Translations under genes and position numbers: made by a program
Notes under the pieces: model-generated
What the model saw: only the letters and a program-made list of their open reading frames with translations
What the model was told of the DNA's origin: nothing
Database searches by the model: none
Origin: Rhizophagus irregularis
Lineage: Eukaryota
Reading direction: 5' to 3'
NCBI RefSeq assembly: GCF_026210795.1
Contig: NC_089430.1
Location: 1,364,001-1,428,000 of the forward strand
DNA length: 64,000 nucleotides
Shown: one piece after another, positions 1 to 64,000 of the stretch
Numbering within the stretch: the stretch's first letter is position 1
Layout of the letters: each line of letters begins with the position of its first letter

Positions 1-470
1 AAAAAATTCTTAACGAAATTCTCTATCAAAAAAAAATCTCACTTGTTAAAAAAATTTTCTAGTAACGAAATTATCTATCAAAAAAAAAATCTTCCCTATT
101 AAAAAAATTCTTCAAATAATTTTCTGCAAAAAAAAAAAAAATTCTCAATTAATTCTTTATCAAAAAAAAAAATCTCTCCTATCAAAAAAAAATTGTTAAG
201 TACATATCAAAAAAAAATCTTATCAAAAAAAAAATTCTCCAATAAAATTTCTATCAAATAAAAGTTTTTAACGAAATTATCATCAAAAAAAAAACTCAGA
301 AATGTTCCTATCAATGAAAAAAAATCTTATTAAAAAAATTCCCAAAGAAATTCTATCAAACTAAGCCTTTGCCTATATTAAAAATAAAAATTCTCTACAA
401 AATTTGTTTATAAAAAAAAGCCAATAAAAAAAAAAAAAATTTTTTAAAACTACGCTAAACTTAAAACATG
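1..470. repeat. A-rich low-complexity repeat with recurring (C)TATCAAAAA motif
   Basis: Many tatcaaaaaaaa / aaaattct units; probably the interior of a non-autonomous element running off the window. Confidence 0.6.
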
Positions 471-534
471 TGACCAACAAAATATCAACCCTGTGCTGAC
501 AAAGAAACTAATTTTTGACAAAGATAAAATTATT

Positions 535-1019
535 GAGCATAGTTGGATTAAATCAAATACAGTTGGACAAAAACATCAAGCACAGACGGACAAAAATATC
601 AAGCACAAATGGATAAAAACATAAAGCACGGACGGATAAAAATGTCAAGCATGGTCAGATAAAAACATCAAGCACGTACAGATAAAACCATCAAGCACGT
701 ACAGATAAATATCAAGCACGTACAGATAAACATCAAGCACGTACAGATAAAACATCAAGCACGTACAGATAAAACATCAAGCACGTACAGATAAACATCA
801 AGCATGAACAGATAAAAATATCAAGCACGTGATAGATAAACATCAAGCATGAACAGATAAAAATATCAAGCACGTACAGATAAATATCAAGCACGGGACA
901 GATGAAAATCAAGCATAAACAGGTAAAATGTCAGACACGGGGTGACATTTTGTCAAGCCATGCTTGATATTTTATCGCACAATGTCTGATAATTATGTCC
1001 AACTCGGCTTGCCATACCC
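535..1019. repeat. ~21-23 bp minisatellite (ATCAAGCACGTACAGATAAAAC), probably subterminal repeats of a DNA transposon end
   Basis: Roughly 18 units, near perfect at ~665-800, decaying at both sides; an inverted unit TGCTTGATATTTT at ~961; ends ...TTGCCATACCCT. Confidence 0.75.
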
Positions 1020-3755
1020 TATGTCTTAGCAAGCAGTCTTACCTCAAACGTTTTTTGATATGAATAGTGAAGCTTTTGATAAAGTTAATTAACGTCCCAC
1101 AAACCTGATTTACTTGTATGTAAAATTAAAATCCTTTGTTTTGATGACTCCCGTAGGTGCTAACATTTGAAGCAAATACTGTGATATGGATTTTCTTCTG
1201 CGGTAGAACAAAAAATATGTTAATTAGAAAGCAAATAATCACTTTTAAACGGTCACGTTATAATGTTAGGGAAATAATTATAGGAAGAAATTTCTTTGGT
1301 GATAAATTTGCGGCTGATATGAAAGATTCTATGGATTACTTTTCTGACTCCAATTAAATAATTATTACTAATAGAGATATACGAAAATATATTTTGGCCG
1401 TGTAATATGTTATATTTTTTCATTTTTTTGCCTTCTCAGTTTTCCATCAGATTTCTTCTGGTTCTTCAATTTTTTTTGTTTTTTTTTCTTTACAATAATA
1501 ATATTTATTTAATTCTCTTTCAAGTTTTTACCTTCCTTTTATAAAAAATTTAATTTTAATTTAATACTTTAAGAGTGCGCTTAAATTTTTTTTTTTTAAT
1601 ATTTTATGCCATACTAGCAGTCTCGCACCGGGGTCAATGGACTTGAACCATATAATAAATTATGCACAAAATTAGATATCAAATAATCAACACTTATGAT
1701 ACTACTAACCTAACAGAGTCGTGTTACACATTACACAATTCAAATTAATTTATACAAGTAATCTAAAACATCTTTAATTATAAAGATTATAAATATTAAA
1801 AGATATTATCTATTGATAATTTAAGTGCACAATTCAATTTTATTTTATTTTCAGAAATGATTGTAGCATGAATATAATATTAGATACTTCAAGTCCAAAA
1901 GAAAAATGCCATCTTGAATAATTTTTATGGATAGTATAGATTTATGAAATATTTCCTATATTTCATCTCTAATTAGTCACATAATTGTCTCAAATCAATC
2001 TGAGGTTCGCGTAAACTAATTAATCTGTGAAGATTGTAACAACTTTCATCTATTATACAAATTTATTATTAGTCATTGTTGATTAATCATATGCATTAAT
2101 TACTCTTATTATTATGGAATTAAATCTTTTTTATTCACACAATAAACTTTCCAATATGTTCTCTGAAATTAACATCTTGAATATTACTAAATTCTTATAA
2201 TTTTACGTTCATTTAGCAGAAAAAAAAATATTCATTTGACTATTGAATTTCATTTATTGACGAAAAGCTTACTAATCTGATGATCAAAAGGATACTTAAG
2301 TCTGTTGATCAATGTCACAAAATCTGAAAAAAATTGTTCTATGACCGCAAAAGAGCAAAAAGATGACTGAAATTATATTACCATTATTAAGATTAATTAT
2401 TACAGTATATGATATTAATGAATACTATAAATATATATATACTTTCATTTAATGCATGAAGTATTTCATGTATTAATCATCATCCTCCGGACAATTAAAC
2501 TGATTTACAGCTAGGAATAACACACATGATTTAAAGCATCATATTTTAACAGTTTTTTTATTTTAAACCCTTGAACGGCATGATCATCACAATATAATAA
2601 ATGTGCACTTTTAAGTGTAAAGAGCTTGAAAATGGTAATTTATTGCACAATAAAGTGCTTGATGTTTTAAAACATTTTTTAAATCGTTTTAAAACACTGG
2701 AGTTGTTTTTAAAACATGTTTTTTGCCATTCCTATTTACAGCCCATGGCATTGCACTCATCATTCAGAAATTTATCTTTAACTGTATCTCATATGCAATT
2801 TAACCTTTGCCATGTGGTATTTAACACATTATTATGTAATAAAAATGTGTTTGATCATTTTAAATCTAGTAAAAATTTAGCTTTTAAGATATAAAAATTT
2901 CTTTTCCTGACAATATAATTAATAACTTTTATTAATTAGTTTAACTCGAAATCGCCAAAAAAAAGAAGACTAATTGAAAAAAAATCTATTATTGCTTCAC
3001 TTTCTGAAATTAGTGAGCAGATGATTAAGAAAAAAAGGTATTGAAAAAATTGGGAGATATAAAAAACTATTAATTGAAAAAAGTTTAATTTTTCGATTTG
3101 AACTGAAAAAATCGAAAACTAACTAATTAAAATTTTTTTTTAGTTTTAAGAAAGAAAAACTTTTTTCGGTAAACAGAAAAAAAAACAAAAAAAATTTTTG
3201 GTATTTGAAAAAAATCAAAAGAAAAAATGTGAAAAATTTTAATTTTTAATAAATGTTTTTTTGAAAAAAAAAACAAAAAAAAAAATTTGAAAATATAGAA
3301 AAAATGAAAAAAAATTTTTTTTTCGGTATTGAAAATAAAAAAAAAAGACTAATCTACTTTTCGAATTGAACAATAAGACTTTTTTTTTCATTAATTAGTA
3401 AATCACAAAAATCTGGCTTATCAACACGCGCGATAGTCAATATTTCAATGTTATTCAAGTGTGATTTCAAAGTTGATTTTTAACTCACAAACACATGATA
3501 TTATACGAGGTGTGTATATTTATTATCTAAATATTAAAAAAGAATTTGTACGTATAAAGCTATAAAAAATTTAACCTGAAATAATTTTATTTCTAATCAT
3601 ACGAGTTTCAAATTAGCTTAGGTCTTTTATAGTATAGATTCAAATTTTGTATTAGATAGATAATTTATATATATCAGATATGTACTGTATATATACTTTA
3701 TTAACACAATGCATTTATTTACGTTGATTTGGGGTTGATTACTTTTGTAGTTTTA

Positions 3756-3789
<34 letters not shown>

Positions 3790-4172
3790 CTCTTCTCGGA
3801 AAAAGGATTAAAATTTCATTAACTGGAATTAGATTAGATGTACAATATGACTTGCTGATCAAATGGTCTTAACTATAAAGAATACGGATCAGCAATTCAA
3901 AATTAATTTATACAGGCTAATCTGAACGTTAGTCACACAAACACCATTTTTCTAATTATATAGATATACAGTAGTCATATTATTCATATAGATGGGCGGA
4001 TTTGGATCATCAAGTGAGCCGTATGAATTTTTATGGTATGATCAACATCGAAGAAGCTTCATTACGTAAAACTTACATAATTAATTTATGCAAATTTCTG
4101 TGTTACCTGTTACTTGTGGTTCATTATAAATAAGATTCTTATTTGAAAAAATTTTTTGAGCTTTTGAAAATT

Positions 4173-7100
4173 ATGTCTTCCCAAAATATACCTTTGAAAA
4201 GAAGTAATATTCTGAAATATTTAGAAACCAATTTTACAAATTGGACCAGTGGAAATGGAAAAATTGATGATTTCATTCAAGAAAGGCAATTAAAAATTAA
4301 TAACTATGATGATATAGTGCTTGAATGGATTCCATACAATCAGTTTAATGAAATCAAAGAGACAGGTAACAATGGCTCTGTAACAGTATATTCAGCAAGA
4401 TGGAAGGATGGCCCATTATACATAAGGTGTTTGTGCAGCAATTTTTATAGAAGAAATTCAAATAAAGAAGTTGCTTTAAAATGTTCGCATAGTTCACAAG
4501 AATCCATTGATTCTTTAATAAATGAGGTATGAAATTTCTTCAAATATTTTAATACTTTTTTTAATTAATATATTGACAATCTCTTTTATTTATGTTTAGG
4601 CTAAAAAACATCCAATAAAACATAAAGTATTTCAAGTATTGTATGGAATATCTCAAAATCCAGATACAGGAGATTATATTTTGGTTCAAAACAATTATAT
4701 GTGGACAAGTGAAAATGAAAAAATTGATGATTTCATTCAAGAAAGGCAATACAAAATTAACAAATATGATGATATTGTACTTGAATGGATTCCATACAAT
4801 CAGTTTAGTGAAATTAAAGAGATAGGTAAAAATGACTTTATAGCAGTATATTCAGCAATATGGAAGGATGGTCCATTATATAAGGAATATAAATGGAGTG
4901 ATTATACAAGAAATCCAAATAAAAAAGTTGCTTTAAAATATTTATATAATTCACAAGAATCCATTGATTCTTTGATAAATGAAGTATGAAATTTCTTCAA
5001 ATATTTAAATACTTTTTTTAATTAATATATTTACAATCTCTTTTATTTATATTTAGACTAAAAAATATCCAACAAATTATGAAGTATTTCAGGTATTGTA
5101 TGGAATATCTCAAAATCCAGATACAGGAGATTATATTTTGGTTCAAAATAATTTTACATGGATAAGTGGAAATGAAAAAATTAATGATTTCATTCAAGAA
5201 AGGCAGTACAAAATTAACAAATATGATGAAATTGTACTTGAATGGATTCCATACAATCAGTTTAGTGAAATTAAAGAGACAGGTAAAAATGACTTTGTAA
5301 CAGTATATTCAACAATATGGAAGAATGGTCCATTATATAAGAAATATGAATGGAGTGATTATACTAGAGATTCAAATAAAAAAGTTGCTTTAAAATGTTT
5401 ACGTAATTTGCAAGAATCCATTGATTCTTTAATAAATGAGGTATGAAATTTCTTCAAATATTTAATTACTTTTTTTAATTAATATATTTACAAACCTTTT
5501 TATTTATATTCAGATTAAAAAATATCCAACAAAACACAAAGCATTTCAAGTATTATATGGAATATCTCAAAATCCATATACAGGAGATTACATTTTAGTT
5601 CAAAACAATTCTATAAACTTGACAAACTGTATTAGTGAAATTGAAAAAATTGATGATTTTATTCAAGAAAGGCAATTAAAAATTAATGACTATGATGATA
5701 TAGTGCTTGAATGGATTCCATACAATCAGTTTAATGAAATTAAAAAGAAAGGTAAAATTGGCCCTGCAATAGTATATTTAGCAATATGGAAGAATGGTCC
5801 ATTATATTATAATAAACTGTATGGAAATTATACTAGAGATTCAAATAAAGAGGTCACTTTAAAATATCTATATAATTTACAAGAATCTATTGATTCTTTA
5901 ATAAATGAAGTATGAAATTTCTTCAAATATTTTAATCCTTTTTTAATTTATATATTAACGATCTCTTTTATTTATGTTTAGGCTAAAAAATATCCAATGA
6001 AACACAAAATATTACAAGTATTGTATGGAATATCTCAAAATCCAGATACGGGAGATTATATTTTGGTTCAAAATAATTATATGTGGACAAGTGGAAATGA
6101 AAAAATTGATGATTTTGTTCAGGAAAGGCAATTAAAAATTAATAATTATGATGATATTGTGCTTGAATGGATTCCATATAATCAGTTTAGTGAAATTAAA
6201 GAGACAGGTAAAAATGACATTGTAACAGTATATTCAGCAATATGGAAGGATGGTCCATTATTCAAGTTGTTTGATGATGATTATTATACAAGAGATTCAT
6301 ATAAAGATGTTGCTTTAAAATGTTTACATAATTTGCAAAAATCCATCAATTCTTTAATAAATGAGGTATGAAATTTCTTCAAATATTTAAATACTTTTTT
6401 AATTAAGAAATAATGTATTCACCGCACCCCGCGTTACAAATTTATATATATTTTTATATTTATCATTTGCTATTTTAAGGGGTGCGGCGTATAAACTAAA
6501 GATCGACATAAATAATTTACAAAAAAGGAAGGATACTTTGTAACTCAGGGTGCGGTAAATAAATTCACTCTTTAATTAATATATTTACAATCTCTTTTAC
6601 TTATTTTTAGGCTAAAAAATATCCAACAAATTACAAAGCATTTCAAGTATTATATGGAATATCTCAAAATCCAGATACAGGAGATTATATTTTTGTTCAA
6701 AACAATTATATGTGGACAAGTGGAAATGAAAAAATTGATGATTTCATTCAAGAAAGGCAATTAAAAATTAATGAATATGATGATATAGTGCTTGAATGGA
6801 TACCATACAAGCAGTTTAAAAAAGTTAAAGAATCAGGCAAAAATGGCCTTATAACAGTATATTCAGCAATATGGGAGGATGGTCCATTATATAAGAAGAA
6901 TAAATGGAGTGATTGTACAAGAGATTCATATAAAAAAGTTGATTTAAAATGTTTTTATAATTCACAAGAATCCGTTGATTCTTTAATAAATGAGGTATGA
7001 AATTTCTTTAAATATTTAAATACTTTTTTTTTAATTAATATACTTATAAATTCTTTATTTATATTTAGGCTAAAAAATATTCAACAAAATATGAAGAATT

Positions 7101-10100
7101 TCAAGTATTGTATGGAATATCTCAAAATCCAGATACAGGAAATTATATTTTGGTTCAAAACAATTATATGTGGACAAGTGGAAATGAAAAAATTGATGAT
7201 TTCATTCAAGAAAGGCAATTAAAAATTAATGAATATGATGATATAGTGCTTGAATGGATACCATACAAGCAGTTTAAAAAAATTAAAGAATCAGGCAAAA
7301 ATGGCCTTATAACAGTATATTCAGCAATATGGGAGGATGGTCCATTATATAATAAGGAGAATAAATGGAGTGATTGTACAAGAGATTCATATAAAAAAGT
7401 TGCTTTAAAATGTTTTTATAATTCACAAGAATCCGTTGATTCTTTAATAAATGAGGTATGAAATTTCTTTAAATATTTAAATACTTTTTAATTAATATAC
7501 TTATAAATTCTTTATTTATATTTAGGCTAAAAAATATTCAACAAAATATGAAGAATTTCAAGTAATGTATGGAATATCTCAAAATCCAGATACAGGAAAT
7601 TATATTTTGGTTCAAAATAATTATATATGGACAAGTGGAAATGAAAAAATTGATGATTTCATTCAAGAAAGGCAATACAAAATTAACAAATATGATGATA
7701 TTGTACTTGAATGGATTCCATACAATCAGTTTAGTGAAATTAAAGAGATAGGTAAAAATGACTTTATAGCAGTATATTTAGCAATATGGAAGGATGGTCC
7801 ATTATATAAGGAATATAAATGGAGTGATTATACAAGAAATCCAAATAAAAAAGTTGCTTTAAAATATTTATATAATTCACAAGAATCCATTGATTCTTTG
7901 ATAAATGAAGTATGAAATTTCTTCAAATATTTAAATACTTTTTTTAATTAATATATTTACAATCTCTTTTATTTATATTTAGACTAAAAAATATCCAACA
8001 AATTATGAAGTATTTCAGGTATTGTATGGAATATCTCAAAATCCAAATACAGGAGATTATATTTTAGTTCAAAATAATTATACATGGATAAGTGGAAATG
8101 AAAAAATTGATAATTTTGTTAAGAAGAGGCAATTAAAAATTAATAAACATGATGATATTGTGCTTGAATGGATTCCATACAATCAGTTTAATGAAGTTGA
8201 AGAAATAAACAAAACTAGTCTTATAACAGTATATTCAGCAATATGGAAGGATGGTCCATTATATAAGAAATATAAGCAGAGTGATTATACAAGAACTTCA
8301 AATAAAGAAGTTACTTTAAAATACTTGCATAATTCACAAGAATCCATTGATTCTTTTATAAATGAAGTATGAAATTTCTTTAAATATTTAAATACTTTTT
8401 TTTATTGTGTATATTTATAATTTCTTTAATTTATATTTAGACTAAAAAATATCCAACAAAATATGAAGTATTTCAAGTATTGTATGGAATATCTCAAAAT
8501 CCAAATACAGGAGATTATATTTTAGTTCAAAATAATTATACGTGGATAAGTGGAAATGAAAAAATTGATGATTTTGTTAAAAAGAGGCAATTAAAAATTA
8601 ATAAACATGATGATATTGTGCTTGAATGGATTCCATATAGTCAGTTTAGTGAAATTAAAGAGACAGGTAAAAATGACTTTGTAACAGTATATTCAACAAT
8701 ATGGAAGGATGGTCCATTATATAAGAAATATGAATGGAGTGATTATACTAGAGATTCAAATAAAAAAGTTGCTTTAAAATGTTTACGTAATTTGCAAGAA
8801 TCCATTGATTCTTTAATAAATGAGGTACGAAATTTTTTCAAATATTTAAATACTTTTTTTAACTAATATATTGACAATCTCTTTTATTTATATTTAGGCT
8901 AAAAAATATCCAACAACAAAACATAAATTATTTCAAGTATTGTATGGAATATCTCAAAATACAGATACAGGAGATTACATTTTGGTTCAAAATAATTATA
9001 CGTGGACAAGTGGAAATGAAAGAATTGATGATTTTGTTCAGGAAAGGCAATTAAAAATTAATGAATATGATGATATAGTGCTTGAATGGATACCATATAA
9101 TCAGTTTAGTGAAATTAAAGAGACAGGTAAAAATGACTTTGTAACAGTATATTTAGCAATATGGAAGGATGGTCCATTATATAAAAAACATGAATGGAGT
9201 GATTATACAAGAAATCCAAATAGAGAAGTTGTTTTAAAATGTTTAAATAATTCACAAGAATCCATTGATTCTTTAATAAATGAGGTATGAAATTTTTTCA
9301 AATATTTTAATCCTTTTTTTAGTTAATATATTAACAATCTCTTTTATTAATATTTAGACTAAAAAATATCCAACGAAACATAAAGTATTTCAAGTATTGT
9401 ATGGAATATCTCAAAATCCAGATACAGGAGACTATATTTTGGTTCAAAATAATTATATGTGGACAAGTAGAAATGAAAAAATTGATGATTTTATTCAAGA
9501 AAGGCAATTAAAAATTAATAACCATGATGATATAGTGCTTGAATGGATACCATATAATCAGTTTAGTGAAATTAAAGAGACAGGTAAAAATGACTCTGTA
9601 ACAGTACATTCAGCAATATGGAAGGATGGCCCATTATACCATCAATTCCAATCACTTATCCAAATAGTGGTCATAAAGTATTTGCATAGCAATTTTTATA
9701 CAAGAAATTCAAATAAAAAAGTTGCTTTAAAATATCTACATAATTTACAAGAATCTATTGATTCTTTAATAAATGAAGTATGAAATTTCTTCAAATATTT
9801 AATTACTTTTTTTAATTAATATATTTACAAACCTTTTTATTTATATTCAGATTAAAAAATATCCAACAAAACACAAAGCATTTCAAGTATTATATGGAAT
9901 ATCTCAAAATCCATATACAGGAGATTACATTTTAGTTCAAAACAATTCTATAAACTTGACAAACTGTATTAGTGAAATTGAAAAAATTGATGATTTTATT
10001 CAAGAAAGGCAATTAAAAATTAATGACTATGATGATATAGTGCTTGAATGGATTCCATACAATCAGTTTAATGAAATTAAAAAGAAAGGTAAAATTGGCC

Positions 10101-13100
10101 CTGCAATAGTATATTTAGCAATATGGAAGAATGGTCCATTATATTATAATAAACTGTATGGAAATTATACTAGAGATTCAAATAAAGAGGTCACTTTAAA
10201 ATATCTATATAATTTACAAGAATCTATTGATTCTTTAATAAATGAAGTATGAAATTTCTTCAAATATTTTAATCCTTTTTTAATTTATATATTAACGATC
10301 TCTTTTATTTATGTTTAGGCTAAAAAATATCCAACGAAACACAAAATATTACAAGTATTGTATGGAATATCTCAAAATCCAGATACGGGAGATTATATTT
10401 TGGTTCAAAATAATTATATGTGGACAAGTGGAAATGAAAAAATTGATGATTTTGTTCAGGAAAGGCAATTAAAAATTAATAATTATGATGATATTGTGCT
10501 TGAATGGATTCCATATAATCAGTTTAGTGAAATTAAAGAGACAGGTAAAAATGACTTTGTAACAGTATATTCAGCAATATGGAAGGATGGTCCATTATTC
10601 AAGTTGTTTGATGATGATTATTATACAAGAGATTCATATAAAGATGTTGCTTTAAAATGTTTACATAATTTGCAAGAATCCATCAATTCTTTAATAAATG
10701 AGGTATGAAATTTCTTCAAATATTTAAATACTTTTTTAATTAAGAAATAATGTATTCACCGCACCCCGCGTTACAAATTTATATATATTTTTATATTTAT
10801 CATTTGCTATTTTAAGGGGTGCGGCGTATAAACTAAAGATCGACATAAATAATTTACAAAAAAGGAAGGATGCTTTGTAACGCAGGGTGCGGTAAATAAA
10901 TTCACTCTTTAATTAATATATTTACAATCTCTTTTACTTATTTTCAGGCTAAAAAATATCCAACAAATTACAAAGCATTTCAAGTATTATATGGAATATC
11001 TCAAAATCCAGATACAGGAGATTATATTTTTGTTCAAAATAATTATATGTGGACAAGCGGAAATGAAAAAATTGATGATTTTGTCCAGAAAAGGCAATTA
11101 AAAATTAATAAACATGATGATATAGTGCTTGAATGGATACCATATAATCAGTTTAGTGAAATTAAAGAGACAGGTAAAAATGACTTTGTAACAGTATATT
11201 CAGCAATATGGAAGGATGGTCCATTATATAAAAAACATGAATGGAGTGATTATACAAGAAATTCAAATAAAGAAGTTACTTTAAAATATTTACATAATTC
11301 ACAAGAATCCATTGATTCTTTTATAAATGAGGTATGAAATTTCTTTAAATATTTAAATACTTTTTTTTATTATGTATATTTATAATTTCTTTAATTTGTA
11401 TTTAGACTAAAAAATATCCAACAAAATATGAAGTATTTCAAGTATTGTATGGAATATCTCAAAATCCAAATACAGAAGATTATATTTTGGTTCAAAATAA
11501 TTATACGTGGATAAGTGGAAATGAAAAAATTGATAATTTTGTTAAGGAGAGGCAATTAAAAATTAATAAACATGATGATATTGTGCTTGAATGGATTCCA
11601 TACAATCAGTTTAATGAAGTTAAAGAAATAAACAAAAATAGTTTTATAACAGTATACTCAGCAATATGGAAGGATGGTCCATTATATAAGAAATATAAGC
11701 AGAGTGATTATACAAGAAATTCAAATAAAGAAGTTGCTTTAAAATATCTACATAATTTACAAGAATCTATTGATTCTTTAATAAATGAGGTATAAACTTC
11801 TTCAAATATTTAAATGCTTTTTTTATTAATATATTTACAATCATTTTATTTATGTTTAGGCTGAAAAATATCGAATAAGACATACAGTATTTCAAGTATT
11901 ATATGGAATATCTCAAAATCCAGATACAGGAGATTACATTTTAGTCCAAAACAGTTCTATAAACTTGGCAAATTGTATCAGTAAGAATGAAAAAATTGAT
12001 GATTTCATTCAAGAAAGACAATACAAAATTAACAAATATGATGATATTGTACTTGAATGGATTCCATACAATCAGTTTAGTGAAATTAAAGAGATAGGTA
12101 AAAATGACTTTATAGCAGTATATTTAGCAATATGGAAGGATGGTCCATTATATAAGGAATATAAATGGAGTGATTATACAAGAAATCCAAATAAAGAAGT
12201 TGCTTTAAAATATTTATATAATTCACAAGAATCCATTGATTCTTTGATAAATGAAGTATAAAATTTCTTCAAATATTTAAATACTTTTTTTAATTAATAT
12301 ATTTACAATTTCTTTTATTTATTTTTAGACTAAAAAATATCCAACAAAATATGAAGTATTTCAAGTATTGTATGGAATATCTCAAAATCCAGATACAGGA
12401 GATTATATTTTGGTTCAAAATAATTATACATGGATAAGTGGAAATAAAAAAATTAATGATTTCATTCAAGAAAGGCAATACAAAATTAACAAATATGATG
12501 AAATTGTACTTGAATGGATTCCATACAATCAGTTTAGTGAAATTAAAGAGACAGGTAAAAATGACTTTATAGCAGTATATTCAGCAATATGGAAGAATGG
12601 TCCATTATATAAGGAATATAAATGGAATGATTATACAAGAAATTCAAATAAAGAAGTTGCTTTAAAATATTTATATAATTCACAGGAATCCATTGATTCT
12701 TTGATAAATGAAGTATGAAATTTCTTTAATATTTAAATACTTTTCTTAAATTAGTATATTTACAATTTCTTTTATTTATATTTAGACTAAAAAATATCCA
12801 ACAAAATATGAAGTATTTCAGGTATTGTATGGAATATCTCAAAATCCAGATACAGGAGATTATATTTTAGTTCAAAATAATTATACATGGAGTAGTGGAA
12901 ATGAAAAAATTGATAATTTTATTCAAGAAAGGCAATTAAAAACTAATGAATATGATGATATTGTGCTTGAATGGATTCCATACAACCAGTTTAGTGAAAT
13001 TAATGAAATGGGTAAAAATGGCTCTATAATAGTATATTCAGCAATATGGAAGGATGGTCCATTATACAAAAAAGATAAGTGGAGCAATTATGCAAGAAAT

Positions 13101-15017
13101 TCAAATAAAGAAGTTGCTTTAAAATGTTTACATAATTTACAAGTATCCATTGATTCTTTAATAAATGAAGTATGAAATTTCTTTAAATATTTAAATACTT
13201 TTTTTTAATTATTATATTTACAATTTCTTTTATTTATTTTTAGACTAAAAAATATCCAACAAAATATGAAGTATTTCAGGTATTGTATGTAATATCTCAA
13301 AATCCAGATACAGGAGATTATATTTTGGTTCAAAACAATTCTATAAACTTGGCAAATTGTATCAGTGGAAATGAAAAAATTAATAACTTCATTCAGGAAA
13401 TGCAATTAAAAATCAATAATAAACATAATACAGTATTTGAATGGATACCTTACAATCAGTTCAACAAAATTAAGGAAATAGGCAAAAATAGTTCTATTAC
13501 GATATATTCAGCAATATGGAAGGATGGACCATTGCATTATAATAATAAGTATAATAAATATATGAGAGATTCAAATAAAGAGGTTGCTTTAAAATATTTG
13601 TATAATTCACAAAATTCTGTTGATTTTCTAATAAATGAGGTATAAAATTTTAATAATCATTCTTAATATTTAATTAATATGATATATTTATCTCTTTTGT
13701 TTATTATATTTAGGCTGAAAAATATTTGACAAAAAAAATAATTGACAGAGTAATTTGTAATATATATGGAATATCTCAAAATCCAAATACAAATAATTAT
13801 ATTTTAATTTTAATATGGGCGAGTGGAAATGAAAAAATTGACAATTTTATTCAAGAAATACAATTACAAATAGATAAATATAATGATATAGTATTTGAAT
13901 GGATACCATATAAACAGTTTAATAATATTAAAGAAATAGATAAAGGTGGATTTGCTACAGTATATTCTGCAAATTGGAAAAATGGTCCATTAGAATTTGA
14001 TACAGATAAAAAAATATATATAAGGAATCCAAATAGAGTAATTGCCTTAAAATGCTTGCATAATTCACAGAATATTACCAATAAATTTTTGAATGAGGTA
14101 TGAATTTTCTTTTAATAATTGAAGTTCATTTGTAGTAATAAATGTGTTAATTTAAGCAATATATTGTTTATTATAAATACATTTAATAGGTTAAAGAATA
14201 CTCAATAAATAAAAGAAGTAATATTCTTAATATACATGGAATATCTCAGGATCCAGATACAAAAGAATATATTATGGTTCTCCAATATGCAAAAGAAGGC
14301 AATTTTAATCATTGGATAAATAAAAACTATGAATATTTTAATTGGAAAGATAAATTATTTGCATTGCTTGATATTATTAATGGCCTTAAAGAAATTCATC
14401 AAAAAAATATAGTTCATCGTGATTTTCATACAGGAAATATATTATTTTTAAGAAATATAAATGCTTTTGGTAATTGTATATCAATTTCAGACATGGGATT
14501 ATGTGGAGAGGTTGGTAATATAGATGAAACAAAAATTTATGGAGTTATGCCTTATGTGGCTCCTGAAGTATTAAGAAGAATGCCTTATACCCAAGAATCA
14601 GATATCTATAGTTTTGGTATGATAATGTATTTTATAGCAACTGGAAGACAACCTTTTTACAATTATGCACATGATAAGTTATTAGTATTAGATATTTGTG
14701 AAGGAGTTAGACCTGAAATAAATGAACCAGAAGCACCAAGTTGTTATATTAATTTAATGAAAAAGTGCTGGGATTTAAACCCAAATAATAGGCCAAATAT
14801 TTTTGAAGTAAAGGAATTAATCATGTCATTTCATAAGTCATATGGAATGGATTTTTTCAAAGCAGAAGAATATAGAAAAGCAAATCTTTCATTTATTAAA
14901 AATTACCAAATAACTACCCATCCACAAGCTATTTATACATCTCGGTTACTTAATCCTTTTACAGAAGACCTTCCAGAATATGATGATAATTCTCAATGTT
15001 TAGATCAAAAAATCTAA
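4173..15017 (+). CDS. Giant tyrosine-kinase-like protein kinase with 21 tandem kinase N-lobe modules, 22 exons, ~2,980 aa
   Basis: Exons 4173-4526, 4600-4983, 5057-5440, 5514-5909, 5982-6365, 6611-6994, 7069-7455, 7526-7909, 7983-8366, 8441-8824, 8898-9284, 9358-9777, 9851-10246, 10319-10702, 10948-11331, 11406-11789, 11860-12255, 12329-12712, 12786-13169, 13244-13639, 13714-14097, 14190-15017. Introns are GT..AG, phase 0, after ...LINE/FLNE. Final domain has DKGGF, IALK, HRDFHTGN, DMG, YVAPE, SDIYSFG. Confidence 0.9.
6407..6570. mobile_element. 164-bp MITE in intron 5, Mutator-like by TSD length
   Basis: Imperfect ~34-bp TIRs (GAAATAATGTATTCACCGCACCCCGCGTTACAAA / TTTGTAACTCAGGGTGCGGTAAATAAATTCACTC) and 9-bp TSD TTTAATTAA; the empty site is visible in the sister introns. 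Confidence 0.85.
9778..11057 (+). repeat. ~1.3-kb near-identical internal duplication of ~5441-6720
   Basis: ORF 9956 is identical in protein to ORF 5619; ORF 10358 nearly matches ORF 5997; introns and MITE are shared. Confidence 0.9.
10744..10907. mobile_element. Second copy of the same MITE in intron 14, copied by segmental duplication
   Basis: Near-identical to 6407-6570 at offset 4337, with the same flanks and TSD. Confidence 0.85.
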
Positions 15018-15349
15018 ATCCAAATAAAATCCAAGCAAAGCACATATAATAAATTTTGTTGAAAAGATATGAATTATTCACTTTATATATATTTGTATAT
15101 CAGTTATTTATAGAATTTACAATTAATTTATAGTTTTTGTCCAACTCTATAGTTATTTTTTTTACAAAAACAAAATCTATTTGTAATTGGACATATTTGT
15201 GTGTAATATTTTCTTTGATGTAATAAAAATATGATGGACTTGGTTTACAGTACAATTTCTTGAATGTCTTTTTCTTAAATAAACCTTTTCCTGAAGTCAA
15301 ATTTTCTGAATGATCATTTCCAGTTTCCTGGACACCAATTTTCCAAATT

Positions 15350-16040
15350 ATGGAGCAATTCAAGGAAGCAAAAATTTACAGAAAATCACACCTATCTTCT
15401 TTTAAGAAAACAAACAATATTCAGGAACTATTTATACATTTAATTACTTATTTTTGAATAATGCTAAACAAGTGCTGTATTTATTGCTTTGGTCCTATCT
15501 ATTGTAAGGCAAAATAAAATCATGTTATAATCATACAAATAGCTATATTAACATAGATATCAAATTCATGTTATAATGCATATTATGATGGGTTTTTATA
15601 TGGTTATCAAAAAGACCTACAGTGATAATAAAGTCATGATAATAATTTATGTGCCATTGTTCTCAAAAAGTCTAAAAATATTACGTCCAAGAAACTGAAT
15701 GAGGTAATACTTTTAAATCTTTCAATATTATGATAGGACCCCGAGTTATATATATATATAGGTCAGGGGACACTTTTACTATTAGCTATACGCATTTCTT
15801 CAGGGCCGGCACTATGTAATGCTGGTCGTCATTATCCACAAATGGAAGTGATCTACATGATTTGGGAACCTTTTTATGTATAGCTCGGATCTTATTATGA
15901 TATGATAAAATAATGGCTTTTTTTATTTAATTCAGAGTATTTATCAAACTTATTCAGAAAAAATATATTTAATGAGTGCATTAGCAAGTACTTTGGAATA
16001 ACTCAAGATCCTATTGCCAAAGATATTATTATATTTAAAA
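15350..16040 (+). pseudogene. Scattered kinase gene relics
   Basis: 15350: MEQFKEAKIYRKSHLSSFKK resembles the tail FKAEEYRKANLSF. ~15970-16035: FNECISKYFGITQDPIAKDIII resembles beta4-beta5 YGISQDP. Confidence 0.55.
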
Positions 16041-16377
16041 AGATATTACGTAGTACCTTTAAAATATTAATTGATTGAAAAACAAAGTTGTGTAATTTAT
16101 TATACTGAATGAATACTTTTAGTTGTAGATCCAATCAGGTATCATTATATTTTAAAAATGATAATATGTTATGCTTTTACAAATAACTAAACAATATATT
16201 AATTATATTTTTTAATTTATGAATATAGAATATGTTACTAATGAACTTGATTTTGTTATCAATAATCTCATTTAACATTGGGTTAAATTTATATTGTGAC
16301 AAAAATACAAATGTTGAATTAATTTTTCTTCCATTTTTTTTTAATAAAACATATTACTTAATTTATAGGGTCAGAAT

Positions 16378-16819
16378 AGGACCGGGAAAACCTATAATGG
16401 AGGTCACTGTAGTATCCGGCACACTAGTAAAATCCATTGAATTTTTTATATATACAATTTTTAATGAAGCCAAAATGTGTGGATTAAACTTATCTGTTTA
16501 AGTTTAGAGTTAAATGCATGATTTATACACTCAATTTAGATTTTTATATATTCTGTGTAACACAAAAAGGTGGTTCGCATAATTAGTAAATTTTTTAAAA
16601 AGTGGTTCGCGTTATTATAAAATTTTTTTCGGAAAATTTAATGATCTCAGTTAATATTGATATTAAAAGAATAATTTATGATTCATTTTATTTTTCAGAC
16701 ATTTCTGTATGATTTGTTAGATTTTTAGTTTAATTACTTAAGAAAAATTTTTATTAATTTGGGCAAAACCATCATTTTACTATTGTCCGGTGACCTTTAT
16801 TATAAGTTTTCCCGGTCCT
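16378..16819. mobile_element. 442-bp non-autonomous hAT-like element
   Basis: ~30-bp TIR AGGACCGGGAAAACCTATAATGGAGGTCAC / GTGACCTTTATTATAAGTTTTCCCGGTCCT; exact 8-bp TSD GTCAGAAT at 16370-16377 and 16820-16827. Confidence 0.85.
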
Positions 16820-17279
16820 GTCAGAATGAAATACTTTTCTAACAAACCTAATTTTGCTTTTTCGCCAATGATAAATAGATTTTTACGTTAGATACTTATG
16901 TCACTTTAAAGGTTTGTTAAAAACATGTTTTTTATTGACTCAACGTGAGCACAAAATATTTTTGAGTCTTTATTTATTGCACAAAAGATTTTGGAACAAC
17001 TTTAATAATTTTCGCGAATTTGTTTTAAAACATATGCATTTATAATTGGTTAATATGAATTTTCTACAATAAAGAGATCGATAATTTACTGTATTAATGA
17101 ACAAATATTTTTTTGAAATTTTGAATTTGATAACCGTAAAGTAATGGCAACAAATCTGCACACGTGATTGAGAATGATTTGTCAATTTTTCCATGACGTT
17201 AAAATGATACATTCGAAACTTTTTTTTACCAAAATGTAAAAGTTCAATAAAAAGAAATATATAATGATAAATTACAAAA

Positions 17280-17680
17280 TACCTTACTTTTCATTTTATT
17301 AATCTACAAGTTTTAATAAAATGTTTATTCAATAAAATTTTAATACGATGAATATATATATATTTTTTTAGTAAATATCTAGCATAAATCTACTTTCCAT
17401 AAAATTTACCAAACCTGTCTTTTGCAATATGTTTGTTTAATTTATAAAATTTATCATAAAGTACCCATTCTAATGTTTCTTTTTTATGAACTGATAAATA
17501 AATTATCAATATCGTATCATTACTAGTCCATTTTTCAAAACCTTTGTTGAATAATGTTGCATTATACGTATAACTAACATGCCTTTGTTAGTTTTTTTTA
17601 AAAGAATCTGTTTAGTTTTATTATCTATAAATGAATCCGGATTAATGTAATAGTTGAAACAATGTTGGCACGAAATTAAA
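17280..17680 (-). pseudogene. Degenerate kinase N-terminal exon
   Basis: Frameshifted fragments GFEKWTS, KKETLEWVLYD, IAKDRFGKFY match the family WTSGN / LEWIPYD / IAKGGFGKIY motifs. Confidence 0.55.
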
Positions 17681-17984
17681 AAAAATTGCAATAGAACTAT
17701 AATTTTAACTAAAAATCATAATTCATGTACGGATTATACTGTATCGGATTTTAACCAATTAATGGACTGGAAGAATAACAAAGGTTTTGGTAAGACAGGA
17801 GTGACATCTATTCGATTCACATAAATGTTGGTTATATAGATTTTATTTTATAGTAGTTCTGCATCTATTATAAATAAATTTCTAACATTTACCCATAAAA
17901 AAAAAAAAAATTTCCAATTATTATAAATTTTACATAATAATATGTGCTAAATTTCAAGAATAACTTAAAATTATACTGATTTGG

Positions 17985-18155
17985 TAGTAAATTCATAAAT
18001 TATTTGATTGAGAAATGATGTTTTGAAAATTCTTAAATTATAACAATATAATTGCAAATATTATTTTGGCCATAACTCGTGGATTACCTAAAATTACTTC
18101 AGCCATTAATTTTAAAGCTGTTAATTCTATAACCATAAAAGTTCTAAATTTCGCA
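17985..18155 (-). repeat. Inverted partial copy of the repeat at ~60350-60550
   Basis: Reverse complement aligns by eye: GAACTTTTATGG..ATTAACAG..AATTAATGGC..TTTTAGGTAA..AGTTATGGCC..ATATTGTTATAATTTA..ATCATTTCTCAATCAA. Confidence 0.75.
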
Positions 18156-18539
18156 AAGTCCAATTAGAAAATGATCGACATATTTATATCAATTATTGAA
18201 AAATTCGGCCTAAAGTTAACTTTGGCATTACATGTTATTTCGCCACTTATGATCGGCAATGTGATGTTTGCCCTGTTCCTTTATAAAGCACACCATATTT
18301 TGGCCAATGTACTAATAAACATATTAAAAAAAAACCCGTTGAAATTACGCTGCAAAAATTGAAAATTGATAATTTCACTAAAAGAGAATTCATTTTTCAT
18401 AAATATTTAAAAAATATTACCTAAAAAAGAAAAAAAGAAAGAAAAAAAATAATGTTTATCTATTTTATATATATTTCTTAGATATAGTTAAGCATTCTGC
18501 CTAAGCTTCAAACAATAAATAATTTAAACACGCGTAATA

Positions 18540-19640
18540 TAAACAAAATCATATAAGAATAAAATAAAATACAAATATATTATGAAAAGTTCTTTCTAAT
18601 TATTGCAAACTAAAACAAAAAGAAACTTTGAATTTCCTGATAGATAAACCCACTTCTCCTATCTACCTATAAGCCTAGATTCATCCAAGTCTTCTAGAAT
18701 CTAACAACCTAAAAAACAAAAAAAATGAAACATAAGAACGTTTCTTTAAACAAACTTCCCCTGTAATCATTCAAGTTACCAAGAGTTGGCATTTCTAAGA
18801 GTCTTGTAACAGAAAGACCTACAAAAAAGACAAAAATCCTGAAGCAGTCCACAAAAAAGAAACAATCTACAAAAAGAAACAACCCATGAAAAAATTAGCC
18901 CATGTGAACCACGAAAAAAAATAACTCACGTAAAAAGAATTGATCTACATAAAAAGAATTGACTTACGTTAAAAAATTGACCCATGAAGAACTAACCCAT
19001 AAAGAATCAACCGACAAAAAAAATATATTCAACCTATAAGGCAAAAAAGAATAAAATATAAAATAAAAGAATTTTAAAAAGCCTAAAAAAAAGGGAATAA
19101 AAAATTTTTTTAAAAAAAATGAGGGGTAACAAAGTTAGATGATAAATAAAGTTAGAAAAATAAAAAAAAGTTTTTTATAAAAATGAAAAAAAAAAAATTT
19201 AAAAAAAAGAAAGAGTAGCGAGTGGGGAATGAAAAAATAATAAAATAAAAAAAAAACAATTTTTTAAAGGGGGTGACGAAGATAGAAAATAAAAAGAAAA
19301 AATAAATTTTAAAAAGAAAGTAGTGGATGGGAATAAAAAAAGGAGGGTGATAAATAAAGAAAAAAAAGTTTTAAAAAGAGAGCGATAAAATAAGAAAAAT
19401 AAAGGAAAGATCAAAAATAAGGTTACTGTATAAAAAAAACAAAAAAGTATCACAACAAACAATGCAACAATCACGTGTTCACGTGTTATACGGAATGACT
19501 ATAAAATTAAAAATTCCGTATACATTCCGATCATTCCGTGTACATTCTTATACATTAATTTTTTTAAAAAACATTTAAAACTGAATTACGTATTAAATAT
19601 ACGGAATTGTTATACAGAATCCATAAAAACGTATGTCAAA
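18540..19640 (-). mobile_element. Truncated, diverged copy of the element family at 45941-47561, inverted
   Basis: Shared blocks in reverse complement: CGGAATGTATACGGAATTTTTAA, CACGTGATTGTT, T-rich core with GTCACCCCCTTT, CGTTCTTATGTTTC..TTTTTTAGGTTGTT. Confidence 0.75.
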
Positions 19641-22156
19641 CATATAAAGTGATTTTTTAAGATTTTATCATTATATATGACACTTGCAAATTTTGAGTGT
19701 TGATTATCACGAAAATTTTTGGACTTACTAATAAAGGTCGATTTTATGGGTTAAAAATACAATGAAAATTTGAAAGTAATTAGAAAGGACAATATAAATT
19801 AAACTTAAATTTTTAAAGAACACTGGTAAATTTTATATGACTAGATACTTATCCGGAAAATTTTCTATCCTATTTTGAAATAAACTTTAAAACACCTCTT
19901 TCTTTTTAGGGACACACTTTGCCGCTTTAATTTAGAACTTTCTTGTTTAGGAGCGTGGTAAGCTATGCTTCGCTCTCCCTTTTTTTCATTTTTTTTATTT
20001 CTGGCCTACAATTGGATACATTATATATATTTTTAGTTTATTATAAAAACACACAAGTTTTTCATGGTGTTGTATTAATTTATTTTTTCTAATTTTTTTT
20101 TTTGCATAAACATTCCTTCTCTTTAGGAATATTTTGTTTTAGGCTTTTTTTTTGATTTTTTTACTTAAAAGATGTAAAATCTATGTAATGTTAGTCATTT
20201 TGATTTATTATCAGATACTAATCTTTTACAGTGTTTTTTTTTTATATTAAAGAAACTTGATTTTAGAATGCTTATTATCTTTTGTAGTTGATAGAGGTTT
20301 TTGGAAATATTAAATAAGTGAAAAAAAGAAATAAAAACCTTTATAATAATTTTTTTCAAAGTACCTTTTCGTTTAAAAATATTCAATCTGAGGTACATTG
20401 TTAAATGTATTTTTCTGTGCATGTTTTTTATAATATATTTTTCGTGAAGAATATAACAAATAACAAATGGTGGTGTCTAGCTGTGCCACATTCTGAACCA
20501 ATCATATTTAAGAGTATAGCGTAGCCCATAGATAATATAGATAATATCTTTATTTTTATTTTTTATAATAGAGACAAGTACAGAAGAGTAAAGGTATTTT
20601 CTAACACTAGAAAAAACTATCTAAAATTCGTCCTACCTTTTATTTTCACCCCATATTAAACAATATTATTATTCGTTAATTGTAAGTCTAAGAATTGTAT
20701 AGAATTCCATGTTACAAGTATCATGACAACGAACGAATAAGGTCCTTTACTCAATGACAATAAAAAAAGCCAGAAGTTACATCACATAATAATTCTATGG
20801 ATAAATTTTATATCAAAAATGTTTTCATAAGACTTTTTTCGTAATTGTCACTATTTTCGTTTAATTCCATAATATTGTAGCGTAACTAACCAATACAAAA
20901 CGCAAAAAATAATGAAAAAATGACAGCAAAAAAGTTTAATAGTTGAGGCTTGTTCTTTATAATAAAAACTTAATTTTTAATATTTTTACCGAAATTTTTT
21001 TAATAGACGCTTTATTAAATATATTTTATAATAATATTAAAGCTTGTATAGTAAAAACCGTTATTATACCCTTTAGCTGTCGAAACTTTTTTTTTTGAAT
21101 CACAAAAAATCACACCGAAGAAAAAATAGGAATTTGATCATTTACAGAAAATGTTCTAAAGTCAACAGTCGCCTTCAAAAACTCAAAAATGACGAAACGA
21201 TCGGAAATGATCGGCAACGATGTTATAGTAATTTACAGTTGGTATTATAATTTCTTAATTTTACAATTTTAATTCAGAATTTATATATTTACTTGATCAT
21301 GGAATTAATTATTAAAGCTTAAAATGGATTATCTTTTAAGGGACAAAACATCGAATTTACAAAGAAGCGGTAAAGTGGGCGTTTGGAAGTACAATATTTT
21401 GCATATTTCTCTGGGGAATATTACTTACATAGTGTCGATCAAATTAACACCTATTAAAAAAAAGCATTTCACCAAACAATTATTTCAGCCGTCATTCACC
21501 GACAATCATTTCACCGACAGGTTCATTTATTCATAGATGTATATTTTCGCCAATATTATTATGAACAATTATAGCTAAAGTTAAAATCACGGATTTTAAT
21601 TCTTTTTTACTTTATTTATGTGGGCTATGTTTAATTTTTTTATTTAAAATTTTTTAATAAAATCCCAACGTGTTCGATTCTAATAGATAATGGCAAATCA
21701 TAATGTATCATTTTTATGTGATCGGAAAAAGTTGCTAGTCGGAGAAATTCCGATTACATTCTTTAGCTTTATAATTATAAATATTTATATTATGTAAAGT
21801 ACTTACATTTAAATGACGAAATTAAAACCTAATAATTTTTATCATTTTCATTTTACTTCATTTTTATTCGCAATAATAGAAAACACAAGCAAAAAAAAAA
21901 ATTAAACTTATAGATTTCGTTATCATAGATACAATATTAAATATATTACACAAAATTTATTGAATGATGTAGTAGTAATAATACTGGATTCGTTCTATTT
22001 GTGTATTTTATGAACTGTTAAAAGAAAAAAAACTAAATAAAAAGGCATGTTTTCATTTTTTTTCCCTTATTTCAAGAGATTTTTGAAAAAAAAAAAATAC
22101 CACTATAAATAATAAACAAAAAAATCTTTCGAGAATCCTTATCTCTTTTTTTAAAA

Positions 22157-23098
22157 ATGTCGTCCCCTCATAAAATTTTTAAAGCAACTCAAGAGCCAGA
22201 TAAACTTTTGGGTGGAACCCGTAAGCAAGCCCGGTACGATATAGTATTCTGTTTTACAACTTAAATAATAGAAATATATTCATTGATAATGACAATAATT
22301 ATTATTTTACGTATATTTTAGCAAAATAAACGAGCAAGAAAATAAAGCTGGACCTGCGAAACCTACGGCTCCTCCTCCTGCTAACCAATCACGTGATGCT
22401 ATGTCGCAAGATAATAGTAAAGAAAAGGCACCTTCTAGTTATACTGAAGGGGCTACCATCTATTATATACCACATGAATCTCAAACACACAATAATAATG
22501 ATGGAATGTCATTTACTTCCATCCCTAATGCTCAAGTACAAGGAATTTTGGAGGCGCGTGGTAAGTTCGAAATTATTTCGAGCCTAATTTTTTTATTAAA
22601 GAGGTTTTTTTACATTTTTTTGTAGGTTTCGACTTGCCAAATTCTGAGCTTTTGGACTTGGGTGGTAAGGATGGAAGGCCATCTTCTAGCCCAACCTTCT
22701 CACGTTACTCCTTCAATTATTACGCAAAAATTCCATCGATTTTGAATGATACTCAGACACACGATCATGATGAATGGGCATCCGACACCATTCCTAATCC
22801 TCAAACACATGATGGAAGAACATCCACTATAATCTTTAATCCTCAAACATACGGTGGGAGGGTATCCTCTAGCCTCACCCTCTTGCGTTACTCCTCCAAT
22901 TATTATGCAAGAATCCCTTCGATTTTGAATGGTCTACAAACTCTTCCATCGTTCCCATGGTTCCTGAATAATCCTAATGAAAACAATGAAATTTCTCTTC
23001 CACCTGTTTGTGGTGATTCGGCATCCCAACAAATTCATTTACATACCCTTGAGCCCGTTCATAAACCGGAAGATCCAGAATTGCCGTTTCGGTTATAA
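22157..23098 (+). CDS. Hypothetical Pro/Ser-rich protein, 3 exons, ~262 aa, with internal repeats
   Basis: Exons 22157-22233, 22322-22560, 22626-23098 splice in frame via GT-AG introns; repeats GRxSSSxTxxRYSxNYYAxIPSILN x2 and NPQTHDG-like x3-4. Confidence 0.7.
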
Positions 23099-23499
23099 AT
23101 AAAATCTTCATTCCTTTCTGTAATTTTGTGAATACAGTAAATACTTAAATTAGCGAATTTTTATTATAAAAAATGTATATTTTATGATTTAAAAGATCTG
23201 ATCTTGCGGATAACCAAAAATAAATTCCTATTCGCAACTTCATTAAAAATTTTAATTATCTAAAATCATTATGTATGAAAAATCTTTATAAGTTTAAAGA
23301 ATTACCATATAAAATTTATCTTTTGTCAAAGTTTAGACCGACAATGTCACAATTGACACGCCCTTTTTCGATATAATAATTTGATACCAGGGTACAGTGA
23401 GATATAAACTAAAGTTCGACTATAATATTTTTTTTTGTTTTTTTAGCATTTTATTAATTATTTAAAATCACACAAGATTACATAATTATACAAAATACT

Positions 23500-24870
23500 T
23501 ATAGGGTATTATTAATTAAATTAACAATAACCCTATAACTAACCTATCTAAATAATTATTTTTGTAAACCCGTGCCAAATCGATCCTATTGGTCGATTAT
23601 CTAATAAACTATGTATCATTTTTTGTTCTGTTGCTAATTTTAATTAATATTTTCTTTTTTTGATTTTTTATATTATTTTCTTTGATTTTTTTGTTTTTAT
23701 TATTTTCTATACTTCCTAAATCTATATTGTTACTGTCTATATCATTCCCTTCTATCCTCATTCTCTCGTAATTCCCTTCTTTCGTTCAATCTCTGTAACC
23801 TCCTCGCATCTTTTCAACCACATTTGACTTCTAATCTGATCGTAACAATATACTCATAATTCAAATATTACTTTTTTCCCTACTTTAGTATTAGTAATAT
23901 TAAATCTGTTATCCCTATAAAAAAAGAATGTCCAGAAATTGTAGCTAAAAACGTCCGGAAAATGTTCATTTGTCTGGAATATGTCCGGAATATTGCAATT
24001 TTCCGGACATTTTCCGGACACGGACATTTTCCGGATGTTTTCAGCTACAATTTCCGGACATTTTTTTTTATAGGGTTATTAAAGACTCCTCGAAGTAATT
24101 CCCATTCCCTTGTTCTTCCTAAAAAAATCGTTGAATTTTCAAATAGAATGAGTAAATTTTATATTTATATCACGGACAATTGACGCTTGTATTTCATAAT
24201 AAAATTTTCTTCAAATGACGCTATGGCATTTAAAATTACTTCTCTGATCGTAGCCTCGTTACATTCACACTCCAAAATATGCCACCAACTTTCATCTTCT
24301 TTTTCATATCTTGCACATATATCGGAATCTATCATGCATATTCACCTTTCTTTTAAACCAGGTAACGTAAGTAGGAAGCGTTTTTAGTAAATTTTTAATT
24401 TTGTAAGCTCGTTCTATCGTGTCGTATTCATTTATTTGTCTGTTATTATATTTGTTCTTATTACTTATAAAGAATAAAAGTCTTATTTTATTATAACTTT
24501 TTGACTGTAATACTAAATCCTTATTAAAATTTCATTTTTGTATTTTACGTTCATTTTTAATTTCCCCTAACCTATAACCCTCTGAAATCAATATCTTATT
24601 CCAATAAAGATTAAACTACTTAACTATTAATCCTTTCATATTCAGAGTGCAACTTAGACTTTTATCTAGCGTGAAATTATTTAACTAACTCTTGATTTAT
24701 TTGCTTTTACGTATTTCATTTGACTATAATAAATTTAGGAAACCCCAATTAATCTATACTATATTCGGTTGACATGAGACTCCGCAAATCTACTTTCATA
24801 AATATCGGCTGGACGAATCATTCATCAAATATCCCCTTGAACGAAGTATACGTTTTGAACTTGTCTTAAT
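23500..24870 (-). mobile_element. Degenerate 3' fragment of a non-LTR retrotransposon ORF2
   Basis: Minus-strand fragments LKTLPT, DSDICARYEKEDESWWHILEC (decayed CCHC/zf-RVT-like) and QMWLKRCEEVTEIERKKGIT resemble LINE ORF2 C-termini; many stops; boundaries approximate. Confidence 0.6.
23913..24075. mobile_element. 163-bp foldback MITE with CCCTATAAAAAAA termini
   Basis: Long inverted arms CCCTATAAAAAAAGAATGTCCAGAAATTGTAGCT / AGCTACAATTTCCGGACATTTTTTTTTATAGGG, internal TCCGGA repeats, TTAT on both flanks. Confidence 0.85.
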
Positions 24871-25899
24871 TGGAATAAATTTACAAAAAAAAGTTTTTGA
24901 GGCTTTACTTTCTACAAAACTTAACGGTTAATTTACTCATTATAAAAAAAAAAATTATAAATCATTATAGGAAGAAAAAATTCAGAGAATCAAGTAATGA
25001 AAAAATAAACATTATTGGCGTGTGGAAAAACAGTTTTGAACGTCTCTTCTCTCTCTCCTCCTTATTCCTCCTCCTTTCTCTTTTTCTACTTCTTCTCTTC
25101 CTCTTCTTCTTCCCTCCTTCTACTTTCATATATAGGTACAGAAGATTCTTATCATATTTTCGGAGCGCAATTTTATTGGGCTTGTTTCTCAAATAAAATA
25201 TTAAATTAGATACCCAATTTTTTGTGATTTTTCGTCATTATAAAGAGATTCGCAACAAACTAGAAAAAATTTTTCTCGAGTTATAGTAAATTCGAACCTT
25301 GAAAAACAAATAATTGTACTTAGGATCTGAGTTGAGTTGGTTTTTCCAACTAAATTATAATAAAAAAAACCATTCGTTATGATACAAAATTACCAATTTG
25401 TTTAATTTTTTTTCGGAATGAAGATCCGGAGTGAAAAGTACTTGTTTTGACATTTTATGAATAAAGTTTTTTTTAAAAAAAAAATTCAGGAAACAAAAAA
25501 TCATTTATTCCCTTTATTGTAATTATTAGCGTAATCGTTATTTGTTTACGTAATCGGAAAAATAAATATTTTGAATAACAAAATAATGCGATTATTTTTA
25601 TTTCAGTAAGCTGACCAAAATAATCAAAATAATCGAATGTATTTTCTTAGTCAATTATAGAATTCTGCAAACCGCTATAAAAAAATAAATAAATAATTTT
25701 CTAAGTAAAAAGAAAAAAATAAAATAAGAATGTTTCAAATTTTTTTTGTTTTTAAAAACCATTTCCGCTTAAAATCGAAATCACATAAGAAATAAAACGT
25801 ATGATGGATATTACACAAATATGTAGGAAATTATTGTACAATTCAAATCTGATAACGAACTTCTTTACTTATTAATATGGTAAGATTAATAAAAAAGGA

Positions 25900-26230
25900 A
25901 AATAAAATTTTGGACCCTTTAAAATTAAAATCAGATGTACGATGCATGTGACGCTGAGGTGTTCTGTCAACTAATTAAATCAAAGCTATGTATAGTCTCA
26001 TTATAATTTATTAATAACAAGATTAGAAATTATAAAGAACAGGTAATAAACAGTTCTAGCTTAAAGAAGTCTGATTACAATGAATCAATTAAGCCCTTAT
26101 CAATATATGAACAAAATGGAACTGATAAGGCTGTTTTGAAAGCATGGGTAGCAACAAACATTCCGCTCGAAACAATTAATAAGATTGATTTATTTAAACG
26201 ACTTAATTCATCATATAATCCATCTAATGA
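25900..26230 (+). pseudogene. hAT transposase N-terminal relic
   Basis: DKAVLKAWVATNIPLETIN..DLFKRLNSSYNPS resembles DRACVKAFVICSIPWHIIKNPFFVEFVRTLRPGYVPPS in the hAT ORF at 63139. Confidence 0.6.
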
Positions 26231-29103
26231 TTTTAGATATTGATTTTATTATTTTTTTGCATAAAATATTGGTGATCGACAAATCACCGTTTTAAAACAA
26301 ATAGAGAAACTTTCAAAAATCTACCTTAAATTTACAATCCACCACTAAAGAAATTGTTTATGATAAAATTTTTTTTAATAAAAATTTTTTTTTAGGATCT
26401 AGATTAAACCTTGAACCGATTTTCACAATTCGCTTTTATTGTATTATATTTTATAAAGAAATTTTTGTTACAAAATTTTTAGAATATTGTTAACTTATTA
26501 ATCAGAGATATGAATATTGATGGCAATAATTTATGATTTTTTTAACGCGTTAATGGTTATTCTTTTGTAAAAATAAAATTAATCTCTTTCGTACAAAAAA
26601 TTTATTTATACGAAGATTGTAGACAATATTGGAATTTAATATAATTATAGGTTGTATGATCTTTTTAATATGCCTAAACAAATTTCTTGATAGTAGTACT
26701 TCAATTCATATCCAGATTGATCCAGATTGATCCAGATATTTTTTTTTTCAGATATCCAGATTTTGCAGTTTTCATCCAGATTGTAATCCGTATGAAAAAT
26801 ATCTGGTTTGAACCAGAATCTGAATGAATCTTTATTTATATTTTTTTTTTCATAGCACTGTAATTTTATATAATTAAGATTTACAAGAAATAAGTATATG
26901 TTTTTTTTTCATTAAAGTACAATTATAGACAAAACTTTAAATATTGAAAAGTGAAAAACACTGAAAACACTTGATTGACATGTTTGGTCAGCTGATTTTA
27001 AATGAATAATTATTGCAAAAAATTGGGATATTATAAAATTTAAGTAATTATGAGACAACTTTTTTTAAAAAATTAAAACCTTAGTGTTATATAATTTGAT
27101 TCAAATGATTCTTTAATTTTTGAAAGAAGAAACAAATCTCATTTTAACATTTAAAAATTGCCTTACTAACTCAAAACATCTATCTATAGTAATCTTCAGC
27201 TGTATACAAAACATTTTGTTTATCCAAAGTTTCATAGTTAGTTAATTTACAAATAAATGTTAAACAATAGTCTGAGAAATGCTGAATAATATGTAATTGG
27301 TTTAAAAAAAGTATCGAATAAAATTGGAATTATGAAAATTTTGCGGTCTTAGATAATTTTGGCCAAATTTGTAATTCTGGCTGAAATTAACATCACGTGA
27401 CACCGGAAAAATAGTTTAGCCACCGGGTAAAACATTTTTTTATTGGCTAAGCATAGTGGCATGAAAAATTTTAAATTTGTAATTCTGGCAGGCGTTATGA
27501 ATTCTGGCCAGAATTATTGCCGATCAGTTGTACAATCCAGATTCCGGTTTCTATCTGGATTATTTGACCCGCCGGATCCTTTTTTGTGTAACCCAGATGA
27601 CAGTTTTCATCTGGGTCGAAGCACTAGGTGTACCAATGAGTCAGTGACAAATGTTAAACAGATTGACAAATAACTATTACTAAGCTTGTACTGCGACATG
27701 TGATTTCACTATATTAGATTAAAATTTATTTTTTTTTGAAAAAATTTTTATTCTTTTTGAAAAAAAATTTTTAATAACAGATAAAATAAAATAAAATAAA
27801 ATAATATTATAAAGGTGCTTATTTCTTCACAAATATTTAAGAGATATTTTAATAAAATTAATTTAGGGATAGAGTTAAAAGTCCCAAAAAATTTTTTACA
27901 TTAAGTCTAAATCATATGAAAATTAATCAATAACCTTTTTTGTTTTATAAAGTAGCTATTACTGTCATATGTAGATGAGAAATCCAATTGCACAAGTAAT
28001 TGATTAATGGTAAAAGATGATAAAGATGCAGTAGACGCATTCAGGATGCTTATTGCATCAGTAATTAGAATTCATATTGTTAATATATTAAAATGTAAGG
28101 ATGAGCTTCATCTATACTACTTGTTACTTTTAGAAACTTCAAATTTAGAAACTCCATTTTTGAAGGAGCCATATTCATTATAAAGACTAATCTTCTACTA
28201 GAAAAATTAGCCAAGGCCCAAAATTCTTCTTAATGATAATTTGTCCATTAAACTTAAATATTCTTACCAAATTGTAACTGATTTCATGGGATATGAAGTT
28301 AATTTTAACCAACCATGGTTAGATTCTTCTTTATCAACCAAAAATTACATTGCTATAATTGGAAATATCACAATATGGTAGATTGCAGAATATTTTGGGT
28401 CAATATATCCAAAAGGCTATTTTAGCATGTTTATAAAACAATGTGGAAATAATATAGACACATATCCTGACATACAATCTATGATCTAACATTTGTCGTG
28501 ATTATATCACACATATTCATGTGGAATAGGTTTTCGAGAACGGATACACCTAAAGACATTAATCTTTCGCACAATGTTAACTAGATTATACTGACATATT
28601 GTTTTGCTATAGTTAGTTTTATGAATTAATAGTTACCAAAGGATACATATTATTTCGACTACATATATCAATGATTAGCAATAGTTTTTAGTAATCGAAC
28701 TTAGGGCATTATTACTCCAAAGGATACATATAGAAAGTTGAATTTGTGGTACTTTTTGTGCAATGTAGTTCATTAATCATTTACTTGTCACATACTGTAG
28801 TCAACAAAAAACTAGTTCTGAGACGCAGCAGGATAATTAAACAAAAAATGACATTGTGACCGGGGGAGGAACGGCTATTTCTTGGTCTTTTAACGTTTAA
28901 CCAAACATGACAGATTTAATAATATCAATATATATTTTTTAGACAGTTCCTTTTAATAAATTGTATAATGTTTTGATCAATTACAAACTGATTTTATTTT
29001 TATGAAGAATAAACAGTGTTGAACAAAAATTACATAAATATTTATTGGGTAGGATCCGCTATAATTGTCAAATATATATAACTATTGTCTAAGTTATTTT
29101 AAT

Positions 29104-30789
29104 TCAATTAACGATTTCACATTCTAAACATTCACTATTACTTTTTGAAAGCTCTCCTATAATATAAAAAATAATTCATATAAGTAGTCTGAAATGAGTA
29201 AAACAAATAAGTTAAAAGAATTATTTCATTAAATACCTGAATATATAATTTCTGTTATATTATCACAATTTTCATAATAATTATTAGAATTTTTTGGTTC
29301 GGGAAGATTATTAAATTTAAAAGGTCTACTTGCATATATAGCTCCAGGATGTGTAAAAGGTAAATTAGAAATATTAGTAGATGATGAATTATCATTAATA
29401 TCTAACATTTGTTTAATTAATTCTGATTCAACTAATTCTGGTTGCTTATTTCTATATTGATTAAGTTCTATGTTCCATTCATTAATAGTTCTCGAAAGAT
29501 CCTTTGCATTTGGTCGGTTTGAAGGATTTGCATCTAGACATCTTTTAATTAAATACACAATTAATTGTGGTACCTTAATATTAAAATTGGGTCTTAACCC
29601 TTTACAGATCTCCGTTGCTAAATATTCATCGTGATTAATATCTGGATATGGAGGAGTTTTTGAAATTGTTTCATACATAATTATGCCAAAACTGTAAATA
29701 TCAGATGCTTGGGTATAATGTCCTTCTCTTATAACTTCAGGAGCCATATAAGGTAAAACACCATACACGGTATTATCCGTATTTTCTAATTTATCATAAT
29801 ATGCTGGTTTACATAATCCCATATCGGTTATACACGTTGTTCGCATAAAACTTAATATATTTCCAATATGTAAATCTCGATGAATTAAACCTTTTTCATG
29901 AATTCTTCTAAGTCCGGCTGCAATATCACTTAAAATACCGATTTTAAAATTTAAATTAAAATTAATATAACGCATTTTTTTTTGATTTAACTTTATGTCA
30001 TTTAAAAAATTTCGTAAACTTCCCCTTTTAGCATATGGCATGACCATAATATAATCTTTAGTAGATGGATCTTGACTTATCCCATAACATCTTACAAATT
30101 CATTTAATGGTTTATATTCAAATATCTTAACGTGTGATGTGACCTATATTATTAAATAAATTAATTAGCAAAATTAAAACATTTAAAAATAAAAAACTAA
30201 AAAAATATATATATACTTCATTGATAAATTTCAATGTAAGATTTTGTGATCTATCTAAAATTTTAAGGGCCACATATGTATTCGGATTATTTCTTCTCCA
30301 TTGATGTTTAGTTGCATCCCAATGTGAAATATAGCCATCTTTCCAATATGCTCTATATATTTTTCCAAACCCGCCTTTTGCAATATATACAATTTCAGAA
30401 AATCTATCATAAGGTATCCACTCAAGTAATTGAAAATGACTTCTTGCTGATAATTGATTATTTTGAATAAACTTATCAATGTCATCATTACCACTAGTCC
30501 AATTACTAAAATTTTGTTGAAATTTATTTGAATTACAAGTATGACACCAATTCTTCCCCGAATTTATTTGTTTACATTCTGCACACTTTCCATATTTTTT
30601 TTCTCCATAAATTGAACTACAGGTATGACAATAATTTACTTCTTTATTTATTGGCTTTATTTGTTTGCATGATATACACTTTCCATGTTCTCGTTCTTTT
30701 AAATTCGAATTACAAGCCTGACAAATGAGTGAAGTACTTATTTGTTTACATTTTATACATCTTCCATATTCTTCGTTTGATTGATCCAT
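29104..30789 (-). CDS. Tyrosine-kinase-like protein kinase with three N-terminal CxxC..CxxC repeats, 3 exons, ~510 aa
   Basis: Exons 30789-30217, 30143-29237, 29156-29104; AKGGFG, VALK, HRDLHIGN, DMG, YMAPE; C-terminus SECLECEIVN. Confidence 0.88.
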
Positions 30790-32275
30790 AGTACAAACAG
30801 TAATCACTACGATTCTGAAAAGGAAAAGGATAATCGAACGGTTATTTTTGTGAGATATAAAAAGTATTACCAAATTATAATAATTTTAAATTAACGTTAA
30901 GTGATGATTGAGTCTCTATATATAAAAAAAATAATAAATCAAAGCTAAACTATTCTTATCACTATCGGCCGAATCGGAAAAACCTTTTTATGGAAAGGAT
31001 GATCCATTTACCAATTCTTACCATTGTTTAAAAAATAAAGATACCCGAAATTTTTCTAGATTTTTCTACGCCTAATTGATGATGATTATATCCTGAAATT
31101 GTATTGGAATGAAAAATTGGGCGTATTTTAAGTATTTTTTTTTGGATTGGATTTCACATTTAATCTAACCATAATTCTCAATTTGGTCGAAAATACTCTC
31201 ATATTTGTTTAAATTCTTTTTTTGTTTTTTAAAAAAAAAGGAATTACTTTCCATTTTTAATTTATTCTTTTCTCTTTTTCGTAATAAAAAGGAGTTGAAC
31301 TTTTAAAATAATTCAAGAAATCATTTAACCATTTTTGTTGAACCTTTTTTTTTTTTAACTCTAAAAAAAAATTCATCTCACAAAAAGAAATTACTCAATA
31401 TTTCATTTTAATTAATTATATTTATATTAGGTTATATTAATATTTATAGTTATGATGTTTATCATTTTTATTAATGTTATAATAGTTGTTTATGTAACGT
31501 GAACCATACAAAAATACAACGTTCGGATAAAAGTATTGAGGGAAAAATTTCCTGATATGGGATTTGTAGGAATAATTATATATTTCAAATTAAAAATATA
31601 ATATATTTTAAAAGTATTACATAGTAATGGATTTTATTATTATAATATGAAGAATTATATTTCAAAAACTTACTAAATAGGAAACGGAAACCGTCGTTAA
31701 GTTCAAAGTCCATTTAATTACATTTATGGAATGGGCGTAAAGTTTAGGCTTTCAATAAGCACACAAATAAACAGTAACCTGCAGTTTTGTACGACTATCA
31801 TACATTCATTCAAGTATCTTTTCAACAAAAATTCTGATTGATTGTAAAAATAAGGTTATTGATATGCAGTTTAACAATAACGAAAATTCAAATACATGAG
31901 ACGAACATTTTTCTTGAATAAAAGAATATCATCAATATTTGAACGTCTGGACAGAATTTTCCGGTACGTGGTCGTCTGGTTGTGAAAATTTTTAAGACAA
32001 TTTGAAAAGTAAAATTATATTGTACCAATAAAAAAGGTATCTGCTCAACCGGGTTGAATAATAATAATATTAATCGCTTATAGTTTCTGTTTCTTTGTCC
32101 AAATGTGATGTGGTGGAACGTATAGCATGTGATCATTCAACCGTGATAGTAAATAACCAAATACAAATACATGTATTTAAACGGAGCGTTTCTTTTTTTT
32201 CAAAAAAAAAAAAAAAATTAATAATTAATAAGATAAACCAAAACTCATTTAATACCTATTTTTTTTTAAGTGAAA

Positions 32276-33383
32276 ATGGCAAATTCACTTTTGGCCGCAG
32301 CACTAAGTGCTGTAACGCATCGTTCGGTTATTACTTATGATGATTATTCAAACGGAGGATATGATGGATGCTCTCAATTGGATCAAAAGGCTCTTCATCA
32401 ATCTCATTTAATTGGCGGTAAAGTGCCAACATTTAATGAGGTTGTTAATTCAGGTCCATCGAATTTTGACACTATAAGAACAATGTCTTTTAATAGTAAT
32501 CGTAATCAGCACGACGATCAAAAGTGCGTGTACGTTAAAACATTAACTGGAAAAACTATAACAATTGAAGTCGAGTTTAGTGATACAATTGATCAATTAA
32601 AAACAAAAATTACTGAAAAAGAAGGTATACCACCAGATCAACAAAGATTAATTTTTGCTGGTAAGCAACTTGAAGATGGCCGTACTTTAAGTGATTACAA
32701 TATATGTGATGAGTCCACGCTACATTTAGTATTAAGATTAAGGGGTGGCTATCTTCCCCCTTCTACTGCTTTATTTATTCATCCGGATATGCTTGCACCA
32801 ACGTACGATTATGATTTTACGCAAGTAGATGATAAAGGTGTAACTTTTATGCGAGGAAATTTTGAGTATAAGCGACCTTGTGGCTGGAAAAGAATTGCTC
32901 TAAATGTTCTTAATAAATATGAAGATAATATTTGGCTCGGGGTTGATGGGAGTACTAGACAATCTATAACAAATTCAGTACAAAATGAATGGCCAGGTAT
33001 TTATTTTCTTTCTTTGATATGCATATATTTTATAATATCCTTATGTGCTAATTTAATATTTTATAAATTTAATAGTTTCATATCATGGAACTGCCAGGAA
33101 TAACTGCAAATCAATTGCTGAAGATGGGTATCTCTTGTGTAAGAGTAAACGATTCGCATTTGGACATGGAATTTATTCTACTCCAGATATTGATGTTGCA
33201 TATTTATACGCTACTGAATTTACTCATGAAGGAAGTAATTATAAAATCGTGTTTCAAAATAGAGTTAATCCAAACTGCTTAAATAGGGTTTCGAAGGAAG
33301 AAACTGGAGTTGGTGAATATTGGATTTCACCAAATGAAAGTGATTTGCGTCCTTATGGTATCTGTATTAGGAAAGAAAATTAA
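32276..33383 (+). CDS. Ubiquitin domain fused to a PARP-like (NEURL4-type) ADP-ribosyltransferase domain, 2 exons, ~342 aa
   Basis: Exons 32276-32996 and 33076-33383; near-canonical ubiquitin ending LRLRGG; then [28 protein letters not shown] motifs. Confidence 0.85.
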
Positions 33384-34404
33384 TTAACTCATAGTTATGT
33401 AGAATATTTTTTTTTTCAAAAATCATTATTATAAATCATTATTATTTTTAAAAGTTATCAAAATTATGAGTTGAATTAAAAAATGATTATGTATAAATCA
33501 AGAATATTTAATAAATAAAATACTTTGTGTTCTGAGTGTGCCATATATTTGAATAGCATAGTATATTTAATAATACTGTATATTAATTTCGGGTTTTTTT
33601 GGGTATAAAGTTTAAAGACTTTAATAAATATGTTTTCGTTTTGGGAAAAAAGATTTAAATTTTCGATAAATCCCATATTTCCTTTAGTCTGATCACTCTG
33701 ATCAGTGATCACGGATTATAATTTTTTAGAAGGTAAATATGTTATCCATGTTTACGTAACCTTGTCTTTTTTTTAAATATACAGTAAATTAATGGATGTT
33801 GATAAAGAAAAATTGACCTTTTATGCACACGTACAGTACATAACGATTGCAACCAGTTGAAACTAAAATGCCAAATGTTAAAACTATTTCATCATTTAGT
33901 TCCAGTTAAACTGAAACCAGTCATTACTTTGAATTAACTGATTTAATAAATTTAATGCATATAACGCATATGTAAAATAACTAATTAATAGATGTTAATT
34001 AGAAATAAAATCATTTACCGATTTTCTTTTATTAAAAAGTAATTAAAAAAAAATTCATATAATTTAAAATTTATTACTAACATGGAATTAACGTAAATAC
34101 AACGTAAAAAATCCTTTAAGATTATAAAATTTTATTATATATATATTGGATAATAATATAAAAATTTTAAGCTAATATAAGTTACTTAAATTATAAATTA
34201 AAAACTTACATTTTAATGTCATAAATAATTCGATTAAAAAAGTAAAATATATACACATATTTTTAAATACTTAATATCGCGAAACTTTTTTTTATAAAAG
34301 AAAATTGAAAAATGTTAAATAAATTAGTACTTAAATAATTCATTTATTAAAGTATAACTAATATTTCATTTAAAACAAAATATTTATCTTTAAACTATTA
34401 TCAC

Positions 34405-37400
34405 TTAATTCTCTTCAATCAATGAACAAAAATCAACGTCCATATCGTCAGAAATTTTATATTTATCGATATCTGTTAAAAATTAGAAAAAATATTAATT
34501 AAATATTTATAATAATAAAATTTTGCTTAAGTTACAAATTTATTACCATCTTTAGGGAGTTCCTCTACAAAAGGATTAAGTAATCGGGATTTATAAATAG
34601 CTTGTGGGTGAGTAGTAAGTGATTGGCTATCTTTAATAGATGAAAGATTTTTTCTTCTATATTCTTCTGCTTCATTAAATTGCTTTTCAATTTCATAATC
34701 TCTACTTCCAGACTTATGAAAATACGATCGAAAAAATAATGAAATTAATTCAAAAATTTCAGTTGTATTTGGCCTATTATATTGATTTAAATCCCAACAT
34801 CTTTTCATTAAATCAATATAACATTTTGGTGCTAATAATTCGTTTATTTCAGGTCTAATTCCTTTTAATATATCTGTTGCTAAAATATGATCATGTGCAC
34901 GATCTTCGAAAGGTTGTTTTCCAGTTATTACAAAGTACATAATCATACCAAAACTATATATATCTGCTGCTTGAGTATAAGGTTTTCCTTTTAACACTTC
35001 AGGAGAAACGTAAGGCATAATTCCACAAACATTATCTTGATTAGTATCACCAATATTTCCACTTAATCCCATATCTGAAATAAGTACATCATCATCAGAT
35101 ATTGTACTTTCTAAAAGAAAGCTTACGCTCAATAATATATTTCCTGTATGAAAATCATGATGAACCATATCTCTTTGATGAATTACTTTAAGTCCTCTTA
35201 TAACATTATATAATAAAACTAATTTATTTTGCCAATCAAAATATTCATAATTTTTTATCATCCAATGGTCAAAATCATTTCCCTTTGCATAATCAAGAAC
35301 CATAATATAATGTTTTGAAACTGGATCCTGAGATATGCCATATACTTTAAGAATATTATCACGATCATAAACACTATTAATTGAATATGCTTTAATCTAT
35401 TAAAAAAAAGAAAAATTCATTATTATTATGCTGCAAAATGTTTAAATTATAAGAAACTATTTCATACCTCGTTTAAAAATTCATTAGAGATATCTCGAGA
35501 ATCACTTAAACATTTTAAAGCAACTTTTTTATTCTTAATTCTTTTATAATCAAATTTTTTTTTACGATTGTATTTTAATGGACCATTTTTCCATATCGCT
35601 GAATACACTATAGAAAATCCACCTTTACCTATTTTTTTAATATCTCTAAACTGATTATATGGAATCCATTCAAATATTATATCACTTGATTTATCAATTT
35701 CTGATCGAAATTCTTTAAGCATATTATTAATTTTTTCATTTCCGCTAGTAATATTTGTTAAATAAGTTTTTAAGTGACATAATTTACACCATTTGTGTTT
35801 TATATTCGTATATAATTCACCACATTTTTTACAATAATATCCATCTGGATAAATTATAACGTAATCCTTTGTAATTGGATGTTGTGATATTCCATATAAC
35901 TTACGAATGATATTATCATTATCATTGTCAGCATTATGGTTATCGTCGTCATCATCATCTTCTTCATCATCGTCATCATCATAGAAATCATACTTGTCAT
36001 TGTCATCATCATCATCATTGCTATTATTACCACCATCATAATCATCACTGTCATCATCGTCATCATCGTCATCATCATCATCACCACGACCACCATTATC
36101 ACTATTCTCTACAATCATAATATCATCGTTATCGTCATCATCATCTTCATAATAATCACCATCATAATCATCACTATTATTTTTATCACTTTTGATTGAA
36201 TGTGATTTAATCTATTAAGACATTAAGAAGTATTAATAAATATCCGAGAAAAAATATTATAAATCAATAAAAAAAATATTATTACCATATTCAGAAAATC
36301 ATTAGTGATATTTTGCGTGTTGTATAAACATTTTAAAATAACTTCTTTATTTTGATTTCTTGTATAACCATATTTATTTTTACGATAAATTAATGGACCA
36401 TCTTTCCATATTGCGGAATACAATGTAGAAAATTCATCCTCACATATTTTTATAATCTCATCAAACTGATTGTATTGTACCCATTCAAATGCTATATCCC
36501 ACGGATGATCCATTTTTAATTGCATTTCCTGGATTAAAGTATCAATTATTTCATTTCCACTAGTAGTAAATGTAAAAACATCTTTTGAATAACAGGGCTT
36601 ACACCATTTATGCTCTGTATTTGTGTATACTTTACAACATTTTTTACAATACCCATCTGATAGAACCATAATGTAATCTTTTGTTTTTGTATCTTGAGAT
36701 ATTCCATATATTTTAGGAATATTATTATTATCACGGTTATCATCATAATCATTATCAATTGAATATACCTTAATCTATTAAATATATAAAAAAAAAATTA
36801 AGTATTATAAAAAATATTATCATAAAATCCAATAAAAAAATTAAAATTTCTTACCTCATTTAAAAATTCGTTAGTAATAATTTTTGAGTTACTACTTATA
36901 TTACTATGTAGATACTTTAAAGTGACATTTTTATTTTGTTGGTTTCTTATATATTTATATGTATGATCATCACTAGCATCTTCAGCATCGTCATCATAAT
37001 GTAACAGACCATCTTTCCATATTGCTGAATATAATATGGATAGCTCATCTTCACCTAATTTTTTAATTTCATTAAATTGAATGTATGGTATCCACTCAAA
37101 TATTATATTTTTATAATCAAGGTTTAATTGCATTTCTTGAATTAAATTATCAATTTTTTCGTTTCCGCTAGTCCAATTTGTAAAATTTTCTTTCAAAAGA
37201 TTTATTTGACACGATTTACACCATTTGCACCATCTCTTATCTCTATAACTATATTGCTTGCCACATTTATCACAATGCATATATTGAAGAACCATGATAT
37301 AATCTTTTGTAATTGGATTTTGAGATATTCCATATATTTTAAGAACCTCATCAGCATATCTGCTAATAGTATATGATTTAACCTAAGAAAAAAAAATATA

Positions 37401-37847
37401 TCATAATTTTAGTATTAGATCGTAAAATATTATAATAAAATTTATTAAATCTCATACCTCATTTAAAAATTCATTAGAGATATTTTGTGAATTATTAAAT
37501 AAACATTTTAGTGTAACTTTTTTATTCGGATTTCTTTCGTATATTTTTTTATTATCATTATATTCTATTGGTCCATCCTTCCATGTTGCTGAAAGTACAG
37601 TAACTATATTATCTTTATTTAATTCTTTAATATCATTAAATTGATTATATGGTATCCATTCAAATATAATATTCCATGGACTTTCAATTTTTGATTGCAT
37701 TTCTTGAATTAAATCATCAACGATTTTATTTCCGTTCGGGTTTGTAAAATTATTTCTTAAATTATCTATTTGGCATGATCTACACCATTCAAGGTGCATA
37801 TATCTACCACATTGATCACAAACTTTTACAGAAAACTCTCTATACAT
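34405..37847 (-). CDS. Protein kinase with 4 tandem zinc-finger + N-lobe modules and a poly-Asp insert, 6 exons, ~1,020 aa
   Basis: Exons 37847-37458, 37382-36855, 36774-36286, 36211-35468, 35396-34547, 34472-34405; last module GKGGF/VALK; C-lobe HHDFHTGN, DMG, YVSPE. Confidence 0.87.
35905..36200 (-). repeat. Imperfect (GAT/GAC/AAT)n coding microsatellite
   Basis: (TCA)n-rich tract on the plus strand, read in frame as an Asp/Asn run in exon 4 of the kinase. Confidence 0.9.
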
Positions 37848-38232
37848 TTTTGCTAAATTTTCAATTTTTTATTTTAATTCGAATGAGAGTGTGTGAATAA
37901 TTTTTTTGTTAATGGAAAAAATCAGCTTAAATAGTTTGTATAACCAATGATCAAAACATACTAAATTAGTAATATCCGAAAATGTAGATCGTTTGTAATA
38001 CATTAATAGTTCGGTTAGGCAAAATGGTAACCACAAGGCGACGCAAAAGTTATTTTTATTTTTATTTTTTGGCCAATAAAAGTAGTTTATATTTTATAAT
38101 ATCATGTGATAAACGCATGTATTATAGAAATCAATATCGAGACGACGAGACGGACACATTGCTTTAAAGAAAATTTCTCATTCTGATATATGAAAAAAAA
38201 AGATTAGCAATTTTATTTATTTATTTTATTAA

Positions 38233-38793
38233 TTGCCAGTCCGTCACTTAACGGTACAAAATTAATTTGTAGATCCGGCGCAGATTTTATATGAATTACG
38301 TTAATTGGCATATTTTGATGTCGATTTTGTCCCACAAGGTCACGTTTAAATGTAACGATGACTCACCAATCAATAACATTAAACGTGAATAAGCCACAAA
38401 AAAAAATTTTTTCATCGTTCGATTTATATTTTAGTTAAGATAAGACTTTTTATACATGAATTTTGCAAATTTTACGAGGTTTTTTAACACTATTAAAAAA
38501 TATATATTATTTTCTTTACCAAATTAACAAAATAACAAAAAAATATATATATATTTTTATTGTTCTTTTTTAGTTTTTTTTTTGGCACACCTTGATCCTA
38601 CCGGTTTTAGAAAACACACCCAGGTAATGTAATACCTTTTTCTAGCAAAATTTTGAAGTATTTATGTTGTTGTGACGTGTTTTTAAGATAGTGCAAACAC
38701 CATTCCAGAGCAATAGTATTTAATATATAAAAGTCCGTCGAAATTAATTATAGATTGCCGATCATTTTGTACCGTTGAGTGGCGGACCGGCAA
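38233..38793. mobile_element. ~560-bp non-autonomous TIR element
   Basis: TIR TTGCCAGTCCGTCACTTAACGGTACAAAAT / ATTTTGTACCGTTGAGTGGCGGACCGGCAA, with TTAA on both sides. Confidence 0.8.
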
Positions 38794-39293
38794 TTAACTA
38801 TTTTACAATTGATTTCCCATTTAATAATCATGATATCATTTAAACCTAAAACTTTTAACATATGAAATTATTGATCAGATAACTAAATTTTATTGGTTAA
38901 ATAATTTTTGAATTTTAAAAATAAGCGGCTGGGTCAAAAAGGCAAATTGTGATATAAAAACCAAATTTATAACTTTGTGTCGTCTTATTAATTAATTATA
39001 AACTAGACAATCAGCAGGAAACAAATTGAGAATTAGAGAATGTTAGAATCTTATTCATTTTTTTTAAATTAATTTGTTTGAATGAACAGATAAAATCATT
39101 AAATAGGATAGAAATTAAGGATAATTTCTTTTGTATAGGACTATTATTAGTATATAGGAGGGTTTATATTGTAACGATGTCAAATAAGGAATTCAAAAGG
39201 TCAGCAGAAGACAATTGGACAAATTCCAATAAAATTGTGTACTTCGTGGATTGATTTTTCTGTACTTTTTATAATATCCTTAAATTTTTTTCT

Positions 39294-41206
39294 TTTTTTT
39301 TTTTTTTTTATAAACGTATTTTATTCATTTTATTAATAAATAATAACGCATTATATTAACTAGTAAATACAAAAAAAATACATTGAAGCTAGTTATTTCT
39401 AACTACACCTCTCCATATAAAAACTTTAGAACTCAATCTAAAGTAGAGACTAACGTAACCAGCATGCTATTCACGAAATTCTAAAATCGACTAAGTATTT
39501 ACTAAAAAATTTTACTCTTTGTAATCTATTCTAAACTACACTAAATTATCTAATCTAAATACGTTTAACTATTTTATTGTGTTTTTCTAGTTTTCCTATT
39601 TTATCTAATTCGAGTTACCTCCATTGTTAATGTCTTCTACTTGACGAAGCAAAACATTCAGGCATTCCTTCATATTGTTCTCGCTCCATCCGAAGACCAT
39701 GTGATCTTGAGGTTGTTGTGTTTCTCCATTTCGCTGTTTTATTGAACTCTTTTAGCTCACCTGTATCGTCTATAAAATCATTTTCTTTTTTGATCAATAA
39801 TTCTAGTCCTACTTTGTATATCTTTATCGAATCCGTTACCACTTTCATCAATTTGTCCTCTGTACTAAAGTATAAAATAATGTGACGTGTACCGCTAACT
39901 CTAATAATTTTTCCAAAGGTAGCTCCATAAGTTTTTGCAAAATATCTAATTACCGCACAATCATCCTGTTGATTATCCTCTTCTAAGCGTTTACACACCT
40001 GCCAATGAAAAGTATTTTTGATTTCAGCATATGACCATCTTGAGTCAAACATTCTAACATAATATGTACGGTTTTTCCTATTTAAAATGACGTTCACACC
40101 GCCCTTTTTGTATATTTCTTCATATTTTTTGGTGAGGCGCAGTGTTGCTTTGACCGTCTTGTATTTGTGACACATTTTGGTTCTCATACATTCAATCAGA
40201 CCTACGGTTGTATTAATCGAATTAAAAATTTCTTCATCACTCCAGTATGCTGGTATGTCGTAGAAAGTAATATCACGTGATTTTTCGGCATAATATTCTT
40301 CCAGATAATCTTTTCTACTATCATCGATCGGGCCTATTTTGATTTCACCGATCATTCCATTTCGAGTATGTTATGCTCGCGCCCTTTTTCTCTTTTTGTT
40401 GGGGCGTTTTTTCTTTGTTTGTTTCTTATCTAAATCCATATCCGTATTTTGACACGTTGACTTTTCCACTTTAGCTTCCAATCCCTTATCTTTTCCCATA
40501 ACATATTAGTCTGTTCGCTTTTTTCCAATATGATTTGTTTCTTTGCTGTAACATCGGCTTGTAAATTTCTAATTATATTTTCTTTTGCTGTTACATCGGC
40601 TTCTAAATTCCTAATCCTACCTTCTAAATCTGTGATTATCAATCCATTTGTCAGACTACTATCTGCTGAATTTTCCTTAAACTTGTCAAAAGCTGTTGAA
40701 AGTGCATCGTATTTCCACTTGAGTTCATCAAATTCAGTCGCAGCCATTTTTTTATCATATTCCATTCGCTCAATTTCGATTTCAGCTTTCACGTGACACT
40801 CTATATATTCTTCTATTATTTTCTTCGCAGCTAGCCCTGCCCATTTCATTAAGAATACCGTTAGAAAGTAAAATACTGCTGGCACTCTCGTTTCAGGCTT
40901 GTTAATGCGTATTGGTAACTTTTCCAGTTTTGTTATGTTAGAAGGTCCTATTAGTTTATCTTCTAACTCTATATATTCTTCTATTTTCTTGCACTGTACT
41001 ATGTCTGCTAAGTGAGTGTCATAAATATCATCAAAGTTCTTAAAAAACTGTCTTAAACTATTCACTTTCGATTGAGCAACCCATGTCGGGACCTCTTCGT
41101 CATTTTTTTCACCTATTTTATCCATGTTGTATGTATCTGCAATAGTCAAGTAAAATAACAATATAATTTTTCTTTCGAAAAAAAAAAATTGGTTAAGAGA
41201 TCGCCC
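39294..41206 (-). mobile_element. 1.9-kb polyadenylated retroelement carrying only an ORF1-like gene, no reverse transcriptase
   Basis: Exact 17-bp TSD TCCTTAAATTTTTTTCT at 39277-39293 and 41207-41223; poly(A) tail (T run 39294-39309) preceded by AATAAA on minus; no introns; 5' end GGGCGATCTC. Confidence 0.85.
39627..41125 (-). pseudogene. LINE ORF1-like protein (coiled coil, basic NLS-like patch, RRM-like region), interrupted
   Basis: ORFs 40430-41161 and 39627-40355 join through one frameshift near 40485 (giving ..KKKRPNKKRKRARA) and one in-frame TAA near 40372; motifs RDITFYDIPAYWS and HKYKTVKATL. The ORF1 assignment is from recall of the family. Confidence 0.6.
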
Positions 41207-41291
41207 TCCTTAAATTTTTTTCTCTTGAAAACATAGGGTTATTACTAATATTAAACATTATTAGAACTTTAAACTTCAAATATTATGCTTA

Positions 41292-41572
41292 TTGCCGAAA
41301 ATATGGCCAAATGTGAAACTCTGGCCAAAACTTGAGATCAATGTCCAAAACTATTTTATAATTCTGGCCAAATTTTTTAGTGCTGGCCAGAATCATATAT
41401 CACATGACACAGATAAAAAGTGTTGCACCAAATTTATAATGCAGGCCAAAATGCATAATGCCGGCCAGAAAATTTTGGCCCAACTTTCAACTTTCGGCTG
41501 GAGTTTCGTTTTTGGAATGATTGGCCTAAGGCCGAACCCTTAAATTATTCTGAAATTACTGAGTTTTGGCAA
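41292..41572. repeat. Short element with repeated AATTCTGGCCA/GGCCAAA motifs; related sequence at ~27355-27525
   Basis: Multiple (ct)ggccaaa/ggccagaa units, ends TTGCCGAAAA / TTTTGGCAA. Confidence 0.5.
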
Positions 41573-42564
41573 CATGTATATACTGCATTGTTAATTTCAT
41601 TAGTTAAAACAACTTCACACTTATAAGTACAATTATTAATTTAGAGAAAAATCAAGCTTAAACTTACCATTAAAAATTTCATAGTATATGTTTAATACTT
41701 TGATAAATCTATGTAAAAGCTGGATGAAGGTCTATTTATAAGAATATAACAAAAAGTAAAAGTTCATAATTCCCACCAGTCTAACTTTATTGTAAAATAT
41801 ATATTAAAAATGTCAAATACAATTCGTAATATGTGTATTATGCTAGAACGTTCTGAAAAAAAAAGTCAATGGATTAATTATTCATTGATCGATCCAACCC
41901 TGTAACACTGGCTTCATTGTTACAAAAATAGCATATCCTAGCTACTATTACGAAAATAGCACTTTAAATCTAAAAATAAAAATAGATTGGAAATAGCTAA
42001 TGCTCCAAATTTTTCCGATCAGTTTTTGATCTGAAGCAGGTGATCACAAATTGGGGGCTCAGTTTTTATCAAGGTCTTGGAGTTGTCCAATTTCAACTGC
42101 GGATATAATTCATTGGCGTATTTACTGCAAAGTACCTGATTCCGAAAAATTTATTTTTGAGAAAGGGGTTTTTATGAAAGAAATATTAAGAAGGATGGGT
42201 ATGTGAGTATGGTAGATAGCAAACTTAACAATGCAGAGTAGCAGGAAGGAACTGCCATTCTTGCTCTGCAAGCATCTAGAGGCGGGAAAGCATATCATGT
42301 TTTTTCCTCCCTCAAAACTCACTAAATTCATTTTTACAGTGTATTACTTTGCAAAAAAAAAAATTAATAAAGATCTTCTTCATTGTGGATTTTTAAAATG
42401 AATTTATTAGATTATAGATTAAAGCCTTGATTGAATGTCTAATCTCTCTACCTAATTTGTGTTATTATACATCCGATTTTTAATACAATTAATCAATTGA
42501 ACCTCTACCTAATTTCTGTTACTATTATACATCCGATTTTAATTAAGAATTACAATTAATCTTT

Positions 42565-44020
42565 TTAGATTATTTCAAAAACTTTTTTACTTTTTTCCAA
42601 TGTAACAGTTGACACACCATGCTCAATCTCAATTTTAACTGAAATGGTTTTAACTCTATTAAGAAAGATATACAGTATCAGTTAAAAGCAAATTATAAGA
42701 CCATAAAACAATAAAATTATATCTTTATATAACTCACCCACTTGGAAGCTCCACTTCTGCTTTGAACGGTCCTATAGGTAAAAAATTTTTGATAGATTTC
42801 CCGGGGACAGACTTTTCACTGAAATTCCCCTCAATAATAATCAACTTGTTGCTAACAGAAGATACTAAGAGATCTGCTTTGTTTCTTATTCCAAGTGTAT
42901 GCAAAACTATATTGAATGTATGGCTTTATAATAAAGTACCAAAAAATAGAAATTGTTATTGAGTTATTTAATTAAACAGGACAGGTCAAGCACTAGTTAA
43001 AAAATAAGTACTATACATACTTATCCTCGTAGAGTCCATATAGTACACTGACAGGAGATTCAGAAAATTTGGGAGATTTTCTCATGTTTTCAGTTATTTT
43101 ACGTTTTTAAGACCTCTCATACTCATTTATATCATTATGGTCACTAATCTTAATAACAGAAGTTAAGGTTCCAGTATTGGCCGTCTCAGTATCCTAAATG
43201 TACAACAAATTTTTTTTACACTATCTGAACTGCCAGATTAATTTATGATAATAAATAAAATAAAAAAATTTACCATTTTATAAACAACCTTTCGAGTAGA
43301 ATTATAATAAGTTGCACCATAAAAGTGTATTAGACCTCTTTCTTTATCACCATCATAGTAGAAATGCTTATCCTTCGTACTATAATAAAACTGAGATGAT
43401 TCTTCCCATGATTCAAAGTGAATATGACCAAAACTGAAAAAACCATTTATTAGTAATTTAATAATGAATAAATTATAACAATTAATAATTTACCCTTTAT
43501 CCTTCTTCTTATGTACATAGACAAAATCAAATTTCGTAGTAGCTTTGATGCGTTCTGACATTTCATCATAATCAAGGCCTGTGATATCACATCCAACCAT
43601 CACTGAAAGTTCTGGCTTTCCACAGCATTTTCTGCCTACTAATAAAATAATAATAAAAGTAATAAAAATTTAGTAACACTCCCACAAAGGAAGGGTGGTT
43701 GCACTCCCACGAAGGGAGGGTGGTTACACTCCCACGAAGGAAGGATGGTTACACTCCCACAAAGGAAGGGTGGTTACACTCCCACAAAGGAAGGGTGGTT
43801 GCACTCCCACGAAGGGAGGGGTTGACTTCCCACTCACGGACAAGTTTTTTTGTTTGTCATAAAGGTAGGTACATAACTGACTCCTCTTCCAGAGCCAGTA
43901 GTCCTTTAATCAAAGAAACCCCACTTTCACAAGAAAGGGTGAGAAGAAGTCGAATGCGCCCAGGGTAACAACAACAACTCAAAGGGTAAAACACGAACTG
44001 TTGTAACTTACCTTTTCCAT
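42565..44020 (-). pseudogene. Multi-exon gene with RRM-like and Hsp20/alpha-crystallin-like domains, one in-frame stop
   Basis: Spliced minus-strand exons give KDKG|FGHIHFESWEES (RNP1-like), later LIIIEGNF..IGPFKAEVELPS..IEHGVSTVTLEK (Hsp20-like). TAA in ERS*KRK. First exon uncertain. Confidence 0.5.
43677..43825. repeat. 25-bp GC-rich minisatellite, ~6 copies
   Basis: CACTCCCAC(A/G)AAGG(A/G)AGGGTGGTT(A/G) tandem units. Confidence 0.9.
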
Positions 44021-44289
44021 TGCGACGTGAACTTCCGTTTCAATCGTTTCAATAAAAGAAAATATAATGTATATCGACGTGAACTTGAAAAAAATAGCGT
44101 GTCGTAAATTTCAGACGCGTTATATATAAGAGATAAAATATATAACGTAATTAAGAGACTCTGATTGGTGGCTTGTTAAGGGATGACGTATTTACTGCAC
44201 ATGATATCTAAGCCACCCACGTGGTTTGAAAAAAAAGAAAATGAAGTAATATACGAATATTTGTGGTAAACACCCACCCAATAATTCTT

Positions 44290-45919
44290 CTAGGCAGTTA
44301 CCGGAGAGATAATAGGACTCATCATTGGGGAAGTTTTCCTTTCACGTCTTCCATTACGATAGTAATAACCTCTATCATGATTACCCCATTCATCGTATTC
44401 ATCGTATCCACCGTATTCATCGTATCCACCGTATCCACTGTATCCATCGTATCCATCATCTGAATCATCTAGCCTCTCTTCTTCAGAATCGCTGTTGTGA
44501 CTACAATCACTATCATCACTATCATCATCTGTCTGGTCCCGCCTCTTTGAGGCCTCCCTGAGGGACCTTTTAACTTCATTAGTTCTTTTTTCCATTGACG
44601 TAGGCATAAGATCATCATTAGCTTTGGGTATATTCTTTGAACTGTTTCTAGAGGAATCATTTGAAGAATTATTGCCTTTAGCGCCTTCAGCAGAGACGTG
44701 GGTTGAAGGAATAGGTGCAGTTGATGCAAGTTTCGAAGATGCATCACCATTGATGGTTTTCGAAGGCACATGACTCTGATCGTTTCCCAAGAAAACAGTT
44801 TTTGAGGTTACTTGATCTATAACATTTTGAATTTGTTTGTTAGTTAATTTTGAAATCTCATTTGCACTGCAATTGACACACTTAATTTTATCAATCCCTA
44901 CACCATTCTCTCCAAACAATTTTGCGAACTTTTTTGGCTCTAAGAGTTTTAATTCGCAAGGCAACAGGCGTAATACCAGCCAGATGTTCTAACATTTCCT
45001 TATATATTTGAGTTCTTGCAGTTTTATCAGTAACTCCTGTCTCACGACGAATTTCAACAACCTCATTTTCAAAATTATCTGAATAATGAACCCAGGACAA
45101 AATCTCTTCATGTCCAGCTCGTGTTGCATTTCGAAACAAATGGATTAGGCTTTGTGTTGTAATTTGGCCGTAAGATGCTTCGCAAGAGGATGAATACTGC
45201 TCACTAATTTCGGAAAGTGAAGCAATAATACTGCCACTCTGTAAATCTCGTATTAAATCAAGTTCTATATTCTGATTTTTAGTGAGCTTGATTTCATCAG
45301 AGTCGTCAAAATCTTGAATAACCTTTTGCTGATTTCTTGAAGTTTTCTCAATTTTTTCCGACTTCTCTGAAACCATCTGATCATTTCCTGAGGAAATGGT
45401 TTTTGTACTACTTTCAATTTTATCGTTTCCCGAGAAAACAGTTGGATTATTTCCTGCAGAAGGTAATACCTTAAGGAAGGCTGACTCACGCAAAAGTTTC
45501 TTCTCCTTATTGCATTGCTTTATTTCACTACTAACGATTTTCTTATGAGCCTCAAGCAAGAAACTATCCATATCTTTCTCTTCCAACGATTTGCCGTTAG
45601 CCATTAAGGAATTATCTGTTTCCACATTCACTAATAGTTTCTCATGATACTCTGTAACTGAATTAAAGTTAGATGTACTATTGTCAGAAGGATTATCATT
45701 ATACGTCTGCTCTTCCACTGGTAAGGAAGCCTGTTCCACTATCGCAAGTCTGGTCTCAAGCTCCTTATTTTTTTGCTCCAGTTTCTCAACTCTAACATCA
45801 CGTCTAGTGTTCTCCTCCATAATCTGCTTTAAAAGTTCAGTATTCTCCTTCCTAAGCTCTGCATTCTCAGCCTCAAGTTCAGTGATACGCTGTTTCAATA
45901 ATTCAAGTTCGGATGTCAT
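44290..45919 (-). pseudogene. Intronless coiled-coil family protein with a frameshift near 44930; Gly-Tyr/acidic C-terminus
   Basis: ORFs 44891-45919 and 44290-44964 overlap and read continuously (..LRAKK / FAKLFGENGVGIDKIK); GYDGYSGYGGYDEY repeats. Confidence 0.65.
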
Positions 45920-45940
45920 GATCTAAATATATAAAACTAA

Positions 45941-47561
45941 CCCTATAAGAAATATGTATACAGAAAGGATACGTTTTGTATACATTTTATGTACATTTCT
46001 ATAGATTCCGTATACAAATTCCATATATTTAATAAGCAATTCATTTTTGAACATTTTTTAAAAAAACTGAATGTATACGGAAAAAATTAATCATACGGAA
46101 TGTATACGGAATTTTTAAACTTAATATTTTTAGAAAATAATTTTACAAAAATCTCGTATCATAACACGAGATCACGTGATTGTTTATTGTTTTGTTATGA
46201 TACGTTTTTTGTTTTTATATAAACCCTTACTTTGATGAGTTTGATCTTCCGATCTTCCTTTCTGTCTTTCCCTTCCTTCTCTTTTCTCTTGTCTTATTTT
46301 TGTTATTTTTTCTAAATTTTTCTTCTTTTTTCGTCACCCCCTTTTAAAAAAAAATTTTTTTTTCGTACCTCACTTTAAATTTTTTTTTTTCATCACTCTC
46401 TCCTTTAAAAAAAAATTTTTTTTCGTTACTCCCTTAAAAAAAAAATTTTTTTTTTGATTTTATTCTTTTATTCCCACTCTTTTTTTTAAAAAAAAATTTT
46501 CTTCTTTCTATTTCTATTTCCTCTTTATGAAAAATTTTTATTTTTCTAACTTTGACGTCCTCCCTTTAAAAAAAAAATTTTTTTTTAACTTTCCTAACTT
46601 TGTTACTCTCTTTTTAAAAAAATATTTTTTTTGATTTATTCTTTATTCCCCTTTCTTTTTTATTTATATTTATCTCTTTTTTTATTTCATAGGCCAGCAG
46701 ATTTTTTTTTGTGAGAAGACTCAGTTTCTTTTTTCTTTTTTTGTAGATCAGTTTGGGAATCCTTTCCTTTTTGTAGGATTGTTCAGGATTTTTTTCTTTT
46801 TTTAGGTCAGTTCAAATTTTCTTTTTTTTTTTTGTAAGTTGGGTTCAGATTCTTTTCTTTTTGTAGGTTGTTTCAGTTTTGTTGCTTCAGAGTCTTCTTT
46901 TTTTGTAGGTCAGTTTTGGATTTATTTTGTTGTTTTGGTTTCTTTTTCATCAGATGCTTCATAATTCTTTTCATTTATGTAGGGTTTCTTTTTCATCAGA
47001 TGCTTCATAATTCTTTTCATTTATGTAGGTCAGACATTCTGGAGTTCTCTTTCTTTTTTTGTAGGAATACTGACCTTTGGTGACTTGGACGATTGCAGAT
47101 ACTATATGAAGGGGGTTTTGTTTCCAATTAAGTTAGACGTTCTTATGTTTCTTTTTTTGTTTTTTTTAGGTTGTTTGACTCCAAATGAACCTGAACTTAT
47201 AGATAATTTTGGTTGCAATAGGTGGTTTTAATAAGGAGGAATTTTCATAATGTATTTGTATTTTGTTTATTTTTTATTTTTTATTTAATTTAATAAAGTA
47301 AAATTAGATTTATGTAAATATAATTATAGTAAACTATAATACAAATAGTAAATTCAGTGATCAAATCGTATAAATTTTGTGATAAAATCAGTGATTAAAT
47401 CATGTAAATTCCATATGAATTCCGTGCAAATTCCGTATCCAAACCATATTTTTAGTGATACGGAATTGTGCATTTTTCCGTATCCTATTATGATACGTTA
47501 TTTCTAAGGAAAAAAATCGTATAAAAACTTTATAAAAAACGTATCCAATTTTTTTATAGGG
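45941..47561. mobile_element. 1.6-kb non-autonomous DNA transposon with CCCTATAA termini (CMC/CACTA-like, superfamily uncertain)
   Basis: Ends CCCTATAAGAAA / TTTTTATAGGG; TAA on both flanks; subterminal TTCCGTAT/ATACGGAA repeats at both ends; T-rich noncoding core. Confidence 0.8.
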
Positions 47562-47728
47562 TAATACACTGTATTTAAGCATTCAAATAAAAAAAATCAC
47601 ATGACTTTGATCGTTTTCTGAGGAAACGGTTTTTGCCAAGAAATTTTTATTAATATATACGAAAAATAAATACAAATGTTCAGGACTGTGCCCGTGATAT
47701 ATGAAGTCTATGCTATTATTATACATGA

Positions 47729-48863
47729 TTATTCCTTAATAAATTTTTTCGTCCTTGCTCTCTTATTATCTGGAGCATCGTCAACTTCTACCCTATATTT
47801 CGACAAACCTATGATTACCCCCATGACCTCCTTCACTCCTTGACAAAGCTTTGTGTCATCATCTAAAATATCCTCAGTAAGGTCAATGTGATAGTCGGCC
47901 TTTGTACAATAAATTCTTTCTGGCGTGTACATGATAAAGTACCAATCTGTGGCTAAAATTGACAAAAGTTAATAACATCATTCAACATTTAGCTCATAAT
48001 ATGATACGCAACTATAGCCAAAAAAATTTCACCTGTTGTGACGATTCCGTAAAGATAGTCAAAATCATCATCGAAAGCTTCAGACGCCTTTCATTTTCTC
48101 TTATTCGTATGGTAGGAGTTCTCGAGTTGCATCACATTCTGCGTAATGTCCAAGACCTCTTGATTCTGTTTTCCTTCGGTGATGCAAACAAGTTCCTCAT
48201 TCAATACATCTATTATTTTTTGATTGCAAAATTGACTCGTCCCGTTGCTTCCTCACCAATGACTTCGAACTGAGGTTCTAAGGATATTCTCTACCAGGTG
48301 ATATCTTTAACTATATATATTGCTGAAAGTAGTATTGCCTCGATATATGAACAGCGTACGGCTTCATTACTGCTTTTTGCCAAACCTATGATACCCATTT
48401 TTTGTTTAATCTTGGTTATATAATATCGGAAATGTTTATCAGCGCCATCAATTTCCACAAGTTCTGATACGAATGGCAGAATCTTTTTTATATCATTGCT
48501 ATCAATGCTGTACTTGCGCAACACCTCACTCAAGTCTTTTTTGGTTTTGTATGAGGAAAACGAGCATAATTTTTTCTCCTTACACTCCTTGGCAAAGTCC
48601 GCAAGCCTTAACGCAGGTCCACCCTTCATTCCATAATCTCTGAGCCTTTGTTCGGTCATTTTGAGAAAATCACGACCAATAACCTCTTCATTTTCTAAAA
48701 TTTCATAAACCTTCTCACTAAGCCCTAAGCCCTGCCCCCGCAAAAAAGAGATAAGTCCAGCCGTATCATATTTCTTGACTTCGTCCACCAATGTAACTGT
48801 CTCATTTCCAGTCATTGTAACAGAGGTGGAAGTAGAGGCGGGTGTATCTACTATTTCAGACAT
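47729..48863 (-). pseudogene. Crinkler-type SAM-domain + PD-(D/E)xK nuclease-fold gene with premature stops
   Basis: SAM-like GRDFLKMTEQRLRDYGMKGGPALRL; reading through TAG (48291) gives LEPQFEVIGEEATGRVNFAI..CITEGK..QNVMQLE; TGA at 48091; YGIVTT|intron|ATDWYF. Confidence 0.75.
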
Positions 48864-49069
48864 AGTGTTAGGTTTTATAGTGATATTTGAGTTAGATAAA
48901 AAAATAGTGTTACATTCTGGAGTGAGATAAAATTTTGTTCAGAAAAGAGAATACTGGGCATTAATATAGGTTTTTATGTCGCACAGGCATTGCATCATTA
49001 CACGTGTCCCATTCCTCATATCGTTCGATAAAATAATACTTTATTTATGAAATAAAAATATTGCCGGAT

Positions 49070-49375
49070 GATACAGAAGATTATTCTGACCGTGATATGA
49101 AAGTGCTCTGCTTTAGGCTCCTCAGTAGAAGTAAAAATTTCATCAAACGTATCATACCCATCCATTTCCTTTTCAATACCGCTTTCGGCTTAAATTATAC
49201 AAAATTTGAGAGGGATTTTGTTAAATGGTGCCCCCAATCTGCTTTGAATTACAGTCTCAAGTTCTCTATAAGTACTAGCTTTGTAAAATGTAATCGATTG
49301 CATTACTTTAATGCATGGAATATTCATAAGTTTTCCTATAGGAACGATAAGACAATTGAGAGTGATTTCGGTCAT
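49070..49375 (-). pseudogene. Stand-alone Crinkler-N-like ubiquitin-fold domain with internal stop
   Basis: MTEITLNCLIVP...; reading past TAA gives ..EEPKAEHFHITV, like the HxxV end of CRN N-termini. Confidence 0.55.
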
Positions 49376-49973
49376 TTTGTTTTCATAAATATAAGATCCA
49401 TAGTGAGAAAATTCCTTGGCCCACTCGCATTAAAGAACATACAATATACTGTACATACCTTATTTTTGTGTTATTTTACGGGAAACTCTTTTGCGGAAAG
49501 TTGGCTGAACTTCCACATACCTCTACATGCTTTATATCTTGCTGGGAAAGAGTTAGGAAGGTATGAGGCGTAATTAGTATTGTCGTCTGATGCCAAGAGT
49601 TCCATGAAAGCATATGTAAACGGAACCTTCATACCTTTTCACATGTAGATCTACCGGAAGACACAAGCTTGGTTTTACGCCTGGCGATCTCGAAATTGTG
49701 ACTCCCTCAGCCTTTCATAACATATGCTTTTATCATCAATATTTACTTTTAGAGCTGGTCCTGTGTTGCAACTAGACCCCCTTTCACATTTTCTCACATT
49801 CATTTGGGAAAAAAAATAAAGAATAAAGGTTAATATGTTTTTTCGAATATATATGCAAAAATTAATATGTTGTACAAGACCTAATATGTGATCGGCCTAT
49901 TTTTGTCGCACAATCTGTGGCCCAGCAAAAATCTTCCAAGCTGATGATCATGACACGGCCCGCTCCGGACTAG

Positions 49974-51215
49974 CTAGATTGGTAAAGTACAGTACCATTC
50001 TGATTGATTAGCTAGTATTCTATCACCAGCTCTCGACATTAAGGTGGAAATAATACCTCGAGTCGGTGAATGTCTGTTCATAGCTATAATGTGGTAATCG
50101 TCACCAGAGTCAACCGTCATGAAACTAAGATGCTGGTATAACTGAGGTAAAACTGAATTCAGATTATTACCAACACTATGCCGAATTTTATATATCCGTC
50201 CTATCTCTTGATCTAATTCAGCTCGCATATCCATAGAATTCATGAAATCCTCAACATGGATATTTGGATTAAGTAAAACGAGCTGATCTATGGCTTCTTT
50301 AGTAATATTAGCACATCCCTCCAGATTAAGATATTTTAAATAAAGACACAAATGAGAAATTTCTTTGATAGTTACATCAGTAATTCCACAAAAACTAAGG
50401 TTGAGATGTTGGAGATTTGGACAGGAATGAATGGCATTGCAAATTGAAGTCTCGGTGACGTAAACACACCTACCAAAATCAAGATACTCCACACTAAGAT
50501 GTTTCTCTACATTAAGGTGTTTCTCTACAGTAAGAAGTTTTTTTACTAATATATCACATCTATTTTTTCTTCGACAGCTACCCGGAATACTGAATCTTCA
50601 TAAATTTGGACATGAGTTTAAGATGTGACTTATAAATCTTTCAGAAATCAAATGCGTACAAGCAAAATGAAACTCTTGTAAAGCTTGGCAACTGTCCGCA
50701 ATTTTGATTAAAGATCTATCAGTAATACCTTGGCAGAAAGAAATATTTAGATATTCTATTTTACGACATGATCCCACCATTCCACATAAAGCTTTATCAC
50801 CCATAATACCACTACTACATAAATTAAGATATCTCAGATTGGGGTATGCTTTAAGCTGATTTAATGCTCTATTACTAAAACCCACACAATTTTCAAAATT
50901 CAAATGAATTATGTTTGGGCATGTTCTTACGATACCTTCAATTTTCTTACTTGAAAGTGGATTATAGTATGAAATTTCGAGATGGGTTGGTTTCGAGCTA
51001 TAAATTGGCTTTTGCTTCCCACATACTAATTCTATGAATTTCTTTGCTTTGGGATCATTCCCTTTTAGCTCAATGCGTCTCCATAGAATAGGGGCACCGC
51101 ATCTGTACCACAATCGGGAAACATATAGAGCGGGATAGAGAGATTTATCTATCAATAAGAAATATAAAATTTGTTCTAATAGTTCTGGTAAATAAAAGAT
51201 GGTTAAATGCGTCAT
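49974..51215 (-). pseudogene. F-box + cysteine-containing LRR protein, split by one in-frame TGA
   Basis: LPELLEQIL..LYVSRLW F-box; LxxLNLxxCxxITD repeats; ORFs 50598-51215 and 49974-50492 share a frame across TGA 50598-50600. Confidence 0.8.
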
Positions 51216-51260
51216 AAATAATATATGCTGTATCTTTAAACAAAAAATAAAATTACGCGA

Positions 51261-51737
51261 TCACTGATTCAGACCCGCATGATTGGAATCATGGGTTTCT
51301 TTGGACTCAGATGAATCTGTCTCCTAGCAGAATGGCACAAAATCACCATATATTGTTAATCCTTGTTTTTCCATATCTATTTTTGCTTCACGAAGCCATA
51401 ACCATGGTAATCCTAATACAAGGTCCGCTTTCGGCTTTTCAATAATCATGAAATCATTAAAAACATCGTCACCATTAGTAGATACTAGTTTATCTTTCCC
51501 TTCATATCAGAAAGATAAATCCAGACATTCCAACCTGTTTTTTTCTTTATATTCAGTGTACTCCATCTCAAGCTTATCAACCAAGCTTCTTCTAATAAAA
51601 TTTTCTCTAGATGATGTGTCTATCAATGCCTTAACTGTATAGAATCTATATCCTGCTTTCATTGCTCCGTGGCAACTTTTTAGATCTATATCATCATCTC
51701 CCTGAAAATGCCAAACTTTACATTCTATATAAGCCAT
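51261..51737 (-). pseudogene. Stand-alone retropepsin-like aspartic protease with stops
   Basis: KALIDTSSRENFI and, past TGA 51507, ADLVLGLPWL..AKID. Confidence 0.7.
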
Positions 51738-52045
51738 TTTAAGTATTGTGTTTTATAACCGAATATATTTAATGGTAAAAATATAGGGTTCATGACTCCT
51801 TGTCCTTGCGGCCATGTTATGCATCCAAAAAGGTCTTGAGGCATCATCACTCCTCGTATTATTAATGGAGTCGAATTACTATATTTGTTTTTTATCTTCA
51901 CGATAATTGAGAGATCTAGTGGATTCCTATCTGTAAAAATATACACTGATTATAGTTAATAAGGTGTCATCAGTCGTGGACCGCCCAAAGGGCACATGAA
52001 AATGTATCTGTTATTAAAATTGAACTAGCATGATATATATTAGTT

Positions 52046-53274
52046 GTGCAAGCGACATATATTATGGACGGTCAAAGCCTTCACGATCCAGCTACAGTTC
52101 GGATTATATCCGCAGAGAGTGTGAGAAAAATTTTAAAGGCATGGGATTTCGATGAAATGGTAATCAACTCATGGTATAATGATGTAGAAGTTCTGGTGGA
52201 AGAAAATGATATGTTTTATGTCACTAGAATAGCGATTCTTTGTGGAATGAAACACTTTCATGCAAGTGATTGTCCTATCATTAACGCACCTTACACCAAG
52301 ATTCATCTTCGACTCACAGATAAGAATCATGCATGACTATTCTACCGTATTTTAATGAAACAATTTTGTCAGCAAAAGGCGGTTTTTCCTTCTTATCTCT
52401 ATTCTCTTAACATTCAAACGGCCGCTTTTTTACTTCATATGGTATTGCCAGCTTAAAGTTACTCATTAGTGCGTGCCACAGCTTAAGGGTATTGGCTATA
52501 AGCGATATAGTGGATGATGAACTGGTCAAAATTATAACAATCTCGTGTCCCTCCCTTCATTGCATAAGATTATCCTCGTGTGATGGTGTAACTGATGATT
52601 CACTAAAATTGCTTGCAAAAACATATTCTCATCTTCTGTCATTAGACTTGGGTGGTGATAGCTGTCATATTTCAGATGCGGGCATCAAATCATTAACACA
52701 ATCGTGTACTGAGTTACAAGCCATTGATCTCGATAACTGCGAGTATATAACAGACAAGTCCATAGAATACATAGCAAACTCTTGTCCAAACCTAAAAAAG
52801 TTAGGATTGATTTGCTGCAACACCATCACCGAAAATGTGATTGTTGGTCTACTTCGGTGTTGTACACAAATTGAGACCCTCCTGATACCGGAATGCAATG
52901 TTAGTGACAAGACTATGTCTGTTATCACTGAATGTTGTCCACAATTGAGAGCTCTAGATGTTTGTAGTAAAATTCTAACCAATGAGCCTGTTATCGCTTT
53001 TATCGAGTCATGCAGAAAGGTAGAAGACTTAGTACTTCATTATCGCAATATGACTACTTTTGTCATAAATACCATTGCACAAAATTGTCCTGTTTTGCAT
53101 TTACTTGACGTGGAATGTGACCAGGAATTAAGTGTAGACTTGATAGGAACATTGTACGGTTCGAGGTCATTTGGCTTTACCGAAAAACGTTGCACTAAAT
53201 TCAGATATAGACAAGTTAGTATCCGAACTTGCTCCTCATTTGATGAAATGTTTCCCAGGAATATGGATCTCTAA
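52046..53274 (+). pseudogene. Cysteine-containing LRR (RNI/FBXL-like) protein, 5' part disrupted
   Basis: Repeats such as CPSLHCIRLSSCDGVTDDSL and CTELQAIDLDNCEYITDKSI; upstream ORF 52046-52336 separated by TGA and a frameshift. Confidence 0.7.
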
Positions 53275-53807
53275 ATCATGGGACATATACTCTATAAGAG
53301 ATGAGTTAGAGTTATGTCAAAATATTTGAAGGGCATTATTTCGCAATGTAGAAGTGGGACACTTTAGTAAACATCATAGTCGTATTGCATTAATCTGTAT
53401 TTGGGAAAGAAAGGTTTCTGCTGTTTGATCTCATTTGAAGTAATTTTTCTCGTCAATAAAACTTCTCACATTGTACCTTGTACTTTCACGGGTTCTTAGA
53501 AATAGTGACTTCAGTCCAAGCTTCTTATTCGCACATATTGTTAAATATAATAATCTATGTGTTATAACAAACACAAAATGAATACAAAAAATAAAGTCTT
53601 AGGGACACAGCCAGTGGTAGTCTATTCAGAATAGTTCCTAATAGTTGAGATTCATACATTAAGAAGTCAAATAGTTTCTTTTTTACCCCTCCACTCTTTG
53701 AAGGTCTATTCCACTTACATTTTTGTATTATTCGATCACAGTAGATGATAATAGTCCAAGAGACCTTGTATGATTGGGTTAATGAAATAGGCGTCAAGAG
53801 TCAGGAC

Positions 53808-56800
53808 TAGTGATACCGGGCGAAACTATTTTTTTCAATCCGAAATATTTCGTCTTTTTTTTTGAAGGATAAATTTATTCCGAAACCTAAACTTATTCCG
53901 AAACTTAAATGTATATCCGAAATGATGAAATATGTATTTATAGTACAACATAGTATTTAAGGTTTAGTAAACTAGCCAATTATAGTATAATTATTTTATT
54001 TTACATTTAGTAAATGTATAATTTTAATAAATTTCAAAGAAAATGTAACACAATTTTCAACATATTATTATCAAAAAAGTTATAAGCATGTGAAAAAAAT
54101 ACGATTTCTAATATAAAATTGATTATAAAGTGTCTCCTTCTAATTCATTATCAAGTTAATATTGTTGAATTAATTCTTCAACATCATAATTACTTTCCAT
54201 TTCTACATTTTCACTATCGTCTAGTTCATCTTCACCATCAGTTTCATTAACATCATCATTAATATCACTATCATCCGAATTTTCACCATCATTATTCAAA
54301 CATTTTACTGCATTTTTTAAATTAAACATTTCTTCAATAATCAAAACCCGTACTTCATGATTAGGAATTTCTGAAATAGGAATATTTCTTCTATTATCGA
54401 TTTCATCTTCCTCCTCTTCAAATTGTAAACATGTTGAATTATTAATCATTTCATGCACTTCGTCCTCTGTATATTGTTGACCAACATAAGCAAGCTCATT
54501 TTTAATATTAGATACATAAAATGACCGAATTTTTGCCATAGCCTCAACCTTTAAAAGTTCTAATTGTTGCCGTTGTGTACCATATAACCAGCCAAGAGTG
54601 GAAAAAATTCTTTCACATCCTGCACTATGTGAAGTGATAGAAAACACCATTATAGCCAATGCAGGAAGATAATCATACTTGTCTTTGATTGTAAGCCACC
54701 AACTCATTGGTGTTTCAAGATGGCTATCAAACTTTTGATTATATGGACTCTTTCGCAATTCATAATTACGCATTTGTGCCAAAAGACGATTACATAACCT
54801 CCTGTCACCACCATTGTTTTGCCAAATCTGAGCCGCGGTAGTAGTGATAGTTTTCCAATATACTGCTTTTAATTCACGTGCTATTAAATATTTATAAAAA
54901 AATCAATTTATTTTTTTTTAATAAATAATTTCATTAAAAAATTAGGATTTTACTAACCGCGATAGGCAGGATGTAAAAAATATGCCAAAATATAGATTTT
55001 TGGATCAAACTTGTCCCAATATTTGTTAAATGATTCGATACAATGTTGATGAAATTCTACCATTCCTCGAGAAGGTAATTTTTTAATAGTATTTGCTATT
55101 AAAATCAATTGAAGAAAGCAATCAGCAAGGTTTGCATTAGCACTTTCAAGTAAGGTAATTGCAGTTTTAATCGGCTTTAGAACTTTGGTTAATTTATCAA
55201 CGTTTGAGAAAAATTCTGAGCTTCGAATATTTCGTCTAACACTTTTATTTGTGATTTCATTAGGATTATTCTTCAAAACCTATAAATATTTTACGAAATA
55301 TTATTAATAATCAGTAATATTACAATAACAAAATAAGAATTTATAGATATTGAAATAAACTCACATGTTCTAGTGCCATTCGTAAATGAGACACGGAACT
55401 TATAGCTTCATACATGGAAGTCCATCTTGTTTCACAGTATGTTTTAAGCCCTCCTCCTACAATTTGTAATGCAGTAGTAGCATCGGTCAATAATTTTCCT
55501 ACTATATGAGAACGTTTAAAGAATGATGTAATCTGATTACAGCCACTAATCGTTATTTTAGCCAAATCATGTTCTAAAATTAAAAAAAAAAGGTTAAAAA
55601 GATGAATTTTTAACAATAATTCATAATTATTTTATAGAATTTGAAACATACCCATAATCTGTTTGGTTACTAAATTGACGAAATGAGCAATGCACCAATG
55701 ATCAATAATGTTTGGAAATTGGTTCGTAACAATTTCTCTTGCTTTAACGCAATTTGCAGCATTATCAGTAACTAATGCAGAAACTTTTTCAGGGCCAATT
55801 TTTTTGATAATATCCGTAATTTGGCTTGCAAGAAAATCTCCTGTATGATGATCGCCTGAGTAGTCATAAAGAGCATAAAGGTATTGTTCTCGATCAGGAG
55901 TTAGGATTACATAGTTATAAACAGAAACACCATTTGGATTTGTCCAGCCATCAAGTGCTTAAAGAGTTAAACAATTAGAATTTAAAATTTTTAAATTTTT
56001 AAAAATTCATTTGATAACAAAACTTACCAAGTGTTAAATTCTCAGAATTTTTAATGATCTCCTTAATCTTGTCATTAATTCTTGCTGTTTCTTGATTTAA
56101 AAGTCTACCACTCAGCAATTCGCTTGTTGGAGGCTCATATCCTAGTCTCATTTCGTGGAGAAATTCAATAAAAAATGGATTCTCAATAATTGAGAATGGA
56201 ATACCGCAACATATAAATGCGCGCACAAGAGCACGAGTAATAGAAGCCTTTTTTTGAGAATTTATGTTAGTTGACTCAAACCAATCAGTCAACTCCCGCT
56301 GGTCCACCTGAGTTTTTCTTTTTTTACTATTTTCTGGCGAAGAAAAGGTATCTTCCCTTCCAAAATCCCGCGCAGAAACTACACCTAAGTAGAACGAATG
56401 AACAAGTTCTGGAACTTCTCTACAGTTGTTTGCTAAGTGATCTTCTAGCTCATTTGGATGACCACGAGGCCAATATATCCTACAATAATGACATTTGGCC
56501 AAAAAATGACCAGCAGACTTGAGTGGTTTCTTCTCATAATGTCTCCATACTTCACTTTGAGGACGACCACCTTTCTTCTTTTGTTGTTCAGTTGGAGTGT
56601 CTATTTTCTATAGAATATTGAACATTCATGAATATAGCAAAACAGCGAAAGTAATACATTGACGTGACTTTTGGCAATATATAAAGTCATTTGGTATCTC
56701 GTGCGGTTGTGCCTCGTGGGTTTTTTTCTATTTTAACAGTTATTGATTATCATTGATTTGATCATAATTAAAGTTTCACAGTCCGTATCAAAACTGTGCT

Positions 56801-57522
56801 ACATAATAATCCAATATAATATTGATCAGATGATCAATTTTTTTCAACTCTTTGTCTATTTTTAAACCTATCTAACTTGGAAGTTAGAATAATCTGACAA
56901 TTTCACAGTAGTAGTTGGTTACTAAACAACAGTTTAACTTTAGGACGTTCAAAGTACGCTGAGGGCAGAAATTGTGACTCAGGAAGGTTTTGTAGTTAGA
57001 GTAATTATAGATTTAGTTACGAGGATATTAAAGTACGCCAAGTGACTTGTAAAGATTATAGTTAGATTTGATGGATTAGTTGATTTATGAGGGATGGTAA
57101 ATTTGGTAAGTTAGATATGGAATGCATCGTGTCGGTATATAGAAATCTATAAAAGGATTGGTACAATTTTATTCATATGGGATGAAAGATTATGGTATCG
57201 TGAGAAATGTCTTGTACTGAACGGGTGATTATTTTATGGTGTATAATATAATAATATTGTTATAAAGCTGTGTTTATTTGTTAATATTTTATCATATTGT
57301 ATGTATAATATTTAATAAATTTTACTAAATTGTGTTTGAAAACATGTCGATTTATTTGTAAAATAAAAAAAAAACTAAAAATATGATATTTTTCAGTTTA
57401 GTCATAATTTCGGTTTAGTCATGTGACGAAATATTTCGGAATTTCGTAATTTGAAATGCATTGACAAAACAATTTCGGTTTCGTCACATGACTAAATATT
57501 TTGGTTTCGCCTGGGATCACTA
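53808..57522 (-). mobile_element. Full-length hAT DNA transposon, 3.7 kb
   Basis: 19-bp TIR TAGTGATACCGGGCGAAAC / GTTTCGCCTGGGATCACTA; exact 8-bp TSD GTCAGGAC at 53800-53807 and 57523-57530; CCGAAA/TTTCGG subterminal repeats. Confidence 0.95.
54156..56604 (-). CDS. hAT transposase, multi-exon; start codon appears to be ATA instead of ATG
   Basis: BED finger (VWRHY..CHYC..HLANNC), LDGW, VTDNAAN, CIAH, ETRWTS, FLHP, SAGCERIFS. Confidence 0.85.
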
Positions 57523-59397
57523 GTCAGGACTGAGCATAGCCCACGGTCATGGACGGTCTAAAAAAAGTCTTTAACATGTAACACATGTTATAGTTCTGTA
57601 TTTTGTAATACATATTGTTGTACATTGTTTCAATAAAGCAAGATTTGAAAAATAGTAGTTGCGAAATGTGCGCAGTAACACGTGAGTCTTGCCTTCCAAC
57701 ACTTCACGTAACTTTAACTTTTATATTCTGTTGTTTCATTGCTGCAATCTAAAACATTTTCTCGTTTAATTTTTCTGGTTTGGCGTTCATGTATCATTTA
57801 TTAAGAATGTTCTTGTCATCCAATACTAATCTGGAACTTGTCCAATTGTAGTAAAATTAATTATCATATGATTCTCTGAACATTTGTTCAAGGTGTCATG
57901 TGCGCAAAACCAATCTAATAATAAGTTCCTTTTTGTAACACTTTTGAACGATTTTAGTTCTATTAATTGTGGATCAACTCATATGCATATCATTTTGTCA
58001 TTTTCATGCAGTCTCTAACTGATTGGTTCTTTATATGAAAATCAGGGATATAATTTATGTAAATGTTAATTATTACTTATTTTCTCGATACGGGTAACAC
58101 TGTACTTTAACATAAAAAAATAAGAAAATTTTACTAATAAGGAAAGATTAATGTGAGATAATACATTAATAACCGTCATATTAGTACAACATTTGTAATA
58201 CTATAATACATACTCGAATACTATTGCAGCTAGTATATTTGCGTATCAGGTATAGTTTTTTGTCTACCAAAAGACAGTTACACAGAGAACTCATTATCTG
58301 TGTCATTAGTTAGAATTAAGTATACAAACACGATGAAGATTATGGAATAGAGGTTTCCCGAGACATTAACATTAATTTTGTCATACATGAAATTACAATT
58401 TCAGTAGTTTTGATTAACTTTTTTTGGATAATGCGCATCCAAGTACAAAAACATTTGTTACTTTCTAGGGCACACAGTATTTGTGCAATGAAATTAATAA
58501 ATTTATTTTTTGTTCATATACCACTATAAAATGGTCATTTGTTTTCCGAATGTGGAAATATGTTTGAAGGTTTCTTTAGGGTGAGCGAAACCTGCTTTTA
58601 GCTTCGTTGGAGACATGAACTCTTTCTGTAAAAAAACGGAACATGAAAGAAAAGAAATAATAAGGTGAATTAGTCTTTAAACCTTCTGAAGGAAGTAGTA
58701 TTCGGTAAAATTATTAAAACTACCAGTTACAAATTTAGTCATACACGCCTTTTTTACCAACATTTATATATCTAGTCAGTGGAATATACTTTCATCATAT
58801 ATTTATCAAATTAATAAATTACATTTGCCAATATGATCGTTACTGTTATTAATGTGGTTATCATTATTTAAAGTAAATAAATTATTGTAACCCTGTTCAT
58901 TGTATCATAATTACCAATTTCTAATAAATTTATCGCATAATTCTTGTTTTTAGTTTAGGTTAATTTTTGGTCTATCTACCTGAATTTAAGTTTCGATCAT
59001 CTTATAATACATAAAACCGCAGTAAACAAATATGAGATAGATCAACATACTTTTAGACCAGTCTCTATAAGCATAGTGTAGGTAGCACAATACTTCTTAA
59101 AAGAAATTCTATTTCAGCGGTTTATTTTTGAGTTGTACATGAACATTGTTCATGATATCATGTGTCTTTTTTGAGCCAATGTGGTTATTATTTCCAGAAC
59201 CTTCCTGAATGTTTTTCCTGTCCGGAAAAAAATATATTTTATATCTTTAACAAACTCCTTAACAGTAACTAATGAATTCTATAAAAAAGCCGTTTTATAT
59301 GTTGAAGGGTATCATGGACATTATGGGATATATAGTTTGTTGGTATGTATTATATAAAGGTCAGTTTTTTCGTTAACTCTAAATTAGTCTTCAAAAA

Positions 59398-60297
59398 ATG
59401 GTGATGGCCATGTTAGCAGAAAAATCCAGCTCTCCTTATTTTTGTCTAATTTGCTCTAACGAAATCCAAGTAGCTGTCACACACTGTCCATTAGATGATA
59501 CAAATAATTCTCTTCTGATTATTAAATGTCAAGAAGACTTCATTACGTTTACATGTACACACCAGTATCATTTGTCTTGTATAAATAAATAGCCTTTGCC
59601 TTTGTCTTGCCCGCTTTGTCCCAGGAATGACTACCAGCAGAATGAAGGAGTTCTCATATTTTCTGACGCATATGGACATACTGAAGTCAAAGGGACCCAT
59701 TTAATTGTTGATAACGAATTTGGAAATAACACTATGTCCATCTCAGCTAATGAAAGTATAAATAGGACAAGCGATATTTCTTACGTGAGCGAATATTAGT
59801 ACAAAAATGGAGAAAATCTAGTAGTAACATACGACCAAAGTCCTAGCACTACAGTTGATAAGACACCCAATGTTCCTTGGAAAAAAAAGAAAAATAAAAA
59901 AGTCAAGAAAGACATCATACTAGTTCTCAATCATGAACTGCTGAACCTGAATGATGAACCTCTAAAAACTGTTAGATCGGTTAATGTCCTAACTGCCTCT
60001 TATAGGATGCACCATTTAGCTCAACTATGGGAGGAGACGGACAATTGTGACAACGAAATGAGAGATACAATCTGAGAAGGCTTAATATGTTACTTCTTGT
60101 TGGAAAAAAATCTAAATGAATGTTATGACGAACTTGTTAATGACAATTATCCTCAGTTGGAAGCTAAAAAGAAAATAAAACAAGAGATCAAAAGTTTTTT
60201 CAACAGATCAGACAATTCACTAGCTAACAAGACAGAGAAGGCAAGAACAGGGTGGACATCCTTATATCAACTTGCCAATCATTTGCCGATCATATAG
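59398..60297 (+). pseudogene. RING-finger-containing gene with several stops
   Basis: CLIC...CTHQYHLSCINK*PLPLSCPLC (RING-H2-like), followed by an interrupted helical region ending NKTEKART. Confidence 0.6.
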
Positions 60298-60321
60298 TAA
60301 TTTGGTGATATCAGACTTTAA

Positions 60322-60871
60322 GGCTTCGGGCGAAGCCACAGAAGTTCGGGCGAAACTTGAAACTTTTATGGGTTATAGATTAACAGTTTTAGAATTAATG
60401 GCCAAAGTAACACAGTAAAATTTTAGGTAACACAAAAGTTATGGCCGAAATTATACTGGCAATCATATTGTTATAATTTATATAATAAATAGAAGTTTTT
60501 AAAATATCATTTCTCAATCAATTTTGTGTAAATATTTATGAACTTACAATCAAAATGTTCGTCTTGATTTGATGAATTCAACAAGCCATAAAACATTAAA
60601 TTCTGATCACTGGCTGCTGCAGTATCATCAAATTACTTTTAATTTTTCTAATTATATGATGTAATTTTGGCTAATTTCGACCATTTTGACCCTCAAGATG
60701 ATCAATTCAAATTATTTTAGTTTTATGTACAGTATAACAGAATTTGCAAAAAAACCCATAATGGTGATTTTGTTATGTGATAATATCGAATAGATAATTA
60801 ACAAATGATCGGCAAAATGATCTGCAAAAATATGATAATACGAGGATGTCCGCTGTTACTTCGACCAGATC
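60322..60871. mobile_element. Putative non-autonomous TTAA-flanked element (Kolobok-like, tentative)
   Basis: Weak TIRs GGCTTCGGGCGAAGCCACAG / CTGTTACTTCGACCAGATC with TTAA at both ends; partial second copy at 17985-18155. Confidence 0.5.
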
Positions 60872-60971
60872 TTAAATTAATTTAATAATGGAATTAAAAG
60901 ATTTTTTTACTGCTTTATATTACCGACTAGTTTTTGTTATTCTAGAAAAGAATACTTTTCTAGTAGCTAGC

Positions 60972-63800
60972 TAATGTTCCGGGCTAAACCATTTTATGAT
61001 TGGCGAAACGTTTCGTCTTTTAGGGTAAACTTCCGAAACTGTTCCCAAACTTCCGTAACATGCCCAAACTTCCGTAATTTCTGAAACATTAATTTTTAAA
61101 TTACTTATATCCGAAATTTCTGAAACTTATTTATTGTGATTAAATGTAAAATAAAAATAAAGTAAATTTAAAGTTTAAAATTTATTGTTTGTTTATTGAA
61201 TTCTTTATTATTATTAGCAAACAAACTTTACATATCATCAATTATTTTATCAGCTTCTGTATCAGGGTCCCATTCTATACTACTTTCATTTTCTGATATA
61301 ACTATATCTTGAATATTTTCCTCCTCCATACCTATATTGTCACTATCTTCAATGATTTCGTCTAAATCTTTTATAAATGCATTTGCGTCCAAATTTAACT
61401 CTTTGCTAATTATCAAATCATCCTCCTTGTCAAATATCCTTGCTTCTATATCATCAAATTCATAATCATCATCAATAACTTCAATAAGATCATCATCTGG
61501 ATTCAAATGCGCATCAACCAAAATATTACGAATTTCCTCATTTGTTTTTTCTATACCATAATATGGCAATTCTTGTTTTGCATGTGCATGATAATAAGCA
61601 GATAATTTATGCATACTTTCAATTTTGTTTAAACCTAATCGATTTCTTCTTTTACCATATAGCCATCCAAGATTAGACCAAACTCTTTCACATCCAGCCG
61701 CATGGGGTGTAATTGACAATAGTTTAAGTGCTAATTGCACTAAGTAATCCTCTCCTTCTGGAAAACTATCTTCTATAGAAATCCACCAAGTAGTTAGAAA
61801 TTCTGTATCTCCTAATTCAACATCAAATGGCTGTTCACGTTTACAAAATAATTTCATCTGATGCATTAATTCTTTTCATGCATAATTTGATCTTCCCATT
61901 TTTTTAAAAATTTCATCTGCAGTCATCAGGAGATTTCGAAAAGTTCCACGTGTCCAACAAATTTCTATAATTAATAATAAAGATCTCAATAAGTGTATCT
62001 TTGAATAGTATAAATAAAAACCTGTTTCTAACCTTTATAACCTGGATGTAAAAAAAAACTTAGTAAATATAATGGATCTGCAAATTCAGCATAACGTTTA
62101 TTGAATATTGCAATGGATTGACGACGAAAACACAATAATCATTTTCAGGTAAGGTTTTGATTGCAGCTCCAAGCTGAGCCAGTCCAAGCAAACAGTCAGC
62201 AAGTGTACATGATTGTGATTCTAATGTTAAAATTGCTTTTTTGATAGGATGTAAAGCAAATGCTAATGCACGTACATCATCAAAAAAAGCACGAGATCGT
62301 AATATTGTTAAAATTGCTTGTGGAAGAAGGTTTTCATAATCTGTTTGTAACTTTAAAAAAATACATTTCAATTAGTTAACTGTTATTATATAAAAATTAA
62401 TGTAAATTAAAAGATGTATAATAATATAATTACCTTCTCCAAAACTTCTTTATGACGCCTAATAGAATCAACACAATCAAACATGGTGTGCCATTGGGTA
62501 TTAACCCATCTTTTTAACCCACCTCCGCTTATATTACAAATTTTGGCCTCTTTTTTTAAAGCTGCACCTAATGAATACCACTTTTGTTAATGATTATTTG
62601 CTAAATAAAAACAAAAAAAAGCAAAAAATTTATATAAAATATTACCTCCTTGATGACTTTTTTTGAAGTAAGTTACAATTGTATTGCATCGAGTTAGAAT
62701 TTTATTTGCAAAAGAAGTATTGCATATATCCTTGGAAATTAGATTAATTGAATGAGCAATACAATGAACATTAAGGATATTTGGATATTTTTCAGTAATT
62801 ATCTTATGAGCATTTTGAATATTTGCCCCTGCATCTGACACTATTGCACAAAATTTTTCAGAGCCAATTTGCTCAATCACTTCTTCCAATTCTTTCGCTA
62901 AAAACATACCAGTATGGCTTTCATCTGATAAGTTTTTTAAACACCACAAATATTCTTTACAAGCTGGTGTATGGATGAGAAAATTCCAAATTGATTCATT
63001 TGCTGCATTGGTCCATCCATCGCATGCTTTAAATTTTAAAATTTTGAAAAATGAAAAAAATGTTATCATTAATATAATTTTCATATTTATATAAAATTGT
63101 TATCTGTTACTTACACAATGTTAAATTTGTAGAATTGTTTAATTCTTTTTATTTGCAACAGCCACTTCTTGCGTAAAAAGTTGGTTAGAAAGTATTTCAC
63201 AAGAAGGTGGTACATATCCTGGACGTAATGTTCTTACAAATTCTACAAAAAATGGATTTTTGATAATATGCCAGGGTATACTACATATGACAAAAGCTTT
63301 TACACACGCCCGATCAATTTCATGACTTTTTTCTGGAGAGAGCTTTGAACTTTCATGAAAATCTGTTATTCTTGTTTGGCTTTGTTCAGTTCTCCCATTA
63401 TTATTGAATTTTCGTCTTTTATTTGATGGATTTTCAGCTTTTGCAGCAAGTCTGTTTAGAAATAACTGTTTCACTTCTATTGGAACCTTTAAACAGTCAT
63501 TAGCAAAGTGTGCCTCTAAATTTTGGGGTGAACCTTTATGCCAAAAAGTGTTACAATATAAACAAGTAGCCTCATAGTGACCATCTGATACTTGTTTACC
63601 CTGTTTAGCGTAAGTTCCCCATACAAGTGACTTGGGCCTACCACCCAAATTTTTTGATTTTTTATTTTCTTCACATTGTAGTAAATCATCTTCTGGTAAA
63701 AACTCTTGATATTCTAGTTCACCTAACATTTTGCACGTCTACCGCGTCAAAAATTTAACTACGCGTCAAAATTTAAAGCTGCAGTTTCCGCAGTTTATAT
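60972..63800 (-). mobile_element. Second hAT element; only one end visible
   Basis: End TAATGTTCCGGGCTAAAC resembles the TIR of the 53808 element; AAACTTCCG subterminal repeats follow. Confidence 0.75.
61228..63729 (-). pseudogene. hAT transposase, disrupted
   Basis: BED finger, CDGW, SDAGAN, CIAH, AAGCERVWS; frameshift near 62125 and TGA at 61876. Confidence 0.85.
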
Positions 63801-63801
63801 A

Positions 63802-64000
63802 CAGTCGTCCCCCTCTATAGTCACACCTCTTGGGACCACACAATGCTGTGACTATAGAGAGGTGTGCTTATATGAGACTTTTACAATATAGTCACATATA
63901 TATAAAATTTTTGTATTAGCGTGACTATAAATTTTTTTTTTATTTGTTATTTTTATATAATAATCTTTATTTTAAAATTAAATATAATTATATAACATGA
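63802..64000. mobile_element. Left end of a Tc1/mariner (pogo-like) element inserted upstream of the hAT transposase
   Basis: TA|CAGTCGTCCCCTCTATAGTCAC with internal inverted motif GTGACTATAGAG; the other end is not in the window. Confidence 0.6.

Follow-up and report, generated by a model that had tools for sequence, protein, structure and literature searches.

The window analysed here is a 64,000-nucleotide stretch of Rhizophagus irregularis DNA, and positions 4173-15017 of its plus strand hold one spliced Rhizophagus gene of 22 exons that encodes 2983 amino acids without internal stop, the reading frame being open to a single terminal stop once the 21 GT-AG introns are removed. Translation of the exons showed that the gene is made of N-lobe modules and one C-lobe and nothing else, arranged as 20 N-lobe-only modules followed by one complete tyrosine-kinase-like (TKL-type) domain (Table 1). 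All 21 introns are in phase 0 and lie at one shared site, each inner exon joins the tail of one N-lobe to the front part of the following one, and the tandem period in the array region is 457. Exon lengths always differ by multiples of 3, and the introns carry 1-nucleotide indels. We rejected the reading of the locus as a pseudogene, given the intact frame and a dN/dS below 1. An assembly artefact is also unlikely, as the duplicated block differs at a few sites and the first four exons agree, by inspection, with the independently annotated R. irregularis protein P0069.

Table 1. Features of the N-lobe array gene (positions in the window).
Feature	Position	Strand	Remarks
First exon: start codon and front of N-lobe module 1	4173..4526	+	
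19 inner module exons of 384-420 nt, with phase-0 introns	4600..13639	+	
Introns of the inner exons, all directly after the alphaC Glu codon (…INE^)	4600..13639	+	
Former Gly loop of the first inner module, GKNDF; counterpart in every module	4825..4839	+	
Beta2-beta3 (predicted) hairpin of the first inner module, YKEYKWSD; counterpart in every module	4879..4902	+	
Fastest four hairpin codons, first inner module	4885-4896	+	
Block of intron/exon/intron/exon/long intron; recent duplicate at 9778-10947	5441..6610	+	Paired exons differ by 0 and 3 nucleotides
MITE-like intronic insertion (inverted arms of 43 nt); also present at 10743-10915	6406..6578	+	
Exon with front of the terminal kinase N-lobe: DKGGFATV, IALK, alphaC Glu	13714..14097	+	
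Last exon: beta4-beta5 and C-lobe (HRDFHTGN, DMG, APE)	14190..15017	+	Pfam PF07714 E 1.4e-33

Module statistics cover 128 of the 149 alignment columns and are restricted to the 19 inner modules; mean identity between modules is about 77%, as derived from per-column diversity, and some pairs are identical or nearly so. The first-pass annotation, whose quoted motifs and loop variants are present in the sequence, had placed 21 modules in 4600-13639; that interval alone has 19 module exons, and the total of 21 is reached with 4173-4526 and 13714-14097, the latter being the terminal kinase's own N-lobe. Its description of LEWIPY, WKDGPL, LK and NE as almost invariant holds: E, W, I, P and Y of LEWIPY, W, G, P and L of WKDGPL, LK and NE are found in 19/19 modules, the L of LEWIPY in 18/19, and the K and D of WKDGPL in 17/19 and 15/19, respectively. 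The beta3 Lys and the alphaC Glu are kept in all 19. Calling the scaffold nearly fixed was nevertheless an overstatement, as only 44 of the 128 columns are invariant and scaffold dN/dS is 0.42-0.57 (p < 1e-4), which corresponds to moderate purifying selection.

Variation had been expected to focus in two loops, the former Gly loop and the beta2-beta3 segment, which is predicted from a structural model to be a beta-hairpin. The hairpin proved to be a true hotspot, with an entropy of 1.60 bits vs. 0.48 outside both loops, and none of 20,000 column shuffles gave an 8-codon window as high. The Gly loop, by contrast, is unexceptional (0.91 bits; p = 0.10 as a fixed window; rank 20 among 5-residue windows): similar diversity is seen in strand beta1 (0.93), the alphaC-beta4 loop (0.83) and the linker (0.78 bits), and the two loops together hold 22% of the total amino-acid diversity. 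Both loops do exceed the introns on the raw measure of nucleotide diversity (hairpin 0.367, Gly loop 0.205, introns 0.115, rest of the module 0.113). Relative to the synonymous rate, introns evolve at 0.88-0.97 and the scaffold at 0.47.

Diversifying selection on the two loops, as the first-pass annotation inferred, was put to the dN/dS check it had proposed. In the Gly loop, dN/dS is 0.67-1.25, at no point different from 1, and the total rate is 0.67 of neutral; we rejected diversifying selection there on account of this neutral-like dN/dS. None of the 19 inner modules has an intact Gly-rich ATP-binding loop, and in a family set of 62 terminal and 805 repeat N-lobes, parsed by HMM, G-G-F/Y is retained in 59/62 and 10/805, respectively. 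Because dN/dS never departs from 1 and G-G-F/Y is gone from the repeats, we interpret the Gly-loop variation as relaxation after loss of the ATP-binding constraint.

For the hairpin the outcome is mixed. On gene-wide dS its dN/dS is 1.9-2.8 (p < 0.002), but local dS is 1.9-2.7 times the baseline, a borderline rise (p 0.006-0.058), and local dN/dS is 0.7-1.4. Unmasked, the hairpin evolves at 1.8 times the neutral or intron rate (CI 1.35-2.46), and its 8-codon statistic of 18.8 compares with a maximum of 5.6 in 40 neutral simulations. Masking six unalignable variants, which drops the most divergent ones and biases omega downward, gives a dN/dS of 0.78-1.31 and a rate of 0.84-0.98 of neutral. Site-model tests returned p values of 0.27, 0.077 and 0.012, with significance lost once dS varies (2dL 1.1-2.9). 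Four contiguous tip codons, picked after the fact, show omega 3-6 unmasked and 2.3-3.0 masked (window-corrected p 0.049 and 0.009). Once a separate multi-hit rate is allowed, omega comes to 1.4 (p 0.22) or 1.8 (p 0.035), depending on the frequency model. The hairpin undergoes multi-base changes about 20 times as often (multi-hit rate 0.74-0.77 vs. 0.04; 2dL 7.2). Under simulated strong selection (4 sites, omega 6) the median test statistic is 31.5 and the 5th percentile 11.3, and the observed value is 6.4. The tip-codon excess is modest, model-dependent and far below simulated strong selection, and a loop that tolerates change and is prone to indels would account for most of the hairpin's fast variation. 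A narrow joint peak of dN and dS is also possible where selection resists gene conversion.

Recombination among the modules was evident from permutation (0/3000), from segment trees that gain 116-234 lnL and from a mosaic map. The modules recombine heavily and evolve in concert within the gene; between genes, shared hairpin types are the only sign of concerted evolution observed. Hairpins of one type make up 13 of the 19 in this gene, and identical hairpins turn up again in otherwise unlike modules.

Canonical kinase motifs comprise the Gly loop, the beta3 Lys, the alphaC Glu, HRD, a DFG-like motif and APE. The terminal domain carries DKGGFA, in which the first Gly is Asp, followed by IALK, NE, HRDFHTGN, DMG and APE, and it passes Pfam PF07714 with 116.7 bits vs. 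a curated cut-off of 23.1. A repeat exon is 56% identical to the terminal N-lobe exon (E 3e-45). Pfam recognized no family at cut-off in the three module exons scanned, and no NACHT or NB-ARC match was found in the 4 of 22 exons scanned. In the predicted structure of the homolog P0093 (pLDDT 81.9, pTM 0.63), every module shows one order of elements, five strands plus alphaC, and each module is accordingly predicted to adopt the fold of a kinase N-lobe. When one exon was folded as a single sequence, the pLDDT was 38.8; exon ends do not coincide with the domain boundary. A match in the ESM Atlas to a TGF-beta GS-domain cluster scored 0.85, under the 0.9 bar. The RNA evidence is confined to the 3′ end of the gene and comes from two polyA samples and from run X1, which is only presumed to be RNA: the intron upstream of 13714..14097 is spliced in 7 polyA reads, and contigs of run X1 have the intron upstream of 14190..15017 spliced and poly(A) at 15255. 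Depth at the 3′ end is low and mostly paralog-derived.

Across the family set the hairpin is the most variable part of the terminal kinases too, with an entropy of 2.57 bits in terminal kinases and 3.12 in repeat N-lobes, vs. 1.06 and 1.25 elsewhere, and the hairpin/scaffold divergence ratio is 2.2-3.6 for repeat pairs and 1.9-4.3 for terminal pairs. Off-modal hairpin lengths occur in 52% of repeats vs. 23% of terminal kinases, and the repeats are also richer in Trp (4.9% vs. 1.2%). Counted within proteins, there are 753 distinct hairpins among the 805 modules; scaffold residues are conserved across these repeats. The N-lobe array is common in Rhizophagus and Glomus. Its relatives carry annotations as kinases of these two genera and have 4-15 HMM matches per protein, and 20 of the 120 listed share a single contig of 4.92 Mb (locus tags OCT59_008295-008672). 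A metagenome scan reduced 92 pattern matches to 3 distant loci of under 2 kb and 44-49% identity, which are useless for dN/dS. No description of N-lobe arrays was found in the literature searched, and a term search of bioRxiv 10.64898/2026.02.17.706082 was likewise negative; subscription papers or supplements may describe the family.

Our preferred reading, to which we give a probability of roughly 0.55, is that an N-lobe exon was copied twenty times ahead of one complete kinase and that the copies likely form an arm that binds or regulates without catalysing and that varies mostly through relaxed constraint rather than immune-type diversifying selection. Copies that have no C-lobe could not bind ATP productively, and their Gly loop would drift. 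Unequal crossover and gene conversion may homogenise and shuffle the modules, both presumably eased by phase-0 introns at one position. The hairpin, which appears to tolerate change even in active kinases, would be rewritten by in-frame indels and multi-base changes, lifting dN and dS together, and the array would be retained as a folded arm of the protein, one that engages partners or holds the terminal kinase in check. Some observations sit badly with this reading: the unmasked hairpin exceeds the neutral rate and the neutral maximum of the 8-codon statistic, the tip codons retain a raised omega under masking, and repeats surpass terminal kinases in hairpin length variation and Trp content.

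An alternative is that the array is a recognition or decoy repertoire, an account that we regard as possible although the odds are against it. Here, each dead N-lobe would expose a hairpin tip subject to diversifying selection; on binding a foreign or non-self protein, for example a factor that targets kinases, it would activate the terminal kinase, and repeat shuffling would renew specificities as in the Podospora HNWD genes. The tip-codon omega, unmasked and masked, the concerted evolution of the modules, the many distinct hairpins and the clustering of relatives on one contig are consistent with it, as is the wheat kinase RWT4, which, according to the accessible part of the report, binds a fungal effector via a partial N-terminal kinase duplication (10.1101/2024.04.30.591956). 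Against it, the signal is far under simulated strong selection, changes with the frequency model and loses significance when dS is allowed to vary; most hairpins of this gene are of one type, with identical ones in otherwise different modules; terminal kinases are hypervariable in the same hairpin; the Gly loop gives no sign of selection; and the exons scanned have no NACHT or NB-ARC domain. The wider proposal, that Glomeraceae made the kinase N-lobe a repeat unit of their own, we put forward tentatively and consider less likely than not. On this view, the receptor-like kinases would form a large family arranged in clusters, and each would present tens of dead N-lobes with diversifying hairpins, shuffled by recombination and serving as a decoy or non-self recognition repertoire wired to a terminal kinase.

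That the array arose as a near-neutral by-product when exons duplicated in an expanded family prone to repeats, and is tolerated ahead of the kinase without a function of its own, seems to us improbable: the wide range of module number, the low, mostly paralog-derived RNA depth, and the higher methylation and gene-sparse location reported for these kinase genes in the available text of one study (10.1101/2021.03.30.436303) would fit, but scaffold dN/dS is well under 1, no frameshift or stop interrupts 21 exons, and the scaffold is conserved over the family repeats. Least credible is the use of the exons as alternative cassettes, where skipping would join any module front to the terminal C-lobe and produce kinase isoforms with different N-lobes. 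The uniform phase and alphaC position of all 21 introns, together with the beta3 Lys and alphaC Glu of the inner modules, would allow this; however, the repeats are without G-G-F and such isoforms would likely be inactive, both GT-AG joints observed at the 3′ end connect neighbouring exons, and among the loose ends listed at the last two acceptors none resembled an upstream module.

The tyrosine-kinase-like genes of arbuscular mycorrhizal (AM) fungi have undergone a large expansion (PMC6123716). Many of them, as this locus shows, bear N-lobe-only modules in tandem, which are conserved at the protein level and reshuffled by recombination. Should the hairpin tips bind partners, sensing or non-self recognition would be a testable candidate role for the family, and a recognition repertoire, if true, would provide a function for part of this expansion; if the tips do not bind, the array is still a clear example of a half-domain turned repeat, and a caution that hypervariable loops in repeats can stem from relaxed constraint and indels.

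The matches of the homolog P0093 to solved kinases of the RIPK1/Roco4/BRAF/EGFR type span the terminal kinase only: the best sequence matches of P0093 are Roco4, CAMK and RIPK1 (E about 1e-19), and its terminal domain aligns with EGFR/HER2/RET at Z 29 and rmsd 2.5-3.2 over about 280 residues. An expansion of PF07714 kinases in AM fungi is reported in the accessible portion of an earlier account (PMC6123716), and the gene resembles these kinases in its terminal domain over the PF07714 cut-off and its Rhizophagus and Glomus kinase relatives. N-lobe repeats are not mentioned in that portion of the account, and Pfam names none of the three module exons scanned.

The first-pass annotation compared the array with the WD40/TPR repeats of immune receptors, a likeness that extends to repeat shuffling but not yet to selection or binding. 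Podospora HNWD genes (het-d/het-e) with WD40 repeats and fungal NLRs with TPR or ANK repeats share with this gene tandem repeats, concerted evolution and variation that is concentrated at a few positions, as far as the available text goes (PMC1805685, PMC4986451), where the criterion for high internal conservation of fungal NLR repeats is 85% over 100 aa (PMC4986451). Their repeats are WD, TPR or ANK with NACHT/NB-ARC, whereas here they are kinase N-lobes, with no NOD domain found in the 4/22 exons scanned. Moreover, HNWD repeats are described, in the text available, with strong positive selection on four codons that alternate with conserved ones, whereas in this gene the excess is weak, depends on the model and lies in a hairpin prone to indels. 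Plant tandem kinases have two kinase or pseudokinase domains, while this gene has one C-lobe only. The closest precedent is KDup of the wheat tandem kinase RWT4, in which the front of the protein's own kinase is likewise partly copied N-terminally, ahead of an active kinase (10.1101/2024.04.30.591956); in the accessible part of that report RWT4 has one partial copy without the active-site Lys plus a pseudokinase, whereas the Rhizophagus gene sets 20 full N-lobes that keep the Lys before a single C-lobe.

Removal of 21 GT-AG introns from the array gene (4173-15017) leaves one frame of 2983 aa whose sole stop lies at its end. The introns are in phase 0 throughout and each directly follows the codon of the alphaC Glu, so that an inner exon combines the end of one kinase N-lobe with the front of its successor. 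Of the 21 N-lobes, 20 lack a C-lobe, while the last is followed by one carrying HRDFHTGN, DMG, and APE; this terminal kinase matches PF07714 (Pfam, E 1.4e-33), and its N-lobe exon is 56% identical to a repeat exon. By inspection, P0069, a relative annotated in R. irregularis, agrees with the first four exons. RNA data show splicing of the last two introns: 13640-13713 is spliced out in 7 polyA reads and 14098-14189 in one contig of run X1, which we guess to be RNA and which places the poly(A) at 15255; the majority of the RNA reads mapped to the gene derive from paralogs. The exons within 4600-13639 show strong CpG depletion (observed/expected 0.12), in agreement with the reported methylation of these kinase genes.

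The first-pass annotation had described two variable loops per module on a nearly fixed scaffold and had proposed diversifying selection, as in immune-receptor repeats. In the 19 inner modules (128 of 149 alignment columns), the beta2-beta3 hairpin does stand out, with an entropy of 1.60 bits vs. 0.48 outside both loops, exceeding all 20,000 shuffles. The former Gly loop does not (0.91 bits, p = 0.10); it ranks 20th among 5-residue windows and is comparable to beta1, the alphaC-beta4 loop, and the linker. Together the two loops account for 22% of the diversity, and the invariant columns number 44 of 128. There is thus a single hotspot, and the scaffold still varies. Thirteen hairpins share one alignable type; the other six (four independent variants), one with a 12-codon insertion, cannot be aligned base by base. 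An in-frame insertion of 11-12 codons in one module's hairpin, at about 9630-9700, precedes a loop similar to that of the first exon.

The modules are mosaics, with 0 of 3000 permutations in a PHI-like test, a far better fit of segment trees than of a single tree, and one two-exon block duplicated nearly exactly. A MITE-like element of 173 bp, with 43-nt inverted arms and TTAA-rich flanking repeats, marks this recent block duplication; beyond the two copies tabulated, the window contains none. Because the modules recombine, codon models (our own MG94xGTR code, not PAML or HyPhy, with branch lengths fixed from M0) were fitted to one tree and to three equal-length segment trees, without inferred breakpoints. 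The rate scale is validated by the introns, which evolve at 0.88-0.97 of the synonymous rate. Omega was 0.48-0.66 overall, 0.42-0.57 in the scaffold, and 0.67-1.25 in the Gly loop, where no setting differed from 1.

For the hairpin, omega reached 1.9-2.8 against gene-wide dS (p < 0.002), an excess not due to any single variant. However, local dS was 1.9-2.7 times the baseline (p of the rise 0.006-0.058), and on its own dS the omega was 0.7-1.4, significant in none of five settings. M2a vs. M1a gave p = 0.27, 0.077, and 0.012, and 2dL of 1.1-2.9 when dS was allowed to vary. A separate multi-base-change rate for the hairpin was favoured (0.74-0.77 vs. 0.04, 2dL 7.2), with omega then 1.4 (p = 0.22) or 1.8 (p = 0.035). 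Masking the six unalignable hairpins, which biases omega downward, brought omega to 0.78-1.31 and the total rate to 0.84-0.98 of the neutral one. Modest diversifying selection on the hairpin tip, a possible but somewhat unlikely reading, draws on four adjoining codons with omega 3-6 (2.3-3.0 masked) and p of 0.049 and 0.009 in 1000 neutral simulations, corrected for the choice of window within the loop and not for choosing the loop. The module-wide statistic, 6.4, exceeds the 5.99 mark of all 40 neutral simulations; it falls below 11.3, the 5th percentile for four sites simulated at omega 6, and is compatible with eight sites at omega 3, for which the median is 13.8 and the 5th percentile 4.9, these omegas being our stand-ins and not published het-e values. 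The claim of the first-pass annotation is partly confirmed and was overstated.

We favour, at a probability of about 0.55, Gly-loop drift together with a tolerant, indel-prone hairpin as the account of most of the data: the Gly loop would drift because N-lobe copies no longer need it, and the hairpin would be an insert even freer in the repeats. Relatives were listed for 120 of 500 matches in one search and 120 of 518 in another; the organisms named among those listed are Rhizophagus irregularis, R. clarus, and Glomus cerebriforme. From 1069 HMM matches in 120 proteins we retained 867 near-complete modules, P0069 excluded (62 terminal, 805 repeat), which include alleles from several assemblies and are not independent. 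G-G-F/Y is present in 59 of 62 terminal vs. 10 of 805 repeat N-lobes, and the beta3 Lys in all 62 terminal and 716 of the 805 repeat ones. In both classes, no segment varies more than the hairpin (terminal, 2.57 vs. 1.06 bits; repeat, 3.12 vs. 1.25 bits), with hairpin/scaffold ratios in disjoint close pairs of 2.2-3.6 (298 repeat pairs) and 1.9-4.3 (22 terminal pairs). Hairpin length differs in 100 of the 298 repeat pairs and 1 of the 22 terminal pairs, and is off-modal in 52% of repeats and 23% of terminal N-lobes. Its composition (Ile, Leu, Phe avoided; Lys, Asn, Tyr, Asp, Trp favoured) fits a surface loop. The structure of a homolog of 912 aa, P0093, was predicted from an alignment of 75 of the 120 relatives (pLDDT 81.9, pTM 0.63). 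In this model, each module begins with a helix, followed by five strands and alphaC; the Gly-loop position falls at the turn between beta1 and beta2, and the beta2-beta3 segment forms a two-stranded hairpin. EGFR/RET-type kinases match the terminal domain of the model (Z 29).

A single R. irregularis contig of 4.92 Mb carries at least 20 of the 120 relatives listed, including P0003, P0005, and P0007; their locus tags fall within OCT59_008295-008672, suggestive of a large cluster. A C-lobe match is absent in 49 of the 120, either array-only proteins or split annotations. In the second array-type gene of the window, GKGGF is kept in the last N-lobe only, a long Asp-rich insert lies in one exon, and one exon shares 99% identity with R. 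irregularis OCT59_011723. The unit of this gene, a zinc ribbon plus an N-lobe, may be the older version of the module. The ORFs found by eye we tentatively take to be a ubiquitin-like domain protein, LRR F-box-like proteins (both strands), and hAT/BED-finger transposase-like pieces.

Features accompanying the array gene in the window
Feature	Position	Strand	Description
MITE-like element	6406-6578		inside an array intron
MITE-like element	10743-10915		inside an array intron
Same-family kinase, single N-lobe	29229-30885	-	six CxxC motifs, Gly loop intact
ORF	32270-33103	+	
Second array-type kinase gene	34527-37868	-	four exons, each CxxC pairs and N-lobe, then C-lobe
ORFs	49974-53274		
ORFs	54156-63738		

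Since the scaffold is conserved as protein, the array would most likely serve the terminal kinase as an arm for binding or regulation, and the N-lobe repeat family itself is a more interesting object than the variation of its loops. Kinase expansion in these fungi is already known from the accessible parts of PMC6123716 and 10.1101/2021.03.30.436303; among the papers listed in searches on this kinase family, none concerns N-lobe arrays, subscription papers and supplements being outside the scope. As far as the accessible portions of PMC1805685 and PMC4986451 go, the array shares concerted evolution with HNWD and fungal NLR repeats but does not belong with them, having another fold, no NOD domain, and weaker selection. 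It resembles the partial kinase duplication of wheat RWT4, which, in the accessible part of 10.1101/2024.04.30.591956, is required for binding of a fungal effector; unlike RWT4, the array gene has twenty copies and one C-lobe.
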